The notes under the pieces are model-generated. The model was not told the DNA's origin and ran no database searches. It worked only from the letters and a program-made list of their open reading frames with translations. A stretch of 32,000 nucleotides of DNA from Planctopirus limnophila DSM 3776 (GTDB lineage: Bacteria > Planctomycetota > Planctomycetia > Planctomycetales > Planctomycetaceae), in assembly GCF_000092105.1 (NCBI RefSeq), contig NC_014148.1:3930001-3962000 (forward strand), in the 5' to 3' direction. Positions 1 through 32,000 of the stretch are shown here, one piece after another. The position numbers were made by a program, and so were the translations under genes. Numbering within the stretch: position 1 is the stretch's first letter; the number at the start of each line of letters is the position of its first letter.

Positions 1-500
1 GCCCGCATTTTGGCCAGTTCTTCGGGCGTCGGCTTGCGGTTCTCCGAGCCAACCACCTGGGAACGCAGCGAGCCTTGCGGCAACAAATGGGCCACATTCG
101 TCCCTGCACCGGGCGTGTTGATCTTCTTGTAGTAGTCGGCCACATCGACCGGGCCGCTGCCACAGTTGCCGGTAACCGAAGTCGTGCAGCCCTGCATGAT
201 GTAATTGGTGCAGGCACGGCTGTTCACAGAGGTAACGCTGGGATCGCTATGCGTATGGAGGTCGATGAATCCCGGCGCGATAACCAGGCCTTTGGCGTCG
301 ATCACCCAAGTGGCTTCTGGGCCGTCGCCTTGGCCGAGAGAGGTGATCTTCCCCTTGTCGATCGACACATGACCAATAACCGGAGGAGCACCGCCGCCGT
401 CGTAGATGGTGGCATTGCGGAAGACGAGAGCATCTTTCGCGAGGAGATCACTCCCTTGCAAAAGCGAACAGATCAATAAGGTGAGGGCCGTATGCCGCAT
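1..500 (-). CDS. N-acyl-D-amino-acid deacylase (D-aminoacylase) family amidohydrolase, N-terminal part; the C-terminus lies beyond the window start
   Basis: Own translation of the minus strand from ATG at 500-498, open to position 1: MRHTALTLLICSLLQGSDLLAKDALVFRNATIYDGGGAPPVIGHVSIDKGKITSLGQGDGPEATWVIDAKGLVIAPGFIDLHTHSDPS...MQGCTTSVTGNCGSGP. It has a signal-peptide-like N-terminus, a GFIDxHTHxD metal-ligand motif and a QGxTTxVxGNCG motif, as in D-aminoacylase-type amidohydrolases. It is absent from the ORF track because it runs off the edge. The listed 75..479 + ORF is its antisense shadow. Confidence 0.6.
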   Translation of the reverse strand, partial: MRHTALTLLICSLLQGSDLLAKDALVFRNATIYDGGGAPPVIGHVSIDKGKITSLGQGDGPEATWVIDAKGLVIAPGFIDLHTHSDPSVTSVNSRACTNYIMQGCTTSVTGNCGSGPVDVADYYKKINTPGAGTNVAHLLPQGSLRSQVVGSENRKPTPEELAKMR

Positions 501-550
501 GGAGACTCTTTCACCACAATTCATGGTCATGAGATGGCTGTGATTCAGAA

Positions 551-1864
551 TTAGAAGCGATGGACGCGATAGGGGTGGGGATCGATATGGGGCGTAGAGC
601 CGGCCAGCATTTCCGCCACCAGCTTTCCGGTGGCCGTCGCCATCGACAAGCCGAGCATGCTATGACCGGCGGCGAGCCAGGCGTTGTCCATGCGGGGCAG
701 TTTTCCGACAATGGGGACGCCATCGCAGCTCATGGGCCGCCAACCGTACCAGCGTTCGACAATCGGTTCCGTCTGCGGATCGCGGAGATAGAACTTGGCT
801 CCTTCAGTGAGGAGGCTCAAGCGATCAGGCCGCAGCGTGTTGTCATAACCCGCGAACTCCATCGTTGAGCCAATGCGATATTCGTTCTTGGTGGGTGTGA
901 CGGCGACGCGATGATCCTCGAAGATCATCGAATGACTGGGGCAGATCGCGGGGCGGGGCATGGTGATCGAGTAGCCTTTGCCCGGCTCGATGGGAATTGC
1001 CACACCCAGCTTCTTTTGCAACTGCCGCGACCAGGCCCCCGTAGCGAAGACGACATGATCGACAGGAAAGTCGCCGCGGCTGGTGAACAGGCGGGTGATC
1101 TTTTTCGATTGCACCTCCAGGTCGAGGAACTGGCAATGTTCGCGAATTTCGACACCCTGCTGCTGGAGCAGCTTCCGCCACGATTTCATCAGCAGGTCGG
1201 GGCGGATGTGGGCATCGCAATCGTAGTACCAGGCACCGGCCACCACAGGTTTGAGGGCAGGTTCACGCTTTAGTAGTTCGTCGCGATCCAGGCGATCCGC
1301 GGAAACTCCAAATCGTTCGGTCAGCAGGCGGTTGGTCTTCTCGAAGTGTTCGAAATGGCGTTCGTTGTGATGGACGAACATCAGCCCCTTCATTTCCCAG
1401 TCGCAATCCCCCAGCTTGCCGATCTCCATCAATTCCTGATAGAGCCGCCGGGAGGAAGCCAGCATCGCATGGCGGGCCTGCCCAGCATTAAGCATATCCT
1501 TGAAGTTGCAACGCAACGCAAACCTTAAAAACCACATCCACATTTGCAGGTCGAGGCGGGGACGAATCTTGAACGGGGAGTTCTTTTGGAAGAGTGTCCA
1601 GAGCGAGGAACTGATCGCCCCCGGGCGGCAGAGCGGAAGGACGTGGCTGGGGGAGACGTAGCCGCAATTGCCATGCGAGCAACCCCGTCCGAATTCGCCC
1701 TGATCGATCAACACGACCTGGCAACCCGCCTCGGCGAGATAGTGGGCACAGGCGGCCCCAACGACGCCGGCACCCACGACATAGACAGGCGTGGTGGCTT
1801 TAGCGGGATTGCGGTTAATCGTCATCTGCTGACTTGGCGCGGGGGCTTCGATCGTGGCTGACAT
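551..1864 (-). CDS. FAD-dependent oxidoreductase, D-amino-acid dehydrogenase (DadA)-like
   Basis: 437 aa ORF. N-terminal Rossmann dinucleotide-binding fold VYVVGAGVVGAACAHYLAEAGCQVVLIDQ. DAO-family length, and a C-terminal GHSMLGLSMATATGKLVAE segment typical of DadA-type enzymes. Confidence 0.75.
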   Translation of the reverse strand: MSATIEAPAPSQQMTINRNPAKATTPVYVVGAGVVGAACAHYLAEAGCQVVLIDQGEFGRGCSHGNCGYVSPSHVLPLCRPGAISSSLWTLFQKNSPFKIRPRLDLQMWMWFLRFALRCNFKDMLNAGQARHAMLASSRRLYQELMEIGKLGDCDWEMKGLMFVHHNERHFEHFEKTNRLLTERFGVSADRLDRDELLKREPALKPVVAGAWYYDCDAHIRPDLLMKSWRKLLQQQGVEIREHCQFLDLEVQSKKITRLFTSRGDFPVDHVVFATGAWSRQLQKKLGVAIPIEPGKGYSITMPRPAICPSHSMIFEDHRVAVTPTKNEYRIGSTMEFAGYDNTLRPDRLSLLTEGAKFYLRDPQTEPIVERWYGWRPMSCDGVPIVGKLPRMDNAWLAAGHSMLGLSMATATGKLVAEMLAGSTPHIDPHPYRVHRF

Positions 1865-1948
1865 GATCGTACTAAACCTTGTAGAAGAATCTGTGAGAGT
1901 CCATCGAGAACCAGGCTGTTGATAATGAGTCGTCTCGACGAAAAACGA

Positions 1949-2380
1949 CTAAGGTGTCCGCAGTACGGGATTCAAATCGATCTTGATGTCGTTCCGCCCG
2001 GCTTGAACGGTTTTGACCAGCGTCGTCTGGTTGATATCAGAGACCTCTTCTGGGATTTTCTTGCCGCGATTGCTGTCCCCCTCGGTTTCCATGACTCCAA
2101 TGGCGACCTTGTAGTTGCCGGGGAGGAAATCCTGTTTGCCGCGACCCCGGAAGATACGGAAACGGCCTTGTTCATCGGTCATGCCGAACCCTTCGAAATT
2201 GTCGTCGGTCGACTTGAAGGTGACGGCCATACCTTTGGCGGGTTCGCCGTTGATCGTGACAGAACCTTCAATCGTTCCCACTGGCTGAGAACAACCGCTG
2301 GCGAACCAAAGGAAGAGCCACAGCGGTAATGCGTGGGGCAGGAGTCGATAGGTCTTGAGACCGTACGGATGGAATCGCAT
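1949..2380 (-). CDS. small lipoprotein with carboxypeptidase-regulatory-like beta-sandwich domain
   Basis: ORF 1949..2431. The internal ATG at 2380 gives MRFHPYGLKTYRLLPHALPLWLFLWFASGCSQP, a signal peptide plus lipobox Cys. The mature part (GSVTINGEPAKGMAVTF...DEQGRFRI) resembles CarboxypepD_reg-type domains. It lies directly downstream of a DUF1559 gene, a pairing I recall as recurrent in planctomycetes. Confidence 0.6.
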   Translation of the reverse strand: MRFHPYGLKTYRLLPHALPLWLFLWFASGCSQPVGTIEGSVTINGEPAKGMAVTFKSTDDNFEGFGMTDEQGRFRIFRGRGKQDFLPGNYKVAIGVMETEGDSNRGKKIPEEVSDINQTTLVKTVQAGRNDIKIDLNPVLRTP

Positions 2381-2455
2381 CGTGGCGTCTTCCTGAGAAA
2401 TACTTGGACACGTGAAAGAGAAAGTCATCAATCAAGGAAAACACATCGGAGCGGA

Positions 2456-3436
2456 TTAGAACTCGGCATTGACCAGACCGTCGTCCCGCCAGACCAGGTA
2501 GCGGTAGGTGGTGGTGTGCTCGATGTTCTCGTTCACAAATCGAACGCCGCCGTCACCCATCAGGACGTGGACGCCCCCTGTGTGATAGCTGCTCACTCCG
2601 CGCCCGTTGTAGGCACTGGTCGTATCATTCAGCGCCTGAACGTAGTCATAGTTGATGCGATAAACGGCATGAGTCAAAGTTCGATAGGGGCGAATGGCGT
2701 TGTTGCGACTGGCGATCCCGGCCCAGACGGCCGCGCCGAAATTCGTGGTGAAGCCGTTGGTGGCGGGGCCGACGGGAGAGGCATCCCGTTCGCTCACGAA
2801 GAATGTGTTCGAGAGCCCGTCAGAGATCCTGGCGAACGGAAGATAAGAATTGCCGAAGAAAGTGCCGTGGGCGTCGTAGTTGTTGGTCAGCGTCTCGGTG
2901 GTCAGTCCCGATCCACCATAGGCAACATAGTTGGAGGTGCCCGGATAAAAGAAATTCGTCGCGCCGAAGGGAAAATCATGGACCTGCGGGGCGATATCCG
3001 ATGGGCACCGGAAGACGGAGATCGGCGTCTGAAGGAGTTGCTGATCCTGCGCAGTGAATGTCGCCACATAGCGGGCACTTAAGGGAATGTTGCCCGGGTT
3101 CAGGGCATTGTAAAGAGGAGCCTGATCCAGATAGGGAAGGATGGAGACGGCCCACCCATAGATCGGGATCAGGTTGTTGGCGTCGTAGGCGTAACCAGCG
3201 GGCAGCCTTTGATAGACATCATGATAATTATGGAGTGCCAGGCCGATCTGTTTAAGATTGTTCCGGCATTGGCTGCGGCGGGCGGCTTCACGGGCCTGCT
3301 GGACGGCGGGGAGAAGCAGAGCGATTAAGACGGCGATGATCGCGATGACAACCAGTAGTTCGATCAACGTGAACCCCCTGCGAGAGTTGGGAGGGAGTGC
3401 GGTTGTCGAAAAGTCTGTAGGAAAAGAATAGGACAC
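2456..3436 (-). CDS. DUF1559 domain protein with prepilin-type N-terminal cleavage/methylation motif
   Basis: 326 aa with a GTG start at 3436 preceded by [59 protein letters not shown] is the type II pseudopilin-like N-terminus followed by the DUF1559 signature. This family is strongly expanded in Planctomycetota. Confidence 0.85.
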
Positions 3437-3467
3437 GACGCTGACCTCCCGGCGAAAAGGGATTACG

Positions 3468-3487
3468 GGTTCGCCGCAGGGCGAACC
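3468..3487 (-). terminator. perfect 8-bp stem / 4-nt loop hairpin between the xylR-like stop and the DUF1559 start
   Basis: ggttcgcc-gcag-ggcgaacc read directly. On the minus strand it is followed by only a weak T tract (cccttttc), so it may be a terminator or a 5'-UTR structure. Confidence 0.25.
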
Positions 3488-3676
3488 GAAACGCGATGGG
3501 GGCCGTCAACCTGGAGCGCCAGTTGAACGGCAGGTCGTGTTCGTTCTTGAGCAGGGAACGATGAGCACTACCCGAACAAAAGCAGATTCTTCTCTCGCAA
3601 GCGACAGCATTCAATGGGATCTTGCGCAGAACAGTTGGGTGTTTGCGCGGAACATTTGGCGAGATCTTCCCGCTTA

Positions 3677-4828
3677 TCAACGCTGCGGCCGGAGATCGGA
3701 CGGTTTAATACCCAGGTATTTGCGGAAAGCGTGCGAGAATTCGACGCTGCTGGAGAAGCCGCATTTTGTGGCGACCGACGAGATCGGCAGATCGCTATCG
3801 ACAAGGAGATTGCGGGCCTGTTCGAGCCGGGTGCGGCGGATCTCCTCGGAGGGAGTTCGGCCGAGAATCGTCTGGAACTTCTGCTCCAGCGTACGGCGGG
3901 AAATAGGGTACACCTTGAGAATGTCAGGGACGCGAATCCCTTCGCAGGCGTGTGAGCGGATGAAGCGGAGAACGTCGCCGATCTCCTGGTCCGCGACGGC
4001 GAGGATCTCGGTCGAGTGCCGGGCGATGACGCGCAGCGGCGGGATCAGCTTGGGATGCTTGGGGGCGGGGCGGCCGTTCATCATGCGGTGGAGCAAAGCA
4101 CAGGCCTCATGTCCGATGCGGGCACAATCGAGCTCGACGCTGGAGATGGGCGGCGAGGCGATGCTGCAAAGCAGATCGTCGGTGTCACCAGACAGGATCG
4201 CGACTTCGTCTGGAATGTGAATCCCTTCCCACTGGCAGATCTCTGCCAGTTGACGGGCTGGGACGGGATCGGGAGCGAAGACCGCCAGCGGGCTGGGTTG
4301 GGAGCGAATCCACTGGGCGACAAGTTGGGGGTCTGCGTACCACCCCAGTTCGTTCCGCTCGAGCTTGTCGAAGCCGCAGCAATAGAAGCCGGCCTTCCTG
4401 GCGACCTGCTGGAAGAGTTGTGAACGCTGATCGGGGTAGCGGTTCACATGTGGGGCGAAGCAGGCGAAGTGGGTGAAGTTCTTCGAGCGGAAGTGTTCAA
4501 AGGCCATTGCAATGCGGACGCGGTCGTCGGTAACGACGCGGCCCACCCACGTCTCCTGCCGCATGAGAACATCGACATCGACCACGGGAATCGCGGCGGT
4601 TTGCAGGCTGCGGGCCATGGGGACATCGCGGAGCATGGCGACCGCGCCGTCGCCTTGCCAACGGTGGGGCAGCCGCAGACGGCCGTCTTCGTCGCGAGGG
4701 GAGATGACCAGTGCCCAGCGGGATTTCTGAGCATACCGCGCGACCGCCTCAACGACATTCCGCCCCCAGCTGTCGCCGGTTTCGATCAGAACAGCAACGG
4801 ATCGACTGTAGTTTGGCATCGCCAACAA
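3677..4828 (-). CDS. XylR-like AraC-family transcriptional regulator (sugar-binding-like sensor domain plus AraC HTH)
   Basis: 383 aa. C-terminal AraC-type HTH (RTLEQKFQTILGRTPSEEIRRTRLEQARNLLVDSDLPISSVATKCGFSSSVEFSHAFRKYLGIKPSDL). The N-terminal two thirds resemble a periplasmic-binding-protein-like fold (SVAVLIETGDSWGRNVV...). Confidence 0.85.
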   Translation of the reverse strand: MLAMPNYSRSVAVLIETGDSWGRNVVEAVARYAQKSRWALVISPRDEDGRLRLPHRWQGDGAVAMLRDVPMARSLQTAAIPVVDVDVLMRQETWVGRVVTDDRVRIAMAFEHFRSKNFTHFACFAPHVNRYPDQRSQLFQQVARKAGFYCCGFDKLERNELGWYADPQLVAQWIRSQPSPLAVFAPDPVPARQLAEICQWEGIHIPDEVAILSGDTDDLLCSIASPPISSVELDCARIGHEACALLHRMMNGRPAPKHPKLIPPLRVIARHSTEILAVADQEIGDVLRFIRSHACEGIRVPDILKVYPISRRTLEQKFQTILGRTPSEEIRRTRLEQARNLLVDSDLPISSVATKCGFSSSVEFSHAFRKYLGIKPSDLRPQR

Positions 4829-4918
4829 TTAAGCATTGGCGGGTCCAGGACACAAGGGGAGGTTTATCGAATCATCCACCTCACCATAAGTTTCACGAGC
4901 ATCACGAGGGTCACGAGC

Positions 4919-5034
4919 CGGAAGCGTCAGCGACGGACCTTTTCCTATTCCTCTTGACAATCAAGTTTGCCTATCAAATCGACTTGTCATTGTTCTTGCG
5001 GTGAAAATGAGAGTGCCCGTCGCTGACGCTTCCG
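4919..5034. repeat. 18-bp perfect inverted repeat (4919-4936 / 5017-5034) flanking an 80-bp AT-richer spacer
   Basis: cggaagcgtcagcgacgg at 4919-4936, and its exact reverse complement ccgtcgctgacgcttccg at 5017-5034, both read directly. The spacer is visibly AT-richer than its surroundings. Confidence 0.8.
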
Positions 5035-5070
5035 CCTCGTGGATGGCGACCTGCGTTCAAGAGGCCCGAA

Positions 5071-5096
5071 ACACAAAAACCCCTGCCAGGCAGGGG
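5071..5096 (-). terminator. intrinsic terminator (minus-strand orientation)
   Basis: Plus strand reads aaaaa-cccctgccaggcagggg. On the minus strand this is a 7-bp GC stem with a 3-nt loop, followed by TTTTTGTGT. Confidence 0.5.
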
Positions 5097-5108
5097 TTGT
5101 GTGAACTG

Positions 5109-5408
5109 ATGACGGTTTTTGAAGAGTCAAGAAATTACCCCGCCAGGATTCGAACGAATGAGTTTTTCCAAGTAGAAAACGCATTTCCAGCGGAATTCCG
5201 GGCACAAACCGGGCAAATCGAGGCACGACTGGAAAACGGGGCAGCGGCCAGCGGGGCGGATGCTCTCGTGGCTGGGTTGATGCATTCTGTTGCCACGGAC
5301 GCCGATCTCCGACGACTGGCGGCGGTTTGGGGACGACTCTCTCCCGATGACCGGCGAGCCCTGGCCAGTCATGCTGAAACCTTGGCGGCGGTAAGCCACT
5401 GCTCGTGA
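5109..5408 (+). CDS. hypothetical small protein (99 aa)
   Basis: Internal ATG of ORF 5001..5408. The C-terminal half (ALVAGLMHSVATDADLRRLAAVWGRLSPDDRRALASHAETLAAV) looks protein-like, and a hairpin plus T tract follows at 5500-5549. There is no recognisable family and it overlaps the tRNA-like fragment. Confidence 0.25.
   Translation: MTVFEESRNYPARIRTNEFFQVENAFPAEFRAQTGQIEARLENGAAASGADALVAGLMHSVATDADLRRLAAVWGRLSPDDRRALASHAETLAAVSHCS
5136..5156 (-). other. tRNA 3'-end-like fragment (T-loop, T-stem 3' half, acceptor 3' half); not an intact tRNA
   Basis: Minus strand reads GTTCGAATCCTGGCGGGGTA. This is the canonical TTCGAATC T-loop context, then 5 nt and 7 nt as in a T-stem and acceptor stem. 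The upstream sequence does not fold into D or anticodon arms. The terminator at 5071-5096 lies about 40 nt downstream on the same strand. Confidence 0.3.
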
Positions 5409-5499
5409 GTGATCGTGAGCTGAATTTCCGCCAATTTTGCGTCATGAATCTTTGACGGAAAAAGGTTAGGTGTCCCAGGGTCGCCGACCTTCCATTTTT

Positions 5500-5549
5500 T
5501 GAGCCGTTTGCCCCCGATTTGGGAGCAGACGGCTCATTCCTTTTGATTT
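5500..5549 (+). terminator. hairpin plus T-rich tail upstream of the cassette
   Basis: tgagccgt (5500-5507) pairs perfectly with acggctca (5529-5536), with an inner ccc/ggg pairing. It is followed by ttccttttgattt. Confidence 0.35.
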
Positions 5550-5563
5550 CAGGAGAAACGTTC

Positions 5564-5746
5564 ATGTTCATGCTGCTGGCTTTGCTCAGTTTCCTGGTGT
5601 TGGTGAGTTGTCTGGTGATTCGGCGGGAGCGTGTGCTCCGGCAGGCCTGGCAACATCTCGCTGCCCAGATCCTCTCGCGAAGGAATACTCCCGATGCGTC
5701 TTCTGATGTCACTACTGATCGGCACGATGCTGGTTTTGGCCAGTAG
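5564..5746 (+). CDS. hypothetical small membrane protein (60 aa)
   Basis: ATG at 5564 preceded by AGGAGA (5551-5556, 7-nt spacing). MFMLLALLSFLVLVSCLVIRRERV is a single TM helix. It overlaps the next gene by 53 nt in another frame. Confidence 0.3.
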   Translation: MFMLLALLSFLVLVSCLVIRRERVLRQAWQHLAAQILSRRNTPDASSDVTTDRHDAGFGQ

Positions 5747-6191
5747 CTGTCAGGCTCCACCGCCTGCTCAGATTCCACCCGATGTGGGGCGATTTCTCGA
5801 GGCCCAGGCCCAGCAGAACCAGCGACTCGCAGAACTGCAGGCAAGCTGGCAGCAAGAGCGGAAGACACTCTTCGAACAGCGGGATCAACTCGAAGCCGAA
5901 CGAGTGGAACTGGCACGGCTTCGCAATCAGGAACCGGTTGTGGCAGCCGCCATCCTGACGATTGGAGAGCTGATCCTGTGCCTCAGCCCCCTGCTGCTGG
6001 CCGGGATGTTTCTCAAGATGTCGACCCCTCTGACCAGTACGGATCAGCTGGCAGAAGTGTTGCTGCTTCGAGAAGAAACCTCACGACGTGCTGCTGCCCC
6101 GCTGGCACTGCCTCGCGATCCTCAGCGTCCTGCCCCTTCTCTTCCCAGTGCCGCACCCGGCACCACTCCCTCGAAAGGAACCACTGGATGA
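5694..6191 (+). CDS. hypothetical secreted/lipoprotein with coiled coil and C-terminal TM segment
   Basis: An internal ATG at 5694 gives MRLLMSLLIGTMLVLASSCQAPPP (signal peptide with a relaxed lipobox). A Q/E/R-rich coiled coil follows (FLEAQAQQNQRLAELQASWQQERKTLFEQRDQLEAERVELARL), then a hydrophobic helix. The stop overlaps the next start as ATGA at 6188-6191. Confidence 0.5.
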   Translation: MRLLMSLLIGTMLVLASSCQAPPPAQIPPDVGRFLEAQAQQNQRLAELQASWQQERKTLFEQRDQLEAERVELARLRNQEPVVAAAILTIGELILCLSPLLLAGMFLKMSTPLTSTDQLAEVLLLREETSRRAAAPLALPRDPQRPAPSLPSAAPGTTPSKGTTG

Positions 6192-6550
6192 GTCATCTCG
6201 TAACCATAAAAACCCAAGTCAAAGACATTGCGGCCATTCGCCAGGCGTGTGTGCGGCTTCAACTACCGGCTCCGCAGGCAGGGACTGCCCGCATCTACAA
6301 CCAGGAGTGTTCCGGTTGGCTGGTGGAACTGCCGGGATGGCGGTTTCCCGTGGTCTGTCAGACCGAAACTGGCGACCTTCAATACGATAACTTCCAGGGT
6401 CACTGGGGCGATCCCCAGAGACTCGACGCCTTCCTGCAGCATTACGCCGTCGCGAAAGCCACGCTGGAAGCTCATCGTCAGGGCCATACCGTTCAGGAGC
6501 GGCTGGAACAGAATGGGGCCATCCGCCTGACAATCGGTCTGCCTGCCTGA
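6188..6550 (+). CDS. DUF1257 (Ycf35-like) protein
   Basis: MSHLVTIKTQVKDIAAIRQACVRLQL...GWLVELPGWRFPVVCQTETGDLQYDNFQGHWGD...FLQHYAVAKA matches my recollection of the DUF1257/Ycf35 pattern (MSHFSxIKTxIxD...). About 120 aa, translationally coupled to the upstream gene. Confidence 0.75.
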   Translation: MSHLVTIKTQVKDIAAIRQACVRLQLPAPQAGTARIYNQECSGWLVELPGWRFPVVCQTETGDLQYDNFQGHWGDPQRLDAFLQHYAVAKATLEAHRQGHTVQERLEQNGAIRLTIGLPA

Positions 6551-6613
6551 CAGCACCTGTTCGTCATCGACCGTCGTTACTTCGCAGCTCATTCCCTTTT
6601 TGAAGGATTTGCC

Positions 6614-6814
6614 ATGCCTCCCACTCTTGAAGTGCTGGTCGCTCCCGATGGCTCAGTCCAGGTGAAAGCCCAGGGCTTTCAAGGGGCCAGCTGTCGCACA
6701 GCCACTCAGGCACTCATTGCGGCCTTAGGGCTCCCGACTCAGGAGCAACTTCAGCCCGAGTTCTACGCGACGCCCACCACCCACGCCTCGCAGGAGCTTT
6801 CGCAGGGAGCCTGA
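6614..6814 (+). CDS. DUF2997 protein
   Basis: 66 aa. LEVLVAPDGSVQVKAQGFQGASCRTATQALIAALGLPTQEQLQPEFY fits the remembered DUF2997 pattern (I.I.pDG.v...v.G..G..C...t..le..lG). SD GAAGGA at 6602-6607. Confidence 0.7.
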   Translation: MPPTLEVLVAPDGSVQVKAQGFQGASCRTATQALIAALGLPTQEQLQPEFYATPTTHASQELSQGA

Positions 6815-6846
6815 GTCTTCGGCTTCTCATCGCATTACTGAGTTGT

Positions 6847-6889
6847 CGACCCTGCCAGGCCTGTAAGCCTCGTGGGGTCGTGTTGTTTT
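6847..6889 (+). terminator. hairpin with T-rich tail between the DUF2997 and AAA+ genes (possible partial terminator or attenuator)
   Basis: cgaccc (6847-6852) pairs with gggtcg (6875-6880), with an inner aggc/gcct pairing. It is followed by tgttgttttc. Confidence 0.3.
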
Positions 6890-6917
6890 CATCGCCTTTT
6901 TTCCTATGGAGCACTCC

Positions 6918-8396
6918 ATGAGTTTTTCGGAACAGCTGATCGAACATATCCGGGCCGCCTTCAGCGGAATCTGGATTCAGTCCCCTGAAGTGGAAGAAGT
7001 CGAGCGGACACTCATCCGCCTCGCACCCTCCCAGTCCTGGAACCTGGCCGTCTGGGATCTGGCGCAAGGGTTCTGGCGCATGGGGGGTACTGCCAGCCCT
7101 GAGGTCGCCGATCCTCTCTCAGCTCTCAAGGCGTTTGCCACCCTGCGAGATCACGAGACGGCTTCAGCGACTCTGCTGGTCCTGCCAAACTTTCACCGCT
7201 TCCTCCAAAGCCCCGAGATCATCCAGCAACTGGTATCACTCCTCAAGCTGGGGAAGCGGGAGCGGATGTTTGTGGTGATCGTTTCCCCGGTCCTTCAACT
7301 CCCCGTGGAGCTGACCCGGCAGTTTGTGGTACTGGAGTTTCCCCTTCCTGCGGCTGTTGAACTGGGTGAGATTGCCCGGGAACTGGTTTCGGATACTCCC
7401 GATCTCCTTCCCACAGGCCCCGCCTGGAATCAGCTTCTTGATGCGGCAGCGGGATTAACCCGCATTGAAGCCGAAGGGGCGTTCGCTCTCTCACTCACCC
7501 GGCATGGGAACTTCCAGCCCGAAGTGATCTGGGAACTCAAGGCCCAGCTCCTTCGCCAGCAGAACCTCCTGCGGCTTCACCGGGGAAACGAGTCATTCGC
7601 GAATCTCGGGGGACTGGCGTCGTTAAAAACCTTTTGCCGCCAGGCCCTGCGGCCTGGGCGATCAGCCTCGACAGTGAAAGCCCGTGGCGTGTTGCTCCTC
7701 TCGCCGCCTGGTTGTGGAAAGTCGGCTTTCTGCCGGGCGCTGGGGAATGAGACCGGGCGACCAGTCCTCACGCTCGATCTGGGAGCCGTGCTGGGCGGGA
7801 TTGTGGGGGAGACAGAACGCAACATCCGTCAGGCCCTGCAGGTCGTCGATGCCATGGCTCCCTGTGTGCTGTTTGTCGATGAACTCGAGAAAGGACTCGC
7901 AGGAGTCGGTGGAACTGGCGATGCCGGGGTCGCCACCCGGCTGTTTGGGACACTCCTCACCTGGCTCTCCGACCACACGAGCGATGTGTTCTTCGTGGGG
8001 ACTGCCAACCACATCCAGCACCTCCCGCCCGAGTTCACTCGTGCGGAGCGACTCGATGGGATCTTCTTCGTCGATCTCCCCACCAAAGCCCAGCGGCATG
8101 AGATCTGGACGCTCTACCGAAGGCAGTACGACATCAGTGCCAGTGAGCCGATTCCTGCTGACGATGGCTGGACGGGTGCCGAGATTAAGTCCTGCTGCCG
8201 ACTCTCGGCTTTGCTGGGGATTTCCCTCACAGAAGCGGCCCAGCAGGTCGTCCCGGTTTCGAAGACGTCTGCTGAGGTGATCGAACAGCTGCGACAATGG
8301 GCCCATGGGCGTTGCCTCTCGGCCGATCAGGCCGGGATTTATACCCACACCCCGGCTGCCACCTCCCGGCGGAAGGTGACGCCTTCCACCAACTGA
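6918..8396 (+). CDS. Ycf46-like AAA+ ATPase (classic-clade AAA)
   Basis: ATG at 6918 is preceded by GGAG (6908-6911); 6906 is an alternative start. Walker A LLLSPPGCGKS, Walker B CVLFVDELEK, sensor-1 GTAN and the arginine-finger region FTRAERLD are present. The N-terminal MSFSEQLIEHIRAAFSGIWIQSPEVEEVER and the roughly 490 aa length resemble cyanobacterial/plastid Ycf46. Confidence 0.85.
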   Translation: MSFSEQLIEHIRAAFSGIWIQSPEVEEVERTLIRLAPSQSWNLAVWDLAQGFWRMGGTASPEVADPLSALKAFATLRDHETASATLLVLPNFHRFLQSPEIIQQLVSLLKLGKRERMFVVIVSPVLQLPVELTRQFVVLEFPLPAAVELGEIARELVSDTPDLLPTGPAWNQLLDAAAGLTRIEAEGAFALSLTRHGNFQPEVIWELKAQLLRQQNLLRLHRGNESFANLGGLASLKTFCRQALRPGRSASTVKARGVLLLSPPGCGKSAFCRALGNETGRPVLTLDLGAVLGGIVGETERNIRQALQVVDAMAPCVLFVDELEKGLAGVGGTGDAGVATRLFGTLLTWLSDHTSDVFFVGTANHIQHLPPEFTRAERLDGIFFVDLPTKAQRHEIWTLYRRQYDISASEPIPADDGWTGAEIKSCCRLSALLGISLTEAAQQVVPVSKTSAEVIEQLRQWAHGRCLSADQAGIYTHTPAATSRRKVTPSTN

Positions 8397-8437
8397 ACTT
8401 TTTTCCGCTGAATGTTTTTTCCCTTGGAGATCTTCCC

Positions 8438-8692
8438 ATGCGTCGTGCCCGCGAACTCTCGCTCCCCGAACTCCAGCAACTCGTCACAGCGATTCAGGAG
8501 ATTCTCTATCGCGACGAGGATGAGCAAGGCATGCCGTTCTGGAACCCAGAGCGTACCTGGGAGGGAGCCGACGTCTGTGAAGAACTGGGCCAGCTCATGA
8601 CGCACTACGAACTTGTTCCCCTGGATTCAGATACCAACCTTCCCCTCCTGAAAGGAGATATTCCTGATGACACTATTGGCCACCGAATCTGA
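8438..8692 (+). CDS. hypothetical small acidic protein (84 aa)
   Basis: ATG at 8438 preceded by GGAGA (8426-8430): MRRARELSLPELQQLVTAIQEILYRDEDEQGMPFWNPERTWEGADVCEELGQLM... Its 3' end overlaps the next start by 26 nt. Confidence 0.5.
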   Translation: MRRARELSLPELQQLVTAIQEILYRDEDEQGMPFWNPERTWEGADVCEELGQLMTHYELVPLDSDTNLPLLKGDIPDDTIGHRI

Positions 8693-9635
8693 GACAGACA
8701 CTTCGACTCCCGCTTCCCGCCCTCTGGCGCGGGAACTCCGCGAACTGACGACGGCGGTACGCGTCAGCTTTCACTGGCTGGGCACCAGCCGGACACTGAC
8801 TCACAGCCAGAAGGCTCAGGCCGCTGAACCCTTTGGAGCGGCTGAGAAATTCCTGTCAGCGGGTAAGAAGCTCTTTGACACGAGTGCTCCTGCTTACCGG
8901 AATGTGACCGCCGTCCGCAGCAAGATCATCCAGTACTGGAAAAGCACTTCACTCCCGTTCCCTGAACCCGGCTTGCGGCTGATCCGCAAGGAACGGATCA
9001 ATACTTTCGATGCTCAACTGGAAGCATTCCGTGAAGAACTCGATCGGGCAGTGCGGGAACTGGATGCCGAGTTCGACGATCTCAAGCGGCAGGCCCGGCA
9101 GCGGCTGGGTTCGCTGTTTGATCCCAGTGATTATCCCACCGCTTTGAGACACGAGTTTGGGGTGGAATGGGATTATCCCAGTGTTGCCCCGCCCGAACAC
9201 CTCCAATCGATCGCCCCCGAGCTTTATGAGCGGGAATGCGCCCGGGTCTCGGCCCGGTTCGAGGAAGCGATCCAATTGGCAGAGACGGCCTTTCTGGATG
9301 AATTTAATAGCCTGGTGTCGCATCTGTGCGAACGGATCTCTGGCAGTGGGGATCAAGCCCCAAAAGTGTTCCGGGATTCGGCTGTCTCCCGGCTGCATGA
9401 GTTCTTCCAGCGGTTCAAAGAACTCCAGATTGGTTCTCACGACCAGCTCGAAACGCTCGTTGAGCAGGCTCAAGGGCTGCTGAAAGGGGTGTCTCCGCAG
9501 GCGCTGCGGGATCAACCCAGCCTGCGGCAACAGCTCTCCCGGCAGATGGGAGCGGTTCAGTCGCAGCTCGATCAACTCCTTGTTGATCGACCCCGCCGCT
9601 CCATCGTTCGTCCTCGATCTTCCGAGGAGGCCTGA
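8667..9635 (+). CDS. hypothetical alpha-helical protein, possibly DUF3150-like
   Basis: 322 aa. ATG at 8667 preceded by AAGGAG (8652-8657). The pattern VRVSFHWLGTSRTL...GKKLFD...RSKIIQYW...RLIRKERINTFDAQLEAFREELDRAVRELDAEFDDLKRQA...LFDPSDYP loosely matches my memory of DUF3150 proteins from plasmids and ICEs. Not verified. Confidence 0.6.
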   Translation: MTLLATESETDTSTPASRPLARELRELTTAVRVSFHWLGTSRTLTHSQKAQAAEPFGAAEKFLSAGKKLFDTSAPAYRNVTAVRSKIIQYWKSTSLPFPEPGLRLIRKERINTFDAQLEAFREELDRAVRELDAEFDDLKRQARQRLGSLFDPSDYPTALRHEFGVEWDYPSVAPPEHLQSIAPELYERECARVSARFEEAIQLAETAFLDEFNSLVSHLCERISGSGDQAPKVFRDSAVSRLHEFFQRFKELQIGSHDQLETLVEQAQGLLKGVSPQALRDQPSLRQQLSRQMGAVQSQLDQLLVDRPRRSIVRPRSSEEA

Positions 9636-9636
9636 T

Positions 9637-9888
9637 ATGGATCTGCGCACCACGGACCTGCTGGTTCAACCCGATGGTTCAGTGACGACCCTCTACACGG
9701 AAGTGATCGATCTGGCGGCTCTGGGCCTCTTGCAGATCGAACGGGCCAGTGATGTCGAACCTGACAGCACGGGCCACTGGTGGGCCCAGTTGCGGGAAGG
9801 GCCGAAGCTGGGGCCGTTTGATCGGCGGAACCAGGCCCTGCAGGCCGAAGTCGACTGGCTGCTGGAGCATCGCCTCCTGAAGCACTGA
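9637..9888 (+). CDS. hypothetical small protein (83 aa)
   Basis: ATG at 9637, 1 nt after the upstream stop and preceded by GAGGAGG (9624-9630): MDLRTTDLLVQPDGSVTTLYTEVIDLAALGLLQIERASDVEPDSTGHWWAQL... Confidence 0.5.
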   Translation: MDLRTTDLLVQPDGSVTTLYTEVIDLAALGLLQIERASDVEPDSTGHWWAQLREGPKLGPFDRRNQALQAEVDWLLEHRLLKH

Positions 9889-9914
9889 ATTCTTCCTTCT
9901 CAAAGACGGTTCTT

Positions 9915-9969
9915 CACTCCCCGGTTCTCGCGGCTGTTTCGGCAGCGTGAGAGACGGGGAGTTTTTTTG
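9915..9969 (+). terminator. intrinsic terminator (long imperfect hairpin plus T7)
   Basis: actcccc (9916-9922) pairs with ggggagt (9956-9962), with partial internal pairing. A run of seven T follows immediately. Confidence 0.5.
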
Positions 9970-10011
9970 TTGGCTGAAACAACACTGCTTCTCGAAAGGA
10001 GCCTCTCCCTC

Positions 10012-10194
10012 ATGACTCGACATGAACTCGAACGAGCTATTTCTGAAACGACGGGCGATGACCTCGCGGTGATCCATCAGCGAGGGTTCGAACTGATTGA
10101 TCTTTCGCCACCTCTGGCCGACGACGAACTGCTGGATCTCTACCTCGACTGGGATGCCCTTCACCTGTCAGTCGCTGGCTGTCGTAACGGCTGA
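10012..10194 (+). CDS. hypothetical small acidic protein (60 aa)
   Basis: ATG at 10012 preceded by AAGGAG (9996-10001): MTRHELERAISETTGDDLAVIHQRGFELIDLSPPLADDELLDLYLDWDAL... Confidence 0.4.
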   Translation: MTRHELERAISETTGDDLAVIHQRGFELIDLSPPLADDELLDLYLDWDALHLSVAGCRNG

Positions 10195-10304
10195 ACTCGA
10201 ACAACCTGTCGATCACCTGAACCGACCTGCTCTCACTCTGACACAGTGGGGGCGGGTGTTTGTGTTTCTCATCCTGCTTAATCTCTTCCCTCGAAAGGTG
10301 TTCC

Positions 10305-11552
10305 ATGCTGCTCTTCACACGCGGCGAAGCCCGCCGGGTATTGGCAGTGCTTCGTAAAGCGGGACTGGTCAACTTCTCCCGCCGCATTCAACCCCCAATC
10401 ACACTGGTGCAAGCCGGATCGCAGTTGCGAATCCTCTGTGCCACGAAAGACTGCTGGGGCCTTTGGGAACGCGAACCTGGCTCTCACGAAACCCGCTCCA
10501 GCACACCCTCAGAACCTGTCACCCGCGTCACTGTCTCGGCGGAACTCCTGCGGGAATGTCAGGGGTCTGATGCCGAGGTCGTCACACTGGAAATCGATCA
10601 GGACATCGTGAAGGCAAGTTGGTCTGTTTCGGGATTTGCGGTCGAGCGGGAGTTTCCGGTGTTCGATGCCCCCGACGAGCATCTCTTCCAGCATCCCCGG
10701 GAATACTTCTCGTGTCCGCCAGAGTTCCTGAGTGCCTTGCGGCAGGTGATGGCAGTCCGAGACAGTGCCAGCACGCGGTATGCCCTCAACTGCGTTCAGC
10801 TAAGTGGCTCCCGTCAGCAGCTGGCGGGGACCGATAGCCAAAAACTCTTGATTCACCGGGGAATTCAGCTCCCGTGGCCTGAGGATCTCCTTGTGCAGGG
10901 TACAGATCTGCTCGAAGCTCTTGAGTTGCAGCGAGTCAAAACGGTGCGAATGGGCCGGACAGAACACGATCTCGTGCTGCAATTGGGGCACTGGACAGTC
11001 GGGCTCAAGCTCAACACGGAGTCCCACTATCCGCCGGTGGATCGTGTGGTGCCGTGGCTCTCTGACGACGCGACACGGCTGGAACTCCATCCGCTCGATG
11101 CCACCCGGCTGGAGGAACTGCTGCACCGGATGCTCGAAACCTGTTCCAGCCGATTGCCCACCATGCATCAGCCGCTGACAGTCGATCTTACGGGCGATGT
11201 CCCGATCGTCCGTTGCCGCACGAATCACTCTCCCCGGGCCACGGAAATCCGCCTGAGCCGTTCCTCACGCCATGGCCTGCCCGGAAAGGTCTGTCTGGAA
11301 ACCCGGTTCCTGGTATCGGCCCTCGAAATGGGATTCCAACAACTGGCATTCCACAAAAGTGACTCGCCTGTGCGGCTGGACCAGCACCAGCGGATCTACA
11401 TCCTCATGCCACTCGACCCCGACAGCTTGATCCCACCGGGTGACGATCATGTGATCACCACCGGTCCGGAAGCGGAGGAGGTGGATCGAGCCCCTGTGTT
11501 CGATCAGAAACAGGAATCACCCCTCCGCCGTACAGAACTGGCAATCGCTTAA
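10305..11552 (+). CDS. divergent DNA polymerase III beta sliding-clamp (DnaN)-like protein
   Basis: 415 aa from the ATG at 10305. RYALNCVQLSGSRQQLAGTDSQKLLIH parallels the DnaN RYYLNG...ATDGHRLA motif. HYPPVDRVVP parallels GRFPDYRRVLP. VCLETRFLVSALEMG parallels IGFNVSYVLDVLNAL, and the C-terminal RIYILMPLDP parallels AYVVMPMRL. These are comparisons with recalled E. coli DnaN segments, in the same order and with similar spacing. Confidence 0.65.
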   Translation: MLLFTRGEARRVLAVLRKAGLVNFSRRIQPPITLVQAGSQLRILCATKDCWGLWEREPGSHETRSSTPSEPVTRVTVSAELLRECQGSDAEVVTLEIDQDIVKASWSVSGFAVEREFPVFDAPDEHLFQHPREYFSCPPEFLSALRQVMAVRDSASTRYALNCVQLSGSRQQLAGTDSQKLLIHRGIQLPWPEDLLVQGTDLLEALELQRVKTVRMGRTEHDLVLQLGHWTVGLKLNTESHYPPVDRVVPWLSDDATRLELHPLDATRLEELLHRMLETCSSRLPTMHQPLTVDLTGDVPIVRCRTNHSPRATEIRLSRSSRHGLPGKVCLETRFLVSALEMGFQQLAFHKSDSPVRLDQHQRIYILMPLDPDSLIPPGDDHVITTGPEAEEVDRAPVFDQKQESPLRRTELAIA

Positions 11553-11602
11553 ATCAATCGCTGCTGCAGATCGTCCACTACACAGTCACACCTGCTCAGG
11601 TC

Positions 11603-11641
11603 GCAGAGGGATCCCTCTGCGGCCCGGGCTGGTTTCTTTTT
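11603..11641 (+). terminator. terminator candidate: perfect 18-nt palindrome, a second GC palindrome, then a T tract
   Basis: gcagagggatccctctgc (11603-11620), then ggcccgggc, then ggtttcttttt. Confidence 0.4.
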
Positions 11642-11649
11642 AGCTGTCA

Positions 11650-12410
11650 GTGAGTTGCTCTGGAAGGCTCTTACAACCGCTGGAATCGGCTTGAGGTGCC
11701 AATACAAATCAGGGTCTTACCAAAATCCACGTGTTGAATGTCATCAAGGCACAAAAATTTGGAATCAGGCTAAATGGTCGATGATGAATCTCCTGTGCAT
11801 GGTCCCGTTGAAGATTGGGCTTCTGCAGAAGATGAAATCATAAAAGGGTTCATCTCGTCCCACTTCAATGAGTTAAGATCGAGATTCTCAGGGTTTCGCG
11901 CGCGAGTTCTCCATGACGAATTGTCGTTTGCCTTAAGGAGACAGGTTGCACGCAAACTGGCAATCTTCGCCAACCAGCGTTACTGATTTTGAACGAGGCC
12001 TCAGGAAGACCTCGGAAGCGTCCACGAACGTTGTATGCTGACGCAGGCTACAACAGTGAAGCTGCTCGCCAGGCACTCCAAGGTCGCGGCATCATCCCCC
12101 ACATACGCTGCAGAAACACCGCCCACGGAGGTAGACTGGGAAAAATTCCTGTGAAGTCACAAGACAGAGGTGGTGGAACGTACCATTAGTTGGCACGGCG
12201 GGCTGGGCATTTTCCGCATTCGCTACGACCGGCATCAGCAAATCATCCACGCCTGGAACCACCTGGCACTCGCTGCCCTCTGTTATTGCGTGCTGATCAG
12301 GACACCAACCCAAACTTTTAATCAACAAAGCGGTTTTTGTCAGGCTCTAAGAGTGAACTGCTGCTATTCGACAAAACAGCACAATACCCCCAAAAGTCGA
12401 AATACCTAAG
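11650..12410 (+). mobile_element. decayed IS5-family insertion sequence remnant (copy A)
   Basis: AT-richer stretch with broken ORFs. The C-terminal transposase portion is recognisable (see the pseudogene 11989..12409). The upstream part is only weakly transposase-like, and no clear terminal inverted repeats were identified. Confidence 0.4.
11989..12409 (+). pseudogene. IS5-family DDE transposase, C-terminal portion, frameshifted and N-terminally truncated
   Basis: Two frames: ...GRPRKRPRTLYADAGYNSEAARQALQGRGIIPHIRCRNTAHGGRLGK... then ...VERTISWHGGLGIFRIRYDRHQQIIHAWNHLALAALCYCVLI. This matches the ADxGYDS...GIxPxI...ERxxSWL...RYE/D pattern of IS5-family transposases. There is a 1-nt indel relative to copy B near 12150-12175. 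Confidence 0.7.
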
Positions 12411-12413
12411 CCC

Positions 12414-13100
12414 TCATTGAATACGATTTAGCGTAGGTACTCTTCCTTGCTCATTTCTCTGAAGTTGGCGGACTTCTGCGAGCACTCGATGTGTAATCGT
12501 AAGTTGCAGCAGTTCTGCCAGGCTTTGAACTTTGAGTTTTCTCATCAGGCGCTGACGACGCAGTTCAATGGCTCGTTCAGAGATAAACAGTCTGGTAGCC
12601 ATACCTTTATTGCTTTCTCCCTGCAGGATGAGATCCAGCGTCTCGATATCTGTCGCACTCAATTCTTGAACGGCGGTTTCGAGCCGCTCGAATCGCGACT
12701 CACTTTGCCGCCATGCTGCATCCAGTTCGAGGGCTTGAGCGACGAGCTTTAATAGTCGCTGCGACTCAAATGGCTTCTCCAGAAATTCTATAGCTCCTGA
12801 TTTCATGGCCGTGACCGCGATTTCGACGCTCGCATGTGCTGTCATGAAAATCACCGGCAGACGTCGGCCTTGTAGCAGGAGCTGTTGATAGAGTTCCAGG
12901 CCCCCAATTCCCGGCATGCGGATATCTAACAGCAAACAGCCGGGTTGTGTCTGTTGATACTTCGAAGCGAAATCATCTCCGCTGACGAAACTACGCACTA
13001 CATACCCCGAAGCGCGGAGCAACGTCACAACGGAATCGCGCAGATCCTCGTCGTCGTCAACGACAAAAACTGTGGGCGACATTACTGGGGGAATTGTCAT
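12414..13100 (-). CDS. FixJ/NarL-type response regulator (REC plus LuxR-type HTH)
   Basis: TVFVVDDDEDLRDSV...LLLDIRMPGIGGLELYQQL...PVIFMTAHASVEIAVTAMKSGAIEFLEKPF (REC), and LSATDIETLDLILQGESNKGMATRLFISERAIELRRQRLMRKLKVQSLAELLQL (LuxR/FixJ HTH). The start is at ATG 13100 or 13082; both overlap the 3' end of the kinase gene. Confidence 0.85.
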   Translation of the reverse strand: MTIPPVMSPTVFVVDDDEDLRDSVVTLLRASGYVVRSFVSGDDFASKYQQTQPGCLLLDIRMPGIGGLELYQQLLLQGRRLPVIFMTAHASVEIAVTAMKSGAIEFLEKPFESQRLLKLVAQALELDAAWRQSESRFERLETAVQELSATDIETLDLILQGESNKGMATRLFISERAIELRRQRLMRKLKVQSLAELLQLTITHRVLAEVRQLQRNEQGRVPTLNRIQ

Positions 13101-15018
13101 GAATAACTGCCAATTTGAAACTGACGCGTGCACCACCTGAGGAATTGTTTTCCAGGGTCAACTCACCGGAATGTGAATGAATGAGAGTTTGACTGATCGA
13201 CAACCCCATGCCGAGGCCATCCGATTTCGTGGTGTGAAAAGGAAAGGGTCCAGTCGTGAGCCAATTGTCCTGGAAACCCGGGCCTGTATCTTCAACCACC
13301 AGGACGAGTTTTTTATCTTCCTGGAAAGAGGTGATCGTCAATCGCCGGGGAAGATCAGAAACTCCACTCATGGCCTGAATCGAATTGCGGATCAGATTCA
13401 TGAGAACCTGCTGAATCTGGACGGCATCGCCCTGGAAACAAAGATCTTCGGAATCACTGGTGTTTTTCGCCACTTCGATTCGTTGTTCAGACAATTCGTT
13501 CGAGCAAAGTGCGAGAACCTCTTCGATTAGCGGGTTGATCGACAACAATCTCATTTCACTTTTGGATGTGCGCAAAAATGACCGCATGCGGTTCACGATC
13601 GATCCCGCTCTCAATGCGGCATCGCGAATACGACTGGCGATCCGTGCGGCTTCATCAGATTGCTGATCCGGGTTTTGCAGTACGAGAGGGAGTGCTTCAG
13701 AATAGGCCGCAATCGCGCCCAACGGCTGATTGATTTCATGTGCTATACCCGTGGCCAATTGGCCCAGGCTGGTGACGCGGTTGGCATGGGCGAGTTGAAT
13801 CATTAATCGCCGGGAATTTTCCTCGGCGAGATTCCGTTCTTTAATCTGGTGCATCAGTTCGTCGTTGGCGTCGCGGAGTTCACCTGTTCGCAGTGCCACG
13901 CGTTCTTCCAATTCGCGGTGTGCATCCTTGAGCCGGTCTTCCGCCAGTTTTCGATCTGAAATATCTGTCACTATCAGGAACAACGCCTTGGCACCATGAT
14001 CGTCGAGTTCCTGATATCCAACGGCTGTCAAAGTGATGCATTTCAGCGACGCGGGGAGTTGCCACTCAATTTCACAGGGAGATGAGGAACAGACATTGGC
14101 ACTGAGCAAAAGCATCTTCAGTTCTGCTTGAGATGGAAGAGCCGCCAAACTGACGATGTCGCTTCCTTTGAGTTCATCAACAGTTCGAAACAAAATCTGA
14201 GCGAATCGGTCATTCACATAGTGGATGCGATGATCATTGTCGAGCACGACCAGTCCGTCATGCATTCGCTCGATAAGCGAACGAAATTGTGTTTCGCTGA
14301 TTCTCATTCGCTGCCATTGCGAACGAATCAGTTCATTGGCCGGTTTGAGCACTAGCCACGACAACGCCACCATGGCAGAAAGCGCACCCAGCATTAACGC
14401 AAGGCTCAAACCCCTGAGCCAACTCACCTGCTCGATTGCCACGATCTGGAACAGATCAACAACCCGCTCCATCTGCTCAAGATACCCGGGCTCGGCTGCC
14501 AACAACTGGATCGCGACCCTCTGGTCATCAGTTGTCAAAACGGGTATCTGAGGAGTGCCGGAAACATCACTATCAATGGTAGATCGCTTCTCGCCCGGGA
14601 TGCTGGCGGATTGGATGGCTTGTTCCCCCGCTTGCGACAGCTTCTGGAAGTGAGGCTGAAGCTCGGCAAATGCGTGGAGAATTCTGGCATCCCTGACTGG
14701 AGGTAACCCCAATTGAGCGTCGCCAAGCAAAAGTCCTGTGTGAACAGTCTTCCAGCGATCTAACGAGTCCCGCAATTCCCTTCGCCAATATTCCGCCTTC
14801 GAAGGATCAAGATCGATGGCAAGGGCCGCTTTGGTCATCCGCTGGCTGAGCATGCGCTGTCGGCCCGCGAGATTGATCACCGGCCCAAAGCCGTTGAGCC
14901 GAAAAAGCAATGGTTGCAGCAGGGCTTGATCGACGAGAAGCAACGAAGCGACTACCACCAAGACAACGAAATATCGCCGCCCCAGGCCTTGAATCAGTTT
15001 TTCCGATTCCTGCGTCAT
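13057..15018 (-). CDS. sensor histidine kinase with NarX/PilJ-type periplasmic sensor, PAS domain, HisKA and HATPase
   Basis: The ORF opens with TTG at 15021, then ATG at 15018. One TM segment precedes INLAGRQRMLSQRMTKAAL, the P-box-like motif of NarX/NarQ/PilJ N-terminal sensor domains. A second TM, a PAS-like region (ERMHDGLVVLDNDHRIHYVNDRFAQIL), the H-box LATGIAHEINQPLGAI and an ATPase domain (NLIRNSIQAM...VEDTGPGF...GLGMGLSISQTL) follow. Confidence 0.85.
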   Translation of the reverse strand: MTQESEKLIQGLGRRYFVVLVVVASLLLVDQALLQPLLFRLNGFGPVINLAGRQRMLSQRMTKAALAIDLDPSKAEYWRRELRDSLDRWKTVHTGLLLGDAQLGLPPVRDARILHAFAELQPHFQKLSQAGEQAIQSASIPGEKRSTIDSDVSGTPQIPVLTTDDQRVAIQLLAAEPGYLEQMERVVDLFQIVAIEQVSWLRGLSLALMLGALSAMVALSWLVLKPANELIRSQWQRMRISETQFRSLIERMHDGLVVLDNDHRIHYVNDRFAQILFRTVDELKGSDIVSLAALPSQAELKMLLLSANVCSSSPCEIEWQLPASLKCITLTAVGYQELDDHGAKALFLIVTDISDRKLAEDRLKDAHRELEERVALRTGELRDANDELMHQIKERNLAEENSRRLMIQLAHANRVTSLGQLATGIAHEINQPLGAIAAYSEALPLVLQNPDQQSDEAARIASRIRDAALRAGSIVNRMRSFLRTSKSEMRLLSINPLIEEVLALCSNELSEQRIEVAKNTSDSEDLCFQGDAVQIQQVLMNLIRNSIQAMSGVSDLPRRLTITSFQEDKKLVLVVEDTGPGFQDNWLTTGPFPFHTTKSDGLGMGLSISQTLIHSHSGELTLENNSSGGARVSFKLAVIHDNSPSNVAHSFCR

Positions 15019-15203
15019 CAACCCGTTTCTCTGAGGACAGTCCAGCGTGCGTTCTTACGAGAGATTGAAAAACGAACTGACCGTTGGAGACATACCAGTT
15101 TCGTGAATCCAACTTTCCACCAGTCATTGCTGAATAATTATCGATGAAAACTGCGTGCCGAAGCCGTTATGAACACATGCCTCGATCGAGTGTGAATTAC
15201 ATT

Positions 15204-15223
15204 TTCCCGTGGATTCACGGGAA
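15204..15223. promoter_or_regulatory. 20-bp palindrome (8-bp arms) in the divergent kinase/narK intergenic region
   Basis: ttcccgtg-gatt-cacgggaa read directly, nested in a further gtgaat/attcac repeat (15192-15197 / 15213-15218). Confidence 0.35.
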
Positions 15224-15274
15224 TAACTGGCATTTGAAGTTTTCAAACAGCAGAAAAACTCCGCTCCAAAACCA

Positions 15275-15299
15275 TGCAATCGTGCCTCAATGGATTGCA
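15275..15299. promoter_or_regulatory. 7-bp inverted repeat with 11-nt spacer
   Basis: tgcaatc (15275-15281) and gattgca (15293-15299). Confidence 0.25.
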
Positions 15300-15337
15300 C
15301 CACGAATGGCTTTCACATGGTTCATTGAAGAGTTTGA

Positions 15338-15353
15338 GTTCGGTTAACCGAAC
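15338..15353. promoter_or_regulatory. perfect 16-bp palindrome about 230 bp upstream of the narK-like start
   Basis: gttcggttaaccgaac read directly. Every position pairs. Confidence 0.35.
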
Positions 15354-15584
15354 AAATGGAGCCTTCTTCGTTCTTTGGAATCAAAGCTGCCTGAATCTGA
15401 GTTGCCGCTGCATCAGATCTAGACCATTTCTCCCTTGAGGCCCCTCCAGAGAGAGTGAGCCGAAATCAATGATCAGTGAGTCATCCACCGGTCTTCCATC
15501 TGGGGTGTTGCTCCGAGGGAAGCACGACAGTCGCTCGTCGTCAGGGTGGATAGGAAGTTGTTCACGCACGACAAGGCTCATTCA

Positions 15585-16961
15585 ATGACCACCTCCGCCA
15601 AAGCGACATCGATCCGGCTGTGGGATTTCAAGACCCCACCCATGCGTGCGTTCCACATGTCCTGGTTCGCGTTTTTTCTGTGTTTTTTCGCATGGTTCGG
15701 CATCGCACCACTGATGCCAGTCGTTCGCGATGAAATGCACCTCAGCAAGGATCAGGTGGGCTGGTGCATTATTGGATCGGTCGCGATCACAGTTCTTGCG
15801 CGGCTCTATGTCGGCTGGCTTTGCGACCGGATCGGCCCCCGTCTGGCATATAGCGGGCTGTTGGTGCTCGCTTCAATCCCTGTGATGGGAATCGGACTGG
15901 CCCACGATTTCACGACGTTTTTAATGTTCCGCATCGCGATCGGTGCCATCGGTGCGTCGTTTGTGATCACGCAGTATCACACTTCGATCATGTTTGCAAA
16001 GAACTGTGTTGGCACAGCAAACGCCACTACTGCCGGTTGGGGGAATCTTGGGGGCGGGGTGACGCAAATGGTCATGCCCACGCTCTTTGCACTTCTCATG
16101 GTCGCGTTCGGGTTGTCAACGGCCAGTTCTTGGCGATTCTGTATGCTGCTGGCCGGAGTGGTCTGCGCTATCACGGGGATCGCTTACTTTTTCCTCACGC
16201 AGGATACTCCAGAGGGAAACTTTGCAGAGCTTCGCGCTACTGGGAAAATGTCTCAAAAGTCGGCAGTCAAGGGAACGTTTCAAGAAGCTTGTCGCGACTA
16301 CCGCGTCTGGATTCTGTTTCTCGTCTATGGGGCCTGTTTCGGGATGGAACTGACGCTCGACAACATCGCGGCACTCTATTTCATCGACTATTTCGAAGAG
16401 CTGAAAACGGCTGATCCAGTCTACGCGCTGGGCATCGCAGGGTTCGTTGCAGGACTCTTTGGTTCAATGAACCTCTTCGCCCGCGCGCTGGGCGGCATCG
16501 CTTCAGATCGGTGTGCGGCGAAGTGGGCCCTGTCGGGCCGGGTCCGCTGTCTGTTCATTGTCGTCCTGCTGGAAGGGATGGCTCTTATGCTCTTCTCGCA
16601 GGCCCGAACCTTGCAGTTTGCCATTCCCGCGATGCTGCTATTAGGTCTCTTTGTCAAAATGTCGAATGGGGCGACTTATGCGGTCGTGCCATTCATCAAC
16701 AAGCGGGCACTCGGTTCGGTCTCCGGGATCGTTGGAGCCGGTGGAAATGCGGCGGCTGTCGCGGCTGGATTTCTTTTCAAAAGTTCGGTGGTGTCCTGGC
16801 CGACGGCTCTGTTCATTCTCGGGGTGATCGTGACGCTGGTATCAGTCAGCATACTAGCCATCCGCTTCGCGCCTCAAATCGAAAGCGAAGAGGCCACGCT
16901 TCCGATCCTGACAGGAGACGAGGCGGCCCCCGTTTTACCAGCCGGTGTCCAAGCTGTGTGA
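15585..16961 (+). CDS. narK: MFS nitrate/nitrite transporter (NNP family, NarK/NrtP type)
   Basis: ATG at 15585; the track ORF opens at GTG 15546. MRAFHMSWFAFFLCFFAWFGIAPLMP is a typical N-terminus. Both NNP signatures are present (TTAGWGNLGGGVTQ and SGIVGAGGNAAAV), with about 12 TM segments. Confidence 0.85.
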   Translation: MTTSAKATSIRLWDFKTPPMRAFHMSWFAFFLCFFAWFGIAPLMPVVRDEMHLSKDQVGWCIIGSVAITVLARLYVGWLCDRIGPRLAYSGLLVLASIPVMGIGLAHDFTTFLMFRIAIGAIGASFVITQYHTSIMFAKNCVGTANATTAGWGNLGGGVTQMVMPTLFALLMVAFGLSTASSWRFCMLLAGVVCAITGIAYFFLTQDTPEGNFAELRATGKMSQKSAVKGTFQEACRDYRVWILFLVYGACFGMELTLDNIAALYFIDYFEELKTADPVYALGIAGFVAGLFGSMNLFARALGGIASDRCAAKWALSGRVRCLFIVVLLEGMALMLFSQARTLQFAIPAMLLLGLFVKMSNGATYAVVPFINKRALGSVSGIVGAGGNAAAVAAGFLFKSSVVSWPTALFILGVIVTLVSVSILAIRFAPQIESEEATLPILTGDEAAPVLPAGVQAV

Positions 16962-16990
16962 GCTTCAATGAAATCACTCCTGTCTCCTGA

Positions 16991-17041
16991 TGCAGGATCC
17001 CGTGATCGGAGCAGTCGCTCGCGCCGTTCGCGGATCCTGCA
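16991..17041 (+). other. 10-bp perfect inverted repeat (hairpin, 31-nt loop) in the narK / Fe-S gene spacer
   Basis: tgcaggatcc (16991-17000) and ggatcctgca (17032-17041). Confidence 0.4.
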
Positions 17042-17204
17042 CTCGAAATCCCTCATGAGAAGGACACTCATCGAAGCTTTGAGGAAGGATGTGAACTTTG
17101 AATCGTGCGTTCGCGAATCACATGCCCTTCGGAAGACCTCAGAGACGTGCCACCCCTGGGCAACCATTTTGTTCGAAAAGACCTCCGTTTGAGAGTCCGG
17201 TCGT

Positions 17205-18989
17205 ATGAGCGACGCGTTGCCAATCACGAGGCCTCTGAGTCTGCAAGATCTGCTGGAAGGCTTCGGATCGGTCTCCGCGCCGCCTTCGAAAGGCGAGCAG
17301 ATGGTTCACCGACTGTTGCAAAAACAGCGGGAGCTCTCGGCCGTCGAACTCTTCGCAAAGGAGCACGCCGGTGGGACGATCAACGGCAGCAAATTACCCG
17401 ATCAGGCCCGTTTCTATGCCAGTCTGCTGCCTGCGACGCCCGTGGGCCCGGGGCAGCAGTACGGCTTCGAAGTCGATCTCGATCGCTGTTCGGGTTGTAA
17501 GGCCTGTGTGACAGCTTGCCACTCTCTGAACGGGTTGGATGATTCGGAGACTTGGCGCGATGTAGGATTACTCATCGGCGGAACCGAGACGCTTCCCGTG
17601 ATGCAGCATGTGACAGCCGCCTGCCATCATTGCCTTGAACCGGCCTGCATGACCGCCTGCCCGGTAAACGCCTACGAAAAAGACGCCTTCACGGGTATCG
17701 TCCGGCATCTCGATGATCAATGCTTCGGCTGCCAATACTGCACGCTGGCCTGTCCCTACAACGTCCCCAAGTACCACGCTGCCAAGGGGATCGTCCGCAA
17801 GTGCGACATGTGTTCCAACCGCCTGAAAAATGGCGAAGCACCGGCCTGTGTACAGGCATGCCCTCATGAGGCCATCTCTATCCGAATCGTCGATGTGTCG
17901 CGGGTCACCGAAAATGCGGAGGCAGACCACTTCCTCCCCGCTGCTCCCGAACCTTACATCACTCTACCGACAACCACGTACAGGACGACGCGGGTCTTTC
18001 CCCGCAATATGCTCCCGGCGGATTACTATTCGGTCAGCCCGCAACATCCCCATTGGCCATTAATCGTGATGCTGGTGCTGACACAGCTTTCGGTTGGAGC
18101 ATTCGCAGCGGGCAGTTTCCTGGAAGAGGCACTTGATACAGAACTCGCCACCGCTTTTCGTCCCATTCATGCAACAGGCGCACTCGTGCTGGGTTTGCTG
18201 GCACTGGGAGCCAGCACGCTTCATCTGGGACGGCCACTCTACGCTTTCCGAGGGATTCTGGGATTTCGGCATTCCTGGCTCAGCCGGGAAATCGTGGCCT
18301 TTGGATTATTTGCAGGTCTCGCTGTACCGTTTGCCGGGCTTTGCTGGGGATTGCCACTGCTGGAGGTCTCGGGCAGTCCCTGGGGGAAACTGGCTGGTGA
18401 ACTCCTCCCGACATTGTCACCGAGTGTCGCGTGCGTGGGAGTTATCGGTGTCTTCTGTTCGGTGATGATCTACGTCTTCACCAGAAGGGAACTCTGGTCG
18501 CTGGAGCGAACTTTGATCCGCTTTAGCCTCACGACGATACTTCTGGGCGTGGCGACAATCTGGCTGATGATGTGGCTGGCCGTTGGTTTTTTGAGCGATG
18601 ACGAGTGGCATCAGCTTGCTCAAAACTTGACTCGCCCTTTGGCCCGCTCGGTAATCATCCTGACCACACTCAAGCTGCTTTACGACATCTCGCTGCTGCG
18701 GCATCTGGCGACATTCCGCAATTCGCCGCTCAAGCGATCGGCACTCCTGGTTGTCGGCCCGCTGAGAGGTTTTTCCATCGGACGGCTCGTGTTGGGAGTC
18801 GTTGGAGGCGTGGTCATCCCCGCAGCCTTTGCGGCCGTTCCGATTCATGACCCGATCCAGTTCACAACGACATCGGCCGTTTTCGTGGGGCAGATGTGGG
18901 TTGCCTGCCTGGGGGGAGAATTGCTCGAGCGTTATCTGTTCTTCTCCGCTGTGTCGAACCCGCGTATGCCCGGAGGAGTGCGTTCATGA
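17205..18989 (+). CDS. fusion of a DmsB-like 4Fe-4S multicluster ferredoxin domain and a DmsC/NrfD-like integral membrane anchor
   Basis: 594 aa. The Cys clusters are [37 protein letters not shown] and [21 protein letters not shown]. The C-terminal half has about 8 hydrophobic helices with HLGRP and SWLSREI motifs, as in DmsC-type anchors. No twin-arginine signal is present. Confidence 0.8.
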
Positions 18990-21211
18990 GCTGGTATCAG
19001 GATAACCCCATTATGCAGCCATTACAGACACTTCTCCATCAGCGAGAGGGTTCCCTGACGCGCGCGTTACTGCAACAACCCGCAGGCTTTGGACTGGGCC
19101 AACTGCCCCAAAGCCAGTTGCCCGACGCAACGACGGACATGGTCTGTGGCTTCTGCTCGACGGGTTGTGGCCTCAAAGTCCATTTGAAGGAAGGTGAAGC
19201 GATCGGGTTGTCGCCAACTACTTCGTATCCGGTGAACCTCGGCATGGCTTGTCCGAAGGGGTGGGAAGCCTTGCGTGTCCTCGACGCTCCCGACCGCGCG
19301 ACGACACCTCTGTACCGAGCTGATAAGAACGGAAGGCTGGAACCTGTCGACTGGGATGCAGCGCTGAGACTTTTCACGGGCCGCTTTCGACAGATTCAGG
19401 AAAAGCACGGGCCCCACTCAGTGGCGTTCATCAGCACAGGCCAGATGCCCACCGAAGAGATGGCATTGCTCGGCGCGGTGGCCAAGTTCGGCATGGGCCT
19501 CAGGCACGGCGACGGCAATACGCGGCAGTGCATGGCGACGGCAGTGGTCGCCTACAAAGAGGCGTTCGGTTTCGATGCGCCTCCCTACACCTACGCCGAC
19601 TTCGAAGAATCGGACGCCATGGTGTTCGTGGGTAGTAACCCCTGCATTGCCCATCCCATTATGTGGGAGCGCGTCATGCGGAACCGCCGTTCGCCGGAGA
19701 TCATCGTCGTTGATCCACGCGGCAATGAAACGACGATGTACGCCACCCAGCATCTGGCCATCCAGCCCAAAACCGATCAGACACTCTTTTACGGCGTGGC
19801 CCGCCTCCTCATCGAACAAGGCCGGATTGACGAAAAGTTCGTCGAGCTATCGACGACGGGATTCGAGGAATTCGCCCGCTTCGTGAACGACTATAGCCTG
19901 GCCCGCACTGCATCCGAAACGGGTCTTGAGCCGAACCAGATTGAGCGATTCGCCTGCACGATCCACGAGAAAGAGCGAGTCTCGTTCTGGTGGACGATGG
20001 GGGTCAATCAGAGCCACCAGGGGGTGCGTACCGCGCAGTCGATCATCAATCTGGCACTGATGACGGGGAACATTGGCAAACCCGGAACCGGAGCGAATTC
20101 GATCACGGGCCAGTGCAACGCCATGGGTTCGCGGCTCTTCAGCAACACGACCAACCTTCTGGGCGGACACGATTTCAAGAACGCCGATCACCGCGCGAAG
20201 ATCGCGGGCATTCTGAGCATGGATGAGAGTGTCATCCCCACCGAGAACAGTTGGTCGTACCACGAAATCATGGAGGGAATTCTCAAAGAGAAAATCAAAG
20301 GACTGTGGATCATCTGTACCAACACGGCCCACTCGTGGATCAACCAGAACCTGGCCCGTGAAATGCTTTCGCGGCTCGATTTCCTGGTTGTGCAGGACAT
20401 GTACCACAATACGGAAACGGCCCAGATGGCTGACCTCGTCCTTCCAGCCGCTGGCTGGGGCGAGAAAGAGGGGACGTTTATTAATTCCGAGCGGCGCATT
20501 GGTCGTATCAAGAAGGTCAGGCGTGCGCCGGGGAAAGCGCTGGCCGACTTCCACATCTTTCAATTGGTTGCTGAGTATTGGGGCTGCGGAGAGCAATTCC
20601 GGCGCTGGTCTTCGCCCGAAGCCGTCTTTGAAGTTCTGAAGGAGTGTTCGCGCGGTATGCCCTGCGACTTCACGGGCGTTCAGAACTACCGCTGGATCGA
20701 AGAACAAGGGGGGGTGCAATGGCCCTGCCCTGAAGGGATGACCGCCCCCGTACAAGAGCGGCGTCTCTTCGAGGATGGTTGTTTTTATCATGCCGACGGT
20801 CGTGCAAAATTCCTCTTTGAGGCCTCCCGCCCTTTGACGGAATTGCCCAACGAGGCGTATCCGTTCATTTTGTTGACTGGAAGGGGAAGCGCTTCGCAAT
20901 GGCATACGCAGACCCGCACTGCGAAGTCGCCGGTCCTCAGGAAGTTGTATCCCGAGCGACCGTTTATCGAAATCAATCCGGCTGATGCACGAGCACTCAA
21001 GATCGCCCATAACGCCTGGGTCACCGTCGAGTCGCGACGAGGCCGCATGCGGGCGATGGCGCTCGTGACTCCTGCTGTGAGACAAGGACAGGTCTTCATT
21101 GCGATGCATTACGAGGGGACGAACCAGTTAACCGACGCGGTGTTCGACCCGTACTCAAAGCAGCCCTCGTACAAGGCTTGCGCCGTCAACGTCAAGGGAG
21201 GTGCGGAGTGA
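18986..21211 (+). CDS. nasA: molybdopterin (bis-MGD) nitrate reductase catalytic subunit, assimilatory NasA/NarB type
   Basis: ATG at 18986 overlaps the upstream stop (ATGA) and is preceded by GGAGGAG. It has the N-terminal 4Fe-4S motif [12 protein letters not shown]...MACPKG and molybdopterin oxidoreductase body motifs ([38 protein letters not shown]). About 741 aa with no Tat RRxF motif. Confidence 0.85.
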
Positions 21212-21426
21212 ATATTGACGCGTTTCGTTCCTCGTCGCGTAGTACGTTCCTGAATCCTCGAAGGGTGTGGTCTTGGGCAATTGGTGGCCTGGGTTGAGCA
21301 TCTTCGCGAACCCCTAACTCCTGCCAACCAGCGCTGAGGGTTCGAAGACTCACTGACAACCACCCGTCGACCCTGGCCGCCGATTCCAATCACGTGAATT
21401 GATCCCTTTTCAAGTGGTGCTTTTCC

Positions 21427-23274
21427 ATGACCCAAAACAACGGTTTCACTGATAGTCAGAAGAGTTATCTCCAGGGGTTTGCTTTGGGTGCCGACGTGGC
21501 CCGCAAGGTGAAAGGCTTGCCTGTCATTGCAGATAGCGGGGGTGGCTGTGTGGAAGCTGTTAACAGTCTGGCGACAACGATTCAAATCGGGCCGCGGGCA
21601 ACACAAGCCGCATTGCCTGCCACGGGAAGGAATCGAGAACTCGCCGCTCAGGAAAGGTTTCTGGCACAAGGCAAAAAACTCTCAAATGAAGAGCAGGCGA
21701 AGCGAGACAAGGATCCATTGTCGATCTGGCCGCAAATGCAGGCGGCGGCGGCGGAAGGCGTGTTTCCCAAGGGAACAGATGTCTTTCTATGGAAGTTTCA
21801 CGGGTTGTTCCAGGTGGCCCCCGCTCAGGATTCATTCATGTGCCGACTGCGGATCGCGGGGGGCGAACTCAGGAGCTGGCAACTTCGCGGCATTGCCGAT
21901 CTGGCCCAGGAGCATGCGGGCCATTATCTGGATGTCACGACGCGGGCGAACCTGCAACTTCGCGAGATTTCGGCGGAAAACGGCTGCGCAGTCCATACAA
22001 GCCTTATCGAGTTGGGACTCGTCAATAAAGGCTCAGGAGCCGACAACATCCGCAATGTGACTTCGTCGGCGACTTCTGGCTTCGATGCAGACGAGCTGAT
22101 CGATACACTCCCTTATGCCAAGGCAATGCACCACCATATTCTCAATGACCGGGAGTGTTACGGCCTGCCAAGAAAGTTCAACATCAGCTTCGACGGCGGA
22201 GGACGCATCGCGACCCTGGAAGATACAAACGACGTCGGCTTCCAGGCAGTGCGAGTCGCCGAAGTGAACGCGACGAACGCCTGCCCAGCTGGCATCTATT
22301 TTCGCTTGACGCTCGGTGGCATCACCGGGCACCACGATTTCGCCCGCGATACGGGCATCCTCATCAAGCCCAGTGAAAGTATTGCCGTCACTTCGGCCAT
22401 CGTGAAGGTGTTCGTCGATCACGGCGACCGCACCGACCGCAAGAAGGCCCGGCTGAAGTATCTGCTCGATGATTGGGGCTTCGCGAAATTCATCGAACAT
22501 GTCGAGCGGGAACTGGGAAGGCCTCTCCTCCGGATGAGTAGCGAAGGTTGCGAACCAGCCCGTCCCGTTGATCGCTGGGCTCATATCGGGTTCCATGCCC
22601 AGCTGCAAGAGGATCGCCATTACTGCGGCGTCGTGTTGCCTGTAGGTCGCCTCACCTGCGACCAGGCCCGGGGATTGGCCAGGCTTGCGGAAAAACATGG
22701 TTCCGGCCGCATCCGATTAACCGTCTGGCAGAACCTGCTCATCCCAGATATCGCGACTGCTGACATCCCTGCCGTCCAGCGGGGAATTGAAAATCTGGGG
22801 TTGGAGTGGCGCGCTACGTCTGTACGTAGTGGACTGATTGCCTGTACGGGAAGCGCGGGGTGCAAATTCGCCGCTGCCGACACCAAACGCCACGCGCTGC
22901 TGCTGGCAGATCATCTTGATGAGCGGATCGAACTCGACGCACCGATCAACATCCACTTCACCGGTTGCCATCATAGTTGTGCTCAGCATTACATTGGCGA
23001 CATCGGCTTACGCGGGACGAAGGTCGAAGTCGACGACGATCTGGTCGACGGATACGAGATCGTCGTTGGTGGCGGCTATGCAGACCAGCAGGCCATCGGC
23101 CGCCAGCTTTTTCCCCAGGTTCCCTTTACCGAAGTTCCCCGCCTTGTTGAGCGGCTTCTCGGCTTTTATGTCGATGCCCGCGACGAGTGCGAGCCGTTCT
23201 CGAAGTTCATCAATCGGCATTCCATTGAGCGACTGCGGGAAGTGACTCACTTCCATCCCGTGCTGGTTCCATAA
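21427..23274 (+). CDS. nirA: sirohaem/4Fe-4S nitrite (or sulfite) reductase hemoprotein, NirA type, with N-terminal extension
   Basis: 615 aa. Cluster and sirohaem ligands [15 protein letters not shown] ... [18 protein letters not shown]. Duplicated nitrite/sulfite reductase ferredoxin-like halves. The nitrate-gene context favours nitrite reductase. Confidence 0.8.
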
Positions 23275-23321
23275 GCCGATAATCTCCGACCAGTTTCCCC
23301 ACATCTTTGGGAGTACAAGAT

Positions 23322-24986
23322 ATGACTCAAACCTTCTCGATTCTTCCCGAAAGCGCGCCCTTCACGGAAGAGCAGCGCGCCTGGCTGAATGGTTTCCTGG
23401 CAGGATGGATCGGACTGCAATCAACAGGCACAACGCCGGGTTGCTCGCCTGAAGCAGTTTTGCCATTGGCCGATTCACCGGAAAGTGAACTCTCTACCAC
23501 ACAGAAAGTGGAAGAGGATTTTCCCTGGCACGACCCGGCGCTTCCACTCGACGAGCGGTTGCGGCTGGCCGAAGGAAAACCATTACAACGGCTGATGATG
23601 GCAGCGATGGCACAGCTCGATTGTGGCACTTGCGGTTACAACTGTCAGCGTTATGCCGAGGCCATCATCAGCGGAGAGGAGAAGAGTCTCAAACTTTGCA
23701 CCCCCGGAGGGAAAGAGACCGCGAAAGTCCTCAAGGAGTTGTTCACCAGGCCTACCGAATCAGGGACCAACAGTCATACGAACGGTCATGCCAATGGGAA
23801 CACGTCCGGCGGGAAGGTGGCCCACGAAATCCTCGACGCTCTAACAGGTCATTCGGCCAAAGGACAATCGGTCTGGAATCGGCAGAACCCGTACCAAGCC
23901 CCATTACGTCTTGTACGGGAACTTAATGGCGAAGGTTCCGACAAGCGAACCTCCCATGTCGAAATTGACCTTACAGGGAGCGGCTTGACCTATCGTGTCG
24001 GCGATTCGTTAGGAGTCTATCCGTCCAATTGCCCGGAGCTGGTTTCTAAAGTGGTTCAGGCTGTTGGTGCAAAAGGAGACGAAATGGCGGTCGTCGACGA
24101 ACAGACGCTGCCGCTCTCGACTGCGCTGGCGGAAAAATTCTGTCTTTCAGAAATCACCGATGAATTGATCGAGCGATTGCTGGCTGTCACATGGGAACCC
24201 GAGCATCAGGAATGGCTCCGGCAAGTGATCGCCGAGAGCGACCTGATCGATGGCTGGGATGTTCTCGAACTACTCACGCGGATCTCTCCGTCGCAATTAC
24301 GACCGGCGGAGTTGCTCGCGGTCCTCTCGCCCTTGAAGCCAAGACTCTATTCCATCAGCAGCTCACTGAAGGCCTGCCCCGACCAGGTTCACTTGACCGT
24401 GGGACGTGTCGCATGGGAGTTTCAAGGTCGTGAGCGCAAGGGGGTCGCTTCGACAATGTTCGCCGATCGTCTGAAACCCGGCAGTCGCGTGCGGGTGTTC
24501 ATACAACCATCGCATGGATTTACGCTTCCAGAAAATCCAGAGACGCCTGTGATCATGATTGGGCCAGGGACAGGAATCGCCCCCTTTCGTGCATTTCTGC
24601 AGGAACGCCGGGTGACATGTGCTCCGGGGAAAAACTGGCTCTTCTTTGGTGATCAACGGGCAACGACCGATTTTCTGTATCGTGAAGAACTTGAAGAACT
24701 ACAGAAGTGTAACCTGTTAACACGGCTTGACTGCGCCTTCAGCCGCGACCAGGAGGAGAAGATCTACGTCCAACACCGAATGCTCGAGCAGGGAGACGAA
24801 CTCTGGAAGTGGCTCCAAGATGGGGCTCACATCTACGTGTGTGGAGACGCTAAGCGGATGGCTGTAGATGTTGATCAGACACTTCGCCAGATTATTGGTC
24901 AGTATGGTATGCTTAGTGAGGAAGAGACAGGAGATTTTGTGGCCAACATGATCCAGTGTCAACGATACTGTCGTGACGTCTACTAG
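23322..24986 (+). CDS. CysJ-like FAD/NAD(P)H ferredoxin-reductase-type flavoprotein with a Cys-rich N-terminal domain (no flavodoxin/FMN domain recognised)
   Basis: ATG at 23322; the track opens at TTG 23307. FNR-module motifs RLYSISSS, GPGTGIAPFRAF, YVCGDAKRMAVDV and the C-terminal RYCRDVY match CysJ/CPR-type reductases. The N-terminal ~185 aa instead contain APFTEEQRAWLNGFLAGW and a CGTCGYNC...C cysteine cluster. Confidence 0.8.
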   Translation: MTQTFSILPESAPFTEEQRAWLNGFLAGWIGLQSTGTTPGCSPEAVLPLADSPESELSTTQKVEEDFPWHDPALPLDERLRLAEGKPLQRLMMAAMAQLDCGTCGYNCQRYAEAIISGEEKSLKLCTPGGKETAKVLKELFTRPTESGTNSHTNGHANGNTSGGKVAHEILDALTGHSAKGQSVWNRQNPYQAPLRLVRELNGEGSDKRTSHVEIDLTGSGLTYRVGDSLGVYPSNCPELVSKVVQAVGAKGDEMAVVDEQTLPLSTALAEKFCLSEITDELIERLLAVTWEPEHQEWLRQVIAESDLIDGWDVLELLTRISPSQLRPAELLAVLSPLKPRLYSISSSLKACPDQVHLTVGRVAWEFQGRERKGVASTMFADRLKPGSRVRVFIQPSHGFTLPENPETPVIMIGPGTGIAPFRAFLQERRVTCAPGKNWLFFGDQRATTDFLYREELEELQKCNLLTRLDCAFSRDQEEKIYVQHRMLEQGDELWKWLQDGAHIYVCGDAKRMAVDVDQTLRQIIGQYGMLSEEETGDFVANMIQCQRYCRDVY

Positions 24987-24999
24987 AACCTTTGCACAC

Positions 25000-25242
25000 T
25001 CAGAATTGATCGGTTAAGAGGGATGCGAGCCAGAGGAAGCCTGCGAAGTTCGCGGCTTTCTTATCATAACGGGTGGCGATGCGGCGAAAGCGTTTCAGGG
25101 CTCCGAAGAACCTCTCGATCACATTCCGATGCCGGTAGCTCTCCTTGACGCACCGCTTTCTTGCCTTGCGGTTGGCCTTCGGTTTGATGCAGGCTTTCGC
25201 CCACATCCGCTTCACACGCAGCCGGATCGCGTAGGTGCCCAA
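25000..25242 (-). pseudogene. IS5-family (IS427-like) transposase, C-terminal fragment
   Basis: ...CIKPKANRKARKRCVKESYRHRNVIERFFGALKRFRRIATRYDKKAANFAGFLWLASLL is the conserved YxxRNxIERFFxxLKxFRRIATRYDK C-terminus. Only about 80 codons remain, and it abuts copy B at 25243/25245. Confidence 0.7.
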
Positions 25243-25244
25243 AA

Positions 25245-25493
25245 ATGCTGTTCTCCGACGTAGGCAATGACAGTGAAGCCGCTCGTCAGATACCCCTGGC
25301 TCGTGGCATCATCCCCCACATTCGCCGCAGAAACACCGCTCATGGAAGTGCACTGGGAAAAACTCCGGAAAGTAACAATACAGAGGTGGTGGAACGCACC
25401 ATCAGTTGGCTGGCAGGCCGTGGCCGCTTCCATGTTCGCTACGACCGCCATCAGCAGATCATCCCACCTGACCCACGCAGCCCACTGTTTTGA
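25245..25493 (+). pseudogene. IS5-family DDE transposase fragment (copy B, related to 11989..12409)
   Basis: ...SDVGNDSEAARQIPLARGIIPHIRRRNTAHGSALGKTP...VERTISWLAGRGRFHVRYDRHQQII. In a hand alignment against copy A, 68 of 84 checked nucleotide positions were identical. It is truncated at both ends. Confidence 0.7.
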
Positions 25494-25682
25494 CGTACTG
25501 GGGAGGCGGGTAGCACGCCTGACAAAGGAATTCTTACCAGCTTCCAAAGTGAACACACGCGGGCCAAAACAGTCTCAGAACCTGAGAACTGATGGAACGT
25601 TCATACAGAAAATGCTCTAATGGCTGTTTGGTCCATGAGTGTGGTTAGGGATCACTTCCTGATCTTATGGAAGGAATCAGCG

Positions 25683-25952
25683 ATGTACATTGTTTTAGAT
25701 CTTGATCTGAGAGTCGTGCATCCCACTGCCAGCCAAGAAAAATTTCGCCAGTATCTTTCGGAAGAAGGGTGGACGCCGAGCCCACGAATCCCTCGATGGT
25801 ACAAAGTTCTCAAAAAGAATCGTCTACCCGTTACTGCCATTATAAGAGCACGAACGGAAGTCAGTATGCTGGCATCGGCGGCAGGCGTTGTCAGCTACCA
25901 AGCGACGGTGCATACCAATGACATTGCGAGAATGTCATGGAAGGAAGGGTGA
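25683..25952 (+). CDS. hypothetical protein (89 aa)
   Basis: ATG at 25683 preceded by AAGGA (25671-25675): MYIVLDLDLRVVHPTASQEKFRQYLSEEGWTPSPRIPRWYKVLKKNRLP... No family recognised. Confidence 0.35.
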   Translation: MYIVLDLDLRVVHPTASQEKFRQYLSEEGWTPSPRIPRWYKVLKKNRLPVTAIIRARTEVSMLASAAGVVSYQATVHTNDIARMSWKEG

Positions 25953-26143
25953 ATTCAACCCCTCATCGATCACACAATCTCTATTCCACCCGGAACATTT
26001 CATCGGTCAACCATATTGTGATCTATGGCAATCGTGTCCATCGACACAATCGACCCTTCGAGTCACTGCTTTTCTCCGGATGGCTCAAGCGTTGTTTTTG
26101 AGTAGCAGAGTAATCCTGAATCGATCGACCTGTTGAGCGATTC

Positions 26144-27376
26144 TCAATCTGCCGAGGGAATCAACAATTCTGAGCTGTAAGGCTCATTTGTCAGCATCGC
26201 TGCAACATCAAAAGGTGTCAGTTGAGGTGCCCCCATCAACAACTGTTTGGGGATCATGACCTGGAATCCTGCGAAAACGCCTGGTGCTGGATGCACCGTG
26301 TCAAGTTTGACTCCAAGCTCAGCAGCCATCAGGTAGATGGGGAGGAGATCCATGGAGTGATCGCTGGAGTCGGAAATGAAGGCATCCACAGCGGCAAACA
26401 AAGGTAGTGATTGGTCGACAGTCCATATCTTTTCACGAGCAATCATGGTCAGTATTAAATAGGCAGTGTCGTGATTTTTCACACTCAACTGAATGGCAAT
26501 ATCGTCTCCATCGAGATTGGAGATTCGCCCCAACAGGAGCGAAATTATTGCTACCAGCCTTGTCAAATCACTGACCACTTTGACTCCGGGTGTGATATCA
26601 CTCGACAAAACGCTAACACCTTCCGGAGACTCCATTTGCTCAAATCGATGAATCGACTCATAGAAGACAGCATTCAGATCCAATTCCTGGATCGACACAG
26701 GATCTGTGGGGGTGACTCGATGGATCATACGTGCTAATCGAGTCAGGAATTCGTATTCCGCCGCCCCTTTGTCATTTGTGACGAGCGAATGATTACGAGA
26801 GGCCTGATTCTCCCGCAGCTTCTTTGCAGCTTGCGAATAATCCCAAAGCCCATGCAAAGCCTGAGGATTCCAACGCTCTGCTGCCGCACAAAACCCCAGC
26901 AGTCCTCGCATGGAGTCACTGTGAGATAACTGTTGCCAGATGAAAGCCTTCTGAGCCAGCAATTCATCGTGGCTGACGCGCAGTTGGTAAAGATCGAGAG
27001 CCTGCCTGAGCAATATTCTGAGTGAGTCGAAATCCCAAGGTTTTGTCACATATTGATAGGCACCTCCGGTATTCACCGCAGCAATCGCACTGGGTAAGTC
27101 TGAGTACGCAGTTGTCAAGATCCGCACGGTCAAAGGGTGCTGTTTACGAGAGTAGTCCAGAAGGTCAACTCCCTGTTCACCCGGCATCCTCTGGTCTGAT
27201 AACAGGACTCCGATGGGAGCCTCCGAGTTATCCAGTATCTGTCTCGCATCCGCAGCATTCTGAGCTGTGACAATCGAGAATTCATCGTTGAAAACGCGGT
27301 CGAAATACTTGAGCGCAGGAGCCTCGTCGTCGACATAAAGCACACGCGGTGAACTGGCGGGAGTATTAAGCGACAT
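26144..27376 (-). CDS. response regulator with REC domain and a degenerate histidine-kinase-like (DHp plus CA-like) output domain; PhcR-like architecture
   Basis: REC: RVLYVDDEAPALKYF...VLLSDQRMPGEQGVDLL...ILTTAYSD...YVTKPW. Downstream there is an H-box-like QQLSHSDSMRGLL, an N-box-like LVAIISLLLGRISNL and a G2-like MAAELGVKL, without the glycine-rich G1/G2 boxes. The start overlaps the kinase stop by 11 nt. Confidence 0.8.
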   Translation of the reverse strand: MSLNTPASSPRVLYVDDEAPALKYFDRVFNDEFSIVTAQNAADARQILDNSEAPIGVLLSDQRMPGEQGVDLLDYSRKQHPLTVRILTTAYSDLPSAIAAVNTGGAYQYVTKPWDFDSLRILLRQALDLYQLRVSHDELLAQKAFIWQQLSHSDSMRGLLGFCAAAERWNPQALHGLWDYSQAAKKLRENQASRNHSLVTNDKGAAEYEFLTRLARMIHRVTPTDPVSIQELDLNAVFYESIHRFEQMESPEGVSVLSSDITPGVKVVSDLTRLVAIISLLLGRISNLDGDDIAIQLSVKNHDTAYLILTMIAREKIWTVDQSLPLFAAVDAFISDSSDHSMDLLPIYLMAAELGVKLDTVHPAPGVFAGFQVMIPKQLLMGAPQLTPFDVAAMLTNEPYSSELLIPSAD

Positions 27377-29957
27377 TGGCTGTTTCCATCTTTACGGAAG
27401 GAAGGGAGAACGTGAATTCGGTGAACACTCCAGGTTGACTATCAACCTCGATGCTCGATTCGTATTGATTCAAGATCGTGTGACAAACGGAGAGCCCCAG
27501 GCCGGTCCCTTTACCGACATCTTTTGTCGTAAAAAACGGTTCGAACAATCGTGAGCGAACCTGGCTTGATATGCCGACGCCGTTATCGCGAACTTTGATG
27601 AGAATTCGTGATTCTTGTTCTGCAGCCACGATTTTAATGACGCCACCTTTATCTCCATGACGTTCGACAACCGCATGGGCTGCGTTTGTCAAAAGATTTA
27701 CAAAAACCTGTACGACATGGCTTTCAACAATCATGGCCTCGATTTCATCTGGAACATCGATCATGACTTCGCACTGATTCAACTCGTGCGAGACAAAACG
27801 CCTCGCCATTTCCACCACTCTTGAAAGTGCGACCGGACGACGAGGTGGAGCAGCATCCGGGTGAGCAAATGTTCGCAAATCGCGAGTAATATCTCCAATC
27901 CGATTCAGGCTGCTGGTAGCATCATCAAGTGATTCATCAACCAATGCGATGCTTGAAGTCGTTGGACTGCGAGTTTTCATAACATTCTTGGCATAGGCAA
28001 TCGCCATCTGGGCATGATTGACAGGGTTGTTAAATTCATGTAATAACCCGGCAGCTAAACTACCTATCGCGTTCATTTTCTCCGATTGAATGAGTCGAGC
28101 TTCGACTTTTTGCCGCTCTATAATTGCCTGTTCGAGTTCGATCGATCGCTGGCGCAGACTGCTTTGCAGAGTTGCCGCTGCAATCAGATTTCGGCATCGA
28201 GTCGTTAACTCGGTAGGGCTGAATGGTTTAGTGAGGAAGTCATCGACCCCGGCTTCGAGCATCTTGATTTTGAACGAGTCGTCGACACGAGCCGTTAGAA
28301 CGAGAACTTTTGTGTCTTTAGCCGCTTCTGACGTCCGTATTGATTCCGCAACTTCAAGACCCGTTTTGCCAGGCATCATCGCATCGAGAATGAGTAAATC
28401 TGGCTTCTTCGTTTCGACCGCTGACACGGCCTCAATCCCATCCCGGCAAACAATCACGTTCCCAAGAACGTCGAGAATGCGAGACAGGCAAAGCCGCATA
28501 TCAGCATCGTCATCTGCGAGTACAATGGTGGCGGTTGATACTTCCTTGCTGGGCTGACGATCATTCTGAGAACTTTGCTGGCGAACTGAGGCGAGTGCAG
28601 CAGCACGTCGTAAGTCTGCCCAACTGTCAAATTCTGGCTCTCCAGCAATTTTGGGGGGTGCGTGTACGACCGGAAACTGAACTGTGACAGTCGTGCCTTT
28701 TCCCGGCTGGCTTTCTAAAAGGAGTTCTCCATTGTGAGCTGTTGTAATCTCACGCACGAGCGAAAGCCCTAAACCTAAGCCCTGATATTTTCGAGATTCT
28801 GAGTTATCTACCTGGACGAATCTCTGTCCGAGTGATGGAAGGTCGGAGGCTTCCATCCCAATCCCGGAATCGCAGACACGAAGAGTCGTCCATTGGGAAT
28901 CAGCGGCAGCAGATACCGAAACAGAGCCACCCTCCGGTGTGAATTTGATGCCATTCGAAAGAAGATTCAAAATCACTCGCTCAAGGAGGTATTCGTTTGC
29001 ATCAATTTCTACATCGTCTTCAGGAAGATCCAGACTCAATAAGACGCCCTTACCACGGGCCAGCGGCTGTGCTGATTCGACCAGAGTTTTCAATTGATGG
29101 GAAAGACAATAGCGGTTCTTGATGACTGCATGTGTCGATTGATCGAAACGAACAAGCTCCAAAAGATCATTAATCAACCCAAGCAGTCTCAGGCCACCCT
29201 GCTGTATGAGTCTGAGAGCGTCTCTGACTGTCGGCGCCAGGCGTTCTGCTGGCCATGCGAGCATTTCCTCGACGGGTGCCATAATGAGAGTGAGTGGAGT
29301 TCGAAGTTCATGGCTGATGTTTGCAAAAAATCGCCCCTTCATCTCGTCAGCAGCTGTCAATTCTGAATTGCGTACTTCCAGGTCGTGTCGAAGATCAAAT
29401 TCTCGTCGTCTTGCTTGAGAGAAAATATGGCAGGCCGTTGCACAAATAATGGATGTCATGGCAATGAACGTCGAGTTCATGACGAGTGCATCGATTCGCA
29501 AGGGAATTCGACTATGTGCAATACAGGCAATGAGATACATCCCCAGAACACCAGAGCAGAATGCGAGAGCCTGCCATGCGTTGTAGGGGAGCAATACACA
29601 GGTGCCCAGGATCGTCAGATTTAGGCCCGCATAAAATGGTGATACAGAACCTTCAGTGACATAAAGCATCCAGGCGATCGCGGCAGTTGGAGAATAGGCC
29701 CAGATGGTACTCATGAGGCCGACGTGTACCTTATCGGGAATGATAAATAGCGTTGCTAAAACGACACCAACAACAATTTCGCATACGATTCTCGCCCATA
29801 GAATCGAATAAAAGGCTTCAGGATAGCCTGCCAAGTCAAGGAGAATCCCCGCAGGGATCAACGTCAATGTGAGAACGCAACCAATGCGCGTACGGCGTAG
29901 CCAAAGGTCACGCTGAAGTCGTTCGAAATCGAGATCAAGTTCTGAGGAAGTGGACAT
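27366..29957 (-). CDS. membrane hybrid sensor kinase with two complete transmitter modules (TM region, HisKA-HATPase, REC, HisKA-HATPase)
   Basis: 863 aa with about 6 N-terminal TM helices. The first transmitter has the H-box FFANISHELRTPLTLI plus LLSNGIKFTPEGG...DSGIGM...GLGLGLSLV. The REC domain reads IVLADDDADM...LLILDAMMPGKTG...FLTKPF. After a coiled coil, the second transmitter has the H-box LAAGLLHEFNNPVNHA plus NLLTNAAHAV...DNGVGI...FFTTK...GTGLGLSV. Confidence 0.85.
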   Translation of the reverse strand: MSTSSELDLDFERLQRDLWLRRTRIGCVLTLTLIPAGILLDLAGYPEAFYSILWARIVCEIVVGVVLATLFIIPDKVHVGLMSTIWAYSPTAAIAWMLYVTEGSVSPFYAGLNLTILGTCVLLPYNAWQALAFCSGVLGMYLIACIAHSRIPLRIDALVMNSTFIAMTSIICATACHIFSQARRREFDLRHDLEVRNSELTAADEMKGRFFANISHELRTPLTLIMAPVEEMLAWPAERLAPTVRDALRLIQQGGLRLLGLINDLLELVRFDQSTHAVIKNRYCLSHQLKTLVESAQPLARGKGVLLSLDLPEDDVEIDANEYLLERVILNLLSNGIKFTPEGGSVSVSAAADSQWTTLRVCDSGIGMEASDLPSLGQRFVQVDNSESRKYQGLGLGLSLVREITTAHNGELLLESQPGKGTTVTVQFPVVHAPPKIAGEPEFDSWADLRRAAALASVRQQSSQNDRQPSKEVSTATIVLADDDADMRLCLSRILDVLGNVIVCRDGIEAVSAVETKKPDLLILDAMMPGKTGLEVAESIRTSEAAKDTKVLVLTARVDDSFKIKMLEAGVDDFLTKPFSPTELTTRCRNLIAAATLQSSLRQRSIELEQAIIERQKVEARLIQSEKMNAIGSLAAGLLHEFNNPVNHAQMAIAYAKNVMKTRSPTTSSIALVDESLDDATSSLNRIGDITRDLRTFAHPDAAPPRRPVALSRVVEMARRFVSHELNQCEVMIDVPDEIEAMIVESHVVQVFVNLLTNAAHAVVERHGDKGGVIKIVAAEQESRILIKVRDNGVGISSQVRSRLFEPFFTTKDVGKGTGLGLSVCHTILNQYESSIEVDSQPGVFTEFTFSLPSVKMETANVA

Positions 29958-29959
29958 TT

Positions 29960-31378
29960 TTAAACTTCCCCTTCCATCGGCTTTCTGACTTCCAAAAACA
30001 GATTTTCACCTGTTGTGTCATCGTAAACGACACATGTGGAGTTTTCTGGTGCCATGGCACGCATCCCACATTCATCACGAAGAACCAAAGTCCATTCAAG
30101 AATGTGCTCCATAAATCCTCGGCTGGGATGTTTGGTATGGACATTGGTGACCAAAACTGTCCCTCCTTGAACAACCGAGTCATAAAAGAGTTCAACCAGG
30201 CGTTGGCATATCGGATCACTGAGGTAATCAAACAGTCCTGCACAGTAGATTAAATCAAAGTGTTCCTTGGGGAATGGAGGCTCTTCCTCCATAGTTTCCA
30301 GCAATTCGTGAATTGACCGTCTTGTGAATTTCACATCGAGGGATGACTTCGAGGAGGCCAGAATCTGCGAAATGGTCGACTTTGCGTGTTCGAGAGCCTG
30401 TGCATCAAAATCAAGGAGTTCCAACTCCGTCCAATTCGCGCCTTCACCCGATTGTACGAAACGTTGAACTTCGACGGCAGGCCCGCAGCCCACATTTAAC
30501 ACTCGAAAGCGACGGCCCGAGGAGGCATGCTTTTGGGAATTCTCTTTAAGTTTATTGAGTAAAATATCAATCCGATTGCGGTGGGCCTGGGCTGTCGAAA
30601 TCTTGAGTGGAAACGAATTGACAATCCGCGCATAGGTGTTGGCACCTTCCCACTGATCTCTGACAATCATATTCACCATCTGATAATCACCTGCATATCC
30701 CAATGGCTTTGAAAATGTGCGGTGAATATAGGGCGAGCACATGAGCAGCGGGTGGAGTTCCCGCTGGACAAACGACTTATGGGTATTCACGACCTTACGA
30801 TCAACGAGTTTTGCCACATGCTCGAATTGATCGAAGAGTTCATAAAACTTAGGAAGAACCTGGCTAGCGACATCCTCAGTGAATTCTGTGACAAGATGAT
30901 TGGATTGTGGAAGCTCACTCAGACCAGAAACCACCTCGCTATGCGATAGCCAGCGGCTCAGATCCCCCAGAAAATTTCGAATTGTCGTCACGAGTTGTTG
31001 GTAAGTGGGTTCAAGGCGCTCCTGAGCAGCAGACCAATCACCCAGAAAATTCTCGACCTCTTTGCGAAGTGCAGGCCCAGGGTGCAGATCGGTCAAATCG
31101 GCCCAGGGTTCCACCAATGATGCGGAGACAACCGCCAGCAGCCCTGTATTCACAAGGGTTGTTACAACAGCGCGACCCTGATAGATGGGGCGATCGCCTC
31201 GGCGAATGACAACCTGCTGCAAAACTTCACTGACCTGGACAATCGAATAAGGGTTGTAGACCTCAAACACAATCGCTGCTCGACTGAGCCGCAAAATTGT
31301 TCCGATTGCTGCCGTTCCCTGGCAGTTTTTAAAACTGACGACATTGTCGGCAGCCAGCTTTCCGATCTTCGCCATCAT
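29960..31378 (-). CDS. class I SAM-dependent methyltransferase with extended N-terminal region (possible degenerate PilZ-like barrel); PhcB-like candidate
   Basis: 472 aa. SAM motif I RVLNVGCGPAVEVQRFV, post-I LELLDFD and motif II-like LIYCAGLFDYLSD are present. The N-terminal ~100 aa (GTILRLSRAAIVFEVYNPYSIVQVSEVLQQVVIRRGDRPIYQGRAVV) look like a PilZ-type beta barrel without an RxxxR motif. The stop lies 2 nt before the kinase start. Confidence 0.75.
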   Translation of the reverse strand: MMAKIGKLAADNVVSFKNCQGTAAIGTILRLSRAAIVFEVYNPYSIVQVSEVLQQVVIRRGDRPIYQGRAVVTTLVNTGLLAVVSASLVEPWADLTDLHPGPALRKEVENFLGDWSAAQERLEPTYQQLVTTIRNFLGDLSRWLSHSEVVSGLSELPQSNHLVTEFTEDVASQVLPKFYELFDQFEHVAKLVDRKVVNTHKSFVQRELHPLLMCSPYIHRTFSKPLGYAGDYQMVNMIVRDQWEGANTYARIVNSFPLKISTAQAHRNRIDILLNKLKENSQKHASSGRRFRVLNVGCGPAVEVQRFVQSGEGANWTELELLDFDAQALEHAKSTISQILASSKSSLDVKFTRRSIHELLETMEEEPPFPKEHFDLIYCAGLFDYLSDPICQRLVELFYDSVVQGGTVLVTNVHTKHPSRGFMEHILEWTLVLRDECGMRAMAPENSTCVVYDDTTGENLFLEVRKPMEGEV

Positions 31379-31538
31379 GATTCCTTGTTGTGGTGATTTT
31401 CGGAATGATCAAGTTGAATCAGAATCAGCAACTGTAGATTCCATCAAGGTAAAGAATCCTGATGGCGTTTTCATCGATTCTTCGCAAGAAAACATCCTCT
31501 AGTACAGCTGAGAGCATCACAGACATTCGAAAAGAACA

Positions 31539-31994
31539 TTAGTAGATGGGAATAGCTTCCTGATCACGAGGTCGCCGGATGGTCTGGGGATCGAAATCTT
31601 CGTCTAATAGTTGAACGCGTTCAAGATTCTCGATGTGAAAACCGCAAACTTTCTGATGCAAAGATGAGTGTGCGAAAACCTTCCAGTTTTGAGTACTCAG
31701 CTCAAGCCAAAGTGGTGCGGAAAGTGTTGACCAACTGCCACTCTGATTTTGTGAGCAGACCCAAAGCCGTGCTTTCTTTCGTGTTTCGATAGATTTTACC
31801 AGAGAGGCCAGACAGCCATGTATGGAAACATCTTTGGCAGGTGGTTCAAACTGAATTGCCTGCATTACACGGAGCATGAACTCCTTATGGTTCGTTGAGA
31901 GTCCTTCAAGAACTTCTGCTACAAATGCATCCGTCAGTTGTTTGACGGCTGGTAGAGATTGCAAATTTGATGACAAAACGGCCATTAACAGCAT
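31539..31994 (-). CDS. hypothetical protein (151 aa)
   Basis: ORF with ATG at 31994. No family recognised. Same strand as the methyltransferase operon and 160 nt upstream of it. Confidence 0.4.
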   Translation of the reverse strand: MLLMAVLSSNLQSLPAVKQLTDAFVAEVLEGLSTNHKEFMLRVMQAIQFEPPAKDVSIHGCLASLVKSIETRKKARLWVCSQNQSGSWSTLSAPLWLELSTQNWKVFAHSSLHQKVCGFHIENLERVQLLDEDFDPQTIRRPRDQEAIPIY

Positions 31995-32000
31995 GGCGGT

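Follow-up and report, generated by a model that had tools for sequence, protein, structure and literature searches.

Several described systems resemble parts of the locus studied here, a gene cassette of Planctopirus limnophila located in an analysed stretch of 32,000 nucleotides (hereafter the window). In cyanobacteria, the genes for DUF1257 (ycf35) and DUF2997 are adjacent (PMC4284462), and a ycf46 AAA operon of three genes serves Synechococcus as a stress checkpoint (bioRxiv 10.1101/2025.07.21.665879). In architecture and gene content, the cassette resembles these sets: it combines DUF1257 and DUF2997 proteins with an AAA ATPase roughly 500 aa long (an N-domain and a single AAA module). However, the ycf46/ycf35/DUF2997 sets are chromosomal or plastid genes without a DUF3150 protein, the small proteins g7 and g8, or a clamp, and their roles (CO2 use, stress checkpoint) are poorly known.

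Bacterial DnaN acts together with a clamp loader, and clamps are also encoded by phages, as in T4 gp45/gp44-62. The cassette likewise is a mobile-element locus that encodes a ring-type processivity-clamp fold next to an AAA+ ATPase, but its ATPase is a classical-clade unfoldase, its clamp homolog has no Pfam DnaN match, and no polymerase lies alongside. Eukaryotic and archaeal Cdc48-p97 works with ubiquitin-type tagging, which is comparable by analogy only: the AAA module of the cassette is Cdc48-D2-like and Ubl/E1/JAB genes are genomically coupled to its relatives, but the ATPase has only one AAA ring, and its N-domain is unrelated. The PRTRC systems (ParB-related, ThiF-related cassette; NCBIfam/TIGRFAM) and the 'Ub-like/JAB/E1' mobile operons of 2006 (PMC1779556) are, like the cassette, carried by mobile elements and uncharacterised. 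On Cupriavidus pRK1-1, about 5 kb separates PRTRC A, B and ThiF from an ATPase-DUF3150-VWA trio, and in planctomycete relatives of the cassette the core genes are immediately followed by ThiS, JAB and ThiF. However, the window holds no PRTRC gene, no ParB partner was seen, and the 33 bits of the planctomycete ThiF fall below the PRTRC_ThiF cut-off of 145. In the trio itself, found on proteobacterial plasmids, a mobile element likewise encodes a DUF3150-fold protein with a predicted ATPase beside it, but this is another, shorter ATPase (about 341 aa) accompanied by VWA, without DUF1257, DUF2997, g7 or the clamp. Finally, IetA of the IetAS system (Gao et al., 2020) is the best PADLOC match of the cassette ATPase, at 62 bits to its AAA module. 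This match extends over the generic AAA module only (NCBIfam IteA 59 bits, cut-off 510), and the cassette lacks the IetS protease and has entirely different partners. No publication describing the function of the cassette was found.

A sequence-only reading of this DNA had described a tightly packed cassette of about ten same-strand ORFs, and this was confirmed. Ten plus-strand ORFs span 5564-11552, and an independent gene caller, run on publicly available contigs of this strain, gave the same ten genes. They are g0 (5564-5746), with a basic 60-aa product containing a single membrane span by eye; g1 (5694-6191, 165 aa); g2 (6188-6550, 120 aa), a divergent DUF1257 (Ycf35-like) gene; g3 (6614-6814, 66 aa), encoding DUF2997; g4 (6918-8396, 492 aa), encoding the AAA+ ATPase; g5 (8438-8692), an acidic 84-aa ORF; g6 (8667-9635, 322 aa), with a DUF3150 fold; g7 (9637-9888), encoding an acidic 83-aa protein; g8 (10012-10194), encoding a very acidic protein of 60 aa (pI 4.3); and g9 (10305-11552, 415 aa), the three-domain DnaN-type sliding-clamp homolog. 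The proposed coupling was exact: the stop codon of g1 overlaps the start codon of g2 (ATGA, 6188-6191), g5 and g6 share 26 nt (8667/8692), and g6 and g7 are separated by 1 nt (9635/9637). A purine-rich, SD-like motif was present 10-16 nt upstream of every start, in line with the claimed AGGAG-type sites (four starts have AGGAG, two GGAG and four AAGGA/AAGG). The spacing of this motif favoured ATG 6918 over the alternative start 6906 for the ATPase, and the 492-aa product is the one on record. The small products of 66, 84, 83 and 60 aa were indeed acidic, with pI values of 4.3-4.8.

Three plus-strand hairpins with T-tracts punctuate the cassette, at 5500-5549 upstream of it (hairpin 5500-5536, T-rich tail; -27.7 kcal/mol, z -6.8), at 9916-9970 between g7 and g8 (hairpin 9916-9962, T7 tract; -33.2 kcal/mol, z -5.8), and at 11590-11642 at its end (hairpin 11590-11633; -32.7 kcal/mol, z -4.8). 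These terminator-like sites, noted before, are strong folds, since 0 of 200 shuffles were as good at each. A generic terminator scan listed none of the three, and its total (5 against 7.2 expected) was not above chance. On the left, the reported tRNA-like fragment is present, but it comprises only 20 nt, GTTCGAATCCTGGCGGGGTA, on the minus strand at 5136-5155. Read against the T-arm consensus, it corresponds to the T-loop and acceptor 3' strand of a tRNA 3' end, and a terminator-like hairpin (5098-5078) lies just downstream on the same strand. ARAGORN and Rfam found no tRNA in the window. The fragment is a possible attachment-site scar. On the right, transposase debris confirmed the claimed IS remnants: a frameshifted fragment of an IS4/IS5-type DDE transposase gene occupies 11989-12295 (plus strand), of which 11989-12189 matched DDE_Tnp_1 below threshold (21.4 bits, cut-off 23), and 12040-12295 is 76% identical to a second copy within the window at 25257-25500. 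That no nuclease, integrase or partition gene is visible held across the whole 32 kb, and no replication initiator, polymerase or recombinase was found there either. In relatives, unlike the window, serine recombinases lie upstream and a Cas4-like nuclease downstream.

The classic-clade AAA+ call for g4 was well supported. The protein matched PF00004 at 92.6 bits and phrog_8638 over its full length (3e-86), and it consists of a family-specific N-domain (about residues 1-215) and one classical-clade AAA module, whose closest PDB match was Cdc48/p97 D2 (E 1e-39 to 1e-41). Walker A and B, the arginine fingers and a hydrophobic-Val-Gly pore loop were conserved in the alignment. A clamp-loader-clade identity was rejected, as the ATPase belongs to the classical clade. 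The product of g3 gave a clear match to DUF2997 (PF11211, 61.5 bits, E 7e-17), as proposed. For g2, the DUF1257 call held in a weaker form: the protein itself scored 16.2 bits in Pfam, below the cut-off of 22.2, but 15 of 25 orthologs matched DUF1257 at E<0.01, which makes it a divergent member. It also matched phrog_20456.

The DUF3150-like call for g6 was upheld by transitive homology and structure, though not by a direct Pfam match. Its homolog on a Manganitrophus plasmid (E 2e-32) matched PF11348 at 37.7 bits, and the AF2 model (pLDDT 79) matched a DUF3150 phage protein in BFVD (E 2e-12, TM 0.64-0.70); no fold match was found in the PDB. The protein ends in a conserved basic tail, DRPRRxIxR. 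Its gene is invariably adjoined by g7, which has homologs on the Manganitrophus plasmid (E 2e-16) and in phage Tunturi_3. The g1 product carries a signal- or lipoprotein-like N-terminal peptide by eye and a C-terminal hydrophobic span.

The g9 product had no Pfam match, the DnaN models included. Its profile nevertheless matched Pol III beta in the PDB (E 2.7e-7), and its AF2 model (pLDDT 85, pTM 0.80) was assigned by Foldseek to three-domain DnaN-type clamps (E 1e-21, TM 0.66-0.78), bearing out the earlier description as a beta-clamp-like ring protein. The predicted clamp fold is a confident one. The protein lacks a C-terminal helix of about 60 aa found in most relatives of a family with at least 1155 representatives at E<1e-30. 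In three clamp-anchored contigs looked up separately, ORFs of the size of g6, g7 and g8 lay directly upstream in all three, the AAA and DUF2997 genes were also present in the one with enough upstream room, and a PDDEXK_1 nuclease followed the clamp in two. A tblastn search of PLSDB plasmids and INPHARED phages found no member of the clamp family; this add-on may therefore be limited to chromosomal islands.

The cassette recurs in many planctomycete genomic islands and on IMG/VR contigs, with identities of 55-65% across many planctomycete relatives. In 88 related loci the order DUF1257-DUF2997-AAA-DUF3150L-g7-g8 was conserved, and the core was followed either by the clamp (with a 169-aa protein and a Cas4-like nuclease) or by a ThiS/Cys-rich/JAB/ThiF set. 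These modules were almost mutually exclusive (clamp only in 17 loci, Ubl only in 13, both in 1). The AAA gene was present in 52 of 62 loci, DUF1257 and DUF2997 each in 40 of 52, g7 in 75 of 78, g8 in 61 of 71, and the clamp in 25 of 56. The small ORFs were thus conserved in part: g7 and g8 widely, while the 84-aa ORF and the 60-aa membrane-span ORF were patchy, with g5 weakly constrained (dN/dS 0.40) and g0 having homologs in only 2 loci; the g1 family occurred in 8 of 45 loci with room. Compared with an 88%-identical relative, the AAA gene, g6, g7, g8 and the clamp showed dN/dS of 0.025-0.16 (g7 0.12, g8 0.04) at dS of 0.18-0.60. All reading frames of the cassette are intact, as are those of a 76%-identical paralogous cassette. 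The synteny and purifying selection against this relative, together with the order recurring in 88 loci, indicated that the cassette is not a chance arrangement; it is a real, selectively maintained module.

Several genomes hold more than one copy, at different sites. At least two occur in P. limnophila and at least three in Planctomycetales bacterium 10988, whose three copies share only about 6 kb, with varying flanks. Several loci have large serine recombinases immediately upstream, islands can carry cargo between the AAA and DUF3150 genes, and the genes beyond the cassette are heterogeneous, including defence-type ones (DUF3375, a methylase, a Cas3-like gene). The Schlesneria copy adjoins DNA_pol_A and VapE/DUF5906 primase-helicase genes. 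Manganitrophus plasmids carry the AAA/DUF1257/DUF2997/DUF3150/g7 core beside CHC2-primase-finger, UvrD and recombinase genes, and the cultured Tunturiibacter phage Tunturi_3 holds AAA, DUF2997, g7-like and DUF3150-like genes together in a region with ligase, exonuclease and Cas4 genes. Cyanobacterial plasmids combine DUF1257, DUF2997 and a full-length relative of the ATPase. Proteobacterial plasmids, two of three typed as conjugative, pair DUF3150 with another ATPase and VWA; toprim, ParB or methylase genes adjoin them, and orphan-methylase and toxin genes are also nearby. In relatives the cassette genes are clustered in the same order rather than scattered, and the multiple copies, plasmids, IMG/VR contigs and cultured phage rule out a single fixed core-genome locus. 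Overall, the interpretation as an island-type module was supported. The decayed mobile element proposed as its carrier is indeed gone, but the cassette itself did not decay.

The main rival is an anti-phage or anti-plasmid conflict system, in which sensing or triggering would fall to the core and the effector role to the interchangeable downstream modules: the clamp and Cas4-like nuclease would act on the DNA of invaders, or Ubl/E1/JAB would tag their proteins. We consider it possible, though on the unlikely side. The near-exclusive modules, the island setting with cargo and several copies per genome, the DUF3375, DNA methylase and Cas3-like neighbours and the IetA resemblance fit it, and Ubl/E1/JAB operons serve in phage defence elsewhere (PMC11601596, PMC10097602). 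However, no PADLOC model matched any non-ATPase component, the IetA/IteA likeness is generic and lacks the IetS partner, the window and 10988 copies end at the clamp without an enzymatic effector, phage and plasmids carry the core, and sequence conservation is unusually high for defence genes. More doubtful is an anti-defence or establishment module used on cell entry, whose unfoldase and partners would strip or inactivate host proteins and whose clamp variant would compete with host DnaN. Plasmid leading or establishment regions typically hold a mix of toprim, ParB, orphan-methylase and toxin genes, and the DUF3150-ATPase pair of proteobacterial plasmids lies in such a mix; the phage copy, too, sits beside DNA-metabolism genes. 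No known anti-defence family was detected, though, and purifying selection persists in a chromosome that lost the rest of the element, which a pure entry function can hardly explain.

It appears improbable that the cassette is a host operon for stress or proteostasis, along the lines of the cyanobacterial ycf46 operon and ycf35-DUF2997 pair. Besides these parallels, the window cassette is fixed in the chromosome and syntenic with a relative on its right side, but multiple copies in several genomes, carriage by plasmids and phage, adjacent serine recombinases and differing flanks do not suit such an operon, and the small shared segment of the three 10988 copies points the same way. That the cassette is a functionless remnant of a dead prophage or island, as the missing recombinase, the IS fragments and the tRNA scar might suggest, is very improbable; this reading is already disfavoured by the dN/dS comparison, and the frames of the cassette and its paralog are intact.

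We prefer a mobile-element accessory machine for DNA transactions, at a probability of roughly 0.4. Its constrained genes, conserved order, multiple copies and upstream serine recombinases count for it, as do the DNA-enzyme neighbours on Manganitrophus and proteobacterial plasmids, in Tunturi_3 and in Schlesneria, the conserved ATPase motifs and the confident clamp fold. The window without replication or recombination enzymes, the clamp missing from the PLSDB and INPHARED searches, the classical rather than clamp-loader clade of the ATPase, and the heterogeneous genes beyond the cassette count against it. Moreover, the core is joined as often to ThiS/JAB/ThiF as to DNA enzymes, so a protein-targeting or conflict role fits too, and element replication or maintenance and conflict are the two leading hypotheses. 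In the DNA machine, the ATPase would be a hexameric ATP-driven protein remodeller, with its client chosen by its N-domain together with the two small DUF proteins; the DUF3150 protein and g7 would be client or co-factor, and the clamp would tether the machinery to the element's DNA, joined in fuller relatives by the 169-aa protein and Cas4-like nuclease, for replication, recombination or establishment of that DNA. The segment is best explained as a complete and still functional copy of a widespread mobile-element module, with a core of the DUF1257-like protein, DUF2997, a Cdc48-type AAA+ unfoldase that has its own N-domain, the DUF3150-fold protein, g7 and g8, and one of two alternative downstream add-ons, here a dedicated DnaN-type sliding clamp, retained in P. 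limnophila after its carrier eroded to a tRNA-fragment scar to the left and IS debris to the right.

The cassette comprised ten ORFs on the + strand over 5564-11552, in agreement with the roughly ten same-strand ORFs of the sequence-only reading, and an independent gene caller gave the same ten on the public assemblies of the strain. The coupling claimed there was exact, with an ATGA overlap at 6188-6191, a 26-nt overlap at 8667/8692 and a 1-nt gap at 9635/9637. As had also been described, SD-like sites accompanied the genes, a purine-rich motif lying 10-16 nt 5' of every start, and the small products were acidic (pI 4.3-4.8). For the AAA+ ATPase gene (g4), the SD-like motif fitted the ATG at 6918, which yields the 492-aa product on record, better than that at 6906. 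The three hairpin/T-tract sites proposed to punctuate the cassette had folding energies of -27.7, -33.2 and -32.7 kcal/mol (z -6.8, -5.8 and -4.8), equalled by 0 of 200 shuffles. A simple terminator scanner did not list these three sites, and the scanner's own count was below chance expectation. Two more terminator-like hairpins were found, one with a T-rich tail at 6848-6880 (with the tail to 6890; z -3.4), between the DUF2997 and ATPase genes, and one with a GTTTGTGTTT tail at 10225-10257 (with the tail to 10267), just 5' of the clamp gene. Either could act as an attenuator or internal terminator and subdivide the two transcription units proposed earlier, taken here as 5564-9888 and 10012-11552. 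The sigma-70 promoter scan, which is uninformative for a planctomycete, returned 0 sites.

A profile of the 322-aa DUF3150-like protein (g6) was scanned over one genome per species, confirming at least 463 relatives, and 80 of these loci were analysed together with 8 from IMG/VR. Presence was counted with family HMMs built from the fetched loci, over those loci with enough flanking room. Gene co-occurrence across genomes had been named as the check on the cassette, and in these 88 loci the same core genes were grouped in the relatives, in strict linkage. The AAA gene was present in 52/62 loci, DUF1257 and DUF2997 each in 40/52, and the genes of the small acidic proteins g7 (83 aa) and g8 (60 aa) in 75/78 and 61/71, respectively. 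Additional genes were found 3' of this core. The clamp occurred in 25/56 loci, the 169-aa protein c6 in 18/49 and a PD-(D/E)XK Cas4-like nuclease in 18/44, while ThiS was found in 17/56, a Cys-rich protein in 17/55, JAB in 15/49 and ThiF in 13/44. The clamp set and the ubiquitin-like (Ubl) set were nearly mutually exclusive, since 17 loci carried the clamp set without the Ubl set and 13 the reverse, while 1 had both and 13 had neither.

All three clamp-homolog contigs had g6-, g7- and g8-sized ORFs immediately 5' of the clamp; AAA and DUF2997 genes were seen in the one with 5' room, and a PDDEXK_1 nuclease lay 3' in 2/3. The second copy in P. limnophila had the same gene order and a 76% identical ATPase. 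Many planctomycete relatives were found at 55-65% identity, and homologous proteins numbered in the thousands for both the ATPase and the DUF3150-like protein. Between the ATPase and g6 genes lay a variable spot that receives extra genes. In about one third of the related loci (e.g. L066, L077, L083, L090 and L046), the Ubl set stood in place of the clamp, ~1-6 kb 3' of the g6 homolog. This PRTRC-like set, directly 3' of the core, consists of a ThiS-like Ubl, a ~360-aa Cys-rich protein, a Prok-JAB peptidase and a ThiF-type E1. In another locus (L104, 1-3064), a Cas3-like helicase gene directly preceded a clamp-type cassette in which g6 and g7 were separated by an inserted adenine glycosylase gene.

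The assignment of g4 to the classic clade of AAA+ ATPases was borne out by PF00004 (92.6 bits) and by its best PDB matches, which were NVL, AFG2 and the D2 module of p97 (E 1e-39 to 1e-41). The protein consists of a ~215-residue N-domain followed by one AAA module, in which GPPGCGKS, DELEK, GTAN and RAERLD (Walker A/B, sensor 1, second region of homology and arginine fingers) are conserved and the pore-loop position reads I/L/F/Y/H-V-G. Relatives outside the phylum also conserve the N-domain, as does phrog_8638, which matched over the full length (E 3e-86). One homolog carries the JGI label 'SpoVK/Ycf46/Vps4 family', and ATPases on cyanobacterial plasmids were 30-33% identical over the full length. 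A clamp-loader-clade reading (RFC, gamma/delta') was rejected, as RFC large-subunit models gave only partial matches (E 0.08) and the best PDB relatives were of the classical clade.

The 66-aa g3 belongs to DUF2997, matching the full PF11211 model (1-47) with 61.5 bits (E 6.7e-17; gathering cut-off 24.1). As to the DUF1257 call for the 120-aa g2, 15 of 25 orthologs matched at E<0.01 (best 2.6e-5), and g2 itself fell below the cut-off, with 16.2 bits against PF06868 (DUF1257/Ycf35; gathering cut-off 22.2) in its C-terminal part only. It shared 33% identity over 117 aa (E 3e-21) with an unannotated ORF beside a DUF2997 gene on a Thermovibrio plasmid, and a PDB sequence search gave no match. By these similarities g2 is a predicted divergent DUF1257 protein. 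A hairpin motif, hydrophobic-x-hydrophobic-x-P-D-G-S-V, was common to the N-termini of g7 (9637-9690) and DUF2997 (6614-6665). This common 'xPDGSV' hairpin was rejected as evidence that g7 is a DUF2997 paralog, with hhalign aligning only 15 columns at 21% probability. Nine of 52 loci (e.g. L053, L058, L065, L087 and L090) had a gene of the 227-aa family c11 inserted between the DUF2997 and AAA genes; c11 had no match in Pfam or in a PDB sequence search, and its start, IVEGxxD, resembled a Toprim motif by eye. On the Geminocystis plasmid, an RloB-family gene was located just 5' of DUF1257.

Pfam, NCBIfam and PADLOC gave nothing of value for the 322-, 415-, 83-, 84- and 60-aa proteins. The earlier DUF3150-like label of g6 was only partly upheld, for g6 did not match PF11348 at E<=10, yet it shares homology and fold with bona fide members. 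None of 25 orthologs matched PF11348 (gathering cut-off 24.9 bits) at E<=0.01. On the other side, a Manganitrophus gene, plasmid-borne and with 37.7 bits on PF11348, was 33% identical to g6 (tblastn E 1.8e-32), and a Cupriavidus gene annotated DUF3150 matched the g6 family HMM (E 1e-28). The AF2 model of g6 (pLDDT 79) matched a phage 'DUF3150 domain-containing protein' in BFVD with E 2.3e-12 and TM 0.64-0.70. Since its best Foldseek match in the PDB reached only E 0.39, g6 has no solved relative; PDB sequence searches with g6 and c6 gave no match either. The C-terminus of g6 (9560-9635) carries a basic tail, D-R-P-R-R-x-I-x-R, that was invariant in 65/65 aligned relatives and looks like a docking peptide.

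The 415-aa g9 (Plim_3046), which had been read as a beta-clamp-like ring protein, is a predicted three-domain DnaN-type clamp. Its AF2 model (pLDDT 84.8, pTM 0.80) has three tandem DnaN-type clamp domains, and the top 50 Foldseek matches in the PDB were all DnaN chains (E 1e-21, ~390 aligned columns, TM 0.66-0.78); a profile search of the PDB gave E 2.7e-7. The Pfam DNA_pol3_beta models matched neither g9 nor 25 orthologs, its identity to DnaN was 12-19%, and the family was located always in this cassette, on which grounds g9 was rejected as the replicative DnaN clamp. In a 50%-identity library, the clamp family numbered at least 1155 representatives (E<1e-30); it was not found in PLSDB or INPHARED. 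Most of its members have a ~60-aa C-terminal helix that is missing from g9.

The cassette is carried by mobile elements. It occurs at variable sites, in multiple copies per genome and on other mobile replicons, with its genes found on plasmids, IMG/VR contigs and a phage. Planctomycetales bacterium 10988 had three copies that were 93-94% identical over the ~5-6 kb cassette only, with unrelated flanks. Large serine recombinases lay immediately 5' in several relatives' loci, at times two or three in tandem. In Schlesneria, the copy was bordered on one side by genes for tRNA-Arg, DNA_pol_A and VapE/DUF5906, and on the opposite side by those for SNF2 and DUF1016. On Manganitrophus plasmids, AAA, DUF1257, DUF2997, DUF3150 and g7 were consecutive and adjoined CHC2-finger, UvrD, recombinase and JAB genes. 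The ATPase and DUF2997 genes occurred together on Thermovibrio, Geminocystis and Paenarthrobacter plasmids; their DUF1257 partner was annotated only in Geminocystis, was an unannotated g2-like ORF in Thermovibrio and was marginal in Paenarthrobacter. The cultured Tunturiibacter phage Tunturi_3 encodes the ATPase (gp103, HMM E 1e-91), DUF2997 (gp101), a g7-like protein (gp99) and a DUF3150-like protein (gp96, E 6.5e-54), in a region that also contains ligase, exonuclease and Cas4 genes. On proteobacterial plasmids, the partners of DUF3150 were another ATPase, of 341 aa, and a VWA protein, and on Cupriavidus pRK1-1 a distance of 5 kb separated this ATPase-DUF3150-VWA trio from the PRTRC A, B and ThiF genes. 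No phage structural genes were seen among the 25 most frequent of 113 Pfam families in 149 neighbouring proteins.

In two of the three Manganitrophus plasmids, CP114554 (L007, 10117-11003) and CP114562, a frameshift splits the DUF3150 gene into two annotated ORFs; in the third, CP114559, the match is a single unbroken piece. Arrays of tRNA genes are a typical feature of phages and large mobile elements, and a MAG contig of Planctomicrobium piriforme (L065, 29-802) had seven tRNA genes within 800 bp, ~6 kb 5' of the cassette.

The g4 product was 100% identical to the 'AAA ATPase central domain protein' of P. limnophila DSM 3776, which places the window in the chromosome of this planctomycete. 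The copy in the window was flanked by ordinary chromosomal genes. On the left were an FAD oxidoreductase, a DUF1559 pilin-like protein and an XylR/AraC-type regulator; on the right were a LuxR-type response regulator, a PAS histidine kinase, an MFS transporter, a molybdopterin oxidoreductase, a nitrite/sulfite reductase and a flavoprotein reductase. Positions 15546-24986 probably form a cluster for nitrate/nitrite assimilation, with genes for an MFS transporter, a 4Fe-4S/DmsC-like protein, a molybdopterin oxidoreductase, a NIR_SIR reductase and an FAD/NAD reductase; ahead of it, at 12414-15021, lie a PilJ-PAS histidine kinase gene and that of the LuxR-type regulator. A 39-nt inverted repeat, 4912-4950 / 5003-5041, 82% complementary with a 52-nt spacer, lay between the start of the xylR-like gene and the tRNA fragment. 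This tRNA-like fragment, noticed earlier on the left, was 20 nt long (5136-5155, - strand) and read as a T-loop and acceptor 3' strand, but an intact tRNA was absent. It is followed on that strand by a terminator-like hairpin at 5098-5078. The window held no intact tRNA or Rfam family and no second copy of the 20 nt, and tRNA genes near four related loci had no partial duplicate within 10 kb. The GC content was 58-62% in the cassette and 51% to its right; base composition was rejected as an island marker and cannot delimit the element because the left flank was as GC-rich as the cassette.

The IS remnants described on the right were real, though small, namely a sub-threshold DDE_Tnp_1 match at 11989-12189 and a 257-nt stretch that shares 76% identity with 25257-25500. 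Another patch of such debris, located at 25000-25500 where the GC content drops from ~57% to ~49%, contained a C-terminal fragment of an IS5-like transposase at 25000-25242 (- strand) and, at 25257-25500, the 76%-identical copy of the 12040-12295 fragment. The stretch 25000-25097 also matched the post-clamp spacer of the related MAG contig L010. Flanking direct repeats around the cassette were limited to short chance matches, and neither a recombinase nor paired attachment repeats, as an integrated element would have, were found in the window. The view that no nuclease or integrase is visible was extended to the whole 32 kb, in which no relics of recombinase, nuclease, ThiF, JAB, ThiS or ligase genes were detected. 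L010 was 88-90% identical to and collinear with the window from within the ATPase gene through the clamp into the two-component genes, the sole difference being ~0.8 kb of IS debris; therefore, the insertion is older than the split of the two lineages. Relative to L010, dN/dS was 0.04 for AAA, 0.025 for g6, 0.12 for g7, 0.04 for g8, 0.16 for the clamp and 0.40 for g5, the 84-aa acidic ORF. The proposed 'decayed mobile element' thus fits the carrier, of which no recombinase relic is left in 32 kb, but not the cassette itself, as these ratios indicated.

The gene system matches no described kind. Membership in IetAS was rejected, with 59 bits against a cut-off of 510 for NCBIfam IteA and a PADLOC match confined to residues 260-434; unlike IetAS with its protease partner IetS, the cassette has no protease. 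PRTRC membership was likewise rejected for the cassette, whose proteins had no NCBIfam PRTRC match and whose window lacks ThiF, JAB or ThiS relics, and the relatives' ThiF, JAB and ThiS scored below the PRTRC cut-offs (ThiF 33 bits versus 145). The cassette does not belong to the clamp-loader/DnaN replication modules. Full-text literature searches with the names and Pfam accessions of DUF1257, DUF2997 and DUF3150 returned incidental mentions only, and no paper on the gene combination was found, in line with the earlier statement that it has no described function.

We tentatively assign the cassette a role in DNA transactions or in establishment of the element itself, with a probability of about 40%. 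This role is favoured because the neighbours encode primase-helicase, PolA, ligase, UvrD, toprim and exonucleases. In such a role, g4 would form a hexameric unfoldase that picks its client via the N-domain and the two small DUF proteins. The DUF3150/g7 pair would be the client or a co-factor of the unfoldase, as DUF3150 adjoins a predicted-ATPase gene in all settings examined, and the clamp would anchor the activity to element DNA. In fuller versions, c6 and the Cas4-like nuclease would join in to process ends or to support recombination-dependent replication.

The strongest competing reading is a conflict system whose effectors can be swapped, to which the defence-type neighbour genes point, as do clamp and Ubl modules that nearly exclude each other. 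However, clamp-only copies have no enzymatic effector, a phage carries the core and PADLOC matched no component other than the ATPase, and we consider this reading possible but rather doubtful. An anti-defence or entry function is unlikely. The cassette resembles only the poorly understood ycf46/ycf35/DUF2997 genes of cyanobacteria, and a ycf46-type stress operon of the host is improbable. The dN/dS ratios show that the cassette is under purifying selection; that it is inert debris is very improbable.

The core is common to plasmids of four other phyla and a cultured acidobacterial phage, although its non-ATPase parts have no known function. Solving the module would assign function to DUF1257/Ycf35, DUF2997 and DUF3150; DUF1257 and DUF2997 are present in cyanobacteria too, and ycf35 is the name of a plastid gene. 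It would also explain the need of a mobile element for a private DnaN-type clamp, and reveal how a bacterial Cdc48-like unfoldase comes to be coupled in some cases to DNA enzymes and in others to ubiquitin-like tagging. At low odds, the cassette might represent a new class of prokaryotic machine, in which a Cdc48-type unfoldase, served by small adaptor proteins of its own (DUF1257, DUF2997) and partnered by DUF3150/g7, is targeted via a private sliding clamp (plus a Cas4-like nuclease) or a ubiquitin-like conjugation set, and is used by or against mobile elements. If true, bacteria would have an equivalent of the p97 'segregase' logic of eukaryotes, in which protein extraction is linked to PCNA/chromatin or ubiquitin tags. 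If the cassette serves defence or anti-defence, it would be a large new family for that field. To our knowledge, the mobile elements of planctomycetes are almost unstudied, and if the role is in replication or establishment, the cassette would be new accessory machinery of these elements.

Follow-up and report, generated by a model that had tools for sequence, protein, structure and literature searches.

A cluster of three genes in the genome of the planctomycete Planctopirus limnophila DSM 3776 probably constitutes a Phc-type small-molecule signalling module, a rearranged "hybrid" relative of phcB-phcS-phcQ. The parts of this reading differ in strength. It is very likely that the three encoded proteins belong to the PhcB, PhcS and PhcQ families, and there is a reasonable, better-than-even case that the module makes and senses its own signal; the more specific proposal that this signal is a 3-hydroxy fatty acid methyl ester is possible but doubtful. 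Below, we describe the genes, their distribution and the signalling route that they suggest.

Gene organization and the upstream regulator

The window analysed here, a stretch of 32,000 nucleotides, carries the cluster on its minus strand, to which all coordinates below refer. The ORF list of the window gives a PhcB-family SAM-dependent methyltransferase and putative signal synthase (29960..31378, 472 aa), a hybrid sensor histidine kinase composed of a PhcS-type membrane sensor, DHp/CA, REC and a second DHp/CA (27366..29957, 863 aa), and a PhcQ-lineage response regulator whose kinase-like output domain is degenerate (pseudo-HK; 26144..27376, 410 aa). The methyltransferase and kinase genes are separated by 2 nt (29958-29959) and the kinase and regulator genes overlap by 11 nt (27366-27376), exactly the tight packing described in a first-pass annotation of this DNA. 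Gene callers start the methyltransferase at the second Met, giving 471 aa, and a Shine-Dalgarno-like AAGGA lies 5 nt ahead of its ATG. Within the intergenic region 5' of this gene (31379..31538), a scan for sigma-70 promoters and terminators found nothing better than in shuffled sequences, and an Rfam search of the region returned no match. The best named homologues of the cluster come from Pirellulaceae and Anatilimnocola. The window also encodes a DUF1559 + N_methyl protein, which together with these homologues is in keeping with a planctomycete origin.

A fourth gene, which the first-pass annotation did not include, begins the block on this strand, 160 nt 5' of the methyltransferase gene. 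Its 3' part (31539..32000, 151 of about 235 codons) is truncated by the window end, and the complete gene (235 aa) is present on an identical Logan contig (L084). The product resembles HTH_11/WYL transcription regulators, with a Pfam HTH_11 match (E 5.7e-8) and a weak WYL match (E 0.13). A profile built from four orthologues matches PafBC (6sj9, E 2.7e-6, positions 5-210), while matches of the same profile to CapW and BrxR are weak (E 0.004-0.04). The gene occupies the same position in L082, L083, L168 (Anatilimnocola aggregata) and L173, and is kept only among the closer (Pirellulales) relatives; in other lineages this position is taken by AraC, GerE, response regulators, YceI or unrelated genes. 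As the first-pass annotation had also noted, there is no PhcA-like gene in the window, in that no LysR-family protein occurs among its ORFs of at least 200 aa.

The methyltransferase resembles PhcB beyond its SAM fold

The methyltransferase aligns with Cupriavidus necator PhcB at 42.6% identity over 460 aa (E 2e-135), and with a Paraburkholderia plasmid homologue at 43% identity. When its N-terminal 285 aa, which lie outside the SAM domain, are compared with PhcB alone, identity is still 42% (E 4e-76), and so the proposed likeness to PhcB extends beyond the generic SAM fold, the point on which the first-pass annotation had staked its reading. Our Phc references were Cupriavidus and Paraburkholderia proteins rather than those of R. 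solanacearum, and the best 80 loci of the genome scan contained none from that species; the Cupriavidus Phc proteins are 56-75% identical to those of R. solanacearum GMI1000 (PMC2842291).

An AlphaFold2 model (m99a0bdb995ae, pLDDT 84.8) divides the protein into three parts. The first is a predicted N-terminal beta-barrel domain (aa 13-88, 31115..31342) that has no Pfam family and is strongly conserved with PhcB. This is followed by a helical middle domain (aa 102-287, 30518..31075) with invariant KPLGYAGDY and AHRNR motifs, and by a Rossmann-fold SAM-binding catalytic domain (aa 291-465, 29984..30508) supported by both Pfam and the model. Pfam places class I SAM-methyltransferase domains (Methyltransf_25/31/23/12/11) at aa 290-410 and gives no match to the first ~285 aa. 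Three motifs are conserved across phyla: KPLGYAGDY (224-232), LNVGCGPA (294-301) and YCAGLFDY (378-385). Foldseek against the PDB retrieved only generic small-molecule or natural-product C- and O-methyltransferases, and a sequence search of solved structures found no relative of the protein. Judged by these comparisons, the methyltransferase is specifically PhcB-like along its entire sequence, though 42% identity to PhcB does not fix its substrate. Its homologues number more than 4400, and JGI names many of them after PhcB as [quoted passage not shown].

The kinase joins a PhcS-type sensor to an LvrA-like relay

The first 195 residues of the kinase (29373..29957) form a predicted polytopic membrane sensor domain with about 5-6 hydrophobic segments. 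Aligning 34 hybrid-kinase sensors with 15 Burkholderiales PhcS sensors by hhalign gave a probability of 100% (E 5.9e-51, 197 columns), which bears out the earlier description of this protein as polytopic and PhcS-like; BLASTP to a Paraburkholderia kinase also supports the membrane sensor. Precomputed Pfam results for an identical protein assign the domain to MASE8 (PF20968), a match that our own hmmscan did not reproduce.

The remainder of the protein is the larger hybrid kinase with two transmitters that had been proposed, and Pfam additionally places a receiver between them (HisKA/HATPase_c at 206-430, Response_reg at 478-587, and a second HisKA-like/HATPase unit at 612-856). The first transmitter (aa 206-430, 28668..29342), defined by Pfam and motifs, carries H216 in SHELRTPL together with intact N (331-339), G1 (363-368) and G2 (393-398) boxes. 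The internal receiver (aa 478-587, 28197..28526; Response_reg E 1e-23) has its predicted phospho-acceptor, D525, in the motif LILDAMMPG (522-530), and the internal RECs of hybrid kinases form a clade of their own in a neighbour-joining REC tree computed without support values. The second transmitter (aa 612-856, 27390..28124) has H640 within LLHEFNNP, keeps its N, G1 and G2 boxes intact, and is PhcS-like by both identity and motifs: it is 35.6% identical to the transmitter of C. necator PhcS over 261 aa (E 4e-46) and 36% identical to that of Paraburkholderia. An extra HisKA/HATPase unit and receiver are thus inserted between the sensor and the PhcS-like transmitter, giving an LvrA-like relay. 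PhcR has been described as a prototypical Rec-HK (PMC13269768), and none of the genes carries a REC of the PhcR clade; the sole Rec-HK unit makes up the C-terminal half of the hybrid kinase. The PhcR-style unit is thus incorporated in the kinase as REC plus second transmitter, as in Leptospira LvrA.

The regulator belongs to the PhcQ lineage and has a pseudokinase output

In the regulator, Pfam recognizes only a receiver (aa 12-121, 27014..27343; Response_reg E 1.8e-16), and the remaining ~280 aa match nothing. The receiver contains D16/D17, the phospho-acceptor D61 and K112 in KPWD, in line with the invariant columns of the alignment. An AlphaFold2 model (m159131a6eeab, pLDDT 82.6) consists of a REC, long helices and an alpha/beta sandwich, and its best PDB match by Foldseek is the Rec-DHp-CA kinase LvrB (8vc9, E 2e-14), over its full length (~388 columns); further PDB matches are ZraS, DivL, HK853 and ThkA CA domains. 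The model, Foldseek and hhalign together delimit a DHp/CA-like domain at aa 140-378 (26243..26959). This agrees in fold with the kinase-like output that the first-pass annotation had recognized; the catalytic elements of a kinase, on the other hand, are missing. At the H-box position, where relatives have LAAGLAHHIRNS, the regulator has the Glu/Arg stretch AAAERWNP (164-171), AREKIW replaces DxGxG and HSMDLL replaces GxGxG, and motif comparison with relatives revealed neither a phospho-acceptor His nor any of the N, G1 and G2 boxes. A protein lacking these four elements cannot, on this evidence, be an active kinase, and since both the phospho-His and the ATP-binding motifs are absent, the regulator is a pseudokinase with a Rec-DHp-CA fold.

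The lineage of this protein bears on the choice between two descriptions of the cluster. One, following the first-pass annotation, takes it as a strict phcB-phcS-phcR operon without PhcQ, the third gene being a PhcR orthologue whose kinase output would be active. Gene order and sizes are indeed similar, profile-profile comparison aligns residues 11-378 of the regulator family with PhcR, the model is folded as Rec-DHp-CA in the manner of LvrB and PhcR-type proteins, and some relatives retain the H-box His, the G1 box and Pfam HATPase_c matches (precomputed HATPase_c/HisKA matches exist for relatives at ~30% identity). However, the REC and linker are nearer to PhcQ (41.7% identity over 163 aa) than to PhcR (38.7% over 119 aa), as are the profiles (hhalign E 9e-55 to PhcQ, over residues 5-211, versus E 8e-42 to PhcR). 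The C-terminal part alone matches PhcR weakly (E 5e-5, probability 68%), and the C-terminal ~200 aa do not align to PhcQ. In the neighbour-joining tree, which has no support values, the REC falls in the PhcQ clade and away from the PhcR clade, and JGI names homologues of the regulator "probable response regulator PhcQ". Together with the lost kinase motifs, these results largely refute the strict phcBSR description, which we now consider improbable. By its receiver and linker the regulator belongs to the PhcQ lineage and is no PhcR orthologue, so that the PhcQ-like gene reported as missing is the regulator gene itself. Of the proposed match to phcBSR, the order of PhcB followed by PhcS survives; the third gene is PhcQ-type.

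The operon type is widespread and its gene order conserved

A scan of neighbours in loci L082-L084 and L088-L167, from Pirellulales relatives and metagenomes, found a kinase with a homologous membrane domain directly 3' of the methyltransferase in 80 of 83 cases. In the other three the contigs end too early, so the adjacency holds in all 80 informative loci; it was also seen in further loci beyond the 83, and in 80 Burkholderiales phcBSRQ loci. The order methyltransferase-kinase-regulator recurs in Pirellulales relatives, including the cultured Anatilimnocola aggregata, and in Phycisphaeraceae, and thus the three genes are co-conserved among relatives, as the synteny survey suggested in the first-pass annotation was meant to establish. 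In Pirellulales relatives the order of the four-gene block, upstream regulator included, is constant while the flanks vary. Metagenomes contain both a "hybrid" form (33 loci) and a "split" form with a 445-aa PhcS, a separate PhcR and a 330-aa PhcQ (26 complete loci). The methyltransferase-kinase arrangement is not a chance adjacency.

These data bear on the suggestion that a generic two-component system simply lies beside an unrelated class I methyltransferase, with a Phc likeness limited to common domains. Pfam and NCBIfam do return only generic families (Methyltransf_*, HisKA, HATPase_c and Response_reg), all below equivalog cut-offs. The similarity nevertheless extends outside these domains, to the N-terminal part of the methyltransferase and the membrane domain of the kinase, and this homology and the conserved adjacency rule out such a coincidence, to which we assign a negligible probability.

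The family comprises at least 514 clusters at 50% identity (E <= 1e-30), and at least close to 590 relatives were confirmed in each of the genome and metagenome scans. This operon type is common in environmental bacteria, and some of its parts have already been named by annotation pipelines. The first-pass annotation placed the characterised systems in betaproteobacteria; by sequence, the family extends beyond them. Our literature search found no study of this Phc-type system in Planctomycetota, as that annotation had anticipated, nor any outside Burkholderiales.

Neighbouring genes in some lineages offer hints about the product. In 11 loci, one of them in a Verrucomicrobiota MAG, the gene immediately upstream of the methyltransferase encodes a type I PKS of the fully reducing kind (KS-AT-DH-ER-KR-ACP), and FadL/TodX outer-membrane channels adjoin 7 related loci. 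The presence of PKS and FadL-type porin genes in these lineages supports a lipid-like signal; in the window itself no PKS, FadL or fatty-acid gene adjoins the operon, which counts against it. Other lineages also have YceI, an alpha/beta hydrolase or a short-chain dehydrogenase as neighbours.

The neighbours seen in other lineages also fit lipid metabolism, and with it a reading that involves no cell-cell signalling, in which the methyltransferase modifies an envelope lipid or detoxifies or activates a hydrophobic metabolite, and the kinase, sensing either the state of the membrane or a hydrophobic compound from outside, regulates the operon of the enzyme as a homeostatic or xenobiotic circuit. 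A sensor embedded in the membrane could respond to lipophilic cues of any kind, the structural matches of the enzyme are generic natural-product methyltransferases, and the studied family members are confined to Burkholderiaceae. On the other hand, in those members, the only ones studied, the enzyme makes a secreted autoinducer that its partner sensor detects, and an invariant synthase-like enzyme with its cognate sensor in one operon across phyla is the hallmark of an autoinducer pair. Moreover, lipid-biosynthesis genes are not linked to the operon within the window. We therefore regard a circuit without signalling as unlikely, though it is the most serious competitor of the Phc-type signalling module.

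A proposed signalling route

PhcB is needed for synthesis of 3-OH MAME/PAME and PhcS senses the signal (PMC6989110), and Cupriavidus, which has a complete Phc system, makes a 3-OH PAME-like factor (PMC2842291). By analogy, the putative synthase of the signalling module would carry out SAM-dependent methyl-esterification of a fatty-acid-like carboxylate, for which a 3-hydroxy fatty acid is the precedent. Homology, together with the PKS and FadL neighbours in related loci, suggests that the product would be a hydrophobic, diffusible signal, and the end-to-end homology of the sensor domains suggests that the kinase would perceive it within the membrane through its polytopic PhcS-type domain. From the architecture and intact motifs, phosphoryl groups would flow from H216 to D525 inside the kinase. 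The receiver would then control the PhcS-like second transmitter (H640), as in LvrB-type Rec-controlled kinases and the LvrA architecture, and H640 would in turn serve D61 of the regulator, a step suggested by the same features.

Because the regulator lacks a DNA-binding domain and its DHp/CA domain appears catalytically dead, it would most likely act through protein-protein contact, in the manner of Ralstonia PhcQ, which binds (PMC13320629) and stabilizes PhcA. A candidate partner, proposed speculatively, is the conserved upstream HTH_11/WYL-like regulator. Extending this model, Planctomycetota and other PVC bacteria may possess a working Phc-type autoinducer system with a PhcB-like methyl-esterified lipid signal, PhcS-type sensing, an LvrA-like relay and a receiver-controlled pseudokinase acting on an HTH/WYL-type regulator, a combined proposal that we advance tentatively and at somewhat less than even odds. 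If true, this would be, to our knowledge and from our literature searches, the first defined quorum-sensing circuit in Planctomycetota; the "Ralstonia-specific" Phc system would be one branch of a widespread, modular family, and its PKS-coupled variants would make new signal chemistries.

Comparison with known systems

The upstream gene product has an N-terminal HTH_11 and a C-terminal region with weak matches to the profiles of the HTH-WYL regulators PafBC, CapW and BrxR; known members control DNA-damage or phage-defence genes and not signalling operons. Caulobacter DivL, like the regulator, has a DHp/CA fold without a phospho-acceptor His and both are likely to signal through partner binding, although no receiver controls DivL and the two are not related by sequence, making the comparison one of analogy only.

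The Lvr system of Leptospira, in which LvrA phosphorylates the Rec-HK LvrB (PMC5863495), offers a parallel to the relay. Like LvrA, the kinase is organized in its cytoplasmic part as DHp/CA-REC-DHp/CA, with residues 199-854 aligning to positions 194-818 of the LvrA model NCBIfam NF047465 (258 bits, far below the cut-off of 1200), and its H216 and D525 are placed almost as His218 and D524 are in LvrA. In both systems the downstream regulator has the LvrB Rec-DHp-CA fold and neither protein has a DNA-binding domain. LvrA, however, is cytosolic with a PAS sensor whereas the kinase in the window has a PhcS-type membrane sensor, and LvrB is an active kinase that hands phosphate on to LvrC, in contrast to the regulator with its missing His and ATP-binding motifs. 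The word "methyltransferase" is absent from the text of both Lvr papers searched (PMC5863495, PMC13269768).

Relative to the Phc systems of Ralstonia and Cupriavidus, the cluster differs in its planctomycete host, the HisKA/HATPase and REC module inserted in its kinase, the lack of a separate PhcR, and a regulator about 80 aa longer than PhcQ with a recognizable but dead DHp/CA domain; near it, an HTH_11/WYL-like regulator is linked in place of a LysR/PhcA. What the two share is the core of the operon: a PhcB-family methyltransferase first, ~43% identical over its full length, a kinase directly next whose polytopic sensor is the same and whose transmitter is 36% identical, and then a PhcQ-lineage receiver protein with a KPWD-type REC and a conserved post-REC helix, DNA-binding output being absent from all components.

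A PhcB-family methyltransferase heads a compact gene module

The ORF list bears out the layout described in the first-pass annotation, namely three packed genes on the minus strand: a methyltransferase (29960..31378, 472 aa), a kinase (27366..29957, 863 aa) and a regulator (26144..27376, 410 aa), with a gap of 2 nt between the first two and an overlap of 11 nt between the last two. None of the three proteins has an NCBIfam equivalog. Pfam places class I SAM-methyltransferase domains in the last third of the methyltransferase only (aa 290-410), HisKA/HATPase_c (206-430), Response_reg (478-587) and a second transmitter (612-856) in the kinase, and Response_reg (12-121) in the regulator, followed by ~280 residues without a match. 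Neither the C-terminal part of the regulator nor the N-terminal part of the kinase matched Pfam or NCBIfam in our searches, and since the proposed kinase-like output of the regulator is therefore invisible to Pfam, further tests were needed.

To place the module among known systems, species-representative genomes were scanned with an alignment led by a Paraburkholderia protein that was chosen to reach Ralstonia. At least 595 relatives were confirmed, the best 80 of which are all from Burkholderiales (Paraburkholderia, Cupriavidus, Janthinobacterium and related genera) and include no Ralstonia. Because of this, and because a complete Phc system has been published for Cupriavidus, with proteins 56-75% identical to those of R. 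solanacearum GMI1000 and production of a 3-OH PAME-like factor (PMC2842291), we took C. necator (L038) as reference; the comparisons reported here are with Cupriavidus and Paraburkholderia proteins.

Against C. necator PhcB, the methyltransferase shows 42.6% identity over 460 residues (E 2e-135), and its N-terminal 285 residues alone, a part that does not belong to the SAM fold, show 42% (E 4e-76). Cross-phylum alignments of the methyltransferases contain more than 100 invariant columns, including KPLGYAGDY, AHRNR, LNVGCGPA and YCAGLFDY. Homologues numbered over 4400 in a large protein search; the best of those with a name are from Pirellulaceae, Planctomycetota, Phycisphaeraceae and Verrucomicrobiota, and JGI calls many of the homologues [quoted passage not shown]. 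An exhaustive search of 50%-identity representatives gave 514 clusters at E <= 1e-30 and 2405 at E <= 1e-10. When plasmids were searched with tblastn, a full-length homologue (43% identical) was found on a Paraburkholderia graminis plasmid, with a 445-aa kinase and two receiver proteins downstream. As judged from sequence, PhcB-like methyltransferases are a sizeable and widespread family.

The AF2 model of the methyltransferase (pLDDT 84.8) consists of a beta-barrel (13-88), a helical domain (102-287) and a Rossmann domain (291-465). Foldseek with this model as query matched only generic small-molecule methyltransferases among PDB structures, so no substrate can be inferred from them, and a sequence search of the PDB gave no match, i.e. 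no solved relative by sequence.

The kinase combines a PhcS-type sensor and an inserted relay module

The first ~190 residues of the kinase, with ~5-6 hydrophobic segments, align in BLASTP with the membrane domains of Paraburkholderia and Cupriavidus kinases. When 34 such sensor domains were compared as a profile with 15 PhcS domains from Burkholderiales, they matched over 197 columns with a probability of 100% (E 5.9e-51). Precomputed Pfam annotation assigns PF20968 (MASE8) to the sensor (29373-29957, aa 1-195) of the identical protein on an identical Logan contig (L084), and likewise in a closer relative (L082) and Anatilimnocola aggregata (L168). Our hmmscan of aa 1-195 against Pfam did not reproduce MASE8 and returned nothing even at E <= 1, a discrepancy that may reflect a difference in library version or filter.

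The N, G1 and G2 boxes are intact in both transmitters, as is D525 in the internal receiver. The first transmitter is of the ordinary HisKA type (H216 in SHELRTPL; 25% identity to PhcS), and the second is the PhcS-like one (H640 in LLHEFNNP; 36%). We considered the kinase as a simple end-to-end fusion of PhcS and PhcR and rejected this origin, since the PhcS-like transmitter is the distal one and the internal receivers group as a separate clade, not with PhcR. Residues 199-854 align to the whole cytoplasmic part of the NCBIfam model for LvrA, the hybrid kinase of a Leptospira phosphorelay, at a score far below the cut-off. The corresponding residues of LvrA, His218 and D524, occupy almost the same positions as H216 and D525 (PMC5863495).

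The regulator is of PhcQ lineage with a predicted pseudokinase domain

The first-pass annotation took the regulator for a counterpart of PhcR with a kinase-like output domain. Orthology to PhcR was not borne out, as the receiver and linker are of the PhcQ lineage. Across the receiver and the helix that follows it, identity to C. necator PhcQ is 41.7% over 163 residues, versus 38.7% over 119 for PhcR; the family profile matches PhcQ over residues 5-211 (E 9e-55); homologues carry the JGI name "probable response regulator PhcQ"; and a neighbour-joining tree of receiver domains, which is without support values, groups the regulator with PhcQ and apart from PhcR. The family also aligns to PhcR over residues 11-378, its C-terminal part alone giving E 5e-5 and a probability of 68%.

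The kinase-like fold itself is present. Relatives at ~30% identity match HATPase_c or HisKA in Pfam, and the AF2 model of the regulator (pLDDT 82.6) comprises REC, long helices and an alpha/beta sandwich. Among PDB structures the model best matches, along its full length, LvrB, a kinase with a Rec-DHp-CA fold (E 2e-14); kinase cores such as those of ZraS, DivL and HK853 come next. However, the motif alignment shows that the phospho-acceptor His is lost in the regulator and its Pirellulales relatives, and that the N, G1 and G2 boxes are likewise lost; in the regulator of the window, AAAERWNP stands in the place of LAAGLAHHIRNS of relatives. From these motifs, the output domain is predicted to be catalytically dead.

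Across the regulator family that accompanies such hybrid kinases, the H-box His and the DxGxG G1 box are kept in some members, and the N-box Asn and G2 box are absent in all inspected (P0146, P0190, P0204, P0163, P0182 and P0187). This pattern suggests a graded family, ranging from members whose kinase domain may still be competent for phosphotransfer to members in which it is fully dead.

The synthase-sensor pair is conserved in two wiring forms

The order phcB-phcS-phcR-phcQ is conserved in the best 80 Burkholderiales loci. PhcR is cut to a receiver-only protein of ~134 aa in Paraburkholderia (L002-L022) and is absent in two Janthinobacterium species (L034 and L064); PhcB, PhcS and PhcQ are always retained. 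The loss of PhcR with constant PhcQ agrees with reports of PhcQ as the main regulator.

A metagenome scan yielded at least 80 diverse loci at 38-48% identity, which are without taxonomy and whose counts are of samples. A kinase with a homologous membrane domain lies directly 3' of the methyltransferase in 80 of 83 loci (the metagenome loci listed plus the three relatives L082-L084), that is, in all with room downstream. Among the loci listed, 26 are complete examples of a split form, as in Cupriavidus, with a 445-aa kinase, a ~400-aa Rec-HK and a ~330-aa PhcQ, and 33 have the hybrid form seen in the window, with an 850-940-aa kinase and a ~400-425-aa regulator.

Upstream of the methyltransferase in the window is an HTH_11 regulator gene (31539..32000, minus strand), which is cut by the window end. 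Its full product of 235 aa matches HTH_11 (E 5.7e-8) and, weakly, WYL, and a profile of four orthologues matches PafBC across both parts (E 2.7e-6), with CapW and BrxR weakly; the predicted architecture is that of an HTH-WYL regulator, with the WYL match weak. The block formed by this gene, the methyltransferase, the hybrid kinase and the ~410-aa regulator recurs in identical Logan contigs, an 85%-identical relative, two MAGs at 50-55% identity and the complete genome of A. aggregata, a cultured member of the Pirellulaceae. The hybrid form also occurs in MAGs of Phycisphaeraceae and Pirellulaceae, where the upstream regulator is AraC or GerE rather than HTH_11. The idea that a transcription regulator always lies 5' of the methyltransferase was rejected: HTH_11 occurs in closer relatives only, and the upstream gene elsewhere, which is not conserved across loci, encodes AraC, GerE, a response regulator, YceI, a PKS, a porin, a transposase or an unrelated protein. 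A scan for promoter and terminator consensus sequences, which does not cover planctomycete promoters, found no more than in shuffled sequence, and Rfam gave no match in the window.

Two kinds of neighbour in related loci bear on the possible signal. A fully reducing type I PKS (KS-AT-DH-ER-KR-ACP; ~2100 aa, same strand) ends just before the methyltransferase in 11 loci, including a Verrucomicrobiota MAG (L107, L108, L132, L136, L145, L150, L124, L105, L109, L095 and L171), and these loci are candidates for a different, PKS-derived methyl-ester signal. A FadL/TodX outer-membrane channel for hydrophobic compounds adjoins the module in seven others (L089, L129, L141, L147, L160, L165 and L169). 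Both kinds of neighbour are consistent with a fatty-acyl-like substrate and a signal that is hydrophobic; the window contains neither. Two or three extra receiver proteins lie downstream in PKS loci with enough flank (L107, L132, L136, L145, L150 and, partly, L108), and a ketoacyl synthase gene is also near the module in L169.

Genomic surroundings of the module

G+C content is 0.48-0.50 across the signalling module (26-32 kb) versus 0.56-0.62 in most of the window. This, together with flanking genes that differ in each relative carrying the four-gene block (L082, L083, L168 and L173), suggests that the module moves as a unit or was horizontally acquired. The ~1.1 kb between the adjacent reductase gene and the regulator (24987-26143) contains only short overlapping ORFs (100-117 aa), one of which (25620-25952) has no Pfam match; this stretch, which borders the low-GC block, may be non-coding or represent an orphan gene.

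The plus-strand region 15546-24986 resembles an assimilatory nitrate/nitrite reduction cluster, with genes for an MFS transporter (15546-16961), a 4Fe-4S/DmsC-like protein (17205-18989), a molybdopterin oxidoreductase (18896-21211), a NIR_SIR nitrite/sulfite reductase (21427-23274) and an FAD/NAD-binding reductase with an Fe-S domain (23307-24986). Next to it on the minus strand (12414-15021) is a second two-component pair, unrelated to the Phc-type module, which probably regulates the nitrate cluster. Its kinase (13057-15021) carries a PilJ-type sensor at the N-terminus together with PAS, HisKA and HATPase, and its response regulator (12414-13136) is of the NarL/GerE type. A DUF1559 (SBP_bac_10) protein with a prepilin-type N_methyl motif is encoded at 2456-3436 (minus strand). 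This family is greatly expanded in Planctomycetota, and its presence supports a planctomycete origin of the window.

Proposed mechanism and relation to known systems

Homology to PhcB and the PKS and FadL context of related loci suggest that the methyltransferase would make a methyl-esterified, lipid-like signal, which, from domain homology, the PhcS-type membrane domain would sense. The architecture and intact motifs of the kinase are consistent with a relay in which phosphate would pass from H216 to D525, the receiver would gate the second transmitter, and H640 would then serve D61 of the regulator; such gating of a transmitter by a receiver has been described for Rec-controlled kinases (PMC13269768). 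More speculatively, the phosphorylated pseudokinase regulator might act by binding a partner, as in Ralstonia, where PhcA is bound and stabilised by PhcQ (PMC13320629); the best candidate partner would be the linked HTH-WYL-like protein. The window shows no PhcA.

The module is real, conserved and unexplored: our literature search found no paper on Phc components or a Phc-type system in Planctomycetota, nor a relevant one on planctomycete quorum sensing with the signal name. To our knowledge, work on Phc signalling has dealt almost exclusively with its role as a virulence switch in Ralstonia and its close relatives. The distribution described here, with hundreds of 50%-identity clusters in Planctomycetota, Verrucomicrobiota and Proteobacteria, presents the synthase-sensor pair as an old, widely spread module, and the PKS- and FadL-linked variants suggest that the signal may differ from one lineage to another. 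The module is a concrete candidate for planctomycete signalling, with a cultured carrier in A. aggregata, and the regulator, if dead as its motifs predict, would offer a natural counterpart of LvrB and PhcR for the study of signalling without catalysis.

Compared with the Lvr relay, the module is alike in wiring, in that the kinase shares with LvrA the cytoplasmic DHp/CA-REC-DHp/CA layout, but not in family membership. With the Phc systems of Ralstonia and Cupriavidus it shares the synthase, the sensor and a PhcQ-type receiver, and differs from them in having no PhcR orthologue. The family assignment is not new, as annotation pipelines already put PhcB and PhcQ names on relatives; what is new is the architecture and context of a Phc-type module rather than a new category of system.
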